Positions 1 to 64,000 of a DNA stretch of 64,000 nt are shown in pieces. This stretch comes from Acidimicrobiia bacterium. GTDB lineage: Bacteria; Actinomycetota; Acidimicrobiia; Actinomarinales; Actinomarinaceae. Location of the stretch: assembly GCA_028376655.1 (NCBI GenBank), contig JAONAZ010000004.1:1201-65200 (forward strand). The letters are read 5' to 3'. Below the pieces are notes generated by a model. It made no database searches, had not been told where the DNA came from, and was given only the letters and a program-made list of their open reading frames with translations. The position numbers were made by a program, and so were the translations under genes. Positions within the stretch are counted from its first letter, which is position 1. Each line of letters starts with the position of its first letter.

Positions 1-1
1 A

Positions 2-1009
2 AAAGAAATTCCAAAAGAAATTGCAAAAGAAGTTCAAGTAGAAAATAAAGACATCTCTACTTCTAACAACCCAGTTAAAGATTCTAAGAAACTAAAACTG
101 TCTCCAATAGTAAGAAAACTTGCAAATGAAAACAATATAGATTTAACCCAAGTTTCAGGAACTGGAAAAGATAATCGTATTACACGTAAAGATATTGAAA
201 ATTTATTAAGCTCTACCCCTTCACCGGAAACTATTAATCAAGAAATCAAAGAGGAAGAAATTCCAGCTCAAAAAGTAGATAACCAAAAAGAAAAAACATC
301 AGGTTCAATTCCAAGACTTAGAAAAAGAATTGCTGAAAATATGATTCTTTCAAAACAAACTTCCGCCCATGTTATGACTTCCGTTGAAGTTGATTATGAA
401 AACATTGCACTCTTAAGAAATAAAATAAAAGCAGAATTCAAACAAAAAGAAGGTTTTTCTTTGACTTTTTTACCCTTCATTTCTGTGGCAACCATAAATG
501 CCTTAAGAGAGTTTCCTGTTGTTAATAGTTCATTTGATTTGGATAAAAATACTCACGACTTACATGACTTTATCAATTTGGGAATCGCTGTGGACCTGAA
601 CAGAGAAGGACTACTTGTTGGGACTATTAAAGATTCGGATTCATTCAATTTGCGTGGACTAGCAAGAAAAATTACTGAAGTTTCCTCTGTTCTTAGAAAT
701 AAAGAATATGGTTTGGAAGATGTTACAGGCAGCACATTCACGATATCTAATAATGGATCTTTTAACTCATTCATCACATCCCCCATAATTAATCAGCCAA
801 ATGTGGCAATTCTTTCTACTGAATCGATTAAGAAAAAACCAGTAGTTATTGAGGCTACAGATGGATCTGATTCAATTGCTATAAGAAATACTGGTGTGCT
901 CAGTCTTACTTGGGACCATAGAGTTTTTGATGGTTCAACAGCTTTATTATTTTTAAATAGTATTAAAGATAAATTAGAGAATCACTCTTGGGTAGATGAT
1001 CTGAATTGA
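2..1009 (+). CDS. sucB: Dihydrolipoamide acyltransferase (E2 of a 2-oxoacid dehydrogenase complex), 5'-truncated by the window edge
   Basis: The frame is open from nt 2, upstream of the tracked Met at 341. That upstream part encodes a peripheral-subunit-binding motif (LSPIVRKLANENNIDLTQVSGTGKDNRITRKDIE). The C-terminal catalytic domain has the DHRVFDG active-site motif. The TGA stop is at 1007-1009. Confidence 0.9.
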   Translation, partial: KEIPKEIAKEVQVENKDISTSNNPVKDSKKLKLSPIVRKLANENNIDLTQVSGTGKDNRITRKDIENLLSSTPSPETINQEIKEEEIPAQKVDNQKEKTSGSIPRLRKRIAENMILSKQTSAHVMTSVEVDYENIALLRNKIKAEFKQKEGFSLTFLPFISVATINALREFPVVNSSFDLDKNTHDLHDFINLGIAVDLNREGLLVGTIKDSDSFNLRGLARKITEVSSVLRNKEYGLEDVTGSTFTISNNGSFNSFITSPIINQPNVAILSTESIKKKPVVIEATDGSDSIAIRNTGVLSLTWDHRVFDGSTALLFLNSIKDKLENHSWVDDLN

Positions 1010-2634
1010 GGAAACTAAATGTTAGATGGCTCGGGAGTCTTCCATACTCAGAAGCATTGATTCTCCAAAAAGGACTCAAAGATTCTGTATCAGATGAACA
1101 CAACCCATATGATTACCTTCTTCTTTTAGAACACAATAATGTCATTACTATAGGTAGAACTGGCGATCCAAAAAACCTTCTCTTTAATAGTGATGAGCTC
1201 CAAAAAAAAGGAATCGAATTTTTTGAAACAGATCGTGGCGGGGATGTAACTTTTCATGGGAAAGGTCAACTGATTGGCTATCCGATAATGAGGCTCCAAG
1301 ATCCAAAAAAAGTTATACCTTTTGTAAGGAGTCTTGAAGAGACAATAATTAAAACTCTTAATAGTTTTGATATAGATGCTTTTTCAAAAGAAGATGATAC
1401 TGGAGTCTGGACACCTAAAGGCAAGATTGCATCCATAGGAGTTAAAGTTAGCAAGTGGACAACTTATCATGGCTTCTCATTAAATATCTTTGATAAACTC
1501 GAGGGTTTTAACCTTATAAACCCTTGCGGAAACCAAGATGAAAAGATATCTGCTGTACATACTTTTAATAAAGAAATTTCTTTTGATGATGTTGTAAATA
1601 AAATAACTTCAACTTTTGTAGACGAATTTGAATACAAAGATGTTGGCATACAGATGTCACAATTCACTCCAACACAGCTTAAAAAACATAAAAAACATGA
1701 AATTGATGAGATGCTCGATAAAGGAGTTTTTCAAAAAAATAATAATATTGTACCAATCACCATAAAAGGTTTGTTACCGGATGAACCACAGAGACCTGAG
1801 TGGATGAAAGTTAAGGCTGACTTAGGCAAAGACTACAGAGATTTAAAAAATCTAATCTCTGAAAAAAAACTTAATACTGTTTGTGAAGAGGCCTCTTGTC
1901 CAAACATATATGAGTGTTGGTCTATGGGTACCGCAACTTTTATGATCATGGGAGATACATGTACTAGAGCTTGTGGATTCTGTGATGTGAATACTGGAAA
2001 GCCTTGTGACCTTGATGACCTTGAACCATTGCGTGTTGCAGAAAGTGTTCAGGCTATGGAGTTGACTCATGCTGTAATAACTTCTGTGAATAGAGACGAT
2101 CTCCCAGATGGTGGTTCAAACTTTTTTGCAAAGACAATAGATGAAGTTAAAAGATTAAACCCGTCTACAAGTGTTGAAGTACTTATTCCAGACTTTAAAG
2201 GAGACAGAAGAGCTATAGATAATATTATTGATGCTAGTCCAGAAGTCTTAAACCATAATTTAGAAACAGTCCCACGACTTCAGAGAGAAATAAGAACAGC
2301 AGCATCCTATGGCCGTTCGCTTTCATTACTTCAATATGCAAAAGATTCTGCATTTCTAGGGAAGACTAAAACAGGTCTCATCGTGGGAATGGGGGAAGAG
2401 TTTGACGAAGTAATCGCAGTTTTAGAAGACTTATCTCAAATCAATGTTGATATTGTGACGATTGGACAGTACCTTAGGCCAACAGCTAAACATAGACCAA
2501 TTCATAGGTATGTTGAAAAAGAAGAATTTGTAAAATATAAAACTATAGGAGAATCCTTTGGAATTCCCCATATTGAATCAGGCCCACTTGTCAGATCTTC
2601 ATATCATGCAAAAGACTCTTTTGCCTCTGTGTAA
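1006..2634 (+). CDS. lipB/lipA: Fused octanoyltransferase (LipB) and lipoyl synthase (LipA), one 542-codon ORF
   Basis: The N-terminal ~215 aa carry LipB motifs (LLLLEHNNVITIGRTG, FETDRGGDVTFHGKGQLIGYP). The C-terminal ~300 aa carry LipA radical-SAM motifs (RPEWMKV lead-in, CEEASCPNIYECW, CTRACGFCDV). No stop codon separates the halves. The TTG start overlaps the sucB stop (TTGA). Confidence 0.85.
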   Translation: MRKLNVRWLGSLPYSEALILQKGLKDSVSDEHNPYDYLLLLEHNNVITIGRTGDPKNLLFNSDELQKKGIEFFETDRGGDVTFHGKGQLIGYPIMRLQDPKKVIPFVRSLEETIIKTLNSFDIDAFSKEDDTGVWTPKGKIASIGVKVSKWTTYHGFSLNIFDKLEGFNLINPCGNQDEKISAVHTFNKEISFDDVVNKITSTFVDEFEYKDVGIQMSQFTPTQLKKHKKHEIDEMLDKGVFQKNNNIVPITIKGLLPDEPQRPEWMKVKADLGKDYRDLKNLISEKKLNTVCEEASCPNIYECWSMGTATFMIMGDTCTRACGFCDVNTGKPCDLDDLEPLRVAESVQAMELTHAVITSVNRDDLPDGGSNFFAKTIDEVKRLNPSTSVEVLIPDFKGDRRAIDNIIDASPEVLNHNLETVPRLQREIRTAASYGRSLSLLQYAKDSAFLGKTKTGLIVGMGEEFDEVIAVLEDLSQINVDIVTIGQYLRPTAKHRPIHRYVEKEEFVKYKTIGESFGIPHIESGPLVRSSYHAKDSFASV

Positions 2635-2654
2635 CCAACACCTATACTATTTAA

Positions 2655-4577
2655 ATGTTCAATAAAGTTACAACTTCGGTAAGGATACTTGCAGCTGCGG
2701 GTGTTGAGGAGGCTGGTTCAGGTCATCCAGGGATGCCATTAGGAATGGCTGACGTAGGAACTGTTCTATATAAAAACTTTTTAAAAGTCTCAAATCAAAA
2801 TCCTACATGGATAAATAGGGATAGATTCATTCTTAGTCCTGGACATGGATCAATGTTGTTGTATTCATTACTTCACTTAAATGGATTCGATTTGTCGATT
2901 GAAGATTTAAGAAATTTTCGCCAGTATCACTCAAAAACACCTGGACACCCCGAATTAGATCCCACTTTAGGCATAGATATGACAACTGGACCTTTGGGAC
3001 AAGGGTTTTCAACAGGAGTAGGTTTTGCAGTTGCAGAGAGATATCTTTCTGAGCTTTTGGGGAATGACATTATTGATCATTTTACTTATGGAATAGTTTC
3101 GGATGGAGATTTGATGGAGGGTATTTCCTTTGAAGCTGCAGAGTTAGCAGCTGTGTGGCAACTAGGTAAACTAATCTATATATTTGATAATAATAATATT
3201 TCTATTGATGGAAGAGTAACTAAGGTTTCTATAACTAATCAAAAAAAGAAGTTTGAAGCAATTGGTTGGCATGTTCTCGAAATAGATGCACATAACGAAG
3301 AAGAGATAAATACAGCTTTAGAAAATGCCAAACTAGTTACAGATAAACCATCACTTATAATGGCTAAATCTATTATTGGAAAATTTGCACCAAACAAACA
3401 AGATACAAGTGGTATTCATGGTTCTCCACTTGGAGCTGAAGAGATGAAAGAGTTTCAACAAAATCTTGAATGGCAGGGAGATGTCTTTGAACATGATGCA
3501 GATGTTTATGAATATTTTGCAGAAAAAAGAGCTCAGGACAATTCTTCATATTCTAATTGGGAGAAAATATTTAAAGAAAAATATAATAATGATGAAGTAT
3601 TTAAAAAAAGTTGGGATTTACTTACTTCTAACGATATGTCTATCGACATTAATTCTGAAAACTCTTCACAAGCTACACGAATTGCGGGATCAAATATACT
3701 AAGCCAGATTGGTAAAGCATCTAATAATATTATTGGCGGGTCGGCAGACCTTACAGCTTCAACTAAGCAGATAGTTGGTAGTTCAACATTTTCAGCCTCA
3801 GACTATTCAGGAAGAAACATTGAGTACGGCATTAGAGAACACGCAATGGGTGCAATTGTAAATGGAATTACTCTACACAGCCATTTAATTGGTTATGGCG
3901 CAACCTTTTTAGTTTTTTCTGATTATATGAGACCAAGTATAAGACTAGCTTCTCTCATGGAGATTGATTCAGTGTATGTATTTACACATGATTCAATATA
4001 CCTGGGTGAGGATGGTCCGACACATCAGCCGATAGAGCATTTAATGGCTTTACGACTGATCCCCAATTTAGATGTTATACGTCCTTCAAACAGTGTGGAG
4101 GTTGAGCATGCTTATAGATATGCATTTACAAAATCTGGTAATCCAAAAGCAATAGTTCTTACACGGCAAAATCTTGAATATCTTGATTTCGAAAATAGTT
4201 ATAAAGATTTTTCTGCTGGTGCTTCTATAGTTTCAGAAGGAAATGAAATCACAATTTTTGCATCTGGTTCAGAATTAGAACTTGCATTTGGGGTGAAAGA
4301 ATATCTCAAAGAAATATCTGTGAGGATTGTAAGTATTCCAATATTAAATAAATTAGAAAATGTGGATACAGAAATACTTAATAATCTTAAGGCAACGAAC
4401 TTAAACTTTACTATTGAGCTAGGAAGATCTATCGGATGGTCAACATATCTTGGAGATATAACAAAGTCTTTTAGTATTGATCAATTTGGAATATCCGCAC
4501 CGATTATAGATTTAAAAGAAGAGTTTAAATTTACTGTTGAAAACATTGGTAGTGAAATTAAAAAGTTTTTAAGTTAA
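2655..4577 (+). CDS. tkt: Transketolase
   Basis: 640 aa with GSGHPGMPLGMADV, GDLMEG and EDGPTHQPIEHL transketolase signatures. Confidence 0.95.
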   Translation: MFNKVTTSVRILAAAGVEEAGSGHPGMPLGMADVGTVLYKNFLKVSNQNPTWINRDRFILSPGHGSMLLYSLLHLNGFDLSIEDLRNFRQYHSKTPGHPELDPTLGIDMTTGPLGQGFSTGVGFAVAERYLSELLGNDIIDHFTYGIVSDGDLMEGISFEAAELAAVWQLGKLIYIFDNNNISIDGRVTKVSITNQKKKFEAIGWHVLEIDAHNEEEINTALENAKLVTDKPSLIMAKSIIGKFAPNKQDTSGIHGSPLGAEEMKEFQQNLEWQGDVFEHDADVYEYFAEKRAQDNSSYSNWEKIFKEKYNNDEVFKKSWDLLTSNDMSIDINSENSSQATRIAGSNILSQIGKASNNIIGGSADLTASTKQIVGSSTFSASDYSGRNIEYGIREHAMGAIVNGITLHSHLIGYGATFLVFSDYMRPSIRLASLMEIDSVYVFTHDSIYLGEDGPTHQPIEHLMALRLIPNLDVIRPSNSVEVEHAYRYAFTKSGNPKAIVLTRQNLEYLDFENSYKDFSAGASIVSEGNEITIFASGSELELAFGVKEYLKEISVRIVSIPILNKLENVDTEILNNLKATNLNFTIELGRSIGWSTYLGDITKSFSIDQFGISAPIIDLKEEFKFTVENIGSEIKKFLS

Positions 4578-7540
4578 CAACCTGTATATTTTTTCATCTC
4601 TGATTTTGTCCTAGCTCCTGCAGCTCCATCAGGTATAAGACCAACTTTTCTTTGGAAGGCTTTTATTGCTTCTTTTGTATATGAGCCCATTTCACCATCT
4701 ATAATCCCTGGATTAAAGCCATTATTTGAAAGGTACGTTTGGATCCCCTCAACTGAATCTAAGTTTGCTGATCTATTATCACGAGCTGCACATGTATTAG
4801 TTGTGCATCCTGTATAAGCTCTCATAGAAGCTTTAGTCTTATTGCCAACAACACCATCCGCTAGTAAACCATTAATTTGTTGAAAAGCCTTAATTGCTGC
4901 AACTGTCTTTGGGCCAGATTGACCATCAATTGGTCCAGGTTTAAAACCATTGTTAGTTAGAAACTTTTGTATTTCTAGAGTATTAGTTAATTTAGCATTT
5001 GAATTATCTTTTGCAACACAGTCATCGTTTCCTTCATTAGGATTTGAAACTGCTGTTTGGGCTGCTGTTCCCACTTCTCCACCAACTGGTTCCCAGCCAC
5101 TTTGAAATGGTGTTTGATTATATACCTCCGAGTTAATTAATGATTTAGTAACTAGTTTATTGATCATAAAAGAAACTTCTCCTATAGATGTTTTCCGACT
5201 AGGACAAAATTTATCAGCTAAAGAACTACAAGCTGGAATGATATCGTTAGCTGCAAGTGTATAAATACTGCTTGTCCAGTTACTTCCTCCTTCATCTGAA
5301 TAAGGATCAGTACTACCTGTAAGATTGTTTGCAGTACCAGCTTTTACAGCTTTTGTTAACATGCATGCAAACTCATCCCTTGAGACAGATTCTTTTGGTA
5401 GATATTGAAAAGGACTACCAAAGCAAACCTGCATCCCATAATAGGGCATCCCATTGATAGCCTTTTGATAGATACTTTGATCATCATCACTATAGGCATT
5501 GGGAGCATCCAAAGGAATCCCACCAGTCACTGCTACAACTGCGGCAGCTTCTTCTCTTGTTATAGTTTTATTTTGACAAGCTGTTGAACTTTGAGAACAC
5601 TTATCTAATAAGCCAGCCTTACTTAAGTAGAGTAGTCCGCTGGTTGAAGTCGCATACTGAGCAGTATCCCCTGTGGAACTTACTACACTTCCACCATTCG
5701 AGTTACTTGAAGAAGATGAGTTATTAACTGTTACCGGACCGACATTTAATGTTGAAACATCTGAGGCGCTTGAAGTTTTAAAATAGTGAGATGTAAAACC
5801 AAGTTGAGATTTTATATTTCTACCTGATTTAGTTACCGTTTTAGCAGCCCCATTTTTGTAACCTTTCATTGTTACTTGAGTTGCAGCACCTGATGTGGCA
5901 GCACCTGAAACATAAATATCCGTGATGGCATCAAAACAAGGAGTGTCTCCACATAAAATATTTTTAGAGAGTTGATAAGTAGAAAAATCATATGACCAGG
6001 CAGCTTTTGGGTTCCCCACTCTGTTATCTATTGACCAAGGATCATCAACAGTTTGTAAATAAGGCCATACTGTTGATGATCCAAATCCAACAGCATTATC
6101 ATTAGTTTTCCCCCCTGTAGAAGAAGAATAAAATGCCTGAATCACCCCACTTCTTGTATAGCCACCACCGTAAGTAATAACTTTTCCAGATGTATTATTT
6201 ACAGCTTGTACCCAGTTTGGACCAGCAATTTCTTTTAAGTAACCGTAATAATACTGACTTGAAGCTGTGGACCCAATATGGCACCAGCAGTATGCTTTTT
6301 GTTTCTCAGATAGACCTGCATCATGGACAGTTTGTTGACTCGGAATATTTTCATCTAAATAATGAAAGACTGCATAGCTTCTACCAACTAGTGCCTGTGC
6401 TTCCAATGCTTTTACATTCCAATGAGATGGCATCTCAGCTAATCCATATAAATATTTTTCCAAATTTACAGCTAGAGAAACATGAAAACCTGTCGATACA
6501 GATTTAGATCTTAACTTCAGTTCACCATGTTTGTGCTCTCGTGGTCCAACCCTAATTCTTCCCCCTTCAGACCATTTGATTGTCACATTACAACTTGCAG
6601 CTTGTTTTGAAACTAATGGATGACCTGTAAAATAACAGCCATTGGCAGAGTTAATAATAGAGATAGTTGCACCACCACTAATTTTTATAGGACCCCAAAT
6701 AGACTCACAAGTACCTTCACCAGATGCATCACTCTTAATAGCACTAACAGTGGCATCGTCTATTGCACCTGATTGGCTTATTCCCTTTGAAGCTTGATAA
6801 TTCCTAAGAGCATTGGCAGTTTTATCTCCATACGCTCCATCTACTGGTCCAGGTTCATACCCTCTTGATGCTAAAAATCCCTGAACACCTGCAGTTTGAG
6901 TTAAACCTTCCTGACATATAAACAACGTTGGAGGACTTGAAGAGGGAAGAGTGGTAATTGAAATGTTTTTTGCATTTCTAGCTAAACCTACCCAAAGAGC
7001 TGATTTATCGGTAGCAATTTCAGGAGAGGATAATGAAAGTTCAGATAGTTGCTTGTCGACAGTATCTTTAAAATAATAATTAACTACCTCATCAGATGTA
7101 CATGAACTTGTATTTGCACAAAAAGATGCGCCAAGTTCCGTTAGTCCTTTTGCACCGTACTGACTTAATCCAACACCATGACCCCAACCACTTCCAGTAA
7201 AAGTAAAAGATTCTTCAGAGTAAGAACGCATAGCTTGTTTTGTTGCTGGTCCAACTACACCATCAGGAACTAGTCCTGATGCAGATTGGAATGCTTTGAC
7301 TGCTGAGGTTGTTCTACCTCCAGTAGATCCATCAATTGGACCAGGATTAAAACCATTACAATTTAAATAGGTCTGTATATCTTTTACTGAATCCAGTGGT
7401 GCAACTGCATTCGAAGCACAACTGAATGTGTAGTCTGGTAAAGGTAAAATTTGAGCTGATGCATTATTTTGCAGACACATAAGACTTATGAAAGTCAAAA
7501 CTCCAACAAAAGTTAATTTTTTTAACATGCCCTGTATCAT
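4574..7540 (-). CDS. Secreted SpoIID/LytB-domain protein with four PG_binding_1 repeats and SLH-like repeats
   Basis: Signal peptide ending ASA/QILP. Four copies of the peptidoglycan-binding motif (e.g. IQTYLNCNGFNPGPIDGSTGGRTTSAVKAFQSASGLVPDGVVGPATKQAM), two N-terminal and two C-terminal. SpoIID-type motifs are SGWGHGVGLSQYGAKG, AQALVGRSYA and FYSSSTGGKTN. The central region resembles SLH repeats (ITREEAAAVVAV, SRDEFACMLTKAV, SIGEVSFMINKLV). Confidence 0.8.
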   Translation of the reverse strand: MIQGMLKKLTFVGVLTFISLMCLQNNASAQILPLPDYTFSCASNAVAPLDSVKDIQTYLNCNGFNPGPIDGSTGGRTTSAVKAFQSASGLVPDGVVGPATKQAMRSYSEESFTFTGSGWGHGVGLSQYGAKGLTELGASFCANTSSCTSDEVVNYYFKDTVDKQLSELSLSSPEIATDKSALWVGLARNAKNISITTLPSSSPPTLFICQEGLTQTAGVQGFLASRGYEPGPVDGAYGDKTANALRNYQASKGISQSGAIDDATVSAIKSDASGEGTCESIWGPIKISGGATISIINSANGCYFTGHPLVSKQAASCNVTIKWSEGGRIRVGPREHKHGELKLRSKSVSTGFHVSLAVNLEKYLYGLAEMPSHWNVKALEAQALVGRSYAVFHYLDENIPSQQTVHDAGLSEKQKAYCWCHIGSTASSQYYYGYLKEIAGPNWVQAVNNTSGKVITYGGGYTRSGVIQAFYSSSTGGKTNDNAVGFGSSTVWPYLQTVDDPWSIDNRVGNPKAAWSYDFSTYQLSKNILCGDTPCFDAITDIYVSGAATSGAATQVTMKGYKNGAAKTVTKSGRNIKSQLGFTSHYFKTSSASDVSTLNVGPVTVNNSSSSSNSNGGSVVSSTGDTAQYATSTSGLLYLSKAGLLDKCSQSSTACQNKTITREEAAAVVAVTGGIPLDAPNAYSDDDQSIYQKAINGMPYYGMQVCFGSPFQYLPKESVSRDEFACMLTKAVKAGTANNLTGSTDPYSDEGGSNWTSSIYTLAANDIIPACSSLADKFCPSRKTSIGEVSFMINKLVTKSLINSEVYNQTPFQSGWEPVGGEVGTAAQTAVSNPNEGNDDCVAKDNSNAKLTNTLEIQKFLTNNGFKPGPIDGQSGPKTVAAIKAFQQINGLLADGVVGNKTKASMRAYTGCTTNTCAARDNRSANLDSVEGIQTYLSNNGFNPGIIDGEMGSYTKEAIKAFQRKVGLIPDGAAGARTKSEMKKYTGC

Positions 7541-7577
7541 TATTCTATTTTAGGTATTACAAGAGCAATTGTGGACT

Positions 7578-7955
7578 TTAGAAAGAACTTTTCCATCTAC
7601 TGTACATATATTTACCCAGACTAATTGAGAAATAAATTGTAAATATTATGTATGTAACCGGAAAAAGCTCACCTTGCCTACTTGTAAAAACTTCAGGTGA
7701 AAGAAGAAATATACTTCCAAACATCAACAATGCTAGAAATTTATAAGAGCCATAAGCTTTTAGAGAAAAAAATGAAAGTAAGCTAAAGGTCACAATCGAG
7801 ATAATTAAATTTTTGCTGAAGAGTGTATCAATTTTGTCCCAACCAGTTACTAGAAGGATTCCTATACCAAGAATTAAAGCTATAAATATATCTATTTTAT
7901 TTTTTTCATTAGCCATATAGACATTATTGTAAAAGGAGTATGAATTTGAGTACAT
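7578..7955 (-). CDS. Small multi-pass membrane protein, function unknown
   Basis: Hydrophobic 125-aa ORF with 3-4 predicted TM helices. The true start is probably Met14 (MANEKNK, about 7916), because a start at 7955 would overlap the divergent neighbour. Confidence 0.5.
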   Translation of the reverse strand: MYSNSYSFYNNVYMANEKNKIDIFIALILGIGILLVTGWDKIDTLFSKNLIISIVTFSLLSFFSLKAYGSYKFLALLMFGSIFLLSPEVFTSRQGELFPVTYIIFTIYFSISLGKYMYSRWKSSF

Positions 7956-8581
7956 TTATCTACATTGTTTTAGTAATGAGTATCCCTTATTTTTGGTATA
8001 TTAGATTCTCGACTAACCCCAAAAAAGGCTTTAGTATTTTATTTATTGGGATAATTTCTGTAATTTTACTAATTGATTTTAACTTGTTTGCACTTCTTGG
8101 ATTTCTGTTGCTTGCTTCTGTATTGATACACTCAAATAATTCCATAAGTACTTTTTCAATATTTTTGAGCTTCCTGATTTTGATTACTCAATTATTTAAT
8201 AAATTAGAAGGAAATTTAATTATAAATATCCTACCAATAACATTAATAAGTGGAATATTCGCCTTAATGATGATTGGACACTGGTTCTTAGTTGATCCAA
8301 CTATCTCAAGAGAGGGAATGAAAAATATTGCTAAATCGTCCATATTCACTGCAACTTTACTTTGTTTACTTCTTTTCTTGGGATTATTTTCAGATGAAAT
8401 ATCCATTTTTTATAGAAATATTATATTAGGTCTGTACATATCTTCAGGGATACTTTCTTTAGGTTCACTAAAGTCTTTAAATGAAAAATCATATACAGGA
8501 GTGATGGCAGCAACAGGACTGAGTTATCTCTCTTTATTAGTCTCACTTGGCGGTACTGGTACTCTTATACTTTTGCCTTAA
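7940..8581 (+). CDS. Polytopic membrane protein, function unknown
   Basis: 213 aa and almost entirely hydrophobic (about 6 TM segments). AAGGAG lies 1 nt upstream of ATG 7940, so TTG 7946 is an alternative start with better spacing. No recognisable catalytic motif. Confidence 0.6.
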   Translation: MNLSTFIYIVLVMSIPYFWYIRFSTNPKKGFSILFIGIISVILLIDFNLFALLGFLLLASVLIHSNNSISTFSIFLSFLILITQLFNKLEGNLIINILPITLISGIFALMMIGHWFLVDPTISREGMKNIAKSSIFTATLLCLLLFLGLFSDEISIFYRNIILGLYISSGILSLGSLKSLNEKSYTGVMAATGLSYLSLLVSLGGTGTLILLP

Positions 8582-8596
8582 CACTAAGATTAAATT

Positions 8597-9139
8597 ATGA
8601 AAATTTATACAAAAAATGGTGATAAAGGGAATACAAAACTCCTTTATGGTGGCTCTGTATCCAAGGACAATTTTGAACCAGAAGCTGTTGGAACAGTTGA
8701 TGAACTTGTTGCCTCTCTTGGAATTATTAGAGCGGAATCTAATTTGCCTGCTGAAACTCAAGAAATATTACTACAGATTCAAAGAGAGCTTTTTATTGTT
8801 GGAGCAGAATTAGCAACTACAAAAGAGAATAGAAACAAACTAGAAACTGGTAAAACTCTTGTAGAGGAAGTTATGATTACTAATCTTGAAGAAAAAATTG
8901 ATATCCTTGAAGAAAAAAATGGTATTCCAGATTTTTTCGTTGTACCCGGCGAAAATACAATCTCCTCAAAAATCGATTGGGCACGAGTTGTATCTAGAAG
9001 AGCTGAGCGAAAATGTGTTACCTTGCAAAAGGCTAATGAAATTAATGATTCCAAAGCTATTAAATATCTAAATAGGCTTTCGGATTACTTATGGATGCTT
9101 GCAAGGGATTTTGAAAAAGATTGGACACCCAGTAAATAA
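8597..9139 (+). CDS. ATP:cob(I)alamin adenosyltransferase, PduO type
   Basis: N-terminus MKIYTKNGDKGNTKLLYGG...VGTVDELVASLG matches the PduO/MMAB signature (TKxGDxGxT). Size is 180 aa. Confidence 0.85.
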   Translation: MKIYTKNGDKGNTKLLYGGSVSKDNFEPEAVGTVDELVASLGIIRAESNLPAETQEILLQIQRELFIVGAELATTKENRNKLETGKTLVEEVMITNLEEKIDILEEKNGIPDFFVVPGENTISSKIDWARVVSRRAERKCVTLQKANEINDSKAIKYLNRLSDYLWMLARDFEKDWTPSK

Positions 9140-10495
9140 ATGAATATTGACATATTATTTTTTGATGAGAATTTTAAAAACAAAGACCAATACATAGCTG
9201 ACGAAGAATCATTCATCGAATATATAAAAACTCATCAATTTGAAGGAAAATCAAAAGAGACTCTCTTAATGCCACCATCCTTATCTTCTACGGGTAACCA
9301 AACAATACTTACAGGTTCTGGAGATTACAGTCAACGAGAAATCATGGATTTAGGATATTCAATAGGAAAAAAAATAAAAAGTAATGCAACCATTAAAATT
9401 CTTAACTTTGAAGGCGATGAAGAAATTTTAACTTTAGGAATTCTTTTTTCAACTTATAAGTTTGATACATATAAAACAAAAAAAGAAAAAGAAGATATTG
9501 AAATAACTTTTTCAGAACATATGGATATTAAAAGCAATCTACTAAAAAAAGAAGCTGTTTTTTGGGTGAGAGACATGATTAATACTCCATCTCTAGATAA
9601 AACCCCTGAGTTCTTTATAGACAATATAAAAAGTCTTAATAGCGAGATAGATATCAATGTACATGATGAGAAATGGTTAGAAGATAATAATTTTGGAGCG
9701 GTTTTAGGGGTTGCTAAGGGTTCAGAAAGAAAGCCTTATTTTTTAGTTGGAGAATACAACAAAAATGCTGGTACTCAAATTGCTCTTATAGGAAAAGGTG
9801 TGATGTTTGATTCAGGAGGTCTCTCTTTAAAATCACCCGCTGGAATGGACACCATGAAAACAGACATGGCTGGAGCAGCAACTGCTTGGGGAGTGATGAG
9901 CTTAATCTCAAAACATAAAGTAGATATAGGATTAACAGTTCTAACACCTATTGTAGAAAACATGCCTAGTGGTAAAGCAATAAGGCCAGGAGATGTCTTG
10001 ACGGCTAGAAATGGTAAAACTATTGAAGTTCTAAATACTGACGCAGAGGGAAGATTAATTATGGCAGATGCATTAGCTTATGCGTCTGAAAAAAAACCAG
10101 ATCTAATTTGTGATGTAGCAACTTTGACAGGAGCAGCTTATGTTGCTTTAGGAATAGACATAGGAGCAATTTTTTCAAATAATAAAAAAATAGAGGATAA
10201 ATTCATGGAGTCTACAAAAAAATCTGGTGAAGATTTTTATCCACTCCCGCTTCATGGCGATTACAAAAAATTAATAGATTCTGATATTGCTGATATGAAA
10301 AATACTGGAGGACGTTTCGGTGGGGCCATAACAGCAGCACTACTACTTGAAAATTTTGTTGAGGATTTAGACTGGGTACACCTCGACATAGCAGGACCTG
10401 CCAGGAGTAATAATAGAAAAGGAGCAACAGGATTTTCAGTTTTAACCTTATTCGAATTTTTTAGTCAATTAGCTAAGAGTCATTCTGAGAGTTAG
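9140..10495 (+). CDS. pepA: Leucyl aminopeptidase (M17)
   Basis: NTDAEGRLIMADAL M17 signature, plus the GKGVMFDSGGLSLK and MKTDMAGAA metal-site regions. Confidence 0.9.
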   Translation: MNIDILFFDENFKNKDQYIADEESFIEYIKTHQFEGKSKETLLMPPSLSSTGNQTILTGSGDYSQREIMDLGYSIGKKIKSNATIKILNFEGDEEILTLGILFSTYKFDTYKTKKEKEDIEITFSEHMDIKSNLLKKEAVFWVRDMINTPSLDKTPEFFIDNIKSLNSEIDINVHDEKWLEDNNFGAVLGVAKGSERKPYFLVGEYNKNAGTQIALIGKGVMFDSGGLSLKSPAGMDTMKTDMAGAATAWGVMSLISKHKVDIGLTVLTPIVENMPSGKAIRPGDVLTARNGKTIEVLNTDAEGRLIMADALAYASEKKPDLICDVATLTGAAYVALGIDIGAIFSNNKKIEDKFMESTKKSGEDFYPLPLHGDYKKLIDSDIADMKNTGGRFGGAITAALLLENFVEDLDWVHLDIAGPARSNNRKGATGFSVLTLFEFFSQLAKSHSES

Positions 10496-13370
10496 CAACA
10501 ATAAAAATTAGACTATCGCCCGTTGACACAGTTCCCCCTTGGGCTACGTTAGTTCCAATCACCTTGCCTTGACAGTCTGGTAGTTCTGATTCTTCAAAAG
10601 AGTTCTTCAAGAATAAGATGACACTTGTTTCTCTCATAAAGTTTTTGATTAGAACTTCAGCTTCATCTCTTGTGTAGACACATGGAGGAATATTTGGAAT
10701 TGCAGCAGTATATTTTGTACCGGATACTTCTAGTACAATCTCTGTTCCTTCAGGCATTTCTTCTCCACTTTCTATACTTTGCGTAAGGACCAAGCCAGGT
10801 GCTTCTTCTGAATCAACTAATTTTATAGTTGGCAATATATATCCAGAAAATGCAATTTCTTCAGCGTCTATGATATTGAGTCCTAATAATTGTGGTATTT
10901 CGATTGTTGGTATTTCATAATACTTTTCAATATCACTCGGATCAGCTGGCCATTCTTCAATTGGCAAATCTTCAACTACTTTTTCCATAAACTCTTTCCA
11001 AATAGGTGCTGGTACTCGACCACCAGAAACGCTAGAAACAACTTCACCATTAATTTCAACATTTGTTAATGGAAGCTGTTCTTCGGCAAAGCCAATCCAT
11101 ACTGATGATGTATATTGTGGGATGAATCCAATAAACCATGCTTCTGTGAAGCCTTGATGGGTACCAGTTTTTCCAGCTATCGGTCTATCATCAAGTACAG
11201 CTCTAGTTCCTGTACCAAATTGGGCTGCTACCTCAAGAGTTTTTCTTACAGCTGCTGCAGCTCCGGGGTCAGGAATAGTTACTCTCTGAGAAGTAACATG
11301 TTGGTATAATACCTGTCCATTAGCATCTGTTATCTTTTCAATTAAATAGGTAGGAGCTAAGTATCCATTATTAGCAAAAGAAGAATAAGCTGAAGCAAGT
11401 TCAATTGGCGTAACAGCTCCAGCCCCAAGAGTTAACGAAATGACTGGATCTAATTTAGAATCTATACCAATTCTATTAGCGGTACTTGAAAGCTTTTCTC
11501 CACCAAGTTCAGATGCTAATTGAGCATATACAGTATTCACAGATTTCCTAGTGGCCTCTTCAAGTGAAACCATCCCAGAGGTATCTAATAATTTAATAGA
11601 TCTGTTGTATTCTGATTTATCCTGACAAGGCTTAAAGATAATTTGAGTCTCACTATCAAGATCAATCTGTGTAATATTTCTTTGTTCTTCTATTAATAGA
11701 GGATCATTAATTATGGTTAAAACCCTTCCTTCTTCATCTTCTGTTGAAGTATCTTCATCTTCAGTATAAATTATCGCACCACCATCTTCAGAGTATTGCT
11801 GCAACGCAACACCTATGGTTAAAATTTTTTCTGATTCTTCTTCAAACTCTTCTATTTGTGAAGAGATTGGAAATTGCTTTATAAAGTCTTTATTTTTAAG
11901 CTCTTCGGCGTGAAACCCAACACATTGTAGTTCAATGGCTCTATCTTGTGCTGGCAGTTTGTTTATAAAACGATCAGCTGTTATTGAGGTACCATAATTT
12001 CTAACAACCCATTTTGTACCAATACCATCAGGGGCACATGGATAACCACAATCTATCTCAACAGGACTTCTGGAATCTCTCGTACTATATAGTTTCGCAC
12101 CTGACTCTAAAGCTGCAAGGAGAGTAATAGGTTTAAACGCTGATCCAGGATTTCTTTTCCCTTGTGTTGCAAGATTGTATTGTTCATCTTCAAAAGGCAA
12201 GCCGGAAGCCATTACTTCAATTCCACCAGTTTTATTATTGATTAGAGTAATTACTCCTGTAGGTTTTGGTTCAGGCTCTTCAAGGTCTACATCTAAGATT
12301 TCTGAAGGAACCCATTTGTTAAGTACTTGATTGGCATGATTTTGTAGTCCTAAATTTACAGTTATCTCAATTGTTAAACCTCCACCACCAGTGCAGGAAG
12401 TATCATCAGAAGGACATCCAAAGAGTGCTTTTTTTCTTTCCTCATTTGTTGAACCAAGAACTGCAAACTGTGGATTATTTAGTAATCTTCTTTTAACCTC
12501 AGCAGAGACATGTTCAGCTTTATTTGAAAGCGTATTTGGTTCTGAAATTATCAAAGGAGCTAATTTTGCTGACCTATGCTGGATATCTACAATAAAACCC
12601 TCTTTTAGCATTACATCTAAAACATCATTTCTTCTATCCAAAACTCTTTCTGGATATTTACGCGGGTTGTAGTACGCAGGACTTCTAATAATTACAACTA
12701 ATGTTGCAGCTTCGTCCAATGTTAGTTCAGAGACATCTTTACTAAAATATTCTGAAGAGGCAGATTGTAGACCATAAGCACCAGATCCCCAATATATAGA
12801 GTTTATATAATATTCTAAAATCTGATCTTTTGAATACCTTCTTTCAAGCTCAGCTGCAACAACTGCTTCAGCAACCTTTCTCCTTATTGAAATCTCATCA
12901 CCAACAAAAGATTGCTTAGCTACCTGTGAAGTAATAGTTGAGCCACCTCTGGTGACTCCCCGTAAATTATCTACAACCGCACTTAGGATTGCTACAAAAT
13001 CTACTCCCTCGTGTTGATAATAGTTACTATCTTCAGCTGCAAGAAGAGTATTGATTACAAATGGAGGCACCTTTGATAATTTAATAGGATCTCTATTAAG
13101 GCCATCATGTAACTCATCTAAAACTTGATTATCTGAAGTGATTATTATCGAAGGTTCGGACAACGATACAAAATCTAAAACCATGCCTTCAGCTCTTGGT
13201 AAGAATTTTTCTTCTAAATCAGTCACAACTTCCATCGCAGATTTAATTGGTAAAAATGTGAAAAAAGCAAACCACCCTGATAACAATAAAGCGCTTACAA
13301 GTAAGCCAAATCCAGCAATGTATCTAATCCCAAACCTGGATTTATTTTCTAAATTATGGATTTCTGCCAT
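10473..13370 (-). CDS. Class A penicillin-binding protein (transglycosylase/transpeptidase) with C-terminal PASTA-like repeats
   Basis: N-terminal TM anchor. GT51 motifs EDSNYYQHEGVD and RGGSTITSQVAK. Transpeptidase motifs SAFK (S410), SVN (610) and KTGT. Two C-terminal PASTA-like units are present. An acidic insert of about 140 aa lies between SxxK and SxN. Confidence 0.9.
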   Translation of the reverse strand: MAEIHNLENKSRFGIRYIAGFGLLVSALLLSGWFAFFTFLPIKSAMEVVTDLEEKFLPRAEGMVLDFVSLSEPSIIITSDNQVLDELHDGLNRDPIKLSKVPPFVINTLLAAEDSNYYQHEGVDFVAILSAVVDNLRGVTRGGSTITSQVAKQSFVGDEISIRRKVAEAVVAAELERRYSKDQILEYYINSIYWGSGAYGLQSASSEYFSKDVSELTLDEAATLVVIIRSPAYYNPRKYPERVLDRRNDVLDVMLKEGFIVDIQHRSAKLAPLIISEPNTLSNKAEHVSAEVKRRLLNNPQFAVLGSTNEERKKALFGCPSDDTSCTGGGGLTIEITVNLGLQNHANQVLNKWVPSEILDVDLEEPEPKPTGVITLINNKTGGIEVMASGLPFEDEQYNLATQGKRNPGSAFKPITLLAALESGAKLYSTRDSRSPVEIDCGYPCAPDGIGTKWVVRNYGTSITADRFINKLPAQDRAIELQCVGFHAEELKNKDFIKQFPISSQIEEFEEESEKILTIGVALQQYSEDGGAIIYTEDEDTSTEDEEGRVLTIINDPLLIEEQRNITQIDLDSETQIIFKPCQDKSEYNRSIKLLDTSGMVSLEEATRKSVNTVYAQLASELGGEKLSSTANRIGIDSKLDPVISLTLGAGAVTPIELASAYSSFANNGYLAPTYLIEKITDANGQVLYQHVTSQRVTIPDPGAAAAVRKTLEVAAQFGTGTRAVLDDRPIAGKTGTHQGFTEAWFIGFIPQYTSSVWIGFAEEQLPLTNVEINGEVVSSVSGGRVPAPIWKEFMEKVVEDLPIEEWPADPSDIEKYYEIPTIEIPQLLGLNIIDAEEIAFSGYILPTIKLVDSEEAPGLVLTQSIESGEEMPEGTEIVLEVSGTKYTAAIPNIPPCVYTRDEAEVLIKNFMRETSVILFLKNSFEESELPDCQGKVIGTNVAQGGTVSTGDSLIFIVANSQNDS

Positions 13371-13443
13371 GTGACAATTCTAGTGGGTATAAAAATCAAA
13401 TTAACATTAGGAGTAGTAATTGGAATAGATGTAAAATAGATTA

Positions 13444-14493
13444 TTGATGGATTACTCACCAGGACTTAGAGGCGTAATAGCTGGGGAAACAGAAATTTCT
13501 ACAGTTGGAATGGAAGGAACATCACTCAGGTACCGTGGATATGATGCCATAGAATTAACAAAGTCCCATACATATGAAGATGTTGCTTCATTAATAATCG
13601 ATGACAGCTTAGATGGGAAGTTATTTAAAGAAACTTTTTCAAAACATTATGAAGAGTTACTACGTGATGAAGCTTTATTAAATTTAATTAATAATTTAAA
13701 AATTAATCTACATCCTATGGATGTTCTTAGAACTGCCATTTCCTATATTGGTCAAGCTGATGAGTCTAACAAGTTAGATGCTGCAAGCAAGATAACTGCA
13801 ATTAGCTGTATCGCAATTGCTTCCTACGACAACGAGCCAACAAGTGAATTAAATAATGATTTTGTTGTTGCCAGCTCTTTATTACCAAATACTGCTTCTA
13901 AAGAGCAACTCGAAGCTTTAGATGATATGTTAATTCTTTATGCAGAGCACGGTTTTAATGCCTCAACTTTTGCTGCAAGGGTTACTGCTTCAACAAGATC
14001 CGATCTAACAAGTGCAATTGTTTCTGGAGTAGGAACACTAAAAGGTGAATTACACGGAGGAGCTAACGAGGCTGCCGTCGAGTTAATTAATAGTTTTGAT
14101 ACACCTGAAAACGCTGAAAAGGGCGTACATAAACTTTTTGAAGAAAAGAAAAAAATTATGGGATTTGGACATGGTGTTTACAAAATTCAAGACCCACGGA
14201 GTCCTGTCGTTAAAAGCTGGGTAGAAATGCTGTCAAAAACCAATGAGTCGATTAATAGGTATGAAATAGCTAAAAAAGTAGATGAGATAATGGACTCTGA
14301 AAAAAATCTTTTTCCAAATGTAGATTTTTATGGCGGGCTACTTCTATCTGAATTAGGCTTTGCCGTTGACTTGTTTACACCACTTTTTGTTACGGGTCGT
14401 TCGGTTGGATGGTCTGCCCATTATTTTGAACAAAGAAAACAGGATACGCTAATTAGACCAGCCGCAAAATACACAGGAATTCAAGAAAGATAG
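13444..14493 (+). CDS. prpC: Citrate synthase family, probable 2-methylcitrate synthase
   Basis: LHGGANEAA and GFGHGVYKIQDPRS citrate-synthase motifs. Short 349-aa form, immediately upstream of a PrpD-family gene. TTG start in the track. Confidence 0.75.
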   Translation: MMDYSPGLRGVIAGETEISTVGMEGTSLRYRGYDAIELTKSHTYEDVASLIIDDSLDGKLFKETFSKHYEELLRDEALLNLINNLKINLHPMDVLRTAISYIGQADESNKLDAASKITAISCIAIASYDNEPTSELNNDFVVASSLLPNTASKEQLEALDDMLILYAEHGFNASTFAARVTASTRSDLTSAIVSGVGTLKGELHGGANEAAVELINSFDTPENAEKGVHKLFEEKKKIMGFGHGVYKIQDPRSPVVKSWVEMLSKTNESINRYEIAKKVDEIMDSEKNLFPNVDFYGGLLLSELGFAVDLFTPLFVTGRSVGWSAHYFEQRKQDTLIRPAAKYTGIQER

Positions 14494-14500
14494 TTCAAAA

Positions 14501-15877
14501 TTGAGTATCACCTCTTTCGACAATTTAATCATAGATTATATAAAAAGAGATGTTTCTCTTGATGAAGAAACTATCTTTTCAGTAAAATTAGCACTCTTGG
14601 ATACTCTTGGATGCATTTTCAACGCTGCTTCAAGTCCACAACCCGTTTCTTTCGCAACAACAGGACAGTACTCTGAGATTGGTAATCCCTTCGAGCTATC
14701 TAAAAACATCACTGATCCCAGAGATCTTGGAAAATTTTTTACAACATTAATTCGTTGGTACGATTACAACGATACTTTTTTAGCAAAAGAATGGGCTCAT
14801 CCATCAGATAATATTGGAACATCGCTTTCGTATTTTATGTCTAATGGAGGCTCATTTAAAGAATTCTCAGAATCTATTGTTAGAACATATGAGATACAGG
14901 GATCTCTTTCAGTAGGAACTTCCTTAAATAAAGAAGGTTACGACCATGTTTTTTTTGTCAAGATGGCTTCAGGAGCAATTTATGCTAGTTTGCTATCAAA
15001 AGGAAACGAAGAGATTATTAGAAGAACAGTCAATAATATTCTCCTGGATGGGCCTACATTAAGAGCCTATAGACATGCTCCAAATGTAGGTAAAAGAAAA
15101 AGTTGGGCTGCTGGAGATGCAGTTTCGAGAGCAATTGAAATATCTAAAATTTCAAGTTTAGATGACGAGAAATACAATGGAATTTTAAAAGATTCAACAT
15201 GGGGGTTCGAAAATATTTACCTTGAAAATACAGAAATAACCTTTGGCAAACCTCTTGATAATTGGGTTATAAATAATGTCCTTTTTAAAGTTTTGTACCC
15301 TGCAGAATTTCATGGACAATCTGCTGTTGAGGCTGCTGTACAACTTGCTGAGGAGTATCAATCAAAAAAAAATATTGTTAAGGATATTATTATTGAAACT
15401 CACGAACCGGCCATAAGAATAATTAGTAATAAAGATGTATTAATGAATTCCTCTGATAGAGATCACTCGCTTGAGTATATGGTTGCAGCTGCACTATTAT
15501 TTAATGATGTAACCAGTGAAACTTATGAAGAATCATTTCATGGCTATGCAGATATTGAAAAATTAAGAAAGAAAATCACTGTTATGGAAGACCCTGATTT
15601 TACTAAAACATACTATGAATTTGAAAAAAGAGAGATTGCAAATAGAATCTACTTGAATTTTGAAGATGGCACTCAATCTGAAAAGATTACTGTTAGATAC
15701 CCTATTGGACATCCAAAAAGACGTGATGAAGCTGTTCCCCTGATACAAGAAAAGTTCATGAAAAATACTTCAAATCATTTTGACAAAGATAAGGCAAATA
15801 AAATATGGAATTCTATTCTTAATTTCGAAATGAATACTGACTTCAACAATTTAGTTAATCTGTTAGTAGATGAGTAA
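14501..15877 (+). CDS. prpD: MmgE/PrpD family protein, probable 2-methylcitrate dehydratase
   Basis: Length (458 aa) and overall sequence fit the PrpD family. It is adjacent to the citrate-synthase-family gene. Confidence 0.75.
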   Translation: MSITSFDNLIIDYIKRDVSLDEETIFSVKLALLDTLGCIFNAASSPQPVSFATTGQYSEIGNPFELSKNITDPRDLGKFFTTLIRWYDYNDTFLAKEWAHPSDNIGTSLSYFMSNGGSFKEFSESIVRTYEIQGSLSVGTSLNKEGYDHVFFVKMASGAIYASLLSKGNEEIIRRTVNNILLDGPTLRAYRHAPNVGKRKSWAAGDAVSRAIEISKISSLDDEKYNGILKDSTWGFENIYLENTEITFGKPLDNWVINNVLFKVLYPAEFHGQSAVEAAVQLAEEYQSKKNIVKDIIIETHEPAIRIISNKDVLMNSSDRDHSLEYMVAAALLFNDVTSETYEESFHGYADIEKLRKKITVMEDPDFTKTYYEFEKREIANRIYLNFEDGTQSEKITVRYPIGHPKRRDEAVPLIQEKFMKNTSNHFDKDKANKIWNSILNFEMNTDFNNLVNLLVDE

Positions 15878-16727
15878 CATACTATATTTGCTAGTTGGCG
15901 GTGAAGCAACCAGACTGAAGCCACTATCAGAAGGAATACCAAAGGCTCTCCTTACTGTAAAAGACACACCCATAATGGATTTAATACTTCAAAACCTACA
16001 AAGTGCTAATTTTGACAAATTTAAATTAGTTTGTTCTATAAAACACCAAGAACAATGGGAAAACTATAAGAGTACATCTAAATTTGAAGTGGAACTCCTT
16101 TTTGAGACTCAAAAACTTGATACAGCTGGATACATGATTCAAAATATCCATCAATTTGAAGAAAGTTTCTTTTGTATGAATGGTGATTTACTCTTGGAAA
16201 TGGACTTTGAAAAGTTTCTAGACCACGTTGGGTCTGTTCCTAATTCAACTATTTGCTCTGTCCAAGTTGATAATCCTTCTAGGTTCGGAGTTTTACATTT
16301 AGATAAGGAAAAAGTGGTTAATTTTATTGAAAAACCAGATGATTTAAAATATGGTAACAACATCAGTATGGGTTTTTACTATATAGTTAAGGAAGACATC
16401 CTAAGAATTAAAGAAAGCTTACCTATTCCAACTTCTTTTGAAAAAGACGTCTTTCCCGTTTTAGCACAAAATCTGTTACTAAATTGCTATAAAGTAGATG
16501 GAAAGATGATAGATGTAGGAACTATAGATTCTTATATTTACGCCCACACTGATGGTAATGACAATTGGATTGGAGACAATGTGGTGATTGGTTCTAATCC
16601 CAATATTAAAAACAGCATAATTTTTGAAAATTGTGTTATTGGCTCAGACGTAGTCATAACAAATTCCATTATCCGGAAAGATAATAAAGTCCCTGATAAA
16701 ACAAATCTTGAAAATGAAATATACTAA
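15870..16727 (+). CDS. Sugar-1-phosphate nucleotidylyltransferase (ManC-like)
   Basis: N-terminal LVGGEATRLKPLSEGIPKALL nucleotide-binding loop. C-terminal left-handed beta-helix hexapeptide repeats (IGDNVVIGSNPNIKNSIIFENCVIGSDVVITNSII). Confidence 0.8.
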   Translation: MSNILYLLVGGEATRLKPLSEGIPKALLTVKDTPIMDLILQNLQSANFDKFKLVCSIKHQEQWENYKSTSKFEVELLFETQKLDTAGYMIQNIHQFEESFFCMNGDLLLEMDFEKFLDHVGSVPNSTICSVQVDNPSRFGVLHLDKEKVVNFIEKPDDLKYGNNISMGFYYIVKEDILRIKESLPIPTSFEKDVFPVLAQNLLLNCYKVDGKMIDVGTIDSYIYAHTDGNDNWIGDNVVIGSNPNIKNSIIFENCVIGSDVVITNSIIRKDNKVPDKTNLENEIY

Positions 16728-16732
16728 ATAAC

Positions 16733-17668
16733 ATGAAATCTGAAAAAATATTGGTCACAGGGGGAGCAGGTTTCATCGGCTCTCATTTAGTAGAAAATTT
16801 AACAAACCAGGGCCATGAACTAATGGTAGTTGACAATCTTTTAAGTGGGAAAAAACAGAATATAGAACATATCATCAGCGACAATCTTTTTTTTGATGAA
16901 ATTGGTTCTGAGGAAATTCTAAAGAAGATTAAACATTTCAACCCAGACATTTGTTTTCATTTAGCTGCACAATCTTCGGTTGTTATTTCTGTTGAGGACC
17001 CAATGTTAGATTTTGAGCACAATATCCTACAACCCCTCCAGCTAATTAGAACGCTTTTATCAACAGACTGTAAAAAGTTTGTATTCTCATCATCTGGAGG
17101 TACTATTTTTGGCGAACCTGATATTATTCCAACTTCGGAAATAGATTTTGCTGGAGAGCCTGAATCACCATATGGAATATCTAAAAAAAGACTGAATGAA
17201 TTTATAGAATTATTATTTAGTAATAAAGAAAATACCACTTATTCAATTCTTAATTTTTCAAACGTATATGGACCTCGTCAAGATCCACATGGTGAAGCAG
17301 GGGTAGTATCAATTTTTACTAGTAAAATGATGAATAATTTGGAACCTACAGTTTTTGGTGACGGTGAACAAACTAGAGACTATATTTTCGTTCAAGATGT
17401 TGTTGATGCATTACTTTTATCTTCAACTATTGATGAAGATTTATTTTTGAATATTGGCACAGGTAATGAGACCTCGGTTAATGATTTAGTTTCAACCTTA
17501 AAAAGTACCATAGGCTATTTGGGTGAAGTTAAGTATGAGCCCAAAAGAGATGGAGAACTTTTAAGAAGTGTTTTGGATAATTCGAAAGCTAAAAAAGTTC
17601 TCAACTGGGAGCCTCAGTACTCGCTAGAAAGTGGGATTACGGAATTAGTTAATTGGCTGTCAGCCTAA
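16733..17668 (+). CDS. NAD-dependent sugar epimerase (GalE-like SDR)
   Basis: GGAGFIGSHL Rossmann motif and catalytic YxxxK (PYGISKK). Size is 311 aa. Confidence 0.85.
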   Translation: MKSEKILVTGGAGFIGSHLVENLTNQGHELMVVDNLLSGKKQNIEHIISDNLFFDEIGSEEILKKIKHFNPDICFHLAAQSSVVISVEDPMLDFEHNILQPLQLIRTLLSTDCKKFVFSSSGGTIFGEPDIIPTSEIDFAGEPESPYGISKKRLNEFIELLFSNKENTTYSILNFSNVYGPRQDPHGEAGVVSIFTSKMMNNLEPTVFGDGEQTRDYIFVQDVVDALLLSSTIDEDLFLNIGTGNETSVNDLVSTLKSTIGYLGEVKYEPKRDGELLRSVLDNSKAKKVLNWEPQYSLESGITELVNWLSA

Positions 17669-18369
17669 AGAAAAAAATCTTCATCGGCTTTTCTAATAAT
17701 TTCCTGGATACCTTTATTTGACCGTTTGTATGTATAGCCTCTTATAATTGCAACGGGTATCTCATCTATTTTATTCATAACCAGTTCGGAAGCGCTGGCA
17801 AGTTCATCAACAATAGCTATCTCAGTAGCCATTAAATCATTTCCATATAAGTCACTTGTGCCAATATAACTGGCAAGAGGCTCAATACCCGAGCATCCAA
17901 TAGCAACATTAGTTTGTCCTTTCCTCCAGGCTCTACCAAATGTATCACTTATAATCACAGCTACCTCTGATCCATAATCTGCAGCAATTTTCTTTCTAAT
18001 ATTATATGCACTTTTATCTGGATCTTCGGGAAGAAGAAGTGCATAGCCTTTCTCAATATTTGATTTATCAATGCCAGCATTAGCACAGATAAAGCCGTGC
18101 TTAGTTCTTGCAATAACAGTTTCTCCACGTTTTCTTAGAATTTGAGTAGATTCATTTTCTAATATTTGTGAAATATCAACGGTCTCTAAATTTATAGCTC
18201 TATCTTCAATTTTTGAAATAATCTTTTGAGTTATGACAAGTACGTCACTGTCTTCTAATGTCTCTCCAAGGTCATGTAAAGACGCAATAAGAATTTTTAT
18301 TAAATCATCAGCTTTTTTAAACTCAGGTAAACCGGTTATGGGTATTATCTCAACTTTTCTTTGAATCAT
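17665..18369 (-). CDS. cofE: Coenzyme F420-0:L-glutamate ligase, stand-alone CofE-type
   Basis: 234 aa with a CofE-like sequence (VITQKIISKIEDR, GICANAGID-like FICANAGIDKSN, ISDTFGRAWRKGQ). Overlaps cofD by 4 nt. No C-terminal nitroreductase-like domain. Confidence 0.85.
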   Translation of the reverse strand: MIQRKVEIIPITGLPEFKKADDLIKILIASLHDLGETLEDSDVLVITQKIISKIEDRAINLETVDISQILENESTQILRKRGETVIARTKHGFICANAGIDKSNIEKGYALLLPEDPDKSAYNIRKKIAADYGSEVAVIISDTFGRAWRKGQTNVAIGCSGIEPLASYIGTSDLYGNDLMATEIAIVDELASASELVMNKIDEIPVAIIRGYTYKRSNKGIQEIIRKADEDFFL

Positions 18370-19253
18370 TTTATTAATTCTTTTGCTAGGTTGACTGCAA
18401 TTGTCTCATCTGAAAATAAAATGTTTTTTGATTGAATATTTGTCCCACTACTTTCATTTTCATGCACAATATATTTATTAACCATGCCACCGTAAAATTC
18501 CTGAAGGCCATTTATATTTGGCTCTAATCCAAGGTCCCTAAAATTTCTGTCAGAGGGGCCCTTGAGTGCTTTTTGATCTATAAAAGGACTAATTACTGTA
18601 ACTGAAGTATGTCCAGAGACTATATTTTTTATACTATCTATGCTTAGAATTGGTCCAATTGACAACACTGGATTTGATGGACCGATTATTATTTTGTCTG
18701 CTTCTGAAAGGGCTTTAATTACATCACTTGTTGGCAAAGCATTATTAGATCCATTATATTTTACTTCTTTTAAAACTGGCTCAGCCTTTCTTTCAACAAA
18801 GTATTCCTGAAAGCTTAGTACCTCATCATGGTCAGTAGTTATGGATGTACTAACAACATCATTAGTCATGGGAAGTATTCGACAGCTCAATTTATAGAAG
18901 TCTGTAAAAAATTTTGTTACCTCTGTTAAGTTTTTACCATCGTTGAGCATTTGATTGCGATAAAGTTTAAGTGCTAAGTCTTTATCACCAATTGAAAATT
19001 GTTGTTTGTGATATTCCTTGTAAAAATTGCTAACTTCAAATGTATCTTCTTTCTGACCCCACCCAAACTCTCCTTGCATGTTGGCCAAAGCATACATTAC
19101 AGAGTCAACATCAGGAGAAAGTTTTACTCCGTGTATATTTTCATCATCTGCAGTGTTTACAACTATTGATAGGTCGATATCCTTTAATGCGTAGAAACCT
19201 TTAGCTAGTTTTGCACCTCCAATTCCTCCTGAAATATATGCTATCTTTTTCAT
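18366..19253 (-). CDS. cofD: 2-phospho-L-lactate (or EPPG) transferase
   Basis: N-terminal ISGGIGGAKLAKG motif and length (295 aa) are typical of CofD/FbiA. Forms an operon with cofE. Confidence 0.85.
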   Translation of the reverse strand: MKKIAYISGGIGGAKLAKGFYALKDIDLSIVVNTADDENIHGVKLSPDVDSVMYALANMQGEFGWGQKEDTFEVSNFYKEYHKQQFSIGDKDLALKLYRNQMLNDGKNLTEVTKFFTDFYKLSCRILPMTNDVVSTSITTDHDEVLSFQEYFVERKAEPVLKEVKYNGSNNALPTSDVIKALSEADKIIIGPSNPVLSIGPILSIDSIKNIVSGHTSVTVISPFIDQKALKGPSDRNFRDLGLEPNINGLQEFYGGMVNKYIVHENESSGTNIQSKNILFSDETIAVNLAKELIK

Positions 19254-19295
19254 CTTGACCCTTTATCTAGAAAATATTCATGTAACATTTTATTA

Positions 19296-19550
19296 ATGGT
19301 AGATAAAGAAATTATAGAAGCAATTGCAGAATTAAATGAATCAGAATTGAAACGATTGAAGCTACTTATCGATAACAAATTAAATTTAGACATGAATAAG
19401 AATAAGATTTCCTATCGGAGCAAAGATATAAAGTGTGGTAGAGAGTCTTGTAATTCATGTCCTCACGGTCCATATTGGTATGCTGAATGGACAGAAAATG
19501 GTAAAAGAAAAACAAAGTATTTAGGAAAAATTTTAAATGAAATTTCTTAA
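19296..19550 (+). CDS. Small Cys-cluster protein, function unknown
   Basis: 84 aa with an N-terminal helical region, then CGRESCNSCPHGPYWYAEWTENGKRKTKYLGK (C-x4-C-x2-C-x-H). Overlaps the next gene by 14 nt, which suggests translational coupling. Confidence 0.55.
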   Translation: MVDKEIIEAIAELNESELKRLKLLIDNKLNLDMNKNKISYRSKDIKCGRESCNSCPHGPYWYAEWTENGKRKTKYLGKILNEIS

Positions 19551-21723
19551 AGTTAAAATAACTCCATATTTAACTCAGATTTATTTTTATTTGTTGGCAA
19601 TTTTAATTTTAAGACTAGATTTAGTATTTTTAAATACTATGCCAACCGGTGGAGACATGGGAGCACATGTAGTACCCATAAAATACTTCATAGAAAACTT
19701 TGCGGCAGATTTTCAACTCAATGGTTGGTCCAACGATTGGTTTGCTGGCTATCCTCTATATTTTTTCTATTTTCCTCTTCCGGCATTAATTACATTCATG
19801 TTAAATTTATTCATTACTTACTCGATAGCGTTCAAAATAATGGTAGTTGGATCAATTATTCTTTCTATTTATTCATTTGAAAAATTAATCAGAAAAAAGT
19901 ATGAAAAATTTTCTATTTTTGGTTTTATTGCTGGTTTAACATATGTTCTTACTGAATCTTTTACAATTTATGGGGGGAACTTAGCTTCCACACTAGCTGG
20001 TCAATTTTCATTTACTTATTCAATTGCCTTTGCTAATTTAGCAATTGCTATTATTACAAAGTCAACAAATAAAAATAAATTTGTAATAAGTGCAGTATTT
20101 CTGGGTTTGAGTTTATTAAGCCATTTAATTCCGTTTATCATCTATGGAGTAATTTACTTGTATTTCTGGATAAATTCCAAAGGTACATCTGTAGAGAAAT
20201 TTTCTTCAGCTTTAATATTTGTGGCAATATCTATAAGATTTATAACTTCATTAATTCTTAATCTAGATTTGACTACAAACATGAGTTACACACCATACTC
20301 AAAGCTGAGTGACCTTATCAAAAATGATATCTTACCTTTTTTAATAGTTTTCTTGCTAATTCTCTCATTCAATTTTAAACAAATTTATGAAAGAAAAATA
20401 ATTTCAATATTTGAATGGTTTATTTTAGTATCTTCAGTACTTCTTTATTTTTTCGTACCAGAAGGTGCATTATGGAATGGAAGAGTAATTAGTTTTTTTA
20501 ACTTAGGTGTTATAGTTTTATTTTTTAAATTGCTTCAATATACTATCGAAGTGTCTTTTAAGTATGAGCAGGGAACACTAATTTTAAAAATTTTAAGCCT
20601 TGTTATTATTGTAACCTATCTAGTTAACTTTTCTCAGAAGTGGAATACTATTGGATATAAAGAGTTTCTTTATCCAATGGCTCTTACAGTAATTTTTGGA
20701 TGCGTATATTTCTTTATATCATCCTTAAATTTATTTAAACTGGCTTTCGCAACATCAATAATTTTTACAATTTCATTCCTGCCATATTGGGTAAGTTGGA
20801 ATTTCAACGGATATGAAAATAAAGAGAATTGGAGTGACGTTGAAAATCTATACTCAGACTTAAATAATCTTCCTCCAGGTAGGATAATGTGGGAGCCAAA
20901 TTCTGATTTGAATAAATATGGAACGCCTATGGTTTTAATGACCATACCTTTATATACACACCATACAAGTATGGAGGGATTATATTTTGACTCAAGTATT
21001 ACGACTCCGTTTCATTTTATTGCAGTGTCAGGACTAGCAGAACGTCCTTCAAATCCTGTGGGGGGATTGAGATATATCAATAATGAATTTGAAAAAGGTC
21101 AGAAATATTTACAAGACTTAGGTGTTGATTACTTTATTTCATATACAGATTCAATTAAACAGAAAGCACTTGAAAATAAACAATTAAATTATCTCTTTTC
21201 ATCGGGCCCGTTTACTGTCTTTCAGATTAATTCAGAAAAAGTAGAGTTAGTTAATCAAAAATTAATTAAATTTGAAAAAATTTCATTTTCGGAAAGGACC
21301 CTCAGTTCTATATTCAGAAATACTACATATAAAAATTTTTTTGAAGCAGCATATGAAAATTTTAACAAACTAGATACTGAAAGAATAATTGAAGTCTCGG
21401 CTACAGACTCTATCCAACCTCCTGAAACCTCAGAGCTTGCTAATGTTACAAATCTCAAAATAAATTCAGATAGAATTTCTTTTAATACAGACATGCCAAA
21501 TAAATTGCATATTATTAAGATTTCATATTTTCCAAATTGGGAGATAATTAATGGAGCAGGTCCATACAGAATATCACCTTCATTTATGGCCGTAATTCCA
21601 TATTCAGAAAATGTAGAACTTAATTTTGTTAGATCTAGATATGAAACTTACTCATTCTATATCTCAATATCTTCATTACTATTATTTCTAGTTTTATTTA
21701 GAAAGAAAAATAATTATGTCTAA
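19537..21723 (+). CDS. Large polytopic membrane protein, putative GT-C-type glycosyltransferase
   Basis: 728 aa. The N-terminal ~430 aa are hydrophobic (about 12-13 TM segments), followed by a soluble domain of ~280 aa and a final TM segment. It is co-directional with, and overlaps, a GtrA-like gene, and sits next to a GT2 gene. The family assignment is inferred from architecture only. Confidence 0.6.
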   Translation: MKFLKVKITPYLTQIYFYLLAILILRLDLVFLNTMPTGGDMGAHVVPIKYFIENFAADFQLNGWSNDWFAGYPLYFFYFPLPALITFMLNLFITYSIAFKIMVVGSIILSIYSFEKLIRKKYEKFSIFGFIAGLTYVLTESFTIYGGNLASTLAGQFSFTYSIAFANLAIAIITKSTNKNKFVISAVFLGLSLLSHLIPFIIYGVIYLYFWINSKGTSVEKFSSALIFVAISIRFITSLILNLDLTTNMSYTPYSKLSDLIKNDILPFLIVFLLILSFNFKQIYERKIISIFEWFILVSSVLLYFFVPEGALWNGRVISFFNLGVIVLFFKLLQYTIEVSFKYEQGTLILKILSLVIIVTYLVNFSQKWNTIGYKEFLYPMALTVIFGCVYFFISSLNLFKLAFATSIIFTISFLPYWVSWNFNGYENKENWSDVENLYSDLNNLPPGRIMWEPNSDLNKYGTPMVLMTIPLYTHHTSMEGLYFDSSITTPFHFIAVSGLAERPSNPVGGLRYINNEFEKGQKYLQDLGVDYFISYTDSIKQKALENKQLNYLFSSGPFTVFQINSEKVELVNQKLIKFEKISFSERTLSSIFRNTTYKNFFEAAYENFNKLDTERIIEVSATDSIQPPETSELANVTNLKINSDRISFNTDMPNKLHIIKISYFPNWEIINGAGPYRISPSFMAVIPYSENVELNFVRSRYETYSFYISISSLLLFLVLFRKKNNYV

Positions 21724-22195
21724 TTTTCTTAATTTTTTGAGAGATACACCCCTAATTAATGGCGATAGTTCGCTAGCTCAATTAATTAGAACATATATAG
21801 TCGGAGCATTCAATCTACTGGTTGGTTTGCTTTCTAACTATATTTTTCAATTTTTTATTTTTAACAACATAGCTATACCGTTACGTACTTATTTAACTAA
21901 TGTTGGATCCTTTTCAATCGGTGTAGTCATTTCTTACTTTCTATCAAGAAGAATTATCTTTAAACTCTCCACAAATGAAGGTAGTTTTAAAGAATTTATC
22001 AACTTTGTTCTAACGAACCTAATTAATCTAATATTGCCTTTGATAATTTGGTATTTAATTGACATCTACAGACCATCAATTCAAGAAAGTGAGATACAAT
22101 TCATAATTGCTACTGTGTTGATCTCCAGTGTCATCTTGCCAATCAAATATGTGATTTATAGACTCTTTGTATTTAAAGACTCTCTAGATAATTGA
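21716..22195 (+). CDS. GtrA-like small membrane protein
   Basis: 159 aa with 4 TM segments, matching the size and topology of the GtrA family. Overlaps its upstream neighbour by 8 nt. Confidence 0.65.
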   Translation: MSNFLNFLRDTPLINGDSSLAQLIRTYIVGAFNLLVGLLSNYIFQFFIFNNIAIPLRTYLTNVGSFSIGVVISYFLSRRIIFKLSTNEGSFKEFINFVLTNLINLILPLIIWYLIDIYRPSIQESEIQFIIATVLISSVILPIKYVIYRLFVFKDSLDN

Positions 22196-22890
22196 AGCCT
22201 TAATTTAAATAAACTTATAACTGTTCTTGGAATCCTATTATAAATCACAGACACACTGGGCCTGATTTCATTTACAACAGCAGGAATTTCAAGAATCTCA
22301 TCTCCACTCTTCTCAATTCTTATTAATAGTTCTGTATCAAAAAGATCTTGAGTCGAAACAACATTCTCAATCTGGCTTTTAATTGACTTACGCCTTACAG
22401 CTTTCATGCCATGTGTATCTGATAATTTTGTATTAAAGAGTATTTTTAAAATCTTTACAAAAGTAAAAGTTGCAAGCCTTCTAATAAGCCCTCTTCCGTC
22501 ATGAGATTTCACAAGTCGCTTGGACGCTGTAATGGCAGCAAATTTTCTGTTTAGTTTTAAAGCTTCATTTAGAAAATCTTCTGAAAAGTAATCTATATCA
22601 AATGAAATTACTATCTCACTTGTAGCACTAAGGAAGCCTTCCTTTAATGCATTGCCATAATTTGCTAAATCGATTGCTAGGATTTTGCATTCATTTTTAT
22701 CTAAAATGAATTGTTCAATTAAAGGTAGTGTTTGGTCCACAGATCCATTTTCAACAAAAATTAGCTCAAAGCCTATTTTTTGTCTTCTACAAATATCATA
22801 AATTTGTGTGGCAGAATGAATAATGATTTCTTCTTCGTTAAAGATAGGCACAACAACAGAAAAGTTTTTAACCGTAAAGTTGGTACCCAT
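22156..22890 (-). CDS. Family 2 glycosyltransferase, probable polyprenol-phosphate sugar synthase (GtrB/Ppm1-like)
   Basis: FSVVVPIFNEEE N-terminus typical of the GT-A fold, FVENGSVDQT, and a DxD-like FDIDY. Size is 244 aa. Confidence 0.8.
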   Translation of the reverse strand: MGTNFTVKNFSVVVPIFNEEEIIIHSATQIYDICRRQKIGFELIFVENGSVDQTLPLIEQFILDKNECKILAIDLANYGNALKEGFLSATSEIVISFDIDYFSEDFLNEALKLNRKFAAITASKRLVKSHDGRGLIRRLATFTFVKILKILFNTKLSDTHGMKAVRRKSIKSQIENVVSTQDLFDTELLIRIEKSGDEILEIPAVVNEIRPSVSVIYNRIPRTVISLFKLRLQLSRESLNTKSL

Positions 22891-22911
22891 TATATGTACA
22901 ATAACTTAATA

Positions 22912-24252
22912 ATGGTTCAAAATAAACTAGATTTAATTTTTAAGGCCTACGATGTCAGGGGGGTATACGGAGAAACCTTGACTAAAGAAATTGCTTACAA
23001 TATTGGAATTGCGTTTAGTCAATTTATTGAAAGTGAAACAATTATTGTTGGTCACGATGGTAGAAATTCGAATCTAGAAATCTTTGATTGTGTTGCAGCT
23101 GGCATCACCAGCAACGATAAAAAAGTTTTCTATATTGGGACATTTCCAACAGATGTTGTTTACTCCCTTTCTGGAATAATGGACTTACCTGGTCTGATTA
23201 TTACCGCTTCTCACAATCCAAAAGAGTGGAATGGTTTTAAGTTTTGTAACTCGGGAGCATCCCCTATAGGAATTGAATCGGGCTTACTTGAAATAAAGGA
23301 ACTAGCTTCTCAAAACTATAAAGAACCATCTGGGCAGATAAATATAAATAAGGAAGATATTGTTTCTACTTATATCGACCATTTAAAAACAATTGTCCAT
23401 CCAGAAAATATAGATAGTTCAATTAAATTCGCAGTAGATGGTGGAAATGGAGCTATAGGATCTGTGATAGATAATTTAACTTCTGCATACAATTTGAATT
23501 ATCAAGGAATTTATATGGATGTCGATGGCAATTTCCCCAATCACCCTGCAGATCCATCGGATTCCGAAAATTTAGTAGAGCTCATTGAATTAGTTCAAAA
23601 GAATAAATATGAATTCGGAGTCGCCTTTGATGGGGACGCAGATAGAGCAGTCTTTTCAGATAACCAAGGAAATATTATCTCAGGAAGTATTATGACGGCG
23701 ATAATTTCAGATTGGCTTCTTGAAAAAAGAAAAATGATAAAAGTTGTTCACAACGTTAATGTACCTCCAACAGTAGTCAATTATCTTTCAGGTAAAGGTG
23801 TGCACATGATTAGATCTAAAGTAGGACACTCATATATCAAGCAAATTATGAGAGATGAAGATGCTGACTTTGGAGGGGAACATAGTGCACATTTTTACCT
23901 GAGAGAAAATTACTATGCCGATTCAGGAATATTGACATTGTTAATTTTCCTTCAAATTTTATCGGAAAAAAAGCAAACCCCATCAGAATTAATTTCAAAC
24001 TACAGCTTTTTTCCTTCATCCGGAGAAATTAATTTTGTAGTAAAAGATGTCAAAGAGAGTATTGCAAAAATTGAAGAGAGTTTTGATAAAAGCTTTGATA
24101 AATTAGATGGTATTTCATATTTTGAAGATAATTATTGGTTTAACATAAGGGGTTCAAATACTGAACCTAAATTAAGGTTAAATGCTGAAGCCGAGAATTC
24201 TAATCTCCTGAATGGCTTAATAAATAAAATTTCAAATATAATAGAGGAATAA
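22912..24252 (+). CDS. manB: Phosphomannomutase/phosphoglucomutase
   Basis: Active-site TASHNPKEWNG, Mg loop FDGDADR and sugar loop GGEHSAH. The tracked start at 22780 overlaps the GT2 gene by 111 nt. ATG 22912 (MVQNKLDLIFKAYDVRG) matches the usual N-terminus. Confidence 0.9.
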   Translation: MVQNKLDLIFKAYDVRGVYGETLTKEIAYNIGIAFSQFIESETIIVGHDGRNSNLEIFDCVAAGITSNDKKVFYIGTFPTDVVYSLSGIMDLPGLIITASHNPKEWNGFKFCNSGASPIGIESGLLEIKELASQNYKEPSGQININKEDIVSTYIDHLKTIVHPENIDSSIKFAVDGGNGAIGSVIDNLTSAYNLNYQGIYMDVDGNFPNHPADPSDSENLVELIELVQKNKYEFGVAFDGDADRAVFSDNQGNIISGSIMTAIISDWLLEKRKMIKVVHNVNVPPTVVNYLSGKGVHMIRSKVGHSYIKQIMRDEDADFGGEHSAHFYLRENYYADSGILTLLIFLQILSEKKQTPSELISNYSFFPSSGEINFVVKDVKESIAKIEESFDKSFDKLDGISYFEDNYWFNIRGSNTEPKLRLNAEAENSNLLNGLINKISNIIEE

Positions 24253-25247
24253 TGACAAATATTGCTTACGAATTAGGAAACCAAGTTCAAGAAGATTTAC
24301 AATCTTCAAATGGTATAGATACTATTTCGTATGATTCTCTTCTCATCATGGGCATGGGAGGTTCAGGAGTCTCTGGAGATTTCTTAAAATTATTATCGAA
24401 TTCTGTTGTTTCCACTGAAGTGAATGTTTCAAAAAACTATACAATTCCAAAAGTTTTAGTATCTAAGAAACCTTTTTGTTTATTTATTTCATATTCAGGC
24501 AATACAGAAGAAACAATATCTGGAGTAAATGAAGCTATTTCAAATAAATTTAATTGGGCAGTAATTTCAAGCGGAGGAAAACTTATAGATTTAGCGAAAA
24601 ATCATGATAAAGAATATATACAAATTCCTTCAGGCCTTCAACCAAGAGCTGCTTTTGGGTATCTAGCTCAAGCAGTAAGCATTTTTCTCGATAATAATGA
24701 AAATACTAACTTCACTTCAGAGCTTCGTGAATCTGGAAAATACTTAAATGACTTACTTGAAAATGGTAAAGATTCTGACATAGAGCAAATTGCTGAAAAA
24801 TACTCAAGAACAATTATGCATAAGACCTGTGTTATTTATGCAGGAACAGAGGTTACTGAATTAGTAAGTTCGCGTTGGAAAACACAAATAAATGAGAATT
24901 CCAAATCTAAAGCTTTTATTGGATCTATGCCTGAAGTACATCATAATGAGATTCTTTCCTGGGAGGCAGATCTCAACGGAAGTAAAGAAGATTTTATAAT
25001 CATTTTTCTGAGAAGTCCTTTTGAACATCCTCAGATAAAGAAAAGATTTGAGCTTACTGAGCAACTTTTAGGTAATAAAGTTCAGATACTAAATATATTT
25101 CCAAAAGAATCAAAAAGTAAATTAAAAATTCTTATGGAACTAGTATTACTTGGAGATTTATTAAGTATTTCTCTGGCAGCAAAACTAAATATGGTGCCAG
25201 AAGATATTGACACAATAGAAAAACTAAAAAAATTACTAGGAGGATAG
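24252..25247 (+). CDS. SIS-domain bifunctional phosphoglucose/phosphomannose isomerase
   Basis: GMGGSGVSGDF and SYSGNTEET SIS motifs. Size is 331 aa. Positioned between manB and ahcY. Confidence 0.8.
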   Translation: MTNIAYELGNQVQEDLQSSNGIDTISYDSLLIMGMGGSGVSGDFLKLLSNSVVSTEVNVSKNYTIPKVLVSKKPFCLFISYSGNTEETISGVNEAISNKFNWAVISSGGKLIDLAKNHDKEYIQIPSGLQPRAAFGYLAQAVSIFLDNNENTNFTSELRESGKYLNDLLENGKDSDIEQIAEKYSRTIMHKTCVIYAGTEVTELVSSRWKTQINENSKSKAFIGSMPEVHHNEILSWEADLNGSKEDFIIIFLRSPFEHPQIKKRFELTEQLLGNKVQILNIFPKESKSKLKILMELVLLGDLLSISLAAKLNMVPEDIDTIEKLKKLLGG

Positions 25248-25250
25248 AAA

Positions 25251-26495
25251 ATGTCATCAATAAAAGATGCGAAATTAGCTGATTTAGGACATCAAGAAGT
25301 TGACTGGGCTGCAAGACAAATGAAGGTATTAGAAGATATTAAAACAGAGTTTTCTCAAACAAAGCCTCTTGAGGGATTAAATATTGGTGCATGTATGCAT
25401 GTTACAAAAGAAACTGCAAATTTAATGTTAACTCTTAAATCCGCTGGAGCTAATGTTGCTCTCTGCGCATCTAACCCATTATCAACAAAAGATTCAGTTG
25501 CAGCCTATCTTGCAGAAAGCGATATTGAAGTACACGCTATTCACGGAGTATCTAATGATGAGTTTTTTAAACACTTGAATGCTATTTTGGATACAAAACC
25601 TGATATCACAATGGATGATGGAGCTGATTTAGTTTCACTGCTACACACCGAACGAGCAGATTTACCAGTAATGGGTTCAATGGAAGAAACCACAACTGGT
25701 GTGATTAGATTGAAGTCAATGGAAAAAAACAACAAATTACGATTTCCAGTTGTAGCAGTAAACGATTCAGACACTAAACATCTTTTTGATAACAGATTTG
25801 GTACAGGTCAAAGTGCTATGGACGGGGTTATTAGAGCAACAGATTTATTAATAGCTGGATTGAATGTTGTAGTAATAGGATTTGGAGACTGTGGTAAAGG
25901 TGTTGCAGAAAGAGCATATGGCATGGGTGCAAAAGTTACGGTTGTTGAACCAAACTCAGTTAGAGCTTTAGAGGCATTAATGCATGGTTATGAAGTTAAA
26001 ACAAGTATAAATGCAGCCAAAATTGCAGATGTAATTATTTCGGTCACTGGAAATATGCATGCCCTTGATAAACAACATTTTGACGTAATGAAAGATGGAG
26101 TAGCTCTGGCTAATGCTGGTCACTTTGACGTAGAGATTAACCTTGCTGCATTAAAAGAAGGTAGTACCCAAGTTGATAGAGTAAGAGAACATGTTGAGAG
26201 TTATAAATACAATGGAAAAGAGATTTTAATCTTAGCTGAAGGAAGATTGGTTAACCTAGCTGCTGCAACAGGTCACCCAGCTTCTGTTATGGATATGTCT
26301 TTTGCAAACCAAGCACTGGCTGCAGAGTGGATTAAAGATAATTACAAAGAGTTGGAGCCAAAAGTCTATACCCTACCTAACGAAGTAGATTTAAAGATAG
26401 CTGCAACAAAATTAGGACTCATGGGTGGAGAATTAGAAATACTCACAGAGGAACAGATTAATTATCTTGATTCATGGGAGCATGGCACAAGCTAA
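25251..26495 (+). CDS. ahcY: Adenosylhomocysteinase
   Basis: 414 aa with the NAD-binding GFGDCGKG motif and the SMEETTTGV and NLAAATGHPASVMD regions. Confidence 0.95.
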   Translation: MSSIKDAKLADLGHQEVDWAARQMKVLEDIKTEFSQTKPLEGLNIGACMHVTKETANLMLTLKSAGANVALCASNPLSTKDSVAAYLAESDIEVHAIHGVSNDEFFKHLNAILDTKPDITMDDGADLVSLLHTERADLPVMGSMEETTTGVIRLKSMEKNNKLRFPVVAVNDSDTKHLFDNRFGTGQSAMDGVIRATDLLIAGLNVVVIGFGDCGKGVAERAYGMGAKVTVVEPNSVRALEALMHGYEVKTSINAAKIADVIISVTGNMHALDKQHFDVMKDGVALANAGHFDVEINLAALKEGSTQVDRVREHVESYKYNGKEILILAEGRLVNLAAATGHPASVMDMSFANQALAAEWIKDNYKELEPKVYTLPNEVDLKIAATKLGLMGGELEILTEEQINYLDSWEHGTS

Positions 26496-26497
26496 GT

Positions 26498-29086
26498 TTG
26501 AGTATTTTTAAAAAAGTCTTATCTGTTGGAAGTGGAAAACTTGCTACTGAACTAAACAAAAAAGTAGATGAGATAAATTCCAAGGAACAAGAATTAGAAA
26601 AATTAAGTGACGAAGAGATTAAAAATCTTTTTCAAGGACTCAAACAACGTTTAATTGATGAAGATGTTTACTCGCTTGAGGTAGAAGCATTCGCGCTGAC
26701 AAGAGAAGCAGCAAAAAGAACTCTGGGTCAAAGACATTATGATGTTCAGTTATTTGGTGGCATGGTTCTTCTAAGAAATAAGATTGCTGAAATGAAAACT
26801 GGTGAAGGTAAAACATTAGTTTCCACCCTACCTATTGCTCTGAGAGCACTTTATGGTAAAGGGGTTCATGTTGTGACAGTCAATGATTATCTTGCAAAAA
26901 GAGATGCTGAGTGGATGACTCCAATTTATAACTTTCTTGATTTAGAGGTTGGTCTTATTTTCTCAAACCAAGAATATAATGATAAACAAACTGCTTATAG
27001 CAAGGACATTACATACGGTACAAATAATGAGTTTGGATTTGACTACTTAAGAGACAATATGGCTCAAACAAAAGAGCAACTTACCCAGAAAAACCTATTT
27101 TATTCGGTGATTGACGAAGTTGACTCCATATTGGTCGATGAGGCAAGAACACCCCTAATAATTTCTGGTCGTGTAGAAGAGTCTACAAAATGGTATGTTC
27201 AGTTTTCAAAACTAGTTAAAGGAATGAAACAAGATATACATTATGAGATTGAAGAGAGCAAGAGACAGATTCATCCAACTGAGATTGGTATTGAATTAGT
27301 AGAACAACAACTTGGAATTAATAATTTATATGAAAACACAGAAACAAATTTTATACACTATTTAACAGCTTCCCTTAGAGCAAAAGCAATCTATACAAAA
27401 GATGTTGATTATATTGTGTCAGATGGCCAACTTAAAATCGTCGATGAATTTACCGGAAGAGTACTAGAGGGTAGAAGATATTCAGATGGTCTACACCAGG
27501 CACTTGAGGCTAAAGAGGGGTTGCAAATTCAAGATGAAAATCAGACACTAGCTTCAATAACTTATCAAAATTACTTTAGAATGTACGAAAATCTTTCTGG
27601 AATGACAGGTACCGCTAAAACTGAAGAAGATGAATTAATTCAAATCTACAATTTGGAGGTTGTTGATATACCTACCAATGTTCCCGTTGCAAGAGATGAT
27701 AAACAAGATGCTGTCTATAAAACTAGAGAGGCCAAAATAAATGCAGTTGTAGAAGACATAAATAATAGAAATAATGATGGTCAACCAATTTTACTTGGCA
27801 CAGTGTCAGTTGAGTCCTCTGAAGAACTTTCCAAAGCTTTAACCAATAAAGGCATCAAACACTCTGTATTAAATGCTAAAAATCATGAACAAGAAGCATC
27901 TATAGTTTCCCAAGCAGGACGTTTAGGTGCTGTGACTGTAGCTACCAATATGGCTGGTAGGGGAGTTGATATTAAACTTGGTGGAAATCCAGAAGAAATG
28001 GCAGTAATAACAGCTAAAAATGAGAATAAATTTTTAGACAAAGAGTTCATTCAAGAAAAGATAGATGAGTATGAAAGACAAACCACTGAAGAAAAAAATA
28101 AAGTGTTAAGCCTTGGTGGCCTGTATGTTTTAGGAACAGAACGTCATGAGTCACGCAGGATCGACAATCAGTTAAGAGGTAGATCAGGACGACAAGGAGA
28201 TCCTGGAGAGTCAAGGTTTTATATAAGTTTAGAAGATGATTTGATGAGAAGATTCCAAGGAGAGAGAATCCAATCGATCATGGATAAACTAAATTTGCCT
28301 GATGAAGAAAGAATTGAGCAAAACATGGTTACTAAGAGCATTGAAAGAGCTCAAGCACAAGTTGAATCTTTGAACTTTGAAATAAGAAAAAATGTGCTTA
28401 AATTTGATCAAGTTTTAAACCAACAAAGGGAAGTCATATACAGGTGGAGAAGAAACTTATTAATATCAGATGACATATCAGACTTGTTAAGAGAGTGGTT
28501 CCATGATATTAAAAGCAACATTTCACAAAACATAGAGTCTCACAAAAAATCTTATGAATCATTAGAACAATTTGAAAACTTAGTAAATGAAGAGTTAAAT
28601 GAATTTTTGAGTGAAAGTAAAAAGAATGAATTGTTAACAAATACTAAATTAGATGACTCATTAGAGCTGGGTGAAAACCTAGAAACACTCTTTAATAAAA
28701 ATGAACAAAAAGATAGTCTTAATTTCTGGAATCTCGCCAGAGCCGCAGCTTTGTCTTTTATTGACCAGACATGGAAAAACCACTTGAGTGAGATGGATTA
28801 TCTTAGATCCGGAATAGGACTACGAGCTATGGGTCAAAGAGATCCACTAGTGGAGTATCAAAAAGAAGGCTATGATTTATTTGAAGAATTAATATTTAGT
28901 GTCAAATCTTCAGTGGTAAGATTATTACTTAACTTTGATGGTGTTGATGTGAGTAAAAAAGAATCAAAACCTAAATCATCATTTTTATCTTCAGATGGCA
29001 AAGGGAACAAAGATTTTGGTAAGATTGGAAGGAATGATCCTTGTCCGTGTGGATCTGGTAAAAAGTATAAGAAATGTCATAGTTAG
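26498..29086 (+). CDS. secA: Preprotein translocase ATPase SecA
   Basis: MKTGEGKTLV Walker A, DEVDSILVDEARTPLIISG and TNMAGRGVDIKLGG motifs, plus the C-terminal zinc motif CPCGSGKKYKKCH. I prefer the TTG start at 26498 ((M)SIFKKVLSVGSGKL, 2 nt after the ahcY stop) over the tracked ATG 26474, which overlaps ahcY by 22 nt. Confidence 0.93.
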   Translation: MSIFKKVLSVGSGKLATELNKKVDEINSKEQELEKLSDEEIKNLFQGLKQRLIDEDVYSLEVEAFALTREAAKRTLGQRHYDVQLFGGMVLLRNKIAEMKTGEGKTLVSTLPIALRALYGKGVHVVTVNDYLAKRDAEWMTPIYNFLDLEVGLIFSNQEYNDKQTAYSKDITYGTNNEFGFDYLRDNMAQTKEQLTQKNLFYSVIDEVDSILVDEARTPLIISGRVEESTKWYVQFSKLVKGMKQDIHYEIEESKRQIHPTEIGIELVEQQLGINNLYENTETNFIHYLTASLRAKAIYTKDVDYIVSDGQLKIVDEFTGRVLEGRRYSDGLHQALEAKEGLQIQDENQTLASITYQNYFRMYENLSGMTGTAKTEEDELIQIYNLEVVDIPTNVPVARDDKQDAVYKTREAKINAVVEDINNRNNDGQPILLGTVSVESSEELSKALTNKGIKHSVLNAKNHEQEASIVSQAGRLGAVTVATNMAGRGVDIKLGGNPEEMAVITAKNENKFLDKEFIQEKIDEYERQTTEEKNKVLSLGGLYVLGTERHESRRIDNQLRGRSGRQGDPGESRFYISLEDDLMRRFQGERIQSIMDKLNLPDEERIEQNMVTKSIERAQAQVESLNFEIRKNVLKFDQVLNQQREVIYRWRRNLLISDDISDLLREWFHDIKSNISQNIESHKKSYESLEQFENLVNEELNEFLSESKKNELLTNTKLDDSLELGENLETLFNKNEQKDSLNFWNLARAAALSFIDQTWKNHLSEMDYLRSGIGLRAMGQRDPLVEYQKEGYDLFEELIFSVKSSVVRLLLNFDGVDVSKKESKPKSSFLSSDGKGNKDFGKIGRNDPCPCGSGKKYKKCHS

Positions 29087-29089
29087 TAT

Positions 29090-30194
29090 ATGTTTAAAGA
29101 GTTAATTGCATCAATTGAAGGGTTAGTCAAAAGACTTTCTTCTGCTAAGGAGTATCTTTGACTTTGAGGCAAAAGAAAAAAAATTAGAATCACTTAATAC
29201 CCAGATGGCTGATGCAAGTTTTTGGTTAGATAATAATAAAGCCAAAGCCATCACAAAAGAGGCAGCAGCCTATGAAAAAATCCTCAATCTTTTACTTACT
29301 TTAGAAACAGAATTAGTTGATTTACAAGAATTACTCAACCTTAGTAGAGATGAAGAAGACGTACTAAAAGATATACAACAACAAGTTAAAAACTTTGACA
29401 AAAAACTTGAGGATTTGGAACAAGAATCTTTTTATAGTGGCGAATATGACGATTTAAATGCAATGATTTCAATTAATGCTGGTGCAGGAGGGGTTGATGC
29501 CAATGATTGGGCCCAGATCTTATACAGAATGTATACAAGATTTTTTGATGATAATAATATGGAATATACCATAGAAGAACTCTCCAATGCAGAGGAAGCA
29601 GGAATTAAGTCAGTTTCAATAACTGTAAACTCTTATAGAGCTTATGCAACCTTGGAGAGTGAAAGAGGAGTGCATCGACTGGTAAGAATAAGCCCCTTTG
29701 ATAGTAATAAAAGAAGACATACAAGTTTTGCAGGAGTTGATGTAATACCACTTATTGAGAATTCGGATGAAGTTGAGATTAGAGATGATGAATTACGGAT
29801 TGATGTTTATAGAGCTTCAGGTGCTGGAGGTCAACATGTTAACACAACAGATTCTGCTGTTAGAATAACTCACTTACCAACAGGACTGGTCGTTTCATGC
29901 CAAGCTGAACGATCTCAACTTCAAAATAAAACAAGAGCTCTTGAACTGTTAAAGACTAAAATTACGCTTAAAGAAAAAGAAGATCAAATGAATGAACTTA
30001 ATTCAATTAGAGGCGATCAAGTCGAGGCAGGATGGGGAAGACAGATAAGATCATACGTAATGCAGCCATATCAACAAGTTAAAGATTCCAGGACAAATAC
30101 TGAAGTAGGCAACATACAGGCAGTTTTAGATGGAGAAATTAACATATTTATCAAAGATTACCTAAAATGGCGTAGACAGGGATTAAATGATTAA
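29090..30194 (+). CDS. prfB: Peptide chain release factor 2, with programmed +1 frameshift at 29156-29162
   Basis: ATG 29090 opens a 23-codon frame (MFKELIASIEGLVKRLSSAKEYL) ending in CTT TGA C, preceded by AAGGAG. Shifting +1 joins DFEAKEKKLESLNTQMADASFW, in frame with the tracked ORF (29205..30194). SPF and GGQ motifs are present. Confidence 0.92.
29147..29162 (+). promoter_or_regulatory. RF2 autoregulatory +1 frameshift site (internal SD-like AAGGAG, then TAT CTT TGA C)
   Basis: The sequence aaggagtatctttgac has the same architecture as the E. coli prfB site (SD-like element, CUU slippery codon, in-frame UGA followed by C). Confidence 0.9.
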
Positions 30195-30872
30195 ATGATT
30201 AAATTAGAAAATGTTTCGCTAGTATTCCAAGGTGGAAGTGTTGCTTTGTCTAACATTACTACAGAAATAAAAGAGGGAGATTTTGTATACCTCATAGGTC
30301 ACTCGGGAAGTGGAAAATCTTCTTTTCTTAAGCTTCTATATAGAGACACATACCCAACAAAAGGAATAATTGATGTTGTTGATATGGAAGTTTCATCTTT
30401 ACCAAAATGGAAGATACCAATACTAAGACGAAAACTCGGGATAGTAACACAAGAGCCTCAATTACTAGAGGATAGAACGACTTTTGAAAATATTAGTTTC
30501 TCATTAGAAGTTTTAGGTTACGATGCCAAGGAAATTGATGCGAAAACAAGTACGCTTATTGATTTAGTAGAACTTCAAGACAACGCCTATAAATTTCCCT
30601 ACCAACTCTCAGGAGGAGAGCAAACAAGAGTCGCAATTGCGAGAGCTTTAGCCAGTAACCCATTAGTACTTCTTTGTGATGAACCAACAGGCAATTTAGA
30701 TCCAGATTTAAGTATTCAGATAGTTTCATTACTTGAAAAGATCAATAGAGCCGGTACAACTATTTTAATGGCAACACATGATTCATCTATTGTAAACAGA
30801 AGAAAGAAGAGAGTATTAGAGCTTTCGGATGGAAAACTTATTAGAGATGAGACAGAGGGTACGTATGTTTAA
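30195..30872 (+). CDS. ftsE: Cell-division ABC ATPase FtsE
   Basis: Walker [10 protein letters not shown], signature LSGGEQ and Walker [12 protein letters not shown]. Followed directly by ftsX. Confidence 0.92.
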
Positions 30873-30880
30873 GGAATCAG

Positions 30881-31756
30881 ATGAATAAATTATCTTACGT
30901 AATTAAAAATACATTTATAAACATGAGAAGGAATCCTCTCTTGGTCATAGCTACAGTATTGGCAGTTTTGGTATCAAGTTTCTTAGTTTTTACAACATTA
31001 TCTGGAAGAGCTGTGGTGCAAAATAATACTTCTAGATGGCAAAATGGTGTACATGTCGTTATTTTCCTGGATGATAGAGTTACTACTACAGCACATAAAC
31101 AACTTCAGGAATCACTTGAAAGTTATCCAGAAGTAAGAATGGTTGATTATTTTTCAAAAGATGAGGCAACTGAAGAATTCAAAATTCTTTTTAAAGATCA
31201 ACCAGAGTTAGTTCAAGAAGTAGACTTTGAAATATTGCCATCATCTCTTCGTGTTAATTTAAACAACCCATCTGACTACACATTAATTATTGAAAGAATG
31301 GAGGGTAATCCAGCGGTCAAAGAGATTAGAGCTTCCGGTGAAGCAATTGAAAGGTTATTAAGTCTTACTAATACTTTAGTTCTAGCTGCCACAGTCTTTG
31401 CTATTTTGATAGCATTTGCAGCTTTTATATTAATAATTAACACTTTAAGATTAACTGCCTTTGCTAAACGAAAAGAAATTAAAGTTATGAAATTGATTGG
31501 GGCATCTTCAACCTATATACGGTTACCTTTTATTTTTGAAGCTATATTTGAATCCTTACTTGGGACCAGTATTGCAGTTGGACTTGGTTGGGGCGTAATT
31601 CAATATTCAAAGGATTCTTTAGTTGCAGAAAGTATATTTGATATAACAATTTCTGATGGTTATCTAATTAACTTGACACTAGGGCTAATTTTATCATCTG
31701 TCTTGTTTGGTTTTTTTGCAAGTTATGTAGGAATACGAAAAGCATTAAATGAGTAA
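30881..31756 (+). CDS. ftsX: Cell-division permease-like protein FtsX
   Basis: 291 aa with an N-terminal TM, an extracellular domain of ~100 aa and three C-terminal TM segments. Conserved position after ftsE. Confidence 0.9.
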   Translation: MNKLSYVIKNTFINMRRNPLLVIATVLAVLVSSFLVFTTLSGRAVVQNNTSRWQNGVHVVIFLDDRVTTTAHKQLQESLESYPEVRMVDYFSKDEATEEFKILFKDQPELVQEVDFEILPSSLRVNLNNPSDYTLIIERMEGNPAVKEIRASGEAIERLLSLTNTLVLAATVFAILIAFAAFILIINTLRLTAFAKRKEIKVMKLIGASSTYIRLPFIFEAIFESLLGTSIAVGLGWGVIQYSKDSLVAESIFDITISDGYLINLTLGLILSSVLFGFFASYVGIRKALNE

Positions 31757-33122
31757 AAAAATAATAACCTTATTTCTAGTGAGTGTTTTCTTGTTCCAGA
31801 CACTCTCTTTAGAAAGCCTTAATGCAATAACTGCAGAAGAGCGTCTTGAAGAAGTTGAGAAACAGCTCCAGGCAGTGGCGAATCAAATTAATCAGTATGA
31901 AGGTGAGAAAACTGATTTAGAAAAAGCAATCATTGCAAATGACTCAGCTTTAAGACTGGTTAATAGAGAGCTATCAGAAGTACAAACTAGACTTGTTGTT
32001 GCAGAAAAAGCTTTAGCAGATGCTTTAGCTGGCTATGATACTTCATTAGATAACCTGGCTTTAGTTCAACAAAATATTGTTCAGGAGCAGACCAAGCTTG
32101 GAAAAATTAAAACTGAAATAACAAATGTGAAGGATGAATTATTCCAAACACAGATTAATTTAAATGGTGCAAGGGAGGGGCTTCAAGAACAAGCTCTCAC
32201 ACTTTACATAAATGGGGTAATGAGTCCAACGACAGCATTATTCATTGACTTAAATGAGTTATCAGATTTTTTAGCTGCATTAGGATATGCTTCAACAATT
32301 GTTGACTCAGCATATAAGATTGTAGAAACTTTAAATGCTCTGGAAAGCCTTGCTCAAACACAGACGTCTTTTCTAACGAGTAGAGAAACTGAGAGGCAAG
32401 ATGTTATAAACAGTCTCCAGGATGAGGAAGAGAAAAAAACAGTAATTTCCATAGAAGCAGAGGAGTACGCTGACCAAGTAGAGGCCAGCAAGGACCTGGT
32501 AGAGTCAGAAAAAAGAAAAGTAGAATCTAAAAAATCTCAAGTTTTATCTGAAAGAAGAAATGCACAAAACCTCTTAACTCAAGCAAATAAACAACTTGAA
32601 CTTTTAGATAAAGAACATGCAGATCTAGAAAAACTTGAAGATGCAATTCAAGCTGACATAGAGAGACTTAGTACCCTCGGGGGCCCAGCACCAGATGAGT
32701 TAACTTGGCCAATTACTGGTAGCTATGTTTCTAGTGGTTATAAATGGAGACGATTCAGGGGAGTAACTAGTTTTCATGGCGCTATAGATATCCCATCTAG
32801 AACTGGTACTCCGATCAAAGCAGCTGCTGGTGGAGTAGTCATTCTCGCAAGATACTATGGCTTGGCAGGTAATTCAGTGTTTATTGATCATGGTGGTGGC
32901 ATGACTACTCTCTATTTTCATATGAGTGCAATTAACGTCACTCCTGGTCAAACTGTAATAACAGGAGATACTATCGGAAAAGTCGGCAATACTGGAAGAT
33001 CTTCAGGACCTCACCTTCACTTTGAAGTCAGGCTTAAAGACCCAAGCTCAGTTTCTTGTTCTTTACCATATTTAGACCCTACAAGTAGAGGAAGAATGAA
33101 TCCCTATTGTTTCTTAAATTAA
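31749..33122 (+). CDS. Secreted coiled-coil M23 (LytM-type) peptidase, EnvC/PcsB/RipC-like partner of FtsEX
   Basis: Signal peptide, about 300 aa of heptad-rich coiled coil, and a C-terminal M23 domain with intact metal ligands (FHGAIDI = HxxxD; GPHLHFEV = HxH). Overlaps ftsX by 8 nt. Confidence 0.85.
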   Translation: MSKKIITLFLVSVFLFQTLSLESLNAITAEERLEEVEKQLQAVANQINQYEGEKTDLEKAIIANDSALRLVNRELSEVQTRLVVAEKALADALAGYDTSLDNLALVQQNIVQEQTKLGKIKTEITNVKDELFQTQINLNGAREGLQEQALTLYINGVMSPTTALFIDLNELSDFLAALGYASTIVDSAYKIVETLNALESLAQTQTSFLTSRETERQDVINSLQDEEEKKTVISIEAEEYADQVEASKDLVESEKRKVESKKSQVLSERRNAQNLLTQANKQLELLDKEHADLEKLEDAIQADIERLSTLGGPAPDELTWPITGSYVSSGYKWRRFRGVTSFHGAIDIPSRTGTPIKAAAGGVVILARYYGLAGNSVFIDHGGGMTTLYFHMSAINVTPGQTVITGDTIGKVGNTGRSSGPHLHFEVRLKDPSSVSCSLPYLDPTSRGRMNPYCFLN

Positions 33123-33123
33123 T

Positions 33124-33555
33124 ATGAAAATTTTTGCAGAAAATAGAAAAGCAAGAAATTCCTATGAATTTAGCGAGAATATTGAAGCTGGGATAGTACT
33201 CACTGGCTCTGAAACAAAAAGTATTAGAAATGGTGGAGTCTCGATAGTAGATGCTTTCGCAGTAATTGAAAATGAAGAAGCTTTGATAAGGGAAATGAAT
33301 ATTGAACAGTATAAATTTTCAAATGAATTTGAATACAACGCAAAGGCGCCACGTAAATTATTACTGCATAAAAAAGAAATTAAAAGACTCATCGGGCTTA
33401 CCTCAATAAAGGGTAATACTCTTGTTGCAATGAAAGTTTATGAAAAGAATGGGTTTATTAAAATCGAACTCGCACTTGGTAAAGGTCGTAAAGATTACGA
33501 TAAGAGAAAGAAACTTACCGAAAAGCAGCATAAAAAGGATATGAAAAACTTCTAG
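33124..33555 (+). CDS. smpB: SsrA-binding protein SmpB
   Basis: 143 aa. NRKARNSYEF..., GIVLTGSETKSIR and the basic C-terminal tail are typical of SmpB. Confidence 0.92.
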   Translation: MKIFAENRKARNSYEFSENIEAGIVLTGSETKSIRNGGVSIVDAFAVIENEEALIREMNIEQYKFSNEFEYNAKAPRKLLLHKKEIKRLIGLTSIKGNTLVAMKVYEKNGFIKIELALGKGRKDYDKRKKLTEKQHKKDMKNF

Positions 33556-35084
33556 ATTATCTCTACAGCTTCTGTACCAACTCTTACATCTGCAGCACCA
33601 GACCATAGGTTGTCACTGTTCTTATAAATTGCTGAAACAGGACCATATGCTGCGTCATAATTTTCTTTAATCTGAGTAATAATATGTCCCTTTGATTCCA
33701 AATCTGTGATATCTTCTTTTTGAAACACGCCCTCAACTGTTATATGGGATTCTGTATCTGATAAGAAGTCATTTAAAGCCCATCTACCTTTTTTCATGTT
33801 TTCATTCACTGAAGTTTTTTGTTGTAAATATGGAAGTATCATCTGCATAAGAAGCTGTGGTTGATACCTACCTCCACGAGTACCTAAAATCATTTCTAAT
33901 TTATTTTCTTTTGTCCATAAAGTAGGAGACAAAGTATGTAATGGTTTTTTCCCGGCTTGAATATAGTTAGGATGACCTTTTTTTAAGTTGAATCCACATC
34001 CTCTATTATGAAGAAAAAATCCATAGTTATCTACTCCAATCCGGCTTCCTATACCATGAAAGTTCGATTGAATTAAGGATATACCTAGTCCGGTAGAGTC
34101 TCTAACAGTCATATAGGCTGTACCACCACCTTTAGGTTCAGGATAAGTAAATTTCTGTGTTTTAATATCATCGTAGAGTTTGATTTTTTCTTCAATGTAA
34201 TCAAGATCTACTCCTTTAAATTCATCAATATCATTTTGATAATCGTACGTCAGGTTATCTCTATCAGCTGCAAAAATACGGTAAGTCTCAATAAGCATGT
34301 GTAAAGATTCATCATATTTTTCAGATAATAGTTCGTACCCTTTTAGCGCAGATAGAGTGAGATAGCTTTGTGTAGATGGTGGAGTGGTCCAACCATCGTA
34401 GCCAAATACATTCAGTTTTAACGGCTTTATCCACTGGGAAGAGTAATTATTTAAATCCTGAAGTGTAAGGTTACCTCCAACAGCACCAGATATTGAACTT
34501 GCTATTTCTCCTTTGTAAAAAATATCAGGACCTTCCTTAGCAATGAGTTCCAGGGTTTTCCCAAGATTGACCCTTCGTACATGAGTTCCTATATCTAGAG
34601 GTAGAGAGTTTTTATAAAAACTTACCGCAGATCTCTGTGCGCCAAGTTCACCCTGGTGTATTTCAAGACTTTTAGCTAGTTCTTGATTGATTTGAAAACC
34701 TTCATGACATAATTCAATACCAATGGTAAAAATTTCCGATATTTTTAAAGATCCAAATTTTTTATGGAGTTTAAACCATCCATCTACTGCACCAGGGACA
34801 GTTACAGACATAGGATGATTAAGTGGAATTGAATCACCTATTATACTTTGACCATCTACATGAGAACCTGCGTACCCAGATGCATCAAGACATGCGGGTT
34901 CATTAGCCCCATCTTTCCAAATAAGAGCAAACAAATCTCCTCCAATTCCACATGTCTCAGGGGCGACTATACCCTGTACGATGTTGACCGCTATTGCAGC
35001 ATCAACTGCATTGCCGCCGTTTTCTAGAATTTTTTTCCCTGCTTTGGAGGATAAATGATGAGGTGAGACAACTATTGAATTCAT
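33552..35084 (-). CDS. ggt: Gamma-glutamyltranspeptidase family protein
   Basis: 510 aa. GGNAVDAAIA N-terminal motif and the autoprocessing/nucleophile region KGGGTAYMTVRD. Confidence 0.85.
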   Translation of the reverse strand: MNSIVVSPHHLSSKAGKKILENGGNAVDAAIAVNIVQGIVAPETCGIGGDLFALIWKDGANEPACLDASGYAGSHVDGQSIIGDSIPLNHPMSVTVPGAVDGWFKLHKKFGSLKISEIFTIGIELCHEGFQINQELAKSLEIHQGELGAQRSAVSFYKNSLPLDIGTHVRRVNLGKTLELIAKEGPDIFYKGEIASSISGAVGGNLTLQDLNNYSSQWIKPLKLNVFGYDGWTTPPSTQSYLTLSALKGYELLSEKYDESLHMLIETYRIFAADRDNLTYDYQNDIDEFKGVDLDYIEEKIKLYDDIKTQKFTYPEPKGGGTAYMTVRDSTGLGISLIQSNFHGIGSRIGVDNYGFFLHNRGCGFNLKKGHPNYIQAGKKPLHTLSPTLWTKENKLEMILGTRGGRYQPQLLMQMILPYLQQKTSVNENMKKGRWALNDFLSDTESHITVEGVFQKEDITDLESKGHIITQIKENYDAAYGPVSAIYKNSDNLWSGAADVRVGTEAVEII

Positions 35085-35175
35085 TTTATAAGTATAGTTT
35101 GTAAAATATCACAGAATGAAGTTACTTGTATAAACTCCATCTTTATACACTATGATTACATCATAAAGGAGAGAA

Positions 35176-35484
35176 ATGAAAGATATAAACGCCGAAGAAT
35201 ATGCGGCATTACAAAACTCTACAACACCAGTAGTTATTGACTTCCATGCAACATGGTGTGGACCTTGTAAAGTATTAAGCCCAATTTTAGAAGAATTAGA
35301 GTCTGAAGTTGAAGATGTACAATTTGTAAAGCTTGATGTTGATCAATTCCCAGAAATCGCCGGGGCAAATCAGGTCATGGGTGTTCCAACAGTGGTCATT
35401 CTTAAAGACGGAGAAGTAAAAGAACGTTTTGTTGGTGTCCAACCAAAAGAAACAATAAAAGAAAAAATTACTGCTTTAAGTTAA
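35176..35484 (+). CDS. trxA: Thioredoxin
   Basis: 102 aa with the WCGPCK active site. Confidence 0.95.
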   Translation: MKDINAEEYAALQNSTTPVVIDFHATWCGPCKVLSPILEELESEVEDVQFVKLDVDQFPEIAGANQVMGVPTVVILKDGEVKERFVGVQPKETIKEKITALS

Positions 35485-35486
35485 TC

Positions 35487-35747
35487 ATGTTAAAACTTGT
35501 ACTTTTTCTACAAGTTATAATGCTTATTGTTCTGGCTTTTTTTGGTATTTTCGTTTATGAACAAGCTCAAATTGCGAGTGATAGTATAAATGATGCACTC
35601 ACTGTTATTGACGAAGTCAGTGCAATATTACCTAAACTTGATATCGCACTCGACAGCATCAATCAACTACAAAGTGTATTTGAAAGTTTAGAAAGCTTAA
35701 GTAATGTTTTATCATTACTAACAGACCCATTTAGCTCAGGAGATTAA
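35487..35747 (+). CDS. Small membrane-anchored coiled-coil protein, function unknown
   Basis: 86 aa with one N-terminal TM and then a heptad-like region. Packed between two thiol-redox genes with 2-nt and 1-nt spacing or overlap. Confidence 0.5.
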   Translation: MLKLVLFLQVIMLIVLAFFGIFVYEQAQIASDSINDALTVIDEVSAILPKLDIALDSINQLQSVFESLESLSNVLSLLTDPFSSGD

Positions 35748-35998
35748 TGAAGAATATAATCATGTACAGTACAGATTGGTGTGGAGATTGCGTAAGATCT
35801 GAAGCTTTGTTAAAATCTCTTAAAATAAATTTCGATGTAGTTGATGTCGATAAAGATGAAGTAGCTAATTCTTATATTCAAGAACTTCAAAATGGTGCAA
35901 GAAGAATACCAACAATAGTATTTCCAGATGATACTTTCCTAGTAGAGCCAACCGATATAGAACTTAGAGACAAACTTAAAGATTTAGGAACAATATAA
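35747..35998 (+). CDS. Glutaredoxin-like protein (mycoredoxin/NrdH type)
   Basis: 83 aa. IIMYSTDWCGDCVRSEALL has a CxxC active site. RRIPTIVFPDDTFLVEP matches the mycoredoxin-type cis-Pro region. Confidence 0.8.
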   Translation: MKNIIMYSTDWCGDCVRSEALLKSLKINFDVVDVDKDEVANSYIQELQNGARRIPTIVFPDDTFLVEPTDIELRDKLKDLGTI

Positions 35999-36000
35999 AC

Positions 36001-36795
36001 TTGAAGGCTGAAAGTTTGACTTCTCAAGAGTTAACTAAATTTATAAATAAACTAATGAATAAAACGGGTGCCATAGCTTTAGATTATTTTAGGGAAACAA
36101 GGAATCTATCATTAAAAAAGGACCAAAGTCCTGTAACACAAGCAGATCGTGAAATTGAAAAACTAATAAGATTAACTATTCAGAAAACATTTCCGACTCA
36201 CAATATTATTGGTGAAGAGTTTGAGGATCTAAATAATGAGTCAGAATTTACATGGATTGTTGACCCTATTGACGGAACAAGAAGTTTTATTACTGGAAAA
36301 CATGATTTTGGAACGCTTATAGGTTTAAAGCAAGGACAAGATTTAATTGGAGGTGTTATTGATTGTCCAGCATTAAATGAGAGATGGATTTCATTTAACG
36401 AAAATCTAACAACGGTAAATGGAGTAAAGGTAGTGTGTCAGTCAGTAGAAGAACTAGAGGATGCTCTTATGGCAACAACGTCTAGTCATGAGTTCGGTAT
36501 GGAAAGGTGGAAAGCCTACCAGTCACTTGAAAATTCAGTTAAAGTAACAACCTCAGGAAGTGATTGTTATAATTATGGTCTTTTAGCCAGTGGGTATTTA
36601 GATCTTGTAGCTGAGCGGTTATCTGCACCACATGATTACTTACCTTTAATAAAAATTGTTGAAGGAGCTGGTGGAGTTATTTCAGATTGGGATGGAAATG
36701 AACTTATTGATAATCAACATAATGTTTACGTTCTAGCTTCAGCCTCTAAAGAATTACATCAGTTAGCATTGAATAAGCTAAAAGAGATAACATGA
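36001..36795 (+). CDS. Inositol monophosphatase family protein (possible histidinol-phosphatase HisN)
   Basis: IMPase motifs WIVDPIDGTRSF and ...GSDCYNYGLLASG. TTG start. Size is 264 aa. Confidence 0.8.
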   Translation: MKAESLTSQELTKFINKLMNKTGAIALDYFRETRNLSLKKDQSPVTQADREIEKLIRLTIQKTFPTHNIIGEEFEDLNNESEFTWIVDPIDGTRSFITGKHDFGTLIGLKQGQDLIGGVIDCPALNERWISFNENLTTVNGVKVVCQSVEELEDALMATTSSHEFGMERWKAYQSLENSVKVTTSGSDCYNYGLLASGYLDLVAERLSAPHDYLPLIKIVEGAGGVISDWDGNELIDNQHNVYVLASASKELHQLALNKLKEIT

Positions 36796-37730
36796 AAATA
36801 TTGATATGCGATAAATTAGACTCCTCTGCTATCCAGGAGTTAAATAAAATGGGTACTTGTGTAGATATATCAACAATAGAAGATAAGAGAAGCGCGCTAC
36901 TTAATCACATTCCTAATACAGATTTAGTATTTATTCGTAGTGCAACCACCATAGACAAGGAGGTAATTGACATAGCAGAGAATTTAAAAATCATCGCAAG
37001 ATGTGGTGTTGGGCTTGACAATGTAGACATTACAGCAGCATCAAAAAAAGGCATTCACGTAACAAATTCTCCTGAAGCGAATATTATTTCAGTTGCAGAG
37101 CTAACTGTAGGTTTAATTATCGCCTGTGCAAGAAATATTATTGAAGGGAATAATTCTCTTAAGAAGAAAAAATGGGATAGATCTGCTTTAACTGGAATCG
37201 AATTACATGGAAAAATACTAGGTTTTGTAGGTTTTGGTCGAGTGGCAAGATTAGTGGCAGCTAGAATGCACAGTTTTGGTATGAATATTGTTTTCTTTGA
37301 TCCATACGTTGAAAATTCTACTGAAAATGAAGAAAAAATGGAATTGGATGAACTGTTGCAAAATGCTGACGTAGTATCGCTGCATGTTGTTAAAAATGAA
37401 GAGACGATGAATCTTATATCTAAAGAAAAATTATCTCTTATGAAGAAGAATTCAATATTAATTAATACATCCAGGGGAGGTGTTGTTGATGAATTAGAGG
37501 TTTTACGTTTAGTTGCTGCTGGTAGATTATTTTCTGCTGCTTTAGATGTATATGAACAAGAACCTCCTGAATATACTACAGAGTTAACTGAATCTGAAGC
37601 TACAACTCTTCCACACTTGGGTGCTTCTACATATGAAGCTCAACTAAAAGCAGGAACAGATACTATCGAGAATGTAAAAAGTATTTTGACTGGTGACATA
37701 TCAAAATCTGTTAATGCAAAGTATTTCTAA
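36792..37730 (+). CDS. D-isomer-specific 2-hydroxyacid dehydrogenase (short SerA-like, no ACT domain)
   Basis: NAD-binding GFVGFGRVARLVA, plus NTSRGGVVDE and LPHLGAST catalytic regions. Size is 312 aa. Confidence 0.8.
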   Translation: MKILICDKLDSSAIQELNKMGTCVDISTIEDKRSALLNHIPNTDLVFIRSATTIDKEVIDIAENLKIIARCGVGLDNVDITAASKKGIHVTNSPEANIISVAELTVGLIIACARNIIEGNNSLKKKKWDRSALTGIELHGKILGFVGFGRVARLVAARMHSFGMNIVFFDPYVENSTENEEKMELDELLQNADVVSLHVVKNEETMNLISKEKLSLMKKNSILINTSRGGVVDELEVLRLVAAGRLFSAALDVYEQEPPEYTTELTESEATTLPHLGASTYEAQLKAGTDTIENVKSILTGDISKSVNAKYF

Positions 37731-37808
37731 AAAACTAGTTGTCATAGAAATAATAAATGAGCATAATTAAATTACGATTTAGTTGTTCTAGGCTGGCACC
37801 AAACTAAC

Positions 37809-38981
37809 TTAATCTTCTTCAAAGGATACAAAAGTACCAATTCCATATTTCATATCAATAATCTCATATATTGGCCAACCATAAGCTATACAATCACCTG
37901 TCGTTTTACTTTGTTGCATCATCACCGGTGCTATGGCTCCCTTCTTTGGGCATCCCGTGTGTCCCCAATCCAGAATGTGACCCGTCTCATGATTGATTAA
38001 GTAAAGTCTGTATGTTTTTATGTCATTACCAAAATCTAGGGCACCATTTTCCCAACGAAAGTAATTAATGATTATTTCTTCTTCATTTCTACATGAGTAA
38101 ATTCCATTTGTCTCAAGTGGAGCACATAGTTCATCTGTCTTATCTGGCGAGGAGAAAATAAAAGTAAAATCTGCAGCTTCATCACTAACAAGTAAAAATT
38201 CTTTTTCCGTAATATTTTTCCAACCTCGTGAGTCATTAAGTATTGAAGCAATTAACTTACCCATACAGTCTGGACCTATTGGGATACTTGATTCAATTTT
38301 TAAAGAGAAGTTCATCATATTTTCATCTTTTTCAGATACTTGCTGAGGAAAAATCCATTCTTCCTCACTCTTTACTAAATCTCTATTTATACATCCACTC
38401 TTTAAAAAGTTATAAGAAATCATCTGGGCTTGAAGGAGTTCATCTTTACTAGCAAAAATTGCTGTACGATTTATACTTGAATTCAATTTTTCTTCGTACA
38501 ATGATTTTATGAGTAATGTTTCTTGCTCCAGATTATTAATTACTGTCTTATATGCGGAAATCTCTAATAGCTTGTTTATTTCATTCTGATCTATTCCCTC
38601 TTTGTTACTGATGAGATAATTCTTTGCGTCCTGAGCAATGTTTAGAAAAATATTTTTATCTCTTAAAATTATTAAGTTTGCGTCATAAGTATTTTTTAAA
38701 CATTCGGGGTCTGAATCATAAAGTTCAGTTACTGTATTACAGCTAAGTATATTTTCTGTATACACATTTTGTATAAAATCTTCAAGAGTTTCGCCTGGAT
38801 AGTTGAATTTTTTTTCCATCTCAGTAGTTGTAGTAATTTCTTCAGTAGTCAATTCTTTAAGTGACTCTACATTTGTTTCCTGTAATATCTCATCATCAGA
38901 ATTAGAAAAAAACGTGTACGCAGAAAAAGAGATCACACTTAAAAATGTGAATAGTATTAATAATTGAGATTTTTTATTCAT
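37809..38981 (-). CDS. Secreted or anchored putative zinc metallopeptidase (DUF3152-like C-terminal domain)
   Basis: N-terminal TM/signal segment, a long low-complexity region, and a C-terminal domain with NHETGHILDWGH (HExxH plus a third His). Confidence 0.6.
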   Translation of the reverse strand: MNKKSQLLILFTFLSVISFSAYTFFSNSDDEILQETNVESLKELTTEEITTTTEMEKKFNYPGETLEDFIQNVYTENILSCNTVTELYDSDPECLKNTYDANLIILRDKNIFLNIAQDAKNYLISNKEGIDQNEINKLLEISAYKTVINNLEQETLLIKSLYEEKLNSSINRTAIFASKDELLQAQMISYNFLKSGCINRDLVKSEEEWIFPQQVSEKDENMMNFSLKIESSIPIGPDCMGKLIASILNDSRGWKNITEKEFLLVSDEAADFTFIFSSPDKTDELCAPLETNGIYSCRNEEEIIINYFRWENGALDFGNDIKTYRLYLINHETGHILDWGHTGCPKKGAIAPVMMQQSKTTGDCIAYGWPIYEIIDMKYGIGTFVSFEED

Positions 38982-39017
38982 AATCTAATTTTAAGCCGAA
39001 ATAAGTTCAAAATATAC

Positions 39018-39581
39018 TTAATTAATTTTGTACCCTTTTTTATCGATAAAATTTTCTGGTTCAAGGCCTAACCCATCTGCTACTCGATTTATATAATTAA
39101 AATATGATACTATTTGGACTATTTCTGAGATTTCCTTATCGGTTAAATCATAATTAGAAAGTGTATCAATATCTAATTGAGAAATTGTGCTTGGCTGTAA
39201 TGTTAGTTTTTCTGCAAACAAACACATAGCTGTCTGCACCTTACTAATAGAACTATTTTTCCAATTATCCGCTATTTCATCTATGAGTTTTTGGTTTTGA
39301 GTCTCCGACCGGAGGTCATATAAGTGAGATCGTACTCAATATTCGCATTCATTTGCTACTGAAGTTACAACAGCTAATAGTTCTCTATCAAATCTAGTTA
39401 TCTTAGAATTTCCATACATTGTAGAGCTGTAAAGTCGCATAGAGTCTTGTAATATTTCGGGTGTTTGAGACTGTATAGTTAATACCTTCCAGAGACGACC
39501 AGCTCGTCTGATACCTTTTTCGTATTCTTTTTTTAATAAGCCGGTGGAGTCTTCAAAATTAAAAATATTAATAAACGTCAT
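39018..39581 (-). CDS. Carboxymuconolactone decarboxylase/AhpD-like peroxidase-related protein with in-frame UGA at the CxxC position (candidate selenoprotein; alternatively a pseudogene)
   Basis: Tracked ORFs 39336..39617 and 39018..39239 are in the same frame. The only stop between them is TGA at 39338-39336. The joined product reads ...AVVTSVANECEY[TGA]VRSHLYDLRSETQNQKLIDEIADNWKNSSISKVQTAMCLFAEKLT...SYFNYINRVADGLG. This matches the family pattern A-N-x-C-x-Y-C-x-x-x-H, with the TGA replacing the second Cys. The likely start is Met at 39581 (MTFINIF), which avoids overlap with the divergent gene. Confidence 0.6.
39299..39317 (-). promoter_or_regulatory. Candidate bacterial SECIS-like hairpin downstream of the in-frame UGA
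   Basis: The RNA (minus strand) reads GA-C-CUCC-GGUC-GGAG-AC-UC. It has a 4-bp G/C-rich stem, a GGUC tetraloop, and 2 further base pairs beyond a small internal loop. The first loop G lies 26 nt after the UGA. It is conspicuously GC-rich in an AT-rich gene. Confidence 0.45.
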
Positions 39582-39611
39582 ATTTAGTATTTTTGCTTTA
39601 AAATTTAGATT

Positions 39612-40052
39612 ATGCAACTACCTATAGAATTAAAAAAAGCAATAGATGGAAATGCATTCTGTGCAATGGCTACGCATCTGAATACAGAAGAAATTCAAAA
39701 CCATCTTATGTGGATTGATTATCTTGGTGAAAACCTTATTATCAATACCGAAAAAGGTAGACAGAAAACTTATAATATTAGGACTGATAATAACATTTCA
39801 CTTGTTATTTTTGAACCTGAAGCAATGTATTCTAGCTGGGAAATAAGGGGCGAGGTTGAAGAGGTAATTGACGACGATACAGCAAATCACCATATTGATA
39901 AATTATCTAATAGGTATACAGGTCATCCTTACAATAGACAACACAATCAAAGTTGGAAAGAATCTCAAATTAAAGATCGGGAAATGTGGCTAATTAAAAC
40001 TAATAAGTTAATTTCTATGGTTAGACCTCAAGCTAAATCTGAGCCTGAATAA
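39612..40052 (+). CDS. Pyridoxamine 5'-phosphate oxidase-fold protein (possibly F420-dependent)
   Basis: 146 aa with a split-barrel-like pattern (NAFCAMATHL...HLMWIDYLGENLIINTEKGRQKTYNIR...ISLVIFEP). The assignment is tentative. Confidence 0.55.
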   Translation: MQLPIELKKAIDGNAFCAMATHLNTEEIQNHLMWIDYLGENLIINTEKGRQKTYNIRTDNNISLVIFEPEAMYSSWEIRGEVEEVIDDDTANHHIDKLSNRYTGHPYNRQHNQSWKESQIKDREMWLIKTNKLISMVRPQAKSEPE

Positions 40053-40675
40053 AACTTAAGATAAGGATTTTCTTCAAAAAGTAGTTTATTTTCTTCTGAG
40101 AGTTTTGAAACAATTAATTCTTCAGCCTCAAACGTGAGATTACCGCCTCGTGACTCAAGATGTTCATTTTTAAGGAAGATTTTATTTGGTATTTTTTTAA
40201 GAAACCTTTTAAAATTTTGCTCTGAAATTCTTAGCTCCTTAGCCATAGAAAGTTCAACTTTTACTGATTCTGGAAGAACATTACAAGCATATACATATAA
40301 AGAAGCAAACATAATCCAATCAAAATCAGTTAATTTTCTTCCCTTTTCAAAATTAGTAAAGTCATGTTTCATAAAAAAATTGTAAGGGTTATGTCCGATA
40401 CCTGTTTTATCGCTGAGTATTTTAAAAAGATATCTATCTAGAAGCTTGATATCTAATGTAGAAGTAGATCTTTCTAAACCTTTTTTAGTTAAAGAAAAAT
40501 TATCTTGTTTTACTTCAATATTTAAATTATTAATAATAATTTTTCCAAAATAGTTTTCAATTTCTAAAGACAGAATAATATTTTTAGGTATAAAAATTAG
40601 TCCTTCGTTGTCGTCACTATTTAACTCAATATTTAACTTTGAAGTTAATGCAAATTCATTTCCGTGTATTTTCAT
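40028..40675 (-). CDS. Hypothetical protein (orphan)
   Basis: 215-aa ORF with no motif I recognise. The C-terminal third has an HTH-like stretch (LSMAKELRISEQNFKRFLKKI). Overlaps the convergent neighbour by 25 nt. Confidence 0.5.
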   Translation of the reverse strand: MKIHGNEFALTSKLNIELNSDDNEGLIFIPKNIILSLEIENYFGKIIINNLNIEVKQDNFSLTKKGLERSTSTLDIKLLDRYLFKILSDKTGIGHNPYNFFMKHDFTNFEKGRKLTDFDWIMFASLYVYACNVLPESVKVELSMAKELRISEQNFKRFLKKIPNKIFLKNEHLESRGGNLTFEAEELIVSKLSEENKLLFEENPYLKFYSGSDLA

Positions 40676-40683
40676 AAATTACC

Positions 40684-40712
40684 TTGGTTAAGTTTAACTT
40701 TATAACCATAAT
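40684..40712 (+). promoter_or_regulatory. Putative sigma-70-type promoter for ssrA (TTGGTT-17 nt-CATAAT)
   Basis: Hexamers at 40684-40689 and 40707-40712 are separated by 17 nt. The -10 element ends 8 nt before the mature tmRNA 5' end. This is the only non-coding DNA available upstream. Confidence 0.35.
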
Positions 40713-40720
40713 AGTTGTAA

Positions 40721-41060
40721 GGGGGTGAACTGGCTTCGACTTTGAAGTGAGTCTCTCAGTAGCGAGCCGAGGGTCCTAGGGCCTCGTTAAAAACGTAGGA
40801 AAACAATATAATTGCCAAACCTAAATTGGCTATAGCCGCTTAATGCGACTCGTCGACCATCGGGGCTCCCACCTCGGGTGGTATCGGCGTCGAAATGTGG
40901 GATGCTAAGTTAAGCTACCGATTAACTTTTAAGATTAAGGTAGAAAACTTTTGAGAATATGTCTCTGGTGTCTTTCTCAAAAGTATTAACACCAGATGCG
41001 CTCGGAGAAACTGTTAGGTAGCTTAAAAGGACCGGGGTTCGACTCCCCGCACCTCCACCA
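40721..41060 (+). ncRNA. ssrA: tmRNA (SsrA)
   Basis: The 5' end GGGGGUGAACUGGCUUCGAC pairs with the 3' end CACCUCC-ACCA and includes the G3:U alanine identity pair. The T-arm is GGGGUUCGACUCCCC and CCA is encoded. The tag ORF ends ...GCC AAA CCU AAA UUG GCU AUA GCC GCU UAA (40841-43), giving (ENNII)AKPKLAIAA. The resume codon is uncertain: GAA 40799 directly after an in-frame UAG, or GCC 40814. Confidence 0.93.
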
Positions 41061-41062
41061 AA

Positions 41063-42250
41063 GTGAAGAGTAGTAAAAAATTTGACTATATTGTTATCGG
41101 TGCTGGCATCGTAGGTCTTTCTACTGCCCTAAAACTTCAAGAAGCTAATAAAAAAGTACTTATTCTTGAAAAAGAAAAATCTCCAGGATTGCATCAATCT
41201 GGTAGGAATTCAGGAGTTTTGCATTCGGGAATTTACTATAAACCTAATTCCTTCAAGTCAAACCTCTGTATTAGAGGGAGAGAGCTCATGCTGGAATTTT
41301 TAAGGACTAATGAGATTCCATACAGACTTGAAGGAAAGATTGTAGTTGATCAAGACGTGGATAAGATACTGTCTCTTTTTGAAAGATCTAAATCTTTAGA
41401 GATGAATGGTGTAAAGATTCTTGAAAAACATCAGCTTCTAGAGAAAGAGCCTAATTCCAAGATTTCACAGGGATTATTCGTACCTCAAGCAGGTGTAGTA
41501 AATTATAAGATTGTCACAAATACAATGTCAGAGATATTTAAAAAAAATGGTGGAGATATTGAATATTTTCAAGAGATTGTAAATATAAGTGACAATGCTG
41601 ACACAAAAACAGTAGAGAGTAAAAAAGATATTTTTAGTGGCGATTTCCTTATTAATTGTGCAGGATTATTTTCTGATAAAGTTGCCAAATTAGATGGCCT
41701 CTTTCCAAAAGTAAAAATTATTCCATTTAGGGGGGAATATTACGAACTTATAACTGAAAAAAGTCACCTACTCAATAATATGATTTATCCCATTGCTGAT
41801 CCAGATTTACCATTTTTGGGGATACACCTTACAAAAACTGTTGATGGAAAAATTGAAGCTGGGCCAAATGCAGTCTTGGCTTTTGCAAGAGAGGGGTACT
41901 CTTGGTCTAAAATTAACGTATCCCAAACACTTGAAACGATTACTTACAAGGGAATGATAAAACTTGGTAGAAAATATATTAAAACAGGCTTAGATGAGAT
42001 GTATAGATCTCTAAATAAGTCTGCATTTGTTCAAGAAGTCAATAAATTGATTCCAGGAGTAACTTCAAGCGATTTAATAAAACGACCAGCAGGAGTTAGG
42101 GCACAAGCTGTTTCAGAAAATGGAGATTTAGTAGATGATTTTTTATTCGAAGAAGGAAATAGATCACTCCATGTTCTAAATGCACCAAGTCCAGCTGCTA
42201 CAGCCTCATTAGCTATTGGAGAATACATAGCCTCTAAAGTTTTGAATTAA
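41063..42250 (+). CDS. lhgO: FAD-dependent L-2-hydroxyglutarate oxidase/dehydrogenase
   Basis: FDYIVIGAGIVGLSTALKL dinucleotide fold and GRNSGVLHSGIYYKPNSFKSNLC, closely patterned on LhgO/YgaF. The GTG start lies 2 nt after the tmRNA CCA end. Confidence 0.8.
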   Translation: MKSSKKFDYIVIGAGIVGLSTALKLQEANKKVLILEKEKSPGLHQSGRNSGVLHSGIYYKPNSFKSNLCIRGRELMLEFLRTNEIPYRLEGKIVVDQDVDKILSLFERSKSLEMNGVKILEKHQLLEKEPNSKISQGLFVPQAGVVNYKIVTNTMSEIFKKNGGDIEYFQEIVNISDNADTKTVESKKDIFSGDFLINCAGLFSDKVAKLDGLFPKVKIIPFRGEYYELITEKSHLLNNMIYPIADPDLPFLGIHLTKTVDGKIEAGPNAVLAFAREGYSWSKINVSQTLETITYKGMIKLGRKYIKTGLDEMYRSLNKSAFVQEVNKLIPGVTSSDLIKRPAGVRAQAVSENGDLVDDFLFEEGNRSLHVLNAPSPAATASLAIGEYIASKVLN

Positions 42251-44006
42251 TTTTATTACCAGTTTGTACGGCCCAAAGGTTTGCATAAACCCTGTTCAAT
42301 TGAACCAATTCGTCGTGGCTTCCGCTTTCAACAATCTCACCCTTTTCTAATACATAGATTATGTCGGCATTTCTTATCGTTGACAGTCTATGTGCAATAG
42401 CTATAACAGTCCTACCTTCTTTTAGAGTATCTAAAGACCTTTGAATTGCTGCTTCCGTCTCATTATCTACAGCAGAAGTGGCTTCATCTAGAATTAATAT
42501 TTTTGGGTTTTTCAATATAGCCCTAGCGATAGAAATCCGCTGTCTTTGGCCGCCTGAAAGTTTTTGTCCACGTTCACCAACAACGGTATCTTTTTTATCG
42601 GGCAGGAGATTTATAAAATCATCTGATTCTGAAAGTTTTGCAGCATTCCAGATTTCACCGTCACTAGCTTCAAGGTTTCCATAAGCAATATTGTCAAAAA
42701 CTGTACCTTCAAACAAGAATATATCTTGACTAACTAATCCAATATGCTTTCTTAAACTATGAACGTCTAAATCTTTTATATTTATTTCATCAATGAGAAT
42801 TTCTCCAGAATTTACATCGTAGAGTCTTAACAGAAGTTTTATTAACGTTGATTTCCCAGAACCAGTGCTACCAACAATTGCTGTCGTAGAACCCTTTTGT
42901 ATTTCTAGAGAAACATTATTTAAAACTGGGAAATTTTCTACATATGAGAAGTTTATCTCTTTAAGAGTTATTGATTTATTAATGCCATTACTTTTCATAG
43001 ATCCATTTTTAATGTCAGGTTGGGTATTTTTTAATGTATTAATCCTTTTAAAAGAAGCCATGGCGCGTTGGTATAAATCAAAAGTATCTCCTAGTTCAGT
43101 TAATGGCCAAAGTAATCTTTGGGTAATGAATAATAATACTGAATACATTGCAACATTAATTTCACCATCTAGAGCCATAAACCCACCTATTAGTAATGTT
43201 GCTGTAAATCCAAATAATATAGCTATACGTATTATTGGTATAAAAGCAGCAGAGAGTTTTATTGCATGGTAGTTGGCACTTTTGACCTCTTCTGATGAGG
43301 AGACTATACGATCAAATTCTTTTCTTTCTCTATTAAAACTTTTTACAGTAAGTATGCCTGATAGGGAGTTTGATAAGTTTGCATTGAGAGTTTCTATGGC
43401 ATTCCTTATACGGGTATATCGAGTAGCAATAGTTTTAGTGAATTTAAAAGATCCAAAGATAATTACTGGTATAGGGATGAATGCGAAGATGGCAATTAGG
43501 GGTGAAATATAAAGAAATGTACCTCCAATGACGAATACAGTTGTCATAGTTTGTAAAAGCTTATTTGCCCCAGTATCAAGAAATTTTTCTAATTGATTTA
43601 CATCATCGTTTAGTATGGCCATTAATCTTCCAGATGATTTATTTTCAAAATATTGTAGGTCTAGACCGAGTACATTTTTAAAAGTATCTGTTCTTAAGCT
43701 ATGTTCTACATCTTGAGAAATATTTCTCCATGTAACAGCTGCAACATAGTCAAAACTTGATTCAAGCGCCCATATTATAAAAGTCAATAATGCAAGCACC
43801 ATAAGTTGTTGTCTTCTGTTTTCAATACCTAAATTTCCTAAGAAAGAATCAGCACCTTCAACAACGATGTCTATTGCTACTCCAATCAAAACAGGTGGAG
43901 CCAAATCAAAAAGTTTATTTAGTATGGAGTAAAGAATACCTCTTCTTACTTTTGTTTCCTGATCTTTGGAATATAAATATAGATTTTTTAAACTATTTTG
44001 TCTCAT
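42234..44006 (-). CDS. ABC exporter, fused permease-ATPase (MsbA/MdlB-like)
   Basis: Six N-terminal TM segments. Walker A GSTGSGKST, signature LSGGQRQR and Walker B ILILDEATS. Confidence 0.9.
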   Translation of the reverse strand: MRQNSLKNLYLYSKDQETKVRRGILYSILNKLFDLAPPVLIGVAIDIVVEGADSFLGNLGIENRRQQLMVLALLTFIIWALESSFDYVAAVTWRNISQDVEHSLRTDTFKNVLGLDLQYFENKSSGRLMAILNDDVNQLEKFLDTGANKLLQTMTTVFVIGGTFLYISPLIAIFAFIPIPVIIFGSFKFTKTIATRYTRIRNAIETLNANLSNSLSGILTVKSFNRERKEFDRIVSSSEEVKSANYHAIKLSAAFIPIIRIAILFGFTATLLIGGFMALDGEINVAMYSVLLFITQRLLWPLTELGDTFDLYQRAMASFKRINTLKNTQPDIKNGSMKSNGINKSITLKEINFSYVENFPVLNNVSLEIQKGSTTAIVGSTGSGKSTLIKLLLRLYDVNSGEILIDEINIKDLDVHSLRKHIGLVSQDIFLFEGTVFDNIAYGNLEASDGEIWNAAKLSESDDFINLLPDKKDTVVGERGQKLSGGQRQRISIARAILKNPKILILDEATSAVDNETEAAIQRSLDTLKEGRTVIAIAHRLSTIRNADIIYVLEKGEIVESGSHDELVQLNRVYANLWAVQTGNKINSKL

Positions 44007-44019
44007 GAGTAAATTTTAC

Positions 44020-44421
44020 TTACTTTTTTAGATTATTTATTCCATCCCTTATTTCCTTTAACAAAACTACTTCTTTAGATTCTGAGGTTACTGTTTCACT
44101 TTCTTCATCATCAACCATATCCTCAAAGTGGTTGTAGGCCTTAATAACAAGAAACATTACAAATGCAATAATCGTATAATTTATAATCTCTCCAAGAAAT
44201 GCACCCAAACTACCAGCTCTAAGGCCCGAAGTTGGATCAACATCACCAAATAAACCTAATTTATCCAAGTTTGGTAAATTTATCAATAGTCCTATGAGGG
44301 GTTCTACTAAACGTTTAGTGAAAACATCAACTAGAGATTTGAATGAAGCACCCATTACAAATGCAACTCCCAGCTCAACAACATTTCCTCTGTTAATAAA
44401 GTTTCTAAATTCTTTTGTCAT
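44020..44421 (-). CDS. mscL: Large-conductance mechanosensitive channel
   Basis: 133 aa. The FRNFINRGNVVELGVAFVMGASF N-terminus is typical of MscL. Two TM helices. Confidence 0.92.
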   Translation of the reverse strand: MTKEFRNFINRGNVVELGVAFVMGASFKSLVDVFTKRLVEPLIGLLINLPNLDKLGLFGDVDPTSGLRAGSLGAFLGEIINYTIIAFVMFLVIKAYNHFEDMVDDEESETVTSESKEVVLLKEIRDGINNLKK

Positions 44422-44450
44422 ATCTACTCCTTAATTTATCTCTCTCAATA

Positions 44451-44474
44451 TATAAGAATAGTTGTATTCTTATA
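44451..44474. repeat. Perfect 10-bp inverted repeat with 4-nt spacer (TATAAGAATA gttg TATTCTTATA), function unknown
   Basis: Read directly. It lies in the 57-bp divergent region between the mscL start (44421) and the lipoprotein gene start (44479). Confidence 0.6.
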
Positions 44475-44478
44475 GGCT

Positions 44479-45846
44479 ATGAAGAAAAAAATGGCATCTT
44501 TACTTATATTTATACTTTTCACATCTTGTACATCTGAAGAAGCTATTCCTACAGCTGAAGAAAATATAGACGTAACATCTACCATTACTTCAACAAGTAC
44601 TTCAACATCCACAACGCTTCTAGAAGAATCTGTATTCGCTGTTGATGAGTACGGAATTGAGTTAATTGAAATGAAGCCGCAAATGAAAGAACAGTTCGAT
44701 GCATTAATTGCTTTTGTCGAAAAACGAACAGGATTAACTTATACAGAATATCCAAAGTATGAACTTTATACCAAGAATGGGTATCAAGAATATAATGAAC
44801 TATCTTATTTGGATAATTTTGAAGAAGATTATGAAGAAGGAGAATGGGAGAGGGCAGTATTATCAGAAAATATGTGGGGATTAACTACTGTTTCACCAGA
44901 GGGAATGAAAAATCTTCTTGTAGAATATCAAAGATGTGCTTCTTCTGGTTCATATAATCTTGTCGATAAAGTTTTAAGAGTGCCGGTTAAAAAGAATCAA
45001 CAAAAGTTTAATTTATGGGAACAGAGTGTTCTTGTACACGAATTAACTCACACATTACAAGGACAGGTAATTGACCTTGCTGGTTGGTATGAAGATATGA
45101 AAGAGAGAGATGACTTTTCACCATATGCTGGTAGGAGGTCAATCATGGAAGCTCAGGCAGATTTAGTTCAAGCACGATGGGAATCAAATCTTGATCAATA
45201 CGACAGGACTGAAATGAATTCTCAGCAACCAAATTTTACTTGTAGAGTTGAGCTACCTTCATATTTTTATATTCCCAATGAATTGTATTATTCTTTTGGA
45301 CCTCAACTAGTGAAGCAGATTAACACATTAGGCGGTATGGAAGCTATCAATGCAGCACTTTACGAATTACCAACAGCTGAACAAGTGTACGCACCAGAGA
45401 AATATTTTGCAGGAGAACTCTATCAAGATATTCAGATTGAGAACCTTGTAATTGGAGATTATGAACTCATTAAAGAGGGAACTATTGGAGCATTAGATAT
45501 TCCTTATATTCTTCAAGATACAATTGGTAGAGTTGCTTCCGTCCAAGCTGCAATTGGTATTGGTGGAGGAGCATGGAAAGATTATGTTGATTCTTCTCAG
45601 AGACTTATGATGTCTGTGAAAATGAGTGGTGACACACCAACAGATTTGAATGAAATTTTTTCTGCTTACTCTACATGGGCTAATGTTCAAAATAGATTTA
45701 CAGATAAGCAGTCGTTTGCAGGAGGCACCCTATATATAGGTGATACTAATGTGTGGATATCAACTGATGGTGACTATGTACGAATAGTACTAACTCAGGA
45801 ATTAGAAGTTTTTAATGAAATTTTCTCACAAATAAATAGTTTCTAA
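44479..45846 (+). CDS. Lipoprotein with HExxH motif (putative zinc metallopeptidase)
   Basis: Signal peptide with lipobox-like LFTSC, a Thr/Ser linker (TSTITSTSTSTSTT), and a VLVHELTHTLQG motif. Confidence 0.6.
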   Translation: MKKKMASLLIFILFTSCTSEEAIPTAEENIDVTSTITSTSTSTSTTLLEESVFAVDEYGIELIEMKPQMKEQFDALIAFVEKRTGLTYTEYPKYELYTKNGYQEYNELSYLDNFEEDYEEGEWERAVLSENMWGLTTVSPEGMKNLLVEYQRCASSGSYNLVDKVLRVPVKKNQQKFNLWEQSVLVHELTHTLQGQVIDLAGWYEDMKERDDFSPYAGRRSIMEAQADLVQARWESNLDQYDRTEMNSQQPNFTCRVELPSYFYIPNELYYSFGPQLVKQINTLGGMEAINAALYELPTAEQVYAPEKYFAGELYQDIQIENLVIGDYELIKEGTIGALDIPYILQDTIGRVASVQAAIGIGGGAWKDYVDSSQRLMMSVKMSGDTPTDLNEIFSAYSTWANVQNRFTDKQSFAGGTLYIGDTNVWISTDGDYVRIVLTQELEVFNEIFSQINSF

Positions 45847-45849
45847 ATT

Positions 45850-46665
45850 TTGGGTACTCTTTATATTTGTGCAACACCTATCGGCAATCTCTCTGATGTC
45901 TCAATAAGACTACAAGAAACTCTTCAGAATGTTGATTGCATCTACGGTGAAGACACACGTAGAGTTATAAAACTTCTAAATCATCTTGATATAAAAAAAC
46001 CTGTCCATTCTTATTTTCTAGGCAATGAGCATAATAAGATTCAGGAAATTGAGAGTTTGTTGGCAGAGGGTAAAAATATTGCATTATTATCTGATGCCGG
46101 AACCCCCCTAATTTCTGATCCTGGTTCTGAATTGATAGCGGCACTGGTGAGTAAAAATGTAAAGATCGAGTCTATTCCAGGCCCCTCAAGCGTTATCGTT
46201 GCATTAACCTTGTCAGGATTTGATTTAAGTAGTTTTCGTTTTATAGGATTTATACCTAAATCAGGAAAAGACCGAATCGTATTTATTTCTGATATAGCCA
46301 ACTCAAAACATACAACAGTATGCTTCACTTCACCAAAAAGACTTATTAAAGACTTAGAAAGTTTTAAAGAACAAAAAATTACTAAACAGATTTTAATCTG
46401 TCGAGAGTTAACTAAAAAGTTTGAAACTCTCTACAGAGGTACACCAGATGAACTTTTAAAACAATTCCCCGATAAGAGTATAAAGGGTGAGATTACCCTT
46501 GTAATAGAAGGTCAAGAAAACACCCCACGTCTAGATATAGACGTGGAAACTGTTGTCCACAACTTAATGAAATTTGATATACCAAAACGAGAAATTGCCA
46601 AAACTATATCTTCCCTAACAGATATATCTACAAATGAAATTTACGAACAGATTAAAGACTTTTAA
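45850..46665 (+). CDS. rsmI: 16S rRNA (cytidine1402-2'-O)-methyltransferase
   Basis: LYICATPIGNLSDVSIRLQETL...EDTRR and SDAGTPLISDPG motifs. TTG start. Confidence 0.9.
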   Translation: MGTLYICATPIGNLSDVSIRLQETLQNVDCIYGEDTRRVIKLLNHLDIKKPVHSYFLGNEHNKIQEIESLLAEGKNIALLSDAGTPLISDPGSELIAALVSKNVKIESIPGPSSVIVALTLSGFDLSSFRFIGFIPKSGKDRIVFISDIANSKHTTVCFTSPKRLIKDLESFKEQKITKQILICRELTKKFETLYRGTPDELLKQFPDKSIKGEITLVIEGQENTPRLDIDVETVVHNLMKFDIPKREIAKTISSLTDISTNEIYEQIKDF

Positions 46666-46891
46666 TATCTGAGATACAGCTATCACATAAAAGCTTATCT
46701 CTGACCTGCGTACTAACAGTCTTTGAGTTGCAAATAGAACAATTTTTATAACCTTTGGATATCAAAAGCGTATTATTTTCTACAGTCATGGAAATTTCAT
46801 CATTATGATTTATCCCTAAGGCATTTCGTATTGATTTTGGGATGACAACTCTACCTAAGCTATCAATCTTTCCTTTATTCCCTTTACCCAT
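46652..46891 (-). CDS. AbrB/SpoVT-type DNA-binding domain fused to a CxxC...CxxC zinc-ribbon tail
   Basis: The N-terminal IDSLGRVVIPKSIRNALG is the swapped-hairpin AbrB/MazE motif. The C-terminus is CSICNSKTVSTQVRDKLLCDSC. Size is 79 aa. Confidence 0.65.
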   Translation of the reverse strand: MGKGNKGKIDSLGRVVIPKSIRNALGINHNDEISMTVENNTLLISKGYKNCSICNSKTVSTQVRDKLLCDSCISDIKSL

Positions 46892-46921
46892 ATATATTTA
46901 TGCTCCTATTCTTATATAGTA

Positions 46922-47689
46922 GTGAAAGAAGCATTAATAAACCAAGAACCTAAATGGGTAGACACGCATTGCCATCTTCAATTGACTGATTATGATTTAA
47001 CTGATTTAGATTATGCTTCATTGGAGTATCTAATCATTCCAGGCGTTGATGTCTCCTCATCTATAAAAGCAAAGAATATTTCAACTCGATTACCTGTTAA
47101 GGCTTACTGGGCTGCTGGTCTACATCCTCATGATGCAAAAAATCTTCATGAGCAAAAAGATGAATTATTGAATCTAATCCAGGAAGCAGATTTAATTGGA
47201 GAGACAGGGTTAGATTACTACAGGGATCATTCCACCCGCGAAGAGCAGCATGAAAATCTTACATTTCACCTTGAGCAGGCTAAAAAATTAAGAAAACCCA
47301 TTATTATTCATTGTCGAGATAGTTTCAAAGACACCTTTGAATTACTAAGTAAATACGAAGGTGAGTTTCCAGTAATACTTCACTCTTGGACTGGTGGAAA
47401 TAACTGGACTAAAAAATTCATTGAATTAGATGTATATTTTTCATTATCCGGAATCCTCACATATGAGACGGCTAAAGATTTAAAACTTTCAGTCAAAAAA
47501 ATACCAATGAATCGATTACTCCTGGAGACAGATACACCATATTTAGCCCCAGGCATTCATAAAGGACAACTGAATAAACCAGAATTTATAGTAGAAACTG
47601 CCAAAGAGTTAGCAAGTCTAAAAGAGATAACGCTTAATGAATTATCTGAATTAACGATTAAGAATACAAATACTATATTGGGTAAATAG
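46922..47689 (+). CDS. tatD: TatD-family metal-dependent hydrolase
   Basis: WVDTHCHL N-terminal metal motif, plus GETGLDYY, IIHCRD and ETDTPYLAP. GTG start. Confidence 0.9.
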   Translation: MKEALINQEPKWVDTHCHLQLTDYDLTDLDYASLEYLIIPGVDVSSSIKAKNISTRLPVKAYWAAGLHPHDAKNLHEQKDELLNLIQEADLIGETGLDYYRDHSTREEQHENLTFHLEQAKKLRKPIIIHCRDSFKDTFELLSKYEGEFPVILHSWTGGNNWTKKFIELDVYFSLSGILTYETAKDLKLSVKKIPMNRLLLETDTPYLAPGIHKGQLNKPEFIVETAKELASLKEITLNELSELTIKNTNTILGK

Positions 47690-47694
47690 AAAAT

Positions 47695-48486
47695 ATGAGT
47701 GAAGCATACTGGATTAAAAAAATGGAGGACAAGCCTAATTTTAAATTAGGACAAAATTTCCTTCTAGACACAAACATCTCTCGTAAAATAACAAAATTAG
47801 TTCAAGGACAACTCGCAGATCCAATCGTAGAAATCGGTCCAGGTACAGGATCTCTAACAAATGAATTACTTAAAGATAATTATCGAATAAAAGCTATAGA
47901 AATTGATAAAAATTTAGCTGCTATTACAGAAGAGCGTTTTTCTGAAGTCCCAAACATAGAAGTCATTAATCAGGATGCAATGGAGTATGACTACTCTCAG
48001 TTAACAGGACCTTGGTGGATTCTAGTTTCAAACCTTCCATATTACATAGGGACTCGACTACTTGTTAAGTTAATAACTGAGGTTCCAGTTATTCATCGCT
48101 ATGTTGTCATGGTGCAAAAAGAAGTAGCAGAAAGAATTACAGCACAACCAGGTACTAAAGAATATGGGGCATTATCTGTAGTCTGCTCGTTATTCGCAAC
48201 ACCAAAACATCAGTTCGACGTGAGTAAACATTGTTTCAGTCCTGTACCAAAAATTACCTCTAGTGTTATTACCCTTCAAAGGGAGACGCTATTTGATGAA
48301 GAAGATCGTTTAGAAGCTTTTCGTCTCTCTAAAATTGCTTTTCAGCAAAAAAGAAAAAAAGTAAAATCTGCGTTACAAGATTTTTTTAGTGTTGAGGACT
48401 TGGAGCAATTAGGAATAAACCCTGATGACAGACCGCAAAATTTATCACCAGAACAATATTTAGAATTAGCAAAGAGCTTAAATTGA
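47695..48486 (+). CDS. rsmA: 16S rRNA dimethyladenosine transferase
   Basis: LGQNFLLDTNI, EIGPGTGSLT (SAM site) and SNLPYYI motifs. Confidence 0.93.
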   Translation: MSEAYWIKKMEDKPNFKLGQNFLLDTNISRKITKLVQGQLADPIVEIGPGTGSLTNELLKDNYRIKAIEIDKNLAAITEERFSEVPNIEVINQDAMEYDYSQLTGPWWILVSNLPYYIGTRLLVKLITEVPVIHRYVVMVQKEVAERITAQPGTKEYGALSVVCSLFATPKHQFDVSKHCFSPVPKITSSVITLQRETLFDEEDRLEAFRLSKIAFQQKRKKVKSALQDFFSVEDLEQLGINPDDRPQNLSPEQYLELAKSLN

Positions 48487-49313
48487 AAATTTTTTCATCT
48501 GCAAAGATAAATCTTAATTTAACAGTAAATACCGAAATCATACAAGATTTACATACCCTATCTTCATTGATGATTCCAATTTCACTTTATGATGAAATCA
48601 AAATAAGAGAAATAGAGGATGATAAAGATATTATTGAATTTCATTCTGAAGTTCCGATAAACGAAAACTCTACAATTCATAAATCACTGCAATATTTAAG
48701 AGAGGAAAATGATTTTAAGCAGAGATTTCATATCACAGTTCATAAAAATATCCCCATTGAAGCAGGCTTGGGAGGAGGTAGTTCTGATGCTGGAAGTATC
48801 ATCAAATTTTTAAGTACAAAATATAAATTACAAACTCCAAATTTAATTAAAATCGCCAACAGCATTGGAAGTGATGTGCCGTTTTTTATTGATGGTTTAG
48901 CTGCAACAGTATCTGGGTATGGTGAAATCCTTCATCCTATAAATTTAGAAGAACCAATGCACCTTCTTATCGCTACACCTTACGAGAAATTATCCACTGC
49001 ACGAGTTTTTCAAGAGTTTGATAATCAAATTGATACTCATCACACGGAATTTTCAATACATAATGGGATTGAAATTAAAAATAATCTGTGGAAACCTGCA
49101 TTCACCCTTGAACCTAAACTGTTAGACCATAAAAACTATCTTGAAAGTGTGACAAATAAAGAGTTCATTATGTCGGGAAGTGGTACAACCTTATTTTGCA
49201 TAGGAGATGAGAAAGATCTTATTTCACAAAAACAAAATATCGATATTAAGAGATTTAGATTAGTAGCTTTAACAAAAAAAATTGATTGTAGCTTGTTACA
49301 AGAAGAACATTAG
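48483..49313 (+). CDS. ispE: 4-diphosphocytidyl-2-C-methyl-D-erythritol kinase
   Basis: AKINLNL N-terminus and the GHMP kinase motif IPIEAGLGGGSSDAG. Confidence 0.9.
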   Translation: MKIFSSAKINLNLTVNTEIIQDLHTLSSLMIPISLYDEIKIREIEDDKDIIEFHSEVPINENSTIHKSLQYLREENDFKQRFHITVHKNIPIEAGLGGGSSDAGSIIKFLSTKYKLQTPNLIKIANSIGSDVPFFIDGLAATVSGYGEILHPINLEEPMHLLIATPYEKLSTARVFQEFDNQIDTHHTEFSIHNGIEIKNNLWKPAFTLEPKLLDHKNYLESVTNKEFIMSGSGTTLFCIGDEKDLISQKQNIDIKRFRLVALTKKIDCSLLQEEH

Positions 49314-49331
49314 AATAATCCATAAGGTCAA

Positions 49332-49403
49332 TGGGAGATGGTGTAATTGGCAACACATTTGGTTTTGGTCCAAACGTTGAGGGTTCGAGTCCTTCTCTCC
49401 CAG
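49332..49403 (+). tRNA. tRNA-Gln (anticodon UUG)
   Basis: Hand-folded cloverleaf. Acceptor UGGGAGA/UCUCCCA, D stem GUGU/ACAC, anticodon stem UUUGG/CCAAA with loop UU-UUG-GU, T arm GAGGG-UUCGAGU-CCUUC, and discriminator G. CCA is not encoded. Confidence 0.92.
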
Positions 49404-49411
49404 CAAAATAA

Positions 49412-50785
49412 ATGAAAGTAACTGGAGTCATATTAGCAGCAGGTAAAGGGACTCGAATGAAGTCTGACTTACCTAAGGTTTTACATTCTGTTTTGGGGAA
49501 ACCAATGATTGCATATGGGCAAAATGCAATTAAGCATTTAAATAGAAAATACGTAGTTGTTGGACATAAATCAGAATTAGTAATTGAGGAACTAGAATCA
49601 GGCTTTCAATCTGTTCTTCAAAAAGAACAGCTTGGTACTGGACACGCAGTTGTCACACTTCTTAATAGTGATGAGTTTAATCATGACGATTCAGATTATA
49701 TTGTAATAATACCTGGAGATGTTCCACTGCTTATTAAAGAGGACATTGATTCTTTAATTACACAGTCACTAGAGACAAAAGCAGCATTAGGAATTATTAC
49801 TGCTGAGATATTCAATCCAGAAGGATACGGCAGAATCATTAGAAAAGATGGGACTATTGCAAGAATTGTTGAACAAGCAGACTCTACTGAGGATGAGCAA
49901 CAGATTAATGAAGTTAACTCAGGTATGTATTGTTTTAATAAAAAATTTCTAAGAGACAATATTACAAATCTTGATACCAACAATGAACAGAATGAAATTT
50001 ATCTAACTGATTTAATTGAGATAGCTTTTCAAAATAATTTAGATACAGTTATAGTAAAAGTAAGTGAAGATACTATTAAAGGTGTGAACTCCATGAGTCA
50101 ATTAAATGACGTTGAGCAGACTTTAAGAGATAAATTAATAAACTTACATATGGAAAATGGTGTCTATATTCAGGATTCATCAACTACTTATATTGACGAA
50201 GGTGTAGTTATTAAACCAGGTTCTAGAATAATGGCAAATACGCACATTACGGGAGCAACAGAAATTCATGAAAATTGCATTGTTGGGCCAAACACAATGA
50301 TTAATAACTCGAGCATTGGTAGTGATTCAACAATTATCTCTTCAGTTTTAGATGGAGTTACACTCAAAGGTGCAGCAACTATAGGCCCTTATGCTCACTT
50401 AAGAAAAGGTTCAGTGCTTGAATCGAATGTAAAAGTAGGAGCATTTGCTGAAACAAAAAATTCAAATATTGGAAAAGGAAGTAAAATTCCTCATCTTGCA
50501 TATGTTGGAGATGCTGACCTTGATGAGAATGTTAATTTTTCAGCTGGCTCCATAACTGTAAACTATGATGGCAAGAATAAACACAGAACAGATATTAAAA
50601 AAGACGCTTTTATTGGTTCCGATGTAATGCTCGTAGCGCCAATAACAGTTGGAGAAGGTGCCATGATTGGTGCGGGTTCAGTCATAACAAAAGATGTACC
50701 ACCCAAAGCTTTGGGAATTGAGAGAAACCAGCAAAAAAATATTGATGGATATATGGATCGAAAAACACCAAAGGATAAGAATTGA
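49412..50785 (+). CDS. glmU: Bifunctional GlcNAc-1-phosphate uridyltransferase / GlcN-1-phosphate acetyltransferase
   Basis: ILAAGKGTRMKSDLPKVLH N-terminus and C-terminal hexapeptide-repeat domain. Size is 457 aa. Confidence 0.93.
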   Translation: MKVTGVILAAGKGTRMKSDLPKVLHSVLGKPMIAYGQNAIKHLNRKYVVVGHKSELVIEELESGFQSVLQKEQLGTGHAVVTLLNSDEFNHDDSDYIVIIPGDVPLLIKEDIDSLITQSLETKAALGIITAEIFNPEGYGRIIRKDGTIARIVEQADSTEDEQQINEVNSGMYCFNKKFLRDNITNLDTNNEQNEIYLTDLIEIAFQNNLDTVIVKVSEDTIKGVNSMSQLNDVEQTLRDKLINLHMENGVYIQDSSTTYIDEGVVIKPGSRIMANTHITGATEIHENCIVGPNTMINNSSIGSDSTIISSVLDGVTLKGAATIGPYAHLRKGSVLESNVKVGAFAETKNSNIGKGSKIPHLAYVGDADLDENVNFSAGSITVNYDGKNKHRTDIKKDAFIGSDVMLVAPITVGEGAMIGAGSVITKDVPPKALGIERNQQKNIDGYMDRKTPKDKN

Positions 50786-51759
50786 TCGAACAAACAAGCA
50801 AAAAAAAGATGCTGTTATTTGCAGGTTCCTCCAATCCAAAACTTGCTGAAAAAGTTGCTAGTGAATTAGGAACTTCCTTAGCCTTAGTTGACAAGAAACA
50901 GTTTGCAAGTGGAGAGATTTATATAAGACTAGAAGAAAGTGCCAGAGGGGCCGATTGTTTCGTTATGCAAAGTCATTCAGCCGATGTTAATTTTACCATT
51001 ATGGAGCAACTGTTACTTGTAGATGCTTTAAAAAGGGCTTCAGCTAAAAGAATTACTGCTGTTTTGCCATTTTATCCATATTCAAGACAAGATAAAAAAG
51101 CATTACCTAGAGAGCCTATTTCTGCAAGATTAATTGGTGACTTATTTATCACCGCTGGTGCAGATAGGCTGGTATCTATCGATCTCCACACACAGCAGAT
51201 ACAGGGATTTATTGATGAACCTTTCGATCACCTGACAGCGTTACCTTTATTTGTTAACCATTTCAAAGATAAATTTGAAGAGCCTGTTTCTGTCATATCA
51301 CCAGACGCTGGTGGTGTTAAAAGAGCCACTACGTTTGCTAAACATCTAGAAGCATATGTCGGATTTGTCCATAAAAAGAGAGATCCAAAAATACATAATG
51401 TCGTAGAAGCCTTTACCGTTATTGGTGAAGTTGAAGGTAGGCATGCCATTTTAGTAGATGATATTATCGATACAGGTGGAACCATCGCGGCTGCTGCAAA
51501 CATTCTTAAAGAAAAAGGAGCAAAAACCGTAAGTGTTGTAGCTACTCATGGTATATTCTCAGACCTTTCAGTAGGGAATTTAAAAAATGCACCTATTGAT
51601 GAAATAATTACAACAGATACGTTAGCTCAAAACGGAAACATCAAAGAGATTGGAAATGTAACTGTCCTTTCAGTTTCCTCAATAATCGCAAATGCATTAA
51701 CATCTATATTTGCAGATGATTCAGTGTCAGCACTATTCATGGGCGAAAACGTTTTATAG
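50782..51759 (+). CDS. prs: Ribose-phosphate pyrophosphokinase
   Basis: PYSRQDKK and VDDIIDTGGT PRPP-binding motifs. Overlaps glmU by 4 nt. Confidence 0.93.
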   Translation: MIEQTSKKKMLLFAGSSNPKLAEKVASELGTSLALVDKKQFASGEIYIRLEESARGADCFVMQSHSADVNFTIMEQLLLVDALKRASAKRITAVLPFYPYSRQDKKALPREPISARLIGDLFITAGADRLVSIDLHTQQIQGFIDEPFDHLTALPLFVNHFKDKFEEPVSVISPDAGGVKRATTFAKHLEAYVGFVHKKRDPKIHNVVEAFTVIGEVEGRHAILVDDIIDTGGTIAAAANILKEKGAKTVSVVATHGIFSDLSVGNLKNAPIDEIITTDTLAQNGNIKEIGNVTVLSVSSIIANALTSIFADDSVSALFMGENVL

Positions 51760-51768
51760 GGAGAAAAA

Positions 51769-51996
51769 ATGGCTAAAAGACAAAAAGTAAAAATTTCACT
51801 ACAAGCATCATTAAAAGAATACGAATTTGAGATAGAAGATAAAAAAAAGTTTACAGCTGAAATCGAAGCACTTATTAAAGAGCAAGGCATTTATTGGTTT
51901 ACAGATGAAGATGGGCAAGTAGGCATCAACACTCTTAATATAAATTCAATTGAGTTTTCTGAAGAGGAAGTAAAAAGAGAAGCAGGATTAGTTTAG
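51769..51996 (+). CDS. DUF3107-like small conserved actinobacterial protein
   Basis: 75 aa. The pattern VKISLQASLKEYEFEIEDK...FTDEDGQVGINTLNINSIEFSEEE matches my recollection of the DUF3107 family. Confidence 0.6.
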   Translation: MAKRQKVKISLQASLKEYEFEIEDKKKFTAEIEALIKEQGIYWFTDEDGQVGINTLNINSIEFSEEEVKREAGLV

Positions 51997-52277
51997 AAGT
52001 TTAAAAGTGATCCGCTTTTTCTATATTCTCTACGGATAGATTTTCTCTCTTCTTCGGTAGCACCACCCCATATACCAGAATCTTGATTTGTGCGGATAGC
52101 GTATTCGAGACAGTCAACTTTTACAACACATTCATTGCAAACAGCTTTTGCTTCATTAGATTGTTTAATAGCTTTCATAGAAGAGCCAACAGGAAAGAAC
52201 AGTTCGGTGTTAGCATAAACACATGAACCTTCTTCCATCCAGGCTTCTTGCTCTAGATCAAAATTTAATATTTGCAC
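51993..52277 (-). CDS. whiB: WhiB-family Fe-S transcriptional regulator (WhiB1-like)
   Basis: Four Cys in WhiB spacing (SCVYANTELFFP ... CNECVVKVDC = C-x2-C-x5-C), a GIWGG turn and a basic C-terminus. GTG start in the track; Met14 (52238) is an alternative. Confidence 0.9.
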   Translation of the reverse strand: MQILNFDLEQEAWMEEGSCVYANTELFFPVGSSMKAIKQSNEAKAVCNECVVKVDCLEYAIRTNQDSGIWGGATEEERKSIRREYRKSGSLLNF

Positions 52278-52291
52278 ATCATTCCTTACTT

Positions 52292-52307
52292 TGTGAAAAC
52301 TTTCACA
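52292..52307. promoter_or_regulatory. Perfect CRP/GlxR-type palindrome TGTGA-N6-TCACA upstream of whiB
   Basis: tTGTGAaaacttTCACAa, read directly. The site centre is about 22 nt upstream of the GTG at 52277 and about 61 nt upstream of the alternative ATG at 52238. Confidence 0.5.
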
Positions 52308-52344
52308 ATCTATTGTAGTAACCTGTAAGAGTTAGGGAAGTATT

Positions 52345-53001
52345 TTGACATTTATTTTTGGACACAGAGGACTACCTCAGATTTATAGAGAAAACTCCAT
52401 TGAGAGTTTGAATAAAGCATTTGAGTATTGCGATTTTGTCGAGACTGACCTCAGGATTACTAAAGATCAAAACATTATTTTTCATCATGATTCGTTCATT
52501 AAAGGTTTTTTTATACAGGATTTGACACTAAATGAGATAGAACTTTTACTTCCTGATATCGATCTTAATGATATGATTTTTAATTCAAGGGAGCAGCTCA
52601 ATGGAAATGTTAATTTTGAAATAAAAACAGACGATACTGATAAAGAGCAAGTTGAGATTCTCATGAAGAAAATTATTGATATGACAAATTATAAAGACAT
52701 TGTTTCGTCTTTTAACTGGGAGACAATTCATAATTATAAAAATAGTTTTAATTGTCGTTATGGCATTATTTTAGATAACGAAGATGATCTTTTTGAAGCT
52801 AAGGCAATTTCAAATCATGATGAGCAGATGATGTTTATGGTTAGTAATAATGTCATCAATAGTCGAAACTTTAATCTCCCTTATGAAAGATCTGTGGTGT
52901 GGACTGTTAATAATGAGAACGAATTTCAGAGGTTAATGGAATTAGGCTTATATGGAATCATCACGGATATTCCTGATACAATGCAGTTATATAAAAAGTA
53001 G
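52345..53001 (+). CDS. Glycerophosphodiester phosphodiesterase family protein
   Basis: FGHRGLP...ENS...ETDLRITKD N-terminal GDPD motifs. TTG start. Size is 218 aa. Confidence 0.75.
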   Translation: MTFIFGHRGLPQIYRENSIESLNKAFEYCDFVETDLRITKDQNIIFHHDSFIKGFFIQDLTLNEIELLLPDIDLNDMIFNSREQLNGNVNFEIKTDDTDKEQVEILMKKIIDMTNYKDIVSSFNWETIHNYKNSFNCRYGIILDNEDDLFEAKAISNHDEQMMFMVSNNVINSRNFNLPYERSVVWTVNNENEFQRLMELGLYGIITDIPDTMQLYKK

Positions 53002-53007
53002 GAAATA

Positions 53008-53454
53008 ATGGCAGTAACAGATGATTTAAGTTCCTCTCTTAAAGAGGCGATGAAAGCAAAAGATAAAACTAAGTTAAATGCTATCAGGCAGATTCAGACT
53101 GAGATAGCAAAGAAAAAAGCTGAAAAAGGCGAGGAAGCTACAGATGAATTAGCTCTTGGTGTGATATCTTCGTATGTAAAAAAAATGACGAAGGCTGTAG
53201 AGGAGTATAAGTCACTTGGTGAAAGAGGAGAAGATATGGCTAATCAGATACAGCTTGAGATTGACTTTCTTAGTGATTGGCTTCCAGAGCAACTTAGTGA
53301 AAAAGATGTAGCAAAACTTGTTGACGAAGTTTTAGCTGATCTTGGTGAAGTTGACATGTCCCAGATGGGAAGAATTATTGGAGCGGTCATGGCTAAGGGC
53401 GATGGAATAGACGGCTCTATTGTTAGTAAATTAGTAAGGGAAAAAATAACCTAA
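53008..53454 (+). CDS. GatB/YqeY domain protein
   Basis: 148 aa with LKEAMKAKDKTKLNAIRQIQTEI and a C-terminal GRIIGAVMAKGDG...DGSIVSKLVRE, typical of YqeY. Confidence 0.85.
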   Translation: MAVTDDLSSSLKEAMKAKDKTKLNAIRQIQTEIAKKKAEKGEEATDELALGVISSYVKKMTKAVEEYKSLGERGEDMANQIQLEIDFLSDWLPEQLSEKDVAKLVDEVLADLGEVDMSQMGRIIGAVMAKGDGIDGSIVSKLVREKIT

Positions 53455-53497
53455 AAATATTTGAACAAGAAAACTTTCTAACCTACTATTTACCAAT

Positions 53498-56062
53498 ATG
53501 GATTGGAACAAACATTTCTATTCTCTTTTTTCTTTAATAATATTTATAGTAATTATTGTTTCTTGTGTAAATATAGATTCCAGTAGCGTACTAACTGACG
53601 ACATTGCATATTATGACGATACTACCGGGTGCACTTCAAACAACTATGAACAAAATGACTTTTTAATTGTACAAAATATTCAAATGTTCCTAACTAATGA
53701 ATCATATTTTAATGGTCCATTAAACAATATGTTTGATTCAAAACTTGAAAATAGTTTAAAAAACTTCCAAAAAGCTATGGGAATAAGAATTGATGGAATA
53801 ATTGGTCCCACAACCCACAAAGCCATGCAAAAGTATGATTCATGCACTAAAAAATCAAATATAAATTACATTATTTGTTTCAATGGGGACTACAGGGCGT
53901 ACAAGCAATGTACTGGCCCAAGTAAAAATTACATATCAGAATCGGTAGTCATTTCCGAAGCTATATCTACTTCTGAAGATATTTCAGATAAAAAAGATTG
54001 TGATGATGGTGGAAAGATGTGGCATGGAGAAATAGGTACTCTTTGGAATGCTATGGGAGAATCTACTACTTACAAAAATTGTGATGAGCACAGATTAGCA
54101 AAAAATGCTGGATTTGATTTTATTGAACTGCCCATACCAGGAGTTACACCGGGTGTAGGTCTTGGTGGCCCTTCAAGTCCTTCAAGTCCCTCAAGTCCTT
54201 CGATTTCACCAACAATTAACAATCTAGGAAGTGCAATTTCAATTGCAGAAAATCAAAAAGCTGTTGTAGCAATCTCTGCAACAGGAACAGGTAGTTTGAC
54301 ATATTCATTATCTGGTACAGATTCAAGATTAATGAGTGTCGATACTAGTGGTGTTATTACATTAAACTCTGATGCTGATTATGAGCAAAAAACCTCATAC
54401 GCAGCAAATGCAATTGCCACAAACAGCGTAGGGTCAGCAACAAAGGCATTTACTGTAAATATCACTGATGTTACTGAAAAATATACTGTGAATACTTTGA
54501 TCGTTTATGATATAGACAATCTTGTAGATGGCAATAGTGCTTATGACTCTGTATCTGAGCTGACAAGTTATATGACTAACACAGTTGTGCCTGCACAAAA
54601 TACTATGCTTACCAATAGCGGAGTTACTAACTTAGAAATCGCCTTTACAGGCCTTTATCACTGGACTCTTGCTGAAGCTACTTATGCTGGTTCGCCATAC
54701 AATAGTGCAACAACAAAAATTAGTTTAGACTTTGACGTGTATAAGGAAAAAATTAAAAAAGGTGCGGATAGTTTAGGGGCTTATCTTCCAGGAAATGGGA
54801 ATAGTTCAGTTGTGTGGGATGACACAACAAAAAGAAGGAATGCACCATTTGTAATGTCTAGTAGCTTAAGTTTCGCCACAGGAAAAATTTATGGTCATGA
54901 GTGGGGACACTCGATAGGACTAGTTCATTCAAGAAATCAGTCGAGTAGTCCAGCTGAAACAGGGGATGGCATTACGGACTATGCCCACGGTTACTATGTA
55001 AGTAGCGGAAATACTTTTTCTACAACTATGGGTTATGGTTTTGTTGGATGTGGAATATATTCAAATCCAGATTTAACATGTGCAGGTGATGACGATGATA
55101 CTTTTTTTGTAGATGATAATGATGGGACAGAAGGGTCTCAAGCTGCTGGTGAAGCAAATGTTTCTGATTCTTCGAGGGTACTACAAGAGTATGCACATGA
55201 ATATGAAAGACTAGGTGCAGAAACAAATTACGGTGTAAGTGTTGGTGACTTTTCTGTTAAATCAAATGCTCACTTTCCTTTAATACATAATGGAACAGCA
55301 TCGTATAGTTTTACAGAGTCAATATCTGAAACGTCTAGCGGAACAAAAACTATGTATGTAAAAAAAGGAAGCAATGTAACAATAAGTGGAACGGAGTATG
55401 AAAGTTATACCTGGTGTGATAACTCAAGTTGTGATCTTGATGTTACTGCAAGTTATGAAAGCCAGTCTGGCCATAAAATAGGTTTTGAAATATTAGTAAA
55501 CAGTGGAAATTATTATCTTAATAAAGTTGGTTGGAGTGGCATTTTTAGCACACAAAAAGTTACTGGAAGCAGGAATCATTATGACAGACATTTTGAAGCA
55601 CCATGCTTGTTTATTAGCCACTATATGAAAACAGGACAATACAATGAAGCAGATTGTTCAACAAGATACGCACATCAAAATGTTTATGGAACTTCTTATA
55701 CAGATACTTGGAGTTTCACTAATAATGTAAAAAAGGAATTAGTTGTTACCCCTTATGGGGCATATGACGCCTATAAATATACACATTCCGAATTAAGCCT
55801 TACAGGTTCTTTTGATCCTGATGGTGCCGTTCAGGTTCTAAAATTCTGGTTCAGTCCTGAAGTTGGACTTTTAATGTTTGAAGATGAACTAATGAGAAGA
55901 TGGAAATTAACAGCTGTAGATACAGATGGTGATGGAACGGATAACGCCTCCGATACAGATGATGATGGAGATGGTGTATTAGACACTGTTGATGCTTTCC
56001 CCCTTGATCCAAACGCTTCTGCCGATGCTGATGATGATGGGATAGCTGACGGAGACGAGTAA
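53498..56062 (+). CDS. Multidomain lipoprotein: PG_binding_1 + cadherin-like repeat + metzincin protease + C-terminal Asp-rich calcium-binding (TSP3-like) repeats
   Basis: Lipobox IVSC. PG-binding motif IQMFLTNESYFNGPLNNMFDSKLENSLKNFQKAMGIRIDGIIGPTTHKAM. (PSS)n linker. Cadherin-like ISIAENQKAVVAISATGTGSLTYSLSG...VITLNSDADYEQK...FTVNITDV. Metzincin signature HEWGHSIGLVH (54896-54928). C-terminal DTDGDGTDNASDTDDDGDGVLDTVDAFPLDPNASADADDDGIADGDE. Confidence 0.8.
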   Translation: MDWNKHFYSLFSLIIFIVIIVSCVNIDSSSVLTDDIAYYDDTTGCTSNNYEQNDFLIVQNIQMFLTNESYFNGPLNNMFDSKLENSLKNFQKAMGIRIDGIIGPTTHKAMQKYDSCTKKSNINYIICFNGDYRAYKQCTGPSKNYISESVVISEAISTSEDISDKKDCDDGGKMWHGEIGTLWNAMGESTTYKNCDEHRLAKNAGFDFIELPIPGVTPGVGLGGPSSPSSPSSPSISPTINNLGSAISIAENQKAVVAISATGTGSLTYSLSGTDSRLMSVDTSGVITLNSDADYEQKTSYAANAIATNSVGSATKAFTVNITDVTEKYTVNTLIVYDIDNLVDGNSAYDSVSELTSYMTNTVVPAQNTMLTNSGVTNLEIAFTGLYHWTLAEATYAGSPYNSATTKISLDFDVYKEKIKKGADSLGAYLPGNGNSSVVWDDTTKRRNAPFVMSSSLSFATGKIYGHEWGHSIGLVHSRNQSSSPAETGDGITDYAHGYYVSSGNTFSTTMGYGFVGCGIYSNPDLTCAGDDDDTFFVDDNDGTEGSQAAGEANVSDSSRVLQEYAHEYERLGAETNYGVSVGDFSVKSNAHFPLIHNGTASYSFTESISETSSGTKTMYVKKGSNVTISGTEYESYTWCDNSSCDLDVTASYESQSGHKIGFEILVNSGNYYLNKVGWSGIFSTQKVTGSRNHYDRHFEAPCLFISHYMKTGQYNEADCSTRYAHQNVYGTSYTDTWSFTNNVKKELVVTPYGAYDAYKYTHSELSLTGSFDPDGAVQVLKFWFSPEVGLLMFEDELMRRWKLTAVDTDGDGTDNASDTDDDGDGVLDTVDAFPLDPNASADADDDGIADGDE
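54170..54202 (+). repeat. 9-nt tandem repeat (ccttcaagt x ~3.6) encoding a (PSS)n linker
   Basis: Read directly: ccttcaagt ccttcaagt ccctcaagt ccttcg. Confidence 0.7.
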
Positions 56063-56109
56063 TAAAATTCTTGTTGTTTCAAAATAAATAACATTTATCC
56101 TTACTAAAT

Positions 56110-57369
56110 ATGGAAAATAATAGTTATGCAGTCGCAGTGTTGGGCGCAGGAAATATTGGTTCTGCAGTTATTTCTCGTTTGCAGGATTTAGATAATGATA
56201 TTGTTCAACTTTTCATAAAAAAAGTTTTAGTAACAGATCTCTCCAAAGATAGAGAAATAGATAAGGAGCTTCTTACTGATAATTTTGATGAAATTTTAAA
56301 TGATGATTCTATAGATTTGGTGATAGAAGTTCTTGGAGGTATTGACCCAGGTAGAGAATATATCAAAGCTTTATTAAGCAGTGGAAAGTCTGTAATAACA
56401 GCTAACAAAGATATTATTGCCGATTGTGGCGAAGAGCTAGTTTCTCTAGCTATAGAAAATAATGCATGCTTGTATTTTGAAGCCGCGGTTGCTGCTGGAA
56501 TTCCTGTATTAAAGCCGCTTATTGAGAGTCTTAGAGGAGAAGCCCTTACAAGAGTATCTGGAATTATTAATGGGACAAGTAATTACATGCTAACTTCCAT
56601 GGAGGAGGGCAGTAGTTATGAAGATGCTCTATCAACGGCACAAGAATTAGGATATGCTGAACCGGATCCAACAAATGATGTTGAAGGAATAGATGCAAAA
56701 TATAAAGCAATGATTCTCTCTCTCTTGTGTTTTGGAGTATCTCCTGAAATTGAAGAGGTATTCACGGAAGGAATTTCAAAGATAACAAAAGATGATTTTG
56801 ATTGGGCTTCAAGACTTGATAAAACAATAAAATTAGTAGCTCAAATTGATAATAATAATAATGGTTTCAATGCTAGAGTTTACCCAGTTCTCATTAATCA
56901 AAAGCATCCGCTTGCATCCATTAGAGGTGCACTAAATGCAGTAGTTGTAGAAGGTGAAAATGTAAATCAATTAGTATTTTCAGGACCAGGTGCTGGAGCA
57001 GACCCAACAGCAAGCGCAGTCATTGGAGATGTCTTGAGTGCTTGTCACCAATTAGGTAGTAACCAATCAAATTGGTATCCGCTTAGAAAAAATAAGGGAG
57101 AAAATCGTAATTTTGAAAATGTACAATCAAGTTGGTTCATCAGGCTTTCAGTAAATGACGAGCCGGGAGTGTTAGCTTCTATTGCTGGAACATTTGGTGA
57201 AAACAATGTCAGCATTGAAAGCGTTATCCAAGAAGGAAGAGGAGATCAAGCAGAACTCGTACTTGTAACTCACGAAGCACCAGAGAAAGATTTGAATAAT
57301 TCAATTGAGCAGATTACATCTTTAAGTGCAGTTACAACAGTAACTTCTGTATTACGCGTTTATATCTAA
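56110..57369 (+). CDS. hom: Homoserine dehydrogenase
   Basis: AVLGAGNIGSAV NAD site, central GIINGTSNYMLT catalytic region and a C-terminal ACT domain. Size is 419 aa. Confidence 0.92.
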   Translation: MENNSYAVAVLGAGNIGSAVISRLQDLDNDIVQLFIKKVLVTDLSKDREIDKELLTDNFDEILNDDSIDLVIEVLGGIDPGREYIKALLSSGKSVITANKDIIADCGEELVSLAIENNACLYFEAAVAAGIPVLKPLIESLRGEALTRVSGIINGTSNYMLTSMEEGSSYEDALSTAQELGYAEPDPTNDVEGIDAKYKAMILSLLCFGVSPEIEEVFTEGISKITKDDFDWASRLDKTIKLVAQIDNNNNGFNARVYPVLINQKHPLASIRGALNAVVVEGENVNQLVFSGPGAGADPTASAVIGDVLSACHQLGSNQSNWYPLRKNKGENRNFENVQSSWFIRLSVNDEPGVLASIAGTFGENNVSIESVIQEGRGDQAELVLVTHEAPEKDLNNSIEQITSLSAVTTVTSVLRVYI

Positions 57370-58698
57370 GTGGTAGAATATCAGTCAACACGGGGTAGGA
57401 GTGAAAACTTATCTTTTGAAGATACAGTAATTTCTGGATTAGCTCCAGATAAAGGCTTGTACTTACCTGATTCAACAACCTTAGAAAATTTATCTTTACT
57501 AACCCAAGAAGATTTAAGTTATGAAGATTTTGTAAAAACTATCTTTATTGCACTCGATAAAAATTCAGCATCTCTTATAGAAGATATCTCTTTATACCCC
57601 GGCTTTGAAGTTGATCCTACACCTGTATTGAAAGAGTTATCAGATTCTGCAGTTGTTATGGAATTATTCAATGGTCCTACAAAATCTTTTAAGGATTATG
57701 CACTCCAACCACTTGGTGCAATTGCTAATAAAAGATTATCTGAAATAGGTGAGCGAGGATTAGTTGTCGTTGCCACTAGTGGTGATACGGGAAGTGCTGC
57801 TATCCAAGCAGTAAAAGAATCAGAGAATATTGATATCGTCGTTCTCCACCCAGCTAACAAAATTAGTGAGTACCAACGAAAACAGATGACAAGTGTCATC
57901 CAAGACAATGTTTTCAACATTGCAGTTGAAGGTTCCTATGATGATTGTCAGAGAATTGCTAAAGAACTCTTACAAGAGAATCCCTTTAAGAGACGAATTA
58001 TTTCTCTGAACTCTATTAACTGGTTACGAGTCATGGGACAGGTCTCGTACTATGTCTGGTTAACAACTCAATTTAGTTCACCAATCAATGTTGCTATTCC
58101 TTCAGGTAACTTTGGGAATGCTTATTCAGCATGGTTTGGAAGACAACATGGGTTATCGATTAAAAATATTCTCTGCAGTACAAATGTAAATGATGTATTA
58201 AGACGCTTTATAGAAAGTGGAACTCTTGAGCCAAAAGAGACACATCCAAGTATTGCTCCAAGTATGGATATACAGATTCCATCAAGCTTGGAGAGGTTAA
58301 TCTTTGATCTTTCGGGGAGTGCTGAACATTTCTACAATACATTTAGCACCACAGGCGAGGCAACATTAGAAGATGATGGTTTCCAAACATTAAAAATGAT
58401 TTTCTCTTCTGAAACATTTAATGATAAAGATATAAAACATAAAATAGGGGAGTTGTACAAAGAATTTGATTACATATTTGATCCACATACTGCAACATCA
58501 GTAGCAATGTCGCTAAATAATGAAAACAATATTCCAACTGTAGCTATAGCAACAGCCTCTCCAGAAAAGTTTGGAACTGTTATTAGTGAGGTAATTGACG
58601 GATATTCTATAGTTTCTCTTGATGAAAAAGAGGAATTTGTTCAATTACCGGTTGATAATGTTTTAATTACTAATCAAATTAAGAATTTCTTTAAATAA
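57370..58698 (+). CDS. thrC: Threonine synthase
   Basis: YQSTRG N-terminus, PLP-lysine motif PTKSFKD and ATSGDTGSAA. The GTG start abuts the hom stop. Confidence 0.92.
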   Translation: MVEYQSTRGRSENLSFEDTVISGLAPDKGLYLPDSTTLENLSLLTQEDLSYEDFVKTIFIALDKNSASLIEDISLYPGFEVDPTPVLKELSDSAVVMELFNGPTKSFKDYALQPLGAIANKRLSEIGERGLVVVATSGDTGSAAIQAVKESENIDIVVLHPANKISEYQRKQMTSVIQDNVFNIAVEGSYDDCQRIAKELLQENPFKRRIISLNSINWLRVMGQVSYYVWLTTQFSSPINVAIPSGNFGNAYSAWFGRQHGLSIKNILCSTNVNDVLRRFIESGTLEPKETHPSIAPSMDIQIPSSLERLIFDLSGSAEHFYNTFSTTGEATLEDDGFQTLKMIFSSETFNDKDIKHKIGELYKEFDYIFDPHTATSVAMSLNNENNIPTVAIATASPEKFGTVISEVIDGYSIVSLDEKEEFVQLPVDNVLITNQIKNFFK

Positions 58699-58781
58699 CC
58701 CAACGCTAAATTAAACATTTTTAATATTTAATATTGTCTTAGAATATATTCTACTCTAAAATAGTCTTAATAAATAAAAAT

Positions 58782-61700
58782 ATGATAAATCAAGTTATTG
58801 GTGTGCTTTTGTTTGCTCCTAAAGTATTTAGGAGTATTTTTCGTATATCTACTTTGAAAAAATTACTGTCTGTAACCTTATCTTTTATCATGCTTGTATC
58901 TATTGCCTATACATTTATTGAGACAGTAGATCCTGAACCGGCTTTTGCATCGGGAGAGTTTAATTGTGTAGATAGTGACGGACGAACCTATATATATCAA
59001 AGTACCTGGTCTAGCGGAACTCTAACAATCAATAGAGGAGTTAATAACGATGCAGGTAGTTTCAGCACTTCTGTTATAGAAACTTTTAGTTCATGGGATC
59101 TTGGAAACATTGACGAAGTTAATTCACTTAGCATTACCAGTGATGGTGAAATGTTTGCAATATTAAAAAGAACAAATACAACTCAAGCATACTTATATAA
59201 ATTAAATTATAACGCTTCCGGAAATGGAACAACTACACGCATATCATCCATAGATATAGGTACTGGTGATAACAATGCAGCCTCAAATTATGAAGTTACT
59301 ACAGGTGGAACAACTTATAAATATATTTTCACTTCAAAAGGTTTCTTTAATGGAAATCAAAAAGTAATCCGAATTAATGGTGATGGCTCATACAAAGTAA
59401 TCACTCCAACAATTACAAATGGAGGCAATGGATCCAATAAAGCAAAAGACTTTGCTTGGGTTTCAAATCATCCATCTGGTAATGACTTTGTTGGATATGA
59501 TTCAAGTAATAATGATTTACTTGGAGCTGAGATAACAGCTCATACCAACCATGGAGCTAGCAACGAAGCCATAACAATTGATTTGAGTGTAATTAATGGA
59601 AATATTGGAAGTGGCATAGGTTCAAACTCAGGTGCAGCAATGTCACTTGGCAATGGTGATGTATATTTCTTAGAAAACTCAACTGGAGATCTCTGGTTAT
59701 ATGATCAGTCTGCAGGCTCATTAACAGAAACTAATGATGACTTTAGTAGTTCCAGTAATACTGATGGTGCAGGTTGCGGTATTGGTCTTTCAGGAAACGA
59801 TGAATGGGTTCCTGCATTTTCTGCTGCACAAGGTTCATGTAGTGGTAGTAATAAAACTGTAGCTGTAACACTTAATAACTCTGGTAGTGATGAAGCGGCG
59901 AATTATGTTGTCACGTATACTATCGCTTCAAGTACATCCACCCTTACATCAGGTACAAGTGTAAATGGAGGTGCGAGCAATACCTCGCTCTCTGTACCGG
60001 CACAGGCTAATGGAACATCAGTACAATTAAATTGGTATGCAGAAAATAGCACGTATGGACTCCGGTCGCCCTCGTCAGGTACGACTAGTGTCACAATATC
60101 TGTAGATGCATCTAGTTGTTCTTCAGATGTGACATGGAGTATCTCGACTACAGTCAATACTTGTTGGCTTGGACGAGCAAATGTATCAATAGCATTTGCC
60201 GCCAGTGCAAGTGGTAACACACAGTACTTTGATGTGGAATGGTCTACAGACCAATCAAACTGGACTAGCTTAGTCGATGGAGGTGCATTAGCAGCAGGTG
60301 ATACAGATACTTATACAACAACAGCTGTTAACGATGGAGGAACTGTCTACTTTCATTACAGATACGGTGACTCCAATCCATCTTCAGGGTCTTGGTTAAC
60401 TACAAATGTAACAAATAGAACTATTGATTGTGACCTAATGATAACTGTATCTACTTCATTAGGCTCTTGTTCTAATGGCTCAGCTACAACAACTGTTTCT
60501 TTTGTGGCAAGTGATAACGGTAACACACAGTATTACGATCTTCAGAGACGTGTTGATAGTGGTTCATGGGTTACCATTTTAGATGGAGAGTCAATAGCTG
60601 GGGGAGAGACCAATAATCATACCGCCACTTTAGGTAGCGGAGCATATGAATGGCAGTATAGAATTGGTGATTCCAATCCATCATCGGGCAGTTATACATC
60701 TAATGGTATTAGTGGATCTACATTAACTTCGAGGACTGTAGATTGTGATGTTACATTTACAATTTCAACTTCAATTAATTCTTGTTCCAGTGGAGCAGCA
60801 ACAGTTTCAATTGCATTCGCAGCAAGTGCTGCTGGAAATACGCAGTACTTTGATGTTCAATGGTCAACAGACCAATCAAACTGGACGAACTTAGTCGATG
60901 GAGGTGGTCTTACTTCAGGCGATACGGACACCTATACAACATCAGCTGTTGCTGATGGAGCAACCGTCTATTTCCAATATAGATATGGTGACTCCAATCC
61001 ATCTTCAGGATCTTTTGTGAATACAAATGTTACAAACAGGACCATAGATTGTGATTATATTGATCTCTCTTTCTCTGAAAGTTTTTCAAGCTGTTCAAGC
61101 GGGGCTAAGACAGCTACATTTGCAATTACAAATAGTAGCTCAGCTACTACACATGCCTTTTTGCTCGTAGAGTATTCCACAGATGGTGGTTCTAGTTGGA
61201 CACAAAAAGTTGCTAATCAAGAAGTAGAAGAAAATGAGACAATAAATCTCACACAATCAGTTGCACACGGCCAAACTATCCAGTGGAGATATAAAACCTC
61301 TATATCTTCAGGATCTTTTACTGGTAGTTACACTGAGCGAACTGAAAGTTCAACTGTTAGCTGTCCCGTCATTGACTCATCAGTAAGTCAAGCATTAGGA
61401 AATTGTTCTAGTGGGGCTAAGGTCTCAACATTTACAATGAGCAACTCTGATTCTGCAAATACAGCAGCATACTTTAATGTTCAATATAAAATTGACAACG
61501 GCTCATATCAAAATGCTAGCAATACAAATGTTTCAGTTAGCGCAAACGGATCAGCAACATTAACTCAAAGTGTTCCTCATGGTTCAACAATTACCTGGCA
61601 GTATAGAACCTCAACCACCTCAGAGTCATTTAGTGGCAGCTACACTGCTATTTCTGCAAGCTCAGAGGTTGATTGCCCAGTTATTGATACCACTGTTTCC

Positions 61701-64000
61701 GATAGTTTAGGAAGTTGTTCAAGTGGATCTGCAACATCTACATTTACAATGAATAATAGTAATTCCGCAACTACGAATGCTTATTTTGAGGTTCAATACC
61801 AAGTGACTGATGCAGATGGTAATACGGGAGCCTGGCAGTCGAAACTTTCTAATCAATCAGTTGCTAAGAACGATTCCGAAACAACAACTCAATCTATAAA
61901 TGTGGGTGAGAAGATTAAATGGAAATATAGGACATCTACATCAAGTGGATCTTTCAGTGGCAGCTATACAGAAGAGGACTTAAGTTCTGCTGTCTCCTGC
62001 TCAATAGATATAGGAGCTTCTCAGTCTCTTGGCTCCTGTTCAGGTGCATCTAAAACTTCAACACTTACTATGACAAATAGCAACTCCGCAACAACTACAG
62101 CATATTTTAATGTTCAGTACAAAATTGATAATGGTTCTTATCAAACTCATTCAAGCGGGGCCAGTGTTTCAGTTTCTAAAAATGGCTCATCAGGCCTCAC
62201 ACAATCTGTACCAAATGGATCAACAATCACCTGGCAGTACAGAACATCACAGTTTAATGGTACGTTTTCAGGAAGTTATACAGCTATAAGTGCAAGTAGT
62301 ACCGTAAGTTGTACAACACCTGCAGCCTCAGCTTCTGCCGCAAGTTGCTCCAGTGGTTCTGGAAACATAACCATGACACTTGATAACTCAGATCAAGGTG
62401 CAGCTAATTACTTTAAAGTTCAATACACAACAGACAGTCCACTCGGTTCGCAAACTTGGTCTAATGGTATCGGAGGTTCTCATGTTCAGGTGGGTGCAGA
62501 TGCAACTTCAGATGTCACCTTAGCAAGTTCAGCTATTAGTCACGGCACTACGGTGTATTTAAGATATCAGACCTCGAGTTCCACAGATTTTTCTTCAGCA
62601 TCTACAACAACTTTAAGTAGTATCACAATTGACTGCCCAGTATTAAGTGGAACTGCTTCAGCTTCCGCAGCTAGCTGTTCGAGTGGTAGTGCTGCGGTTC
62701 CAATAACACTTAATAATTCAGGATCAAACATTGCAGGCGTCTTTACAGTTAGGTATTCAACTAATGGTGGCTCGAGTTATACAACGCTTACTGCTACCTC
62801 TGTTGCTGCAGGACAGACAGATACCTCATCACTCTCTATCTCGGCACAATCACATACAACTGCGGTAATAATTAAGTACAGTGTTGCAAACTCATCTGAA
62901 GGATTAAGTCAGTCAGAGGCAACATTATCAACCATAACTATTGACTGCGAGGTAATAAGTTTGACAGCTACAAAAGCAGCCGATGGTTGCAGTAATAATG
63001 GAACTGGTCAAGGTGGGGTATTTGGTAAAACAAAAATCAATATAGACAACAGTGGAAGCAATGTTGCTGTGAATGTACGGCTTCAGAAACAAACTACTAA
63101 CGCGGTTAGTGGGGATGTAACTACATGGGCATATTTTGCCAGTGGAACAACTGGTGGAAGTAGTGGTACTTCCATTAATGCTGGTGTTACGGATACTCAG
63201 TTTAGTTTTGATAGTCACGCACATGGAACAGGAATACAATATCGTTACTCAACTAATGATGGGTCAACCTGGACAGAGATTGGATCAAAAATTACTATGT
63301 CATGTGCAGGTGTTTCTACTGCGGTTGGAACATGCTCAGTTTCTAGTACTCAAACAACAACAATAACTCTTAATAGTGGCTCCCAAGCAACAGTATCAGT
63401 TTTTTACAGGGTAGAATATTCAACTAACAGTGGTTCTTCATGGACTGAATTAAAAAATGATGAGGAGGTTACGGCTAATTCATCTGAAACTTATAACGGA
63501 CCAGTGTTAGCTAATGGTGAAACTGTTCAATGGAGATATAGTTCCAGAAAATCTGGAACATCACATGATAGTTCCTCATGGGTAACGGATGAGACAGATA
63601 TACCTGGTGTAGATCCGACCCTTTCTTATACTGCTAATTGTCCAATTCAGAACCCTACAACCACAACCACAACCACAACTACAACTTCAACCACAACTAC
63701 AACTACAACTACAACTACAACCACGACTCTCCCTCCAACAACGACTACTACGCTCAAACAGGAGATATTTAAACCATCATTATTTGTAAACAGATCTTGT
63801 TCAGACGGTGGTGGAGCATCATTTGGGATTACAGCTCTAAATGTAAGTTCCACAGTGGGTGCAGATATTAGAGTAAAAGTCTGGGTAGACAGCAAAAGAG
63901 TATTCTTTAATACGTATAAAGTTGGCGCTAATAATAATATATTCATCACGTCTATTGGTGGTGTGCCAGAAGATTCTAATTTTAAGATAAAGATTGTTTT
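58782..64000 (+). CDS. Giant secreted/cell-surface repeat protein, 3'-truncated by the window edge (at least 1,739 codons); absent from the supplied ORF track
   Basis: Hand translation from ATG 58782 (the first ATG after an in-frame TAG at 58740) finds no stop through 63998. The N-terminal hydrophobic segment has a PEPAFA/SGE cleavage-like site. A non-repeat head of about 300 aa follows, then 12 tandem modules of ~104 aa, a poly-Thr linker, and at least one more module. Confidence 0.88.
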   Translation, partial: MINQVIGVLLFAPKVFRSIFRISTLKKLLSVTLSFIMLVSIAYTFIETVDPEPAFASGEFNCVDSDGRTYIYQSTWSSGTLTINRGVNNDAGSFSTSVIETFSSWDLGNIDEVNSLSITSDGEMFAILKRTNTTQAYLYKLNYNASGNGTTTRISSIDIGTGDNNAASNYEVTTGGTTYKYIFTSKGFFNGNQKVIRINGDGSYKVITPTITNGGNGSNKAKDFAWVSNHPSGNDFVGYDSSNNDLLGAEITAHTNHGASNEAITIDLSVINGNIGSGIGSNSGAAMSLGNGDVYFLENSTGDLWLYDQSAGSLTETNDDFSSSSNTDGAGCGIGLSGNDEWVPAFSAAQGSCSGSNKTVAVTLNNSGSDEAANYVVTYTIASSTSTLTSGTSVNGGASNTSLSVPAQANGTSVQLNWYAENSTYGLRSPSSGTTSVTISVDASSCSSDVTWSISTTVNTCWLGRANVSIAFAASASGNTQYFDVEWSTDQSNWTSLVDGGALAAGDTDTYTTTAVNDGGTVYFHYRYGDSNPSSGSWLTTNVTNRTIDCDLMITVSTSLGSCSNGSATTTVSFVASDNGNTQYYDLQRRVDSGSWVTILDGESIAGGETNNHTATLGSGAYEWQYRIGDSNPSSGSYTSNGISGSTLTSRTVDCDVTFTISTSINSCSSGAATVSIAFAASAAGNTQYFDVQWSTDQSNWTNLVDGGGLTSGDTDTYTTSAVADGATVYFQYRYGDSNPSSGSFVNTNVTNRTIDCDYIDLSFSESFSSCSSGAKTATFAITNSSSATTHAFLLVEYSTDGGSSWTQKVANQEVEENETINLTQSVAHGQTIQWRYKTSISSGSFTGSYTERTESSTVSCPVIDSSVSQALGNCSSGAKVSTFTMSNSDSANTAAYFNVQYKIDNGSYQNASNTNVSVSANGSATLTQSVPHGSTITWQYRTSTTSESFSGSYTAISASSEVDCPVIDTTVSDSLGSCSSGSATSTFTMNNSNSATTNAYFEVQYQVTDADGNTGAWQSKLSNQSVAKNDSETTTQSINVGEKIKWKYRTSTSSGSFSGSYTEEDLSSAVSCSIDIGASQSLGSCSGASKTSTLTMTNSNSATTTAYFNVQYKIDNGSYQTHSSGASVSVSKNGSSGLTQSVPNGSTITWQYRTSQFNGTFSGSYTAISASSTVSCTTPAASASAASCSSGSGNITMTLDNSDQGAANYFKVQYTTDSPLGSQTWSNGIGGSHVQVGADATSDVTLASSAISHGTTVYLRYQTSSSTDFSSASTTTLSSITIDCPVLSGTASASAASCSSGSAAVPITLNNSGSNIAGVFTVRYSTNGGSSYTTLTATSVAAGQTDTSSLSISAQSHTTAVIIKYSVANSSEGLSQSEATLSTITIDCEVISLTATKAADGCSNNGTGQGGVFGKTKINIDNSGSNVAVNVRLQKQTTNAVSGDVTTWAYFASGTTGGSSGTSINAGVTDTQFSFDSHAHGTGIQYRYSTNDGSTWTEIGSKITMSCAGVSTAVGTCSVSSTQTTTITLNSGSQATVSVFYRVEYSTNSGSSWTELKNDEEVTANSSETYNGPVLANGETVQWRYSSRKSGTSHDSSSWVTDETDIPGVDPTLSYTANCPIQNPTTTTTTTTTTSTTTTTTTTTTTTTLPPTTTTTLKQEIFKPSLFVNRSCSDGGGASFGITALNVSSTVGADIRVKVWVDSKRVFFNTYKVGANNNIFITSIGGVPEDSNFKIKIV
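59778..63641 (+). repeat. Array of 12 tandem coding modules (102-119 codons; four are exactly 312 nt), each with exactly two Cys
   Basis: Module ends (the terminal Cys codon) fall at 60119, 60431, 60746, 61052, 61364, 61676, 62000, 62312, 62636, 62948, 63305 and 63641. The recurrent pattern is C-x(9-20)-C-S-(S/G)-G...T-(F/L)-x-(M/L)-x-N-S...(Y/F)-F-x-V-(Q/E)-(Y/W)...G-x-T-(I/V)-x-(W/F)-x-Y-R...(D/S)-C. Confidence 0.85.
63657..63752 (+). repeat. ACN trinucleotide microsatellite encoding a T10-S-T13-LPP-T5 linker
   Basis: Read directly: aca acc aca acc aca acc aca act aca act tca acc aca act ... The antisense poly-Val ORF in the track (63647..63949 -) is its shadow. Confidence 0.9.

Follow-up and report, generated by a model that had tools for sequence, protein, structure and literature searches.

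A predicted AhpD-like selenoprotein gene with an in-frame UGA codon and a SECIS-type hairpin in Candidatus Actinomarina

Organisation of the locus and family assignment

The window analysed here is a stretch of 64,000 nucleotides from an Acidimicrobiia bacterium (GCA_028376655.1, JAONAZ010000004.1:1201-65200), with a GC content of approximately 31-40% in a genome of 33% GC. On its minus strand, positions 39581..39018 constitute a single frame of 187 codons closed by a TAA codon (39020-39018), as read from the sequence and the ORF list, and the sole internal stop in this frame is a TGA at 39338-39336. The ORF finder reports the region as two halves, 39336..39617 and 39018..39239, on the minus strand and in the same frame. 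An earlier note, made from the sequence alone, had described these two ORFs as one gene with no stop other than this TGA between them, and both the sequence and the ORF list confirm that description. Translation through the TGA from the ATG at 39581 gives ...VTSVANECEY*VRSHLYDLRSE...SYFNYINRVADGLGLE..., in which the residues surrounding the UGA form the motif A-N-E-C79-E-Y-[UGA82]-V-R-S-H86.

The complete gene (39018..39581, minus strand) is assigned to an AhpD-like, peroxidase-related selenoprotein (TIGR01926, CMD fold) on the basis of its frame, family HMMs, orthologues and fold. Its start codon is the ATG at 39579..39581 (minus strand; M1), in agreement with the orthologues and the database homologues, which start with MAF/MTF-I-N/K; the TTG at 39617 chosen by the ORF finder was rejected as a start because every orthologue begins with MAF/MTF. 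The C-x-x-U redox motif begins with Cys79, encoded by TGC at 39345..39347 (minus strand), and a Cys occupies this position in 80 of the 80 metagenomic Sec-forms described below. Codon 82, the UGA at 39336..39338 (minus strand), is the predicted selenocysteine and aligns with the second Cys of the CxxC motif in the homologues of solved structure. The motif C-x-x-U-x-x-x-H is completed by His86 (39324..39326, minus strand), a conserved column that matches the CxxCxxxH His of the PDB homologues and is invariant in two of the family alignments (A3 and A5) and nearly invariant (at least 90%) in a third (A2). Codons 83-114 (39240..39335, minus strand) extend from the UGA to the next possible start, a GTG at 39239, and their pN/pS, given below, shows that they are translated. 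These codons go untranslated in any annotation that ends at the TGA.

The gene order around the locus is tmRNA, a 215-aa gene, a PNPOx-like gene, the AhpD-like gene and a DUF3152 gene, and it is conserved in ten loci (L001-L010). The 215-aa neighbour has no Pfam match at E <= 0.001, and no gene for AhpC or a peroxiredoxin adjoins the AhpD-like gene among its neighbours. Across 95 loci the conservation of neighbouring genes was uninformative outside Actinomarina, and a scan for promoters and terminators gave nothing above chance.

Family HMM searches were performed on the read-through product with a Cys substituted at the TGA. The product matched the Pfam CMD family (PF02627) with an E-value of 4.8e-10 and 39.7 bits against a cutoff of 23, and the NCBIfam model TIGR01926, 'peroxidase-related enzyme', with 128.5 bits against a cutoff of 81.8, residues 25-176 being aligned to a profile of 178 positions. 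The prediction in the earlier note of a full-length, peroxidase-related product of about 187 aa thus holds, with 187 codons and a TIGR01926 score above the cutoff. The model for AhpD proper, TIGR00777, scored 16.6 bits and did not reach its cutoff of 191.95, and the (seleno)protein model NF041238 (AhpD_rel_CFYUT) scored 50.7 bits against a cutoff of 175, with only the C-terminal part of the 357-position profile matched. Membership of the NF041238 CFYUT family was rejected on this score, which lies below the curated cutoff.

A sequence search of the PDB gave Deinococcus radiodurans DR1765 (6k40, E-value 3.4e-23) as the best match, followed by 2oyo, 3c1l, 2pfx and 2prr, the matches extending to an E-value of 8.5e-17 at 23-30% identity. 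Over the segment NECEY-U-VRSH, the aligned residues are NRCVYCAVSH in 6k40, NHCYYCLTAH in 3c1l and NKCFYCLVAH in 2pfx, and UGA82 is aligned with the second Cys also in 2oyo and in the database homologues P0045 and P0050. The TGA is therefore placed at the second Cys of CxxCxxxH, as the earlier note had proposed from the family motif. An AlphaFold2 model of the 92%-identical orthologue P0001 (pLDDT 83.9) is all-helical, and Foldseek comparison of this model with 6k40, 3c1l, 2pfx, 2prr and 2oyo gave TM scores of about 0.8. These five proteins share with the window gene the N-x-C-x-Y-C-x-x-x-H motif and a similar length, but have Cys rather than Sec at the second position.

Comparison of the same model with M. 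tuberculosis AhpD (1gu9, 1lw1, 1me5) gave TM scores of 0.45-0.57. The CMD/AhpD fold and the CxxCxxxH active site, with Sec at the second Cys here, are common to the two proteins, but the relationship is distant, as judged by the TIGR00777 score and the TM values, and no ahpC adjoins the gene; on these three grounds an AhpD proper of the M. tuberculosis type was ruled out. The designation 'AhpD/CMD-like' in the earlier note is accordingly retained for the CMD/AhpD-like relationship and narrowed to a 'peroxidase-related' AhpD-like subfamily.

Conservation of the UGA codon and selection on the downstream frame

In the remainder of the window TGA serves as an ordinary stop codon. It terminates sucB (1007-1009), as noted earlier, and the ends of the 42 ORFs of at least 150 aa comprise 24 TAA, 12 TAG and 6 TGA codons, with ORFs of up to 988 aa intact under translation table 11. 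A reassignment of TGA as in code 4 or 25 is ruled out by these observations, and the decoding of codon 82 must therefore be context-dependent. A scan of the 64-kb window for other TGA-split genes identified none with two substantial halves.

The closest relatives in the species-representative genomes are ten MAGs and SAGs of Candidatus Actinomarina/Actinomarinales, with 71-91% amino acid identity; two of the orthologue loci (L003 and L005) lie on contigs of roughly 1.0 Mb. The TGA at codon 82 is kept in all ten orthologues (11/11 with the window sequence included), which have no other stop and no indel across the 187 codons. A metagenome scan seeded with a divergent member of the family yielded 80 loci from hosts of 30-74% GC, and C-x-Y-TGA is present in every one of these 80 nearest metagenomic relatives. 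In 79 of them at least 89 open codons follow the TGA, the exception being L211, in which a TAG occurs 12 codons beyond it. In two relatives the codon-82 site is occupied by Arg codons (AGA and CGA), so that Sec and Cys are not the only residues at this position.

An error of sequencing or assembly, or a rare TGT/TGC polymorphism, would explain the TGA in a single sequence, and in its favour stands only the prior that single-base errors occur. The codon has, however, been recovered by many studies, in MAGs, SAGs, long-read assemblies and metagenomes that are independent of one another, including all 11 independent Actinomarina assemblies and all 80 metagenomic relatives, and TGT or TGC is found in no sequence of the Actinomarina clade. 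The chance that the TGA is such an artefact is negligible.

Downstream of the TGA, the Actinomarina orthologues show dN/dS values of 0.02-0.23 at a pS of 0.58-0.73, which is near saturation. Codons 83-115 have a pooled pN/pS of 0.21 at a pS of 0.62-0.75 (28 orthologue pairs), a value equal to that of the rest of the C-terminal half, and the stretch is therefore translated and under purifying selection. These values bear on the possibility that a nonsense mutation has left a pseudogene or two small genes, whose products would be limited to the first 81 residues and/or a C-terminal fragment starting at the GTG at 39239. Standard ORF calling does yield two ORFs, and the databases contain C-terminal fragments of 104 aa called as genes (P0058 and P0061), as would be expected for a split gene. 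However, codons 83-115, which belong to neither fragment, retain a low pN/pS at near-saturated pS; the TGA is fixed in the 11 Actinomarina sequences and in the 80 distant relatives, 79 of which are free of any second stop or frameshift; and the break falls exactly at an active-site residue. Pseudogenisation is thus effectively refuted and a split into two products very improbable, in keeping with the remark in the earlier note that the intact downstream frame argues against an old pseudogene. The scattered additional stops that had been named there as a sign of decay are likewise absent from the ten Actinomarina orthologues.

A conserved hairpin downstream of the UGA codon

A SECIS-type hairpin lies within the coding sequence at 39300..39317 (minus strand), in codons D89-T94 (GAC CUC CGG UCG GAG ACU), and its core in Actinomarina, CUCC-GGUC-GGAG with a GGUC tetraloop, occupies 39314..39303 (minus strand). 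It starts 21 nt after the UGA and is built from the codons of the peptide D-L-R-x-E-(V/T), with the codons GAC CUC, CGN NNN and GAG GUC for the 5' arm, the loop and the 3' arm. A stretch of 14 nt, CTCCGGTCGGAGAC, beginning 24 nt after the TGA, is identical, nucleotide for nucleotide, in the 11 Actinomarina sequences, and the flanking third positions vary freely. Within this stretch L90 is always CTC, R91 CGG, S92 TCG and E93 GAG (11/11 sequences), codons that make up 6.7%, 2.1%, 5.0% and 28.8%, respectively, of their synonymous families in the long ORFs of the window; under this codon usage the expected joint frequency of CTC-CGG-TCG-GAG is about 2e-5. Synonymous divergence is correspondingly reduced, codons 89-94 having a pS of 0.21, compared with 0.75 for the remainder of codons 83-115.

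The predicted fold is (U/C)CUCC-GGUC-GGAG(A), a stem that is returned by RNAalifold and that is short in Actinomarina (4-5 bp). Sec-forms of 30-74% GC have hairpins at this same position, with G-containing loops such as GGUC and CGUGCU; examples are GACCUC-CGUGCU-GAGGUU in a relative of 45% GC (L028) and GACCUC-CGUGCC-GAGGGC in one of 70% GC (L156). A helix of six pairs, formed by columns 22-27 with 34-39 (the U of UGA being column 1), was examined on an alignment without gaps (A4) of 86 distinct sequences of Sec-forms. In this helix 94.6% of the cells are paired, against 28-53% in controls in which the partner strand was slid. Compensatory changes from C-G to U-A are observed in 16 sequences at columns 24/37 and once at columns 25/36 (L233), for which a G-U intermediate is present in L224. 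The helix corresponds to a codon palindrome, in which Asp (GAC/GAU) and Leu (CUC) stand opposite Glu (GAG) and Val/Ile (GUC/AUC).

When folded alone, the segment following the UGA in the window does not exceed shuffled sequence in stability (z = 0.06), and the argument for a SECIS element is therefore carried by the comparative evidence. In the GC-rich relatives GAC, CUC, GAG and GUC are also the preferred codons for the conserved D-L...E-V peptide, so that a strong argument at the RNA level is confined to the AT-rich lineages and the covarying cases.

Like the SECIS element of E. coli fdhF, the hairpin lies within the coding region, directly downstream of the UGA, and has an apical loop with G and U, its GGUC loop being presumably identical with that of fdhF. 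It differs from the fdhF element in a much shorter stem and in the start of its loop, at nt 29 as compared with nt 23 when counted from the U of UGA. The bSECIS model accommodates loop distances of 16-37 nt, and the loop here falls within this range. Bacterial SECIS elements have also been characterised as stem-loops that directly follow the UGA and have a small, G-containing apical loop (PMC1088965), and the present hairpin has this form, with the GGUC loop (CGNNNN in the relatives) at the distance given above. The search for a SECIS element suggested in the earlier note has thus yielded a conserved hairpin with rare, invariant codons, a high proportion of paired cells and compensatory changes, which on these sequence grounds is a bacterial SECIS element that SelB would be expected to bind.

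Predicted selenocysteine decoding, known relatives and probable function

The components of the Sec machinery were searched for in the window and beyond it. ARAGORN and Rfam detected no tRNA-Sec in the 64-kb window, the only hits being the tmRNA and a tRNA-Gln, and inspection by eye of the window ORFs of at least 250 aa revealed neither SelA nor SelB nor SelD. Searches with DNA patterns, with proteins and in the representative genomes gave no selD in Actinomarina genome records among the matches listed. With the DNA pattern MRLT...G-U/C-G-C-K, Sec-type SelD was found among the matches listed only in Acidimicrobiales of the MedAcidi type and in Paracoccus; with a second pattern, L-T-x-F/Y-x3-G-G-U-A-G-K, the matches listed were from Chloroflexi, Planctomycetes and Zixibacteria; and a protein search with the MedAcidi SelD gave, among the matches listed, only close or GC-rich relatives. 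Four AT-rich SelD candidates (P0220, P0311, P0241 and P0316) were rejected as Actinomarina proteins on account of other sample types or an N-terminus unlike MRLT. The matches of a locus search seeded with P0220 were dominated by the universal DVYAMGGK motif.

A preprint by Nielsen and Lui of April 2026 (bioRxiv 10.64898/2026.04.03.716425) reports selC, selA, selD and a divergent, below-threshold selB in 84 of 84 complete Actinomarina genomes, with the positions of the sel genes listed in its Table 8 ('Actinomarina, resolved'). The reported prefix of the Actinomarina SelD is MRLT, and about five selenoproteins per Actinomarina genome are predicted there by deep-Sep (bioRxiv 10.64898/2026.04.03.716425). 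A Sec-using streamlined actinobacterium, which the earlier note had considered notable, is hence no longer new. As the searches performed here had no selD from Actinomarina among the matches listed, the presence of the machinery in the genus rests on this one non-peer-reviewed preprint; conversely, the conserved UGA and the constrained SECIS element provide independent support for its claim of Sec decoding in Actinomarina. The preprint obtained no significant SECIS hits, a result that it attributes to the Rfam models searched being primarily eukaryotic and otherwise unsuitable, and the only names given in its main text are those of a 78-aa family, SelD and K07090, with no mention of AhpD or CMD and a supplement that holds no list of families (bioRxiv 10.64898/2026.04.03.716425). 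The present gene comes from the same genus, and the hairpin supplies for this one gene the SECIS element that the preprint did not find.

A single intact AhpD-like gene encoding a selenoprotein, with the UGA decoded under the direction of a SECIS element, is very probably the correct reading of the locus. The mRNA hairpin (U/C)CUCC-GGUC-GGAG(A), 21 nt downstream, would form as the ribosome nears the UGA, and SelB.GTP.Sec-tRNA(Sec) would bind it and deliver Sec at codon 82 in competition with release factor 2. The resulting active site would be C79-E-Y-U82-V-R-S-H86, with Sec in place of the second Cys of CxxC. In the AhpD of M. tuberculosis this second Cys is the nucleophile that is activated by a His/Glu relay. 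By analogy, a reactive Sec82 may be resolved by Cys79, cycling between a selenolate and a Cys79-Sec82 selenenylsulfide, and the product may reduce peroxides directly or re-reduce a partner peroxidase. The best-supported description of the product is a 187-residue thiol/selenol oxidoreductase of Candidatus Actinomarina with a predicted role in peroxide defence, AhpD-like (COG2128/TIGR01926) and of CMD fold.

Recoding of UGA82 as one of the standard amino acids (Trp, Cys or Arg, through a near-cognate tRNA), with the hairpin serving only to stimulate read-through, would dispense with Sec altogether. Such read-through would accord with the failure to find Sec machinery in the window or in the searches of Actinomarina records, and with the two relatives with Arg codons, in both of which the hairpin is kept. 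Many full-length database proteins, moreover, were rendered by gene callers with a 'W' at the codon-82 site. The W is, however, an artefact of gene calling under code 4 on short contigs, and the DNA underlying two such entries (P0056 and P0059) reads TGA. TGA is also a normal stop in the window; the site is that of a catalytic Cys in a redox motif, whose chemistry Trp or Arg would destroy; the family, the motif and the type of hairpin are established features of selenoproteins; and the genus is reported to carry selABCD. Read-through with a standard amino acid is thus improbable, and insertion of Sec at codon 82 is preferred.

The selenoprotein, very probably genuine, belongs to a group already known, the family having been described in 2005 and the use of Sec in Actinomarina in April 2026. 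In the Sargasso Sea survey of Zhang, Fomenko and Gladyshev (2005; PMC1088965), the 'AhpD-like' family (COG2128, CxxU) was the largest new selenoprotein family, with 27 sequences and predicted bSECIS elements. In the survey of the GOS data by Zhang and Gladyshev (2008; PMC2398784), 'AhpD-like 1' was the fourth most abundant selenoprotein family, with 299 sequences from 37 samples and 902 Cys homologues. The statement in the earlier note that AhpD-like selenoproteins had been reported from marine metagenomes was therefore right. Every defining feature of AhpD-like 1 that can be read from the gene itself is found in the window gene, which shares with it the COG/TIGR family, a CxxU motif with a predicted Sec in second position, a SECIS element directly after the UGA and a surface-ocean habitat. 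Nothing of substance distinguishes the two, and the sequences of 2005 and 2008 were given no organism (PMC1088965, PMC2398784).

The present analysis assigns the AT-rich members of AhpD-like 1 to Candidatus Actinomarina, and so provides an organism for part of a family previously without one. It also provides an explicit and comparatively supported SECIS element for the AT-rich members, in the form of a palindrome within the D-L-R-x-E-V coding sequence, and records that every one of the 80 nearest relatives is a Sec-form. The main value of these results lies in annotation and ecology, and no new question is opened by them. Standard gene callers split or truncate the gene, and public databases consequently hold the 104-aa fragments and the W-translated copies; its recognition restores a probable peroxide-defence enzyme to one of the most abundant bacteria of the surface ocean.

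A broader and more speculative reading, on present evidence unlikely, is that the clade defined by C-x-Y-U...H..DLRxEV...YFNYINR is essentially obligate for Sec, with its SECIS element locked into the GAC CUC...GAG GUC palindrome across 30-74% GC, and that the gene is a core selenoprotein of Actinomarina. If this were so, the gene would help to explain the retention of a whole Sec pathway in a genome of 1.1 Mb, and the independent variants with AGA or CGA in place of UGA and a perfect hairpin would represent lineages just past the loss of Sec decoding or an unrecognised alternative decoding. In kind, such a clade stays within known selenoprotein biology.

The functions of related Cys-containing enzymes indicate the probable role of the protein. 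According to the account of these enzymes in PMC8945050 (citing Zhao et al. 2020), a knockout of DR1765, the only close homologue with a studied function, is sensitive to H2O2 and its complementation requires the CxxC motif. In the same account, M. tuberculosis AhpD is reduced by lipoyl-E2 (SucB/DlaT) with Lpd and re-reduces AhpC (PMC8945050). One Cys-form homologue, P0045, which is devoid of the first Cys (NSTRYC), is encoded directly after the genes for the E1-alpha, E1-beta and E2 subunits of a 2-oxoacid dehydrogenase, a context that hints, by analogy, at the lipoyl-E2 dependence of the mycobacterial AhpD. In the window itself, the 5' end encodes the C-terminus of an E2 and a LipB-LipA fusion, and thioredoxin and glutaredoxin-like genes, at 35176-35484 and 35747-35998, respectively, are located about 3 kb from the AhpD-like gene. 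Lipoyl-E2 and thioredoxin are accordingly candidates for the reductant of the AhpD-like protein.

Substitutions and an additional stop at or near the Sec site

An Arg codon occurs precisely at the position of the Sec codon in two distant homologues of the AhpD-like gene. The codon is AGA in a homologue found on three contigs from different samples (L029-L031; gene at 5001-5582 in L029) and CGA in a homologue found on one contig (L157, 601-1164), each being one base away from UGA. A perfect 6-bp SECIS-like hairpin (GACCUC...GAGGUC) is kept by both the AGA and the CGA homologues, which may represent recent losses of Sec decoding. The nearest Cys-form homologue of the AhpD-like protein, P0045 (L158, 3001-3570), shares 47% identity with it and lacks the first Cys of the motif (N-S-T-R-Y-C), and its DNA has retained no more than a weak trace of the hairpin. 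The genes for E1-alpha, E1-beta and E2 of a 2-oxoacid dehydrogenase lie immediately upstream of the P0045 gene.

Among the 80 metagenomic Sec-forms, a second in-frame stop was observed in only one (L211, match at 1501-2070); this is a TAG located 12 codons 3' of the UGA, directly past the hairpin, and the locus is possibly a pseudogene or affected by a sequencing error.

Sec-containing SelD proteins

SelD was found to be itself a selenoprotein in several loci. These belong to marine MedAcidi-type Acidimicrobiales (L014-L027), with the motif MRLTQFSHGAG-U-GCK (for example L015, 4444-4488, minus strand), and three AT-rich lineages (L116, 306-1346; L154, 194-1147; L155, 118-1074), with the motifs CGG-U-AGK, CSG-U-ASK and LG-U-AAK. 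A hairpin whose loop is GGUU comes after the motif CGG-U-AGK. In all these Sec-containing SelD genes the N-terminus has been cut off by the gene callers.

Surroundings of the AhpD-like gene

A tmRNA gene encoding the tag AKPKLAIAA is present at 40721-41060 on the plus strand of the window; the tag in the Actinomarina relatives is AKPKLALAA or AKPKLAVAA. Gene order in Actinomarina is said to be little conserved. The tmRNA (around 1520-1860 in L001-L010) and the AhpD-like gene are separated by about 1.1 kb in every Actinomarina locus that reaches that far; L008, like three short loci from metagenomes, ends too soon to be compared. The pairing of the two genes is a stable local synteny. About 3 kb away from the AhpD-like gene, in a stretch without any ORF of at least 120 aa, three small plus-strand genes (35176-35998) encode a 102-aa thioredoxin with WCGPC, a hydrophobic protein of 86 aa and a glutaredoxin/NrdH-like protein of 83 aa with WCGDC; their products are possible redox partners of the AhpD-like protein.

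Other features of the window

A single ORF of 542 aa (1006-2634, plus strand) encodes a LipB-LipA fusion, whose residues 14-204 form an octanoyl/lipoyl transferase domain of the LipB type (LplA-B_cat) and whose residues 261-476 correspond to lipoyl synthase LipA (LIAS_N and Radical_SAM). Directly upstream is the C-terminal part of a sucB-like E2 gene, whose TGA stop is at 1007-1009. The GC minimum of the window (0.307, 20001-24000) is found around the gene for a multi-pass membrane protein of 728 aa (19537-21723), with sugar-nucleotide genes (15870-17668) ahead of it, and this stretch may constitute a small envelope-glycosylation island. A plus-strand frame that stays open for more than 1750 codons (58743-64000) and continues past the window end probably encodes a giant surface protein; its sole match is a weak, sub-threshold one to Reelin_subrepeat-B.

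Follow-up and report, generated by a model that had tools for sequence, protein, structure and literature searches.

Does the long open frame that follows thrC at the edge of this stretch of DNA encode a genuine protein, and how would such a protein be displayed on the cell surface? The stretch analyzed, hereafter the window, comprises 64,000 nucleotides, and all nucleotide coordinates refer to it. On its plus strand, the first-pass annotation had described an uncalled giant open reading frame (ORF) beginning at ATG 58782 and had proposed that it encodes a secreted, lineage-specific repeat protein.

The open reading frame and its genomic setting

Translation of the window confirms the frame, with 1,739 codons and zero stops over 58782-63998 (+). 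Based on the base composition of the segment, the probability that no stop occurs over this length is about 10^-52. The second-largest ORF of the 64-kb window has 988 aa, which bears out the statement that the giant ORF is the largest gene present. An in-frame stop in independent assemblies had been named as evidence that would count against the gene, but contigs from other samples span the ORF at 96-99.5% nucleotide identity and stay open. Comparison of the window with three other contigs gave pN/pS values of 0.065-0.107, and the giant ORF is under purifying selection. The open frame is hence confirmed as a real gene and not an assembly accident. The product contains 17.4% S, 14.4% T, 9.1% G, and 7.3% N, whereas K and R together account for 4.2%, in agreement with its earlier description as Ser/Thr/Asn/Gly-rich and poor in charged residues. 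A horizontal origin was considered because the GC content is 0.40 as compared to about 0.34, and was rejected since the S/T/G/A-rich composition accounts better for this value. Three antisense ORFs listed previously are indeed present within the giant gene, namely, 59903..60220 (-; 105 aa), 62928-63239 (-), and 63647-63949 (-). They are shadow ORFs and not genes, because it is the plus frame that shows purifying selection.

The gene is separated from the thrC stop by an AT-rich spacer of 83 nt (58699..58781, +), in which a promoter scan returned only weak promoter-like matches at chance level. No Shine-Dalgarno sequence precedes ATG 58782, and the neighboring genes are alike in this respect. 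A terminator predicted near the start was disregarded, since it falls within signal peptide codons and the promoter and terminator scans performed no better than chance.

As had been anticipated, the ORF continues past the 3' edge. The whole gene is found on two contigs from different projects that pass the window edge, where it has 2,249 aa (L001) and 2,245 aa (L010, a MAG locus), and in both cases it sits directly after hom-thrC, like the window gene. The window ORF is the 5' three-quarters of a gene of about 2,250 aa of Candidatus Actinomarina. The C-terminal ~510 codons lie outside the window, and the tail was read from contigs that are 96-98% identical. On either side of the poly-Thr tract described below, the allele nearest to the window is that of L018/L019 (protein P0009), which runs to an LAETG motif and a sortase domain and then stops.

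Domain architecture from the signal peptide to the sortase

The protein starts with a signal peptide (aa 1-56; 58782..58949, +) that, according to hydropathy, consists of a basic n-region and a hydrophobic core of 19 aa, LLSVTLSFIMLVSIAYTFI, followed by the site ETVDPEPAFA/SGEF. The EPAxA/xGEFxC pattern is kept in 20+ homologues, down to 30% identity, and signal peptidase I would be expected to cleave at AFA/S. The proposal of a secreted product with an AxA-type site is thus strengthened by the conservation of EPAFA/SGEF. The head domain that follows (aa 57-339; 58950..59798, +) is predicted to be a beta-propeller, with conserved Cys62 and Cys332 and the Cys motif N-[TN]-D-G-A-[GA]-C. Its AlphaFold2 (AF2) model has a pLDDT of 89.2 and a pTM of 0.85. 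No Pfam match was obtained for the head, nor a PDB sequence match in a single-sequence search, and Foldseek retrieved generic propellers only (Kelch, NHL, 6PGL-like, and the PknD sensor) at TM scores of 0.3-0.46 and 9-16% identity. Since these scores are low and the fold is generic, a function was not assigned by likeness to Kelch, NHL, or lactonase proteins.

In the stalk (aa 340-1620; 59799..63641, +), 12 all-beta modules of about 104 aa follow one another in tandem, and positions 14 and 104 of every module are invariant Cys, which substantiates the view of a repeat protein. Identity between modules ranges from 22 to 70%, and module 1 was modeled by AF2 as a beta-sandwich. Searches of the 1,739-aa product with Pfam and NCBIfam gave no match above threshold; a Pfam match of the stalk, Reelin_subrepeat-B, remained below it (25 bits; cutoff, 27). 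A PDB profile search with the module alignment yielded nothing meaningful (E>=0.015), and no curated adhesive or stalk domain family matched the head or the modules above threshold in Pfam, PDB, or Foldseek.

The stalk is followed by a poly-Thr spacer (aa 1621-1657; 63642..63752, +), part of which is encoded by a CTACAA repeat at 63655-63721. This tract is length-polymorphic, and short-read assemblies break there; L018 and L019 carry N-gaps at this position. Between the window and L001, pS is 0.02 before the tract and 0.61 after it, and the tract is a recombination breakpoint. A distinct, membrane-proximal 13th module starts behind it (aa 1658-1739; 63753..64000, +) and is truncated by the window edge. 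The head and the module number vary between species.

Beyond the window, in L001 numbering, a Pro/Thr/acidic region that is predicted to span the wall lies between the last module and an LAETG motif at aa 1853-1857, which is also found at aa 1853 in L010 and is present in P0009. A first transmembrane (TM) segment follows at ~1860-1878 (LDYILISGSLVLFAGLALF; 19 aa, KD 2.0) and then the basic patch RKKK at 1882-1885, within SSSRKKK, of which residue R221 of alignment A2 is invariant. The first-pass annotation had suggested looking for a wall-anchoring signal past the edge, and the LAETG-TM-RKKK arrangement found on the extended contigs L001 and L010 has, by sequence, the form of an LAxTG-type cell wall sorting signal. 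Unlike the canonical C-terminal signal, it is internal, and 392 more in-frame residues follow the motif; we know of no other sortase substrate with an internal sorting signal. These residues comprise a conserved domain of about 140 aa (~1886-2026), predicted from the topology to be cytoplasmic and matching no known family, a second TM segment (TM2; 2027-2045), and a sortase domain (~2121-2242) with Y2148, H2165, C2226, and R2235. Instead of a single signal anchor, the fused sortase has two TM segments that flank a cytoplasmic domain, the N-terminal one being the TM segment of the substrate's sorting signal. The AF2 model of the tail has a low pLDDT of 57 and leaves LAETG undocked from the active site, but it is too weak to judge docking. 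A search for an internal start from which a separate sortase could be made found only one ATG (aa 1926), which lies about 100 codons ahead of TM2 and lacks a Shine-Dalgarno sequence; this absence is uninformative, because the neighboring genes checked mostly lack one as well.

The sortase domain matches Pfam PF04203 with 107.1 bits (cutoff, 26.6; E=6.7e-31). Among the NCBIfam models, class E (NF033747) scored best, at 120.4 bits and below its cutoff of 160, followed by class C (98.7 bits) and class D (79.9-90.8 bits); the tail scored 65 bits against TIGR03784 (cutoff, 158). In 43 homologues, the catalytic H is invariant, and the C (within TLTTC) and R are at least 90% conserved. The top matches of a PDB sequence search include class C enzymes. 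However, the Tyr of the GPGHY motif aligns with GPGHY of the class E structure 5uus, whereas class C structures have GxGHL. This Tyr, located after the beta3 His in the beta3/beta4 loop, corresponds to Tyr229 of SrtE1, for which a role in the selection of Ala at P3 has been proposed (PMC5148588). Class E enzymes recognize the motif LAxTG (PMC5148588). The enzyme appears closest to class E and is referred to here as class-E-like.

Fused and split cassettes in Ca. Actinomarinales

An [LM]AxTG motif plus TM segment located 360-380 aa upstream of TLTTC in a single chain was found in 47 homologous proteins, with the motif variants LAATG, LADTG, LANTG, and MADTG. The fusion, the most unusual trait of the gene and one that lies beyond the stretch seen by the first-pass annotation, occurs in 30 loci of GTDB species-representative genomes. 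Most of these are single-cell genomes of Actinomarina, and the frame stays open for up to 2,617 codons ahead of the motif. A complete fusion of 1,471 aa (P0135) exists at about 40% identity. Down to this level of identity, conservation is at least 90% at the A, T, and G of the motif but not in the adjoining linker. Outside Ca. Actinomarinales, essentially no homologues were found of the head or of the architecture of the tail, so that the idea of a lineage-specific protein stands.

Relatives also exist in which the enzyme is not joined to its substrate. At the same hom-thrC locus, L014-L017 encode a homologous giant protein of 1,667 aa that ends in NIASTG-TM-PRRRKD-stop, and a separate sortase gene of 391 aa lies 20 nt after it. 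In a third type (L052-L065), ORFs of more than 3,198 aa end in xxxTG-TM-RR-stop, with a sortase of 543-553 aa encoded directly behind them. The substrates of both types carry a canonical C-terminal sorting signal. An alignment of the junctions shows that the split form, once ~33 residues are taken away (the stop, the N-terminal stub of the sortase, its first TM segment, and a basic patch), corresponds to the fused form. A TetR-like gene follows both the L014-type and the fused cassettes. A split cassette is also found upstream in L011, a long contig that shows 1-nt frameshifts in such genes. Its split junction was considered as a possible frameshift error, and this was rejected because neither alternative frame is open, the stop lies in frame, and four independent L014-type contigs show the same split. 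The split cassettes share with the window type the homologous head, modules, last module, cytoplasmic domain, sortase, and xAxTG motif, as well as the acidic segment EEGNDFxxWDxxDExxYxTDGxYxVxYxY. They differ in that substrate and sortase are separate genes and the sortase has an extra N-terminal TM segment, whereas the window type is one ORF. Some Actinomarinales genomes possess extra unfused sortase paralogues; processing in trans by another enzyme is therefore possible.

Proposed mechanism, alternatives, and known systems

These data are likely explained by a fibrillar, wall-anchored surface protein that shares one covalent chain with a class-E-like sortase dedicated to it. Such a protein would be exported by the Sec system via its N-terminal signal peptide, and an ectodomain of ~1,800 aa would be translocated, comprising the propeller head, the 12-module stalk, the poly-Thr spacer, the last module, and the Pro/Thr/acidic wall-spanning segment. 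The hydrophobic segment behind LAETG may then act as a stop-transfer sequence, leaving RKKK and the ~140-aa domain inside, and TM2 would re-export the C-terminal sortase domain; this predicted topology is self-consistent. C2226 of the sortase may attack the T1856-G1857 bond of LAETG in its own or a neighboring chain and, by analogy to the established sortase mechanism, the giant ectodomain would be handed to a peptidoglycan precursor. The leftover would be a two-TM sortase with the architecture of the free-standing sortases of the split versions.

One alternative is that the protein is never cleaved, so that LAxTG is a relic, the ectodomain is tethered by a two-TM hairpin, and the sortase is inactive or serves other substrates. 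The internal position of the sorting signal and the undocked motif in the tail model (pLDDT of 57) speak for this view, as do the two TM segments, which would suffice as an anchor, and the further giant substrates and sortases of some genomes. This reading is nevertheless unlikely. Among fused homologues as distant as about 40% identity, the motif positions A, T, and G remain at least 90% conserved, whereas the linker beside them drifts. The catalytic H, C, and R and the class E Tyr are conserved as well, and in the split versions the corresponding motif is part of a canonical sorting signal at the C terminus. As to other clients of the enzyme, a scan of the 64-kb window and of four related loci (L001 and L010-L012), together a small fraction of a genome, turned up no second protein with a sorting signal. 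The possibility that the gene or the fusion is an artefact, whether through repeat collapse, a stop that went missing, a chimeric contig, or decay into a pseudogene, would agree with the short-read contigs that end at the poly-Thr tract, the N-gaps of L018 and L019 there, and the 1-nt frameshifts on the long contig L011. It is scarcely credible in view of the two intact full-length ORFs from separate projects, the 30 fused species-representative loci, many of them single-cell and with up to 2,617 open codons before the motif, and a pN/pS of about 0.07-0.1; a repeat collapse, in particular, is unlikely because the modules are only 22-70% identical.

Cleavage at LAxTG might also occur without anchoring to peptidoglycan, resulting in hydrolytic release into the water or in a head-to-tail, pilus-like polymer. 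Sortases can hydrolyze their substrates when no nucleophile is available, and the class to which pilus-polymerizing enzymes belong, class C, is the NCBIfam runner-up (98.7 bits) and is represented among the top PDB sequence matches. Yet the pilin motif and E-box signatures YPK, PKN, and ETxAP are absent from all 2,249 aa, and the best class match, LAxTG, and the GPGHY Tyr all indicate class E, the actinobacterial housekeeping anchoring class. A Pro/Thr-rich stretch ahead of the motif, moreover, is typical of the wall-spanning regions of anchored proteins, and we regard release or polymerization as quite improbable.

Within the preferred reading of a wall-anchored protein fused to its sortase, a more far-reaching version can be put forward tentatively, and we lean somewhat against it: the gene may encode an obligate self-sorting module, which would make it the first sortase in nature to act on the chain it belongs to, with each fiber installed in cis by its co-made enzyme. 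The sorting-signal helix would then double as the first membrane anchor of the enzyme and keep LAxTG beside the active site, which would lead to installation in cis by one enzyme per fiber. Stoichiometry would be strictly 1:1, possibly with a single turnover, and the released two-TM stub would be the evolutionary counterpart of the sortases that stand alone in the split cassettes. A non-exhaustive literature search found no paper on a natural sortase-substrate fusion and none linking Actinomarina to sortases.

In textbook systems, sortases act in trans, and enzyme and substrate are separate proteins that meet in the membrane. The class E systems, namely, SrtE1/SrtE2 of S. coelicolor with the chaplins (PDB 5cuw), the C. 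diphtheriae sortase-like protein (5uus), and SrtA of A. oris, share with the window protein the sortase fold, the H/C/R triad, the GPGHY Tyr, and the LAxTG-TM-basic patch signal. SrtE1 also has a sizeable cytoplasmic segment before its TM anchor, as seen here, and this segment is needed for function (PMC5148588). In contrast to these systems, the N-terminal membrane segment of the enzyme is here the sorting signal of a substrate of ~1,850 aa in the same chain, the score is below the NCBIfam cutoff, the cytoplasmic domain is without a family, and the pairing looks like one enzyme for one substrate and not like housekeeping. A fused substrate was absent in 12 of 12 high-GC class E sortases with long N-terminal extensions that were checked. 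Dedicated pairs such as the class GN "marine sortase" TIGR03784 with its adjacent target, or SrtB-IsdC, have the adjacent and apparently exclusive pairing of enzyme and substrate in common with the fusion but are, to our knowledge, always encoded by separate genes. Enzyme and motif are found in one self-processing polypeptide in the engineered self-cleaving sortase tags (SrtA-LPXTG-target). These tags, which serve for protein purification, are laboratory-made and soluble, the enzyme is N-terminal to the motif, and the target is released hydrolytically. The protein described here, in contrast, is natural, sits in the membrane with its substrate part ahead of the enzyme, and presumably undergoes transpeptidation to the wall.

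Of the surface roles suggested by the first-pass annotation, exposure at the surface gains from the sorting signal, and the architecture fits a sortase-anchored fibrillar adhesin-like protein (head, stalk, and wall-spanning region) rather than an S-layer, for which no S-layer or SLH family match was found by Pfam or NCBIfam in the 1,739-aa product. Gram-positive fibrillar adhesins of the MSCRAMM or stalk-and-tip type likewise have a signal peptide, a distal head, a stalk of beta-sandwich repeats, a Pro/Thr wall spanner, and a sorting signal. The window protein differs from them in that neither its head nor its repeats match a known family of adhesins or stalks, its sortase is fused, and its host is a free-living, planktonic, ultra-small cell and not a pathogen or biofilm former. 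Judged from the architecture, the propeller tip would be held ~50 nm from the wall, where it may have a binding or interface role. The variation in head and module number, together with recombination at the poly-Thr tract, is the pattern expected of an interface with phage, grazers, or particles.

The conserved natural fusion and its split relatives provide a system for asking how a sortase meets its sorting signal, in cis or in trans. The fusion also bears on what class E enzymes owe to their TM helices and cytoplasmic extension and raises the question of why a cell would couple enzyme dose to substrate dose. As a natural counterpart of the self-cleaving sortase tag, it may be of biotechnological use. 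The cell envelope of Ca. Actinomarina has been described as unknown (PMC7771536), and the giant protein is probably its dominant surface structure. The gene occupies ~0.6% of a streamlined genome of 1.1 Mb. Ca. Actinomarina is among the smallest and most abundant free-living bacteria of the ocean.

The giant gene 3' of thrC

The first-pass annotation had proposed that a long reading frame, missing from the supplied track, extends from thrC to the window edge. Translation bears this out, as 1,739 stop-free codons were found at 58782-63998 (+), beginning 83 nt after the thrC stop codon, and its running off the edge is the sole reason for its absence from the track. Judging by the base composition of the segment, the chance of an open frame of this length is about 10^-52. 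It was also correctly named the largest gene of the window, the second-largest ORF encoding only 988 aa, and the three antisense ORFs of the track are present and are its shadows. The exact window ThrC protein occurs on nine public contigs, which share 98.2-99.96 % identity with the window over common stretches, and the giant frame begins 83 nt downstream in all nine. Because these independent assemblies carry the same frame and its pN/pS is 0.065-0.107, the giant frame is a genuine gene that evolves under purifying selection. The window has a GC content of about 34 % and a WhiB gene upstream; the matching genome records are Ca. Actinomarina/OCS155 single-cell genomes and Actinomarinales MAGs, and one homologue is named 'class E sortase, partial [Candidatus Actinomarina sp.]' by NCBI; taken together, this evidence assigns the window to Ca. 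Actinomarinales, marine Actinobacteria that are ultra-small and streamlined. Rfam matches in the window are limited to a tmRNA gene at 40721-41060 (+), with 170.7 bits, and one tRNA gene at 49332-49403 (+).

The product is rich in Ser, Thr, Gly and Asn and poor in charged residues, and the proposed repeat protein was recovered as 12 tandem modules of about 104 aa. Its layout, all on the + strand, comprises a signal peptide (aa 1-56) with a conserved ...DPEPAFA|SGEFxC junction, a head (aa 57-339), a stalk formed by the modules (aa 340-1620), a poly-Thr spacer whose coding sequence is in part a CTACAA repeat (aa 1621-1657, window 63642-63752) and a distinct module that is cut by the window edge (aa 1658 onward, window 63753-64000). 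AlphaFold2, run on a 26-sequence alignment, predicts with high model confidence that the head is an all-beta propeller (pLDDT 89, pTM 0.85). Foldseek searches with this model returned only generic propellers (Kelch, NHL, lactonase-like and the PknD sensor; TM 0.3-0.46, 9-16 % identity), and therefore no function can be transferred to the head. The stalk modules share 22-70 % pairwise identity and contain two invariant cysteines each, and module 1 was modelled as a beta-sandwich. Neither head nor modules matched a recognised family in Pfam, NCBIfam or PDB sequence searches. Based on typical domain sizes, the head and twelve Ig-like modules may reach roughly 50 nm.

A sorting signal and a sortase beyond the window edge

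Extension of the contig, one of the checks suggested earlier, yielded the whole gene, encoding 2,249 aa in L001 (a 462-kb contig) and 2,245 aa in L010 (a 214-kb MAG contig), directly 3' of hom-thrC as in the window. In both, the last module is followed by a Pro/Thr/acidic stretch and then by ...YYYQEDSLK-LAETG-IDLDY-ILISGSLVLFAGLALF-SSSRKKK. Judged from the sequence, LAETG, ILISGSLVLFAGLALF and SSSRKKK together make up a full LAxTG-type cell-wall sorting signal, LAxTG being the motif used by class E sortases (PMC5148588). The segment just before the motif (L001 protein aa ~1810-1852, ...EEGNDFxxWDxFDEDxYFTDGxYxVxYxYxED...) is acidic, aromatic and conserved and is common to fused cassettes and to those with a separate sortase gene, including L014 and L052; a dedicated sortase might recognise it as an extension of the motif.

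The frame continues for 392 residues after the LAETG motif. A conserved segment of about 140 aa, modelled by AF2 with moderate confidence as a small alpha/beta domain, is followed by a second transmembrane helix (TM2) and a sortase domain (Pfam E=6.7e-31). The best NCBIfam class of the latter is E, with 120 bits and thus under the cutoff of 160, versus 99 bits for class C. Conservation extends to the catalytic His, Cys (TLTTC) and Arg and to the GPGHY Tyr, a residue shared in the alignment with the class E structure 5uus and replaced by Leu in class C enzymes. Its counterpart, SrtE1 Tyr229, has been proposed to select Ala at P3 (PMC5148588). The predicted topology is self-consistent, namely, ectodomain outside, sorting-signal helix (TM1) with RKKK inside, cytoplasmic domain, TM2 and sortase outside.

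Compared with L001, the window shows a pS of 0.02 upstream of the poly-Thr tract and of 0.61 downstream. The 3' allele of the window therefore differs from that of L001, and the comparison identifies the tract as a sharp recombination breakpoint inside the giant gene. The tract differs in length by 3 codons between the two; three short-read contigs (L003-L005) end inside it, and scaffolds L018 and L019 have N-gaps there. These scaffolds carry the allele whose match to the window holds on either side of the tract (96 % over 59616-63635, 96.5 % over 63717-64000), and their protein, P0009, runs on to LAETG, two TM segments, a sortase and then a stop. Since this two-sided best allele reaches the motif and the sortase, the full-length window gene is predicted, from near-identical contigs outside the window itself, to encode about 2,250 aa.

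Split cassettes and the spread of the fusion

Four contigs (L014-L017) provide a natural control. At the same hom-thrC position, they encode a homologous protein of 1,667 aa that shares signal, propeller, modules, poly-Thr tract, last module and acidic segment with the window gene and ends ...EDEVN-IASTG-IFEDLYILYFVVFSTAGIVLFNWI-PRRRKD-stop, which is a canonical C-terminal sorting signal. Whereas the window type is one merged ORF, the sortase here has its own gene of 391 aa, which begins 20 nt after the giant gene and has a short N-terminal stub and an extra TM segment. According to the junction alignment, what separates the two forms is a stretch of about 33 residues (stop, sortase N-terminal stub, sortase first TM and basic patch) that is present in the split form and missing from the fused one; the upstream side matches the substrate sorting signal and the downstream side the sortase cytoplasmic domain. 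By this alignment, the first 1,850 residues of the fused protein are homologous to a bona fide sortase substrate, and the final 390 are its dedicated sortase. Split would become fused through an in-frame deletion, the direction of change being inferred. In a third cassette type, ORFs of >3,198 aa end xxxTG-TM-RR-stop (FAPTG, IPFTG, LPVTG, YGPTG and others), and a 543-553-aa sortase gene overlaps the giant ORF or lies immediately 3'.

On the Actinomarinales contig behind L011 (CALSSQ010000001.1, isolate AA_MB45, 1.02 Mb), an L014-type split cassette lies directly upstream of a fused one, and all three types occur within about 40 kb of this genome. Both giant genes show frame breaks there (a 1-nt insertion near 9190; overlapping ORFs in different frames at 2228-2391), which are provisionally taken to be assembly consensus errors rather than pseudogenisation.

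Homologues of the tail, that is, the C-terminal part with motif, TM segments and sortase, support a real and conserved fusion. In 47 proteins, [LM]AxTG plus a TM segment lies 360-380 residues upstream of TLTTC in one chain, with LAATG (29) and LAETG (11) ahead of MADTG, LADTG and LANTG. In an alignment of 43 sequences, motif positions A, T and G are each at least 90 % conserved, and one basic-patch Arg and several cytoplasmic-domain residues are invariant. P0135 is a complete fusion of 1,471 aa with about 40 % identity. A scan of one genome per GTDB species found the fused architecture at 30 loci, most of them in Actinomarina single-cell genomes and therefore independent of metagenome assembly; open frames before the motif reach 2,617 codons, which corresponds to proteins of about 3,000 aa. 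When 1.84 billion representative proteins were searched with a profile, only a handful showed the full tail, which agrees with the lineage specificity suggested by the first-pass annotation; beyond these, the best 150 matches cover the sortase domain and at most the adjacent TM region. The 12 inspected long class E sortases of high-GC actinobacteria have cytoplasmic extensions, but none has a fused substrate.

Other class E-like matches (P0066, P0255, P0188, P0263 and others; mostly high-GC, all without taxon labels) have an extra C-terminal TM helix pair and a conserved ...LP[AS][ND][FYL] end, and recall the SafA-like domain fused to a Bifidobacterium dentium sortase (PMC9282373). Cassette contigs of the Actinomarinales type also sit in MAGs labelled Flavobacteriales, Anaerolineales UBA832, Gammaproteobacteria RS590 and Methanobacteriota ARS96 (L051, L062, L063 and L065) and are probably binning contaminants.

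Proposed mechanism, novelty and neighbouring genes

We propose that the protein would be exported by Sec and its signal peptide removed, the sorting-signal helix acting as stop-transfer and re-insertion at TM2 placing the sortase domain outside. C2226 (L001 numbering) would then attack the T1856-G1857 bond, either within its own chain or on a neighbouring one, and the fibre would be moved onto a peptidoglycan precursor, leaving a 2-TM sortase stub. The motif could instead be a relic in a chain that is never cleaved, a reading disfavoured by the conservation of motif and active site. Alternatively, the sortase might release the protein or polymerise copies into a pilus-like structure, but the protein lacks a pilin motif and an E-box, and its features are those of class E. 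An artefact or pseudogene is excluded by the many independent intact copies and by pN/pS.

Two genome papers devoted to Actinomarina are silent on both a sortase and the giant protein, and no literature link of Actinomarina or OCS155 with sortases was found. Phrase searches for natural sortase-substrate fusions returned engineering uses only, and NCBIfam has no model for the fusion. Within the limits of these searches, the fusion is a previously undescribed form of an otherwise well-known system rather than a system of a new kind.

A few nt 3' of every fused and every L014-type split cassette lies a gene of 210-213 aa (L001 18166-18807; L010 11204-11845; L011 4597-5235 and 11204-11842; L014 9244-9876) with a borderline TetR_N match (23.7 bits versus a cutoff of 24), which may encode a regulator specific to these cassettes; it is absent from the third type (L052). 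The membrane protein encoded next in L001 (18811-20547, 578 aa) weakly matches the 'FGLLP motif-containing membrane protein' family, has its own poly-Thr linker and carries ten tandem SSRYHHNHN copies near its C-terminus. These copies are absent in L010, L012 and L018, where the protein has 479-480 aa, and stem either from expansion of a 27-nt repeat or from an assembly artefact. Window 53498-56062 (+), two genes 5' of the giant gene, encodes an 854-aa protein with a PG_binding_1 match (E=3.8e-10) and weak cadherin and M10 matches. Its stretch 53507-55872 has no megablast match in L001, which is 98 % identical elsewhere and has an 877-aa version of the gene; this protein is a second hypervariable envelope protein.

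Follow-up and report, generated by a model that had tools for sequence, protein, structure and literature searches.

The Candidatus Actinomarinales are abundant, uncultured, and extremely streamlined actinobacteria of the surface ocean, and their envelope is unknown (PMC7771536). The window considered here is a stretch of 64,000 nucleotides from a member of this order, assigned to Ca. Actinomarina (OCS155); the window also encodes WhiB, and it ends within a giant gene whose product contains twelve tandem modules, each bracketed by two cysteines. The locus raises the question of what kind of domain the module is, how its cysteines are paired, and what role the array plays in the protein. The gene is ~6.8 kb long, and its share of a genome of ~1 Mb is estimated at about 0.6%. 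In the NCBI annotation, it encodes a "hypothetical protein", the sole Pfam domain of which is a C-terminal sortase, and no published description of the protein was found in the literature.

Gene and Protein Layout

The gene is a single forward-strand open reading frame which starts at position 58782 and continues past the window end. The corresponding reading frame (58602) is uninterrupted between 58743 and the window end, and its ATG is at 58782. The choice of start codon is uncertain, since the homologues start closer to the hydrophobic core of the signal peptide. Three reverse-strand frames (59903–60220, 62928–63239, and 63647–63949) were dismissed as shadows of the conserved forward-strand gene.

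The protein is composed of a signal peptide, a predicted six-bladed beta-propeller head, a putative stalk of 12 modules, a poly-Thr linker, a small Cys-bracketed domain, and an LAETG sorting signal. The Sec-type signal peptide (aa 1–56, 58782–58949, forward strand), recognized from the frame, its ATG, and a hydrophobic segment at aa 24–49, ends in KK-LLSVTLSFIMLVSIAYTFI-ETVDPEPAFA before the cleavage point and SGEF after it. The cleavage site is kept among homologues as EPAFA or EPVYA. The head (aa 57–332, 58950–59777, forward strand) is predicted to be a six-bladed beta-propeller. Its AlphaFold2 (AF2) model contains about 20 strands (pLDDT 80.2, pTM 0.81), and Foldseek matches it to Kelch/Keap1 and designed 6-blade propellers with an E-value of 3e-6 and a TM-score of 0.40–0.48; no Pfam family was found for it. 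The head carries one pair of cysteines, encoded at 58965–58967 and 59775–59777, both of which are invariant across eight homologues.

Downstream of the modules, a Pro/Thr linker (63642–63752, forward strand) has the composition PIQNP-T10-S-T13-LPP-T5. Part of it is encoded by 11 copies of the hexanucleotide CTACAA at 63655–63721, the sole DNA repeat detected here by Tandem Repeats Finder. Only this linker is a slippage-prone repeat, and its length varies among the window and the related sequences P0016 and L001. Next comes the first part of a small C-terminal domain that is of a different type (63753–63998, forward strand) and has its own cysteine pair, for which no Pfam or NCBIfam match was found. 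The first cysteine of this domain lies at 63798–63800, and the second one, the sorting signal, and the sortase domain lie past the window end; the gap between the two cysteines is 86–89 in all homologues. All cysteines of the window-encoded part of the protein were listed, 27 in total.

The region past the window end was read in homologues. In P0016, the full-length cluster representative, the LAETG motif is located at aa 1857, followed by a transmembrane segment (1862–1885) and the basic tail SSRKKR. The same arrangement of LAETG, transmembrane segment, and RKKR tail is present in L001, L005, and L006. LAXTG is the signal of class E sortases (PMC5148588). The protein thus has a signal peptide, a distal non-repeat head, tandem stalk domains, and a C-terminal LPXTG-type signal with a transmembrane segment and a basic tail. 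The combination of head and stalk is the definition of fibrillar adhesins (PMC9210967), and the giant protein is a fibrillar-adhesin-like, sortase-anchored fiber with putative adhesive activity.

The Module Array and Its Two-Cysteine Pattern

Twelve tandem modules with defined boundaries had been proposed in a sequence-only reading of the locus, and these boundaries hold, as the codon of a module-ending cysteine ends at all 12 positions. On the forward strand, the most divergent module 1 (59778–60119, 114 aa), with cysteines at positions 21 and 114, is followed by modules 2 (60120–60431, 104 aa), 3 (60432–60746, 105 aa), and 4 (60747–61052, 102 aa), the last of which has 78% identity to module 2. 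Module 5 (61053–61364, 104 aa) contains the canonical Asp-box STDGGSSW, and modules 6 (61365–61676, 104 aa) and 7 (61677–62000, 108 aa) were used for the AF2 model. Module 8 (62001–62312, 104 aa) is 70% identical to module 6. The array is completed by modules 9 (62313–62636, 108 aa), 10 (62637–62948, 104 aa, Asp-box STNGGSSY), 11 (62949–63305, 119 aa, with insertions), and 12 (63306–63641, 112 aa, Asp-box STNSGSSW); module 12 also bears the sub-threshold Reelin_subrepeat-B match discussed below. The last coordinate given for each module is the end of its final Cys codon.

The module length varies from 102 to 119 aa, and every module contains exactly two cysteines (12/12), the first at position 10–21 and the second as the last residue. 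There is no further cysteine among the 1288 module residues, so the pattern cannot be ascribed to chance. In the MAFFT alignment of the 12 modules, the two cysteines are the only invariant columns, with a mean column identity of 36%. The other regularities previously described for the modules are less strict. The landmarks TFTMxNSxS, YFxVQY, GSTIxWQYRTS, and SGSYT occur verbatim only in modules 5–8 and are degenerate in the rest, and the ending (I/V/S)-(D/S)-C applies to nine modules, the exceptions being modules 1 (SSC), 11 (MSC), and 12 (ANC).

The modules are rich in Ser (19%) and Thr (14%), and their pairwise identity ranges from 19 to 78%. Tandem Repeats Finder detected no module-length repeat at the DNA level, which indicates that the module copies are old rather than recent duplications. 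With such protein identities and no DNA repeat, the array does not belong to the near-identical tandem repeats of the Periscope type.

Database Standing and Relatives of the Module

The whole protein, a tri-module fragment, and single modules gave nothing above the cut-off against Pfam-A and NCBIfam. The PDB sequence search gave no match at threshold either, with a best E-value of 0.015 for the module profile. The fn3 model (PF00041) did not match, and DUF11 remained under its cut-off (E 0.014). The resemblance to CARDB (PF07705) suggested from the sequence was not borne out: the best score, for module 6, is 13.7 bits (E 0.073) against a cut-off of 22.7, three of the 12 modules match at E<1 (best E 0.0015), the whole protein as a query gives no match, and the best structural neighbors are FN3 and transglutaminase-C domains. 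Matches to PAZ, DUF5979, heparinase III, VDAC, and similar families were discarded as noise.

When 1.84 billion representatives were searched exhaustively with HMMER, only 242 matches were returned. Those that are genuine represent pieces of this protein in Ca. Actinomarinales and marine Acidimicrobiia. The family is restricted to marine Acidimicrobiia. Lower-ranked long matches, including P0050, P0088, and P0104, are Ig_3/I-set, FN3, or PKD repeat proteins, and were rejected as members because they cover the profile partially and lack the Cys pair; these three have the stretch YQWQYR...S.TGTW in common.

Among the relatives, the number of modules varies from 4 to 13. The Cys pattern is strict in 10 homologues and is kept at identities of 29–65%. 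In all homologues, the gaps between consecutive cysteines alternate between ~85–111 residues within a module and 10–18 at the junctions; one module of P0019 has a large insertion, which extends the within-module gap to 186. Both cysteines are kept in 179 of the 183 full-length HMM module matches, the four exceptions being located at truncated or frameshifted contig ends. The alignment of di-modules contains no conserved stretch of 7–10 columns.

The proposal of an unrecognized Ig-like family with a conserved two-Cys rule is therefore upheld by the lack of a family match at threshold, the Ig/FN3-like AF2 and Foldseek results described below, and the conservation of the cysteines. Neither of the two observations set beforehand as refuting it appeared, namely a confident match to a well-characterized Pfam family, or cysteines that are buried and unpaired in structure models or unconserved in homologues. 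The module represents a sequence family that the family databases do not contain, although as a domain it is of an ordinary kind.

Predicted Fold and the Asp-Box-like Hairpin

The AF2 model of modules 6 and 7 (pLDDT 93.3) is all-beta, and each module has six long strands and an irregular G segment; the C-terminal segment is well ordered (pLDDT 95–96). The Foldseek search with this di-module gave tandem FN3/Ig-like matches with a probability of 1.00 and E-values from 1e-5 to 1e-3, among them transglutaminase beta-barrels 1–2, RbmA, the growth-hormone receptor, the FN3 domains of neogenin, and Cpe0147 (PDB 4mkm). The TM-score of only ~0.3 is due to the two domains in the query. According to both AF2 and Foldseek, the modules have the FN3/Ig-like beta-sandwich superfold and are predicted to be tandem sandwiches of ~100 residues.

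The modules also contain an Asp-box-like hairpin motif, S-x-D/N-x-G-x-x-W/Y, which the sequence-only reading had not named. A strict Asp-box expression finds it in modules 5, 10, 11, and 12 (4/12), degenerate forms occur in the others, and the family consensus reads VEYSxDGGSSW. In the AF2 model, it is placed at the hairpin between strands C (E41–49) and C′ (E55–64). The Asp-box hairpin occurs in unrelated folds. The sub-threshold matches to Reelin_subrepeat-B (PF21471, 25 bits against a cut-off of 27 for the whole protein, located on module 12, with three of 12 modules at E<1), CHB_HEX_C, and BNR (PF02012) are attributed to this hairpin. Judged from the sequence, the modules appear to have the Asp-box motif in common with Reelin subrepeat B and BNR, from which membership in those domains does not follow.

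In another reading, the modules would be lectin- or CBM-like Asp-box units that bind polysaccharide or particles in a multivalent manner, with the disulfide merely stabilizing each unit. Besides the Asp-box in the consensus, the sub-threshold matches to Reelin_subrepeat-B, F5/8 type C, CBM_6, CBM_56, and CHB_HEX_C point in this direction, and the strong divergence of the copies leaves room for differing specificities. However, all of these matches are below the cut-off and centered on the short hairpin, and the best structural neighbors are stalk-type FN3/Ig domains, not CBMs. The variation in module number fits a length-variable spacer, and a separate propeller head occupies the usual place of the adhesive domain (PMC9210967). 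Ligand binding by the modules is consequently regarded as unlikely, and a structural role of the FN3/Ig-like modules is preferred.

Pairing of the Cysteines

Two options had been offered for the cysteines: an intradomain staple and a C-x12/13-C loop across the junction. The AF2 secondary structure and the domain logic favor the first and disfavor the second. In the model, Cys20 ends strand A (E11–21) and adjoins a two-residue turn into strand B (E24–33). In FN3 topology, the A–B loop and the C-terminus are located at the same pole, which makes a Cys20–Cys110 pair feasible. Most likely, each module has a single intradomain disulfide, which staples the cysteine of the A–B turn to that of the last residue. 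The oxidation of the cysteines and their partners are inferred here from the secondary-structure geometry and the domain logic.

If the last cysteine of one module were instead bonded to the first of the next (C-x10–18-C), the junctions would be rigid hinges and the domains would have no internal bond. The junction spacing, short and fairly constant in both the window and the homologues, would suit such loops, as would the additional cysteine standing 21 residues ahead of module 1. Against this, the module-ending Cys110 and the first cysteine of the next module, Cys124, are predicted at opposite ends of the unbroken strand E115–125. This continuous strand of 11 residues pairs with strand B, separates the cysteines by the length of a ~30 Å hairpin, and geometrically excludes the junction bond in the model. 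Moreover, in P0018 and P0020, modules flanked by poly-Thr linkers still have exactly two cysteines; the junction gap across the linker grows to 22–51, and the within-module gap stays at ~85–111 (except for the insertion module with 186). Such autonomy of the domains supports internal pairing. Junction loops would also leave the first cysteine of the head and the last of the small C-terminal domain without a partner, and this arrangement is deemed very improbable.

With a pair of its own in the head and in the small C-terminal domain, all 28 extracytoplasmic cysteines can be paired off within domains. The even count per domain and the ordered C-terminal segment in the AF2 model fit self-contained pairs and speak against intermolecular disulfides, as in an S-layer-like lattice or sheath, and against metal ligands or free thiols. 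Two cysteines at exposed ends of each module could in principle zip parallel fibers, and the envelope of these actinobacteria is uncharacterized (PMC7771536); yet nothing else supports a lattice, and there are no clusters of His, Asp, or Cys of the sort that mark metal sites, so that the chance of such arrangements appears slight in the extreme.

The intradomain staple is in line with the invariance of the Cys pair in paralogues and orthologues, by which structural disulfides are recognized. Mean-field DCA (145 modules, Meff 123) gave a signal dominated by gap artifacts near the C-terminus, and no natural variants without one Cys pair, sought as cases of co-loss, were found besides broken contig ends. 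In actinobacteria, exported sortase substrates are folded oxidatively through MdbA/VKOR (PMC5478893, PMC9974433). All CxxC-containing frames of the 64 kb window were checked and none encodes DsbA, MdbA, or VKOR; the conserved ones encode only a LipB-LipA fusion, a cytoplasmic thioredoxin, and WhiB. Extracytoplasmic thiol-oxidizing machinery is expected in the genome from general actinobacterial biology (PMC9974433).

A Proposed Disulfide-Stapled Stalk and Its Anchoring

The preferred explanation, to which a probability of about 70% is assigned, is that the FN3/Ig-like modules, each stapled by a disulfide, form the stalk of a wall-anchored Ca. Actinomarina surface protein with a propeller head. 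The role of the stalk is suggested by analogy with fibrillar adhesins. At ~4 nm per Ig-like domain, 12 modules would form a stalk of roughly 45–50 nm, which would keep the N-terminal head, probably binding some ligand, at a distance from the cell, while the class-E-type LAETG signal would lead to covalent anchoring to peptidoglycan. Tension along the stalk would enter a module at its N-terminus and exit at its C-terminal cysteine, and the disulfide would short-circuit the force path after strand A. As a consequence, about 90 of 104 residues would be protected against unfolding by force, and the disulfide would also pin the irregular C-terminal segment. It would thereby do the job that intramolecular isopeptide and ester bonds perform in the pilins and adhesins of Gram-positive bacteria.

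Beyond the window, as read in P0016 and L001, the same reading frame runs on into a sortase domain (PF04203, 106.7 bits, cut-off 26.6; TIGR01076, 88.7 bits, cut-off 39.35) with the motifs TLTTC, GHRTT, and ARQR. The best class model is NCBIfam class_E_sortase, with 121.5 bits, below its cut-off of 160 bits. At least six clusters retain the fusion, with identity down to 37%, and it is also present in a single-cell genome. In more distant relatives, the substrate and sortase genes are separate, with 8 nt between them. No description of a natural substrate–sortase fusion was found in the literature.

A tentative extension of the model, given somewhat less than an even chance, is a self-contained anchoring cassette in which the adhesin, the LAETG signal, and a class-E-like sortase make up one polypeptide and the enzyme cleaves its own passenger, with a disulfide-clamped, essentially inextensible stalk. 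The order would be the passenger outside, a first transmembrane segment, a cytoplasmic linker of ~150 aa, a second transmembrane segment, and the sortase domain outside again. The sortase could cleave its N-terminal passenger in cis or between neighbors and then attach it to the wall. The order-specific, disulfide-clamped FN3-like passenger would be an essentially inextensible fiber on a cell that is among the smallest free-living ones.

Once defined, the module would supply the databases with a new stalk-domain family and allow metagenomic fragments to be annotated by the hundreds. The lineage's main protein anchored in the cell wall would be identified as well, a candidate for attachment to particles or partners, phage reception, and grazing defense. 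The proposed invariant disulfide of each domain predicts a dependence of these cells on extracytoplasmic oxidative folding, and the modules would offer mechanobiology a natural disulfide counterpart to isopeptide-locked pilins. The fusion, if functional, would be a new way to couple a sortase with its substrate.

Comparison with Known Systems

One close comparison is with the FN3/Ig-like (E-set) domains that make up the stalks of fibrillar adhesins in Firmicutes and Actinobacteria (fn3, Big_x, CARDB, DUF11, and others; Monzon et al., PMC9210967). Those are likewise all-beta sandwiches of ~100 aa, arranged head-to-tail between an N-terminal head and a C-terminal sortase anchor, with a Ser/Thr-rich composition and a copy number variable among relatives. 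In contrast to them, the modules described here have two invariant cysteines per domain and an Asp-box-like C–C′ hairpin, no Pfam stalk model reaches its cut-off with them, and they come from a planktonic oligotroph with a streamlined genome, which is free-living rather than host-associated.

In the CnaA/CnaB isopeptide domains and the ester-bond repeats of Clostridium perfringens Cpe0147, a covalent bond also links the region of the first strand with either the last strand or the C-terminus of each Ig-like repeat within a sortase-anchored fiber, with inferred mechanical and proteolytic resistance. There, the chemistry is autocatalytic (Lys-Asn or Thr-Gln), whereas the proposed cross-link here is a disulfide that needs an oxidizing pathway; neither isopeptide nor ester triad motifs are apparent in the protein. 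The chitobiase C-terminal Ig-like domain (PF03174) and Reelin subrepeat B (PF21471) likewise have an Asp-box at a beta-hairpin. With Reelin subrepeat B, only the hairpin is common and not the domain, since that subrepeat folds as a jelly-roll of larger size.

Among actinobacterial sortase substrates, Actinomyces oris FimA and Corynebacterium diphtheriae SpaA have Ig-like domains with structural disulfides (PMC5478893, PMC9974433). Those pilins are polymerized by class C sortases, and their CnaB-type domains contain one or a few disulfides, whereas here a Cys pair is present in all 12 tandem domains of one giant polypeptide, LAETG (class E type) is the anchor signal, and neither pilin nor E-box motifs were seen in the protein. 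The Streptomyces chaplins ChpA–C, which are LAXTG class E substrates (PMC5148588), have the same succession of LAETG, hydrophobic helix, and basic tail, and the adjacent or fused sortase of the present family scores best with the NCBIfam class E model. Chaplins, however, are small and amyloid-forming, while the substrate here has about 1850 aa and lies in one frame with its sortase.

Architecture of the large protein

The module array lies in one long plus-strand frame (that of position 58602), which stays open from 58743 onward, with an ATG at 58782, and leaves the window at 64000. The encoded protein begins with a Sec-type signal peptide (aa 1–56, ending in EPAFA before SGEF), which is followed by a predicted six-bladed beta-propeller head (aa 57–332; window 58950–59777), 12 modules (aa 333–1620; window 59778–63641), a Pro/Thr linker (aa 1621–1657) and a small domain (aa 1658 onward; window 63753–63998) interrupted by the window end. 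The AlphaFold2 model of the head reached a pLDDT of 80 and a pTM of 0.81, and Foldseek related it to Kelch/Keap1 and designed six-blade propellers (E 3e-6, TM 0.40–0.48). The head belongs to no Pfam family, and every homologue is unnamed. Its invariant cysteines, one at the first strand and the other just past the last, possibly form a disulfide 'velcro' closure.

The linker is partly encoded by an 11-fold CTACAA hexanucleotide repeat (window 63655–63721) specifying poly-Thr. Its run length differs among the window, P0016 (a full-length cluster representative, 2253 aa) and the related contig L001, so the repeat is likely an in-frame slippage site altering linker length. The post-linker domain, about 90–100 aa and of a type unlike the modules, has no match in Pfam or NCBIfam. 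The architecture beyond the window end was read from P0016, L001 and the related loci L005 and L006: an acidic/Thr-rich spacer leads to LAETG at aa 1857, a hydrophobic helix (1862–1885) and SSRKKR. In Actinobacteria, the sorting signal of class E sortases consists of LAXTG, then a helix, then a basic tail (PMC5148588).

The cysteine-bracketed modules

The window part of the protein contains 27 cysteines, all of which were listed, and cysteine codons end exactly at the twelve module boundaries proposed by the sequence-only reading. Cutting after each boundary cysteine yields 12 modules of 102–119 aa. The claimed two-cysteine rule holds in 12 of 12, with one cysteine at position 10–21 and one as the last residue, and the 1288 module residues include no other. 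These two cysteines are the only invariant columns in the MAFFT alignment of the 12 modules (A1), in which columns average 36% identity and modules share 19 to 78% in pairwise comparison. The sequence landmarks described earlier are literal in modules 5–8 and degenerate in the remaining ones. Both cysteines are kept in 179 of 183 full-length HMM module hits, the four exceptions being frameshifted contig ends. The cysteine-bracketed array is therefore confirmed as real. Tandem Repeats Finder detected no module-length DNA repeat, which indicates that the modules are old, diverged duplications.

Sequence family and fold

Neither the whole protein nor a tri-module, any single module or the module profile matched an entry in Pfam-A, NCBIfam or the PDB sequences at a curated cut-off, in keeping with the unrecognised family that had been proposed. 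The best sub-threshold matches included Reelin_subrepeat-B (25 bits against a cut-off of 27, on module 12; 3/12 modules at E<1), CARDB (13.7 bits against 22.7; 3/12 modules), CHB_HEX_C and BNR. At such a score, membership in CARDB, to which the modules had been likened, is unsupported. The Reelin and CHB_HEX_C matches fall on an Asp-box-like motif, S-x-D/N-x-G-x-x-W/Y (YSTDGGSSWT), not named before, which is strict in modules 5, 10, 11 and 12 and also forms part of the family consensus.

Exhaustive HMMER searching of 1.84 billion cluster representatives gave just 242 proteins at E<=1e-3, of which 81 reached E<=1e-10; the strong matches are fragments of the same large protein. Taken with the family searches, this outcome defines the module as a narrow, lineage-restricted sequence family without a database model. 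Long weak matches to Ig_3/I-set, FN3 and PKD repeat proteins were rejected, as they cover the profile partially and have no Cys pair. In three weakly recruited proteins with Ig_3/I-set repeats from outside the window (P0050, P0088 and P0104), a 'YQWQYR(A/T)S..G.W' stretch resembles the 'ITWQYRTS' strand of the module; it occupies a different domain position and is unaccompanied by a Cys pair, and the likeness probably reflects convergent strand chemistry, not homology.

To examine the fold, 32 di-module fragments taken from the window and from homologues were aligned (A2), and AlphaFold2 produced a confident model of modules 6–7 with their flanks (mean pLDDT 93.3, pTM 0.71). In the numbering of the 239-residue modelled fragment, the predicted strands are A (11–21), B (24–33), C (41–49), C' (55–64), E (68–77) and F (82–89), followed by an irregular yet well-ordered G segment (90–110); the C–C' hairpin carries the Asp-box motif. 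Foldseek against the PDB retrieved FN3/Ig-like domains in tandem pairs (probability 1.00; E 1e-5 to 1e-3), among them beta-barrels 1–2 of transglutaminase and factor XIII, Vibrio RbmA, growth-hormone receptor, neogenin FN3 5–6 and the Cpe0147 repeats; TM-scores were low (~0.3), which is expected with a two-domain query. The modelled fold is thus the known Ig/FN3-like one, in agreement with the earlier Ig-like reading.

Pairing of the cysteines

Two disulfide schemes had been suggested: an intradomain staple, which would join module positions 14 and 104, and a junction disulfide bonding the last cysteine of one module to the first of the next. In the model, strand A has Cys20 (module position 14) as its last residue but one, adjoining the two-residue A–B turn, and in the following module the corresponding Cys124 likewise lies at the end of strand E115–125. 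Cys110, the last cysteine of the preceding module, is located five residues ahead of the start of that strand. Because an unbroken, B-paired strand of 11 residues (about 30 Å) intervenes, and five residues are too short to fold back, the junction bond Cys110–Cys124 would be impossible in this model. In the FN3 topology, the C-terminus and the A–B loop share a pole, which makes the 14/104 pair feasible.

In homologues P0018 and P0020, a module with poly-Thr linkers on both sides still holds exactly two cysteines. The junction gap widens to 22–51 residues across linkers, and the within-module gap is about 85–111 (186 in one P0019 module with a large insertion). Such domain autonomy supports internal pairing. 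The propeller head and the small C-terminal domain each have their own Cys pair (gap 268–288, and 86–89 in all homologues, respectively), and all 28 extracytoplasmic cysteines can find a partner inside their own domain; under the junction scheme, the first and last cysteines of the protein would lack one. Natural variants with co-loss of cysteines were absent among the 183 full-length HMM hits beyond the frameshifted contig ends. Model geometry, autonomy and parity thus favour the intradomain staple over the junction loop, with a probability of about 0.75–0.8. The central interpretation of the array, an unrecognised, cysteine-stapled Ig-like domain family, is supported.

An in-frame sortase beyond the window

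In Candidatus Actinomarina, the large ORF continues without a stop past the LAETG/TM/RKKR sorting signal. In P0016, the region from sorting signal to end (aa 1857–2253) contains about 150 aa of charged linker, a second TM helix (aa 2029–2050) and then the catalytic domain of a sortase, whose TLTTC is at 2226. This domain scores 106.7 bits with PF04203 and 88.7 bits with TIGR01076; class E is the best NCBIfam class at 121.5 bits, under its cut-off of 160. The fusion gene lies at L001 11413–18162, L005 5132–11905 and L006 2–3814, and the same layout recurs in P0018, P0019, P0020, P0023 and P0033, in at least six clusters. Its retention across these homologues (37–61% identical) and in a single-cell genome (L006) shows that it is no assembly error. 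In the more distant P0024 lineage (L010), the surface protein ends after IAATG-TM-RRRRD and a separate 404-aa sortase gene begins 8 nt downstream. An out-TM1-in-TM2-out topology would set the sortase domain beside its own LAETG. The literature searched, which was incomplete, yielded no account of a natural fusion between a sortase and its substrate.

Organism and gene neighbourhood

The window represents part of a bacterial chromosome; its G+C content is 28–40% per 2-kb interval, mostly 32–37%, and it includes a tmRNA (40721–41060, plus strand; tag peptide AKPKLAIAA), tRNA-Gln(TTG) (49332–49404, plus strand) and a WhiB gene. L001, a 462-kb metagenomic contig reached via the neighbouring threonine synthase, has the complete gene in nearly identical form (2249 aa). 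Relatives at 44–94% identity were located by a genome scan in MAGs and single-cell genomes of Candidatus Actinomarina, Ca. Actinomarinales and the OCS155 cluster; a 29%-identical relative is labelled by NCBI 'hypothetical protein [Acidimicrobiia bacterium]'. The gene is always preceded by thrC. A comparative-genomics paper on Actinomarinales states the envelope of these organisms as unknown and leaves the protein unmentioned (PMC7771536).

Several other genes were also recorded. Two genes upstream, an 854-aa ORF (53498–56062, plus strand), whose L001 counterpart has a peptidoglycan-binding PG_binding_1 domain, represents another large envelope protein. Two genes downstream in L001 (18811–20547), a 578-aa multi-pass membrane protein carries a poly-Thr linker and ten tandem C-terminal SRYHHNHNS repeats, a His-rich tail that may bind metal. 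This streamlined genome has a further gene fusion, LipB-LipA, in a 542-aa ORF at 1006–2634 (plus strand), joining a LipB/LplA-type octanoyl/lipoyl transferase catalytic domain to a radical-SAM lipoyl synthase (LIAS_N and Radical_SAM). In Ca. Actinomarinales AA_MB45 (L007 5968–28835, 1.02 Mb contig), there are apparently several tandem paralogous surface-protein and sortase units, some frameshift-split, with at least three large Cys-rich ORFs and two TLTTC sortase segments.

Proposed function and relation to known systems

At about 4 nm per Ig-like domain, the 12 modules would form a stalk of roughly 45–50 nm, which could carry the propeller head past wall and capsule. The disulfide would tie the last residue of the module to the point where strand A ends; because of this link, fibre tension would pass from strand A through the S–S bond directly to the following module, leaving about 90 of 104 residues out of its path, and the irregular G segment would also be pinned. 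Isopeptide and ester bonds lock Gram-positive pilins and adhesins. The module disulfide would be their functional analogue, and Cpe0147 is among the Foldseek matches.

Exported sortase substrates of actinobacteria undergo oxidative folding via MdbA/VKOR (PMC5478893, PMC9974433), which fits the predicted disulfides by analogy; the 64-kb window contains no Dsb or VKOR gene. We infer the oxidised state of the cysteines, the stalk role and a ligand for the head. More unusual than the modules is the gene's in-frame sortase, situated beyond the window. The modules, on this reading, are stalk domains of sortase-anchored surface fibres, a well-known kind in which only the sequence family is new. Fibrillar adhesins are defined by a head, tandem stalk domains and a wall anchor (PMC9210967), a layout matched here by the predicted head, the 12 modules and the LAETG anchor.
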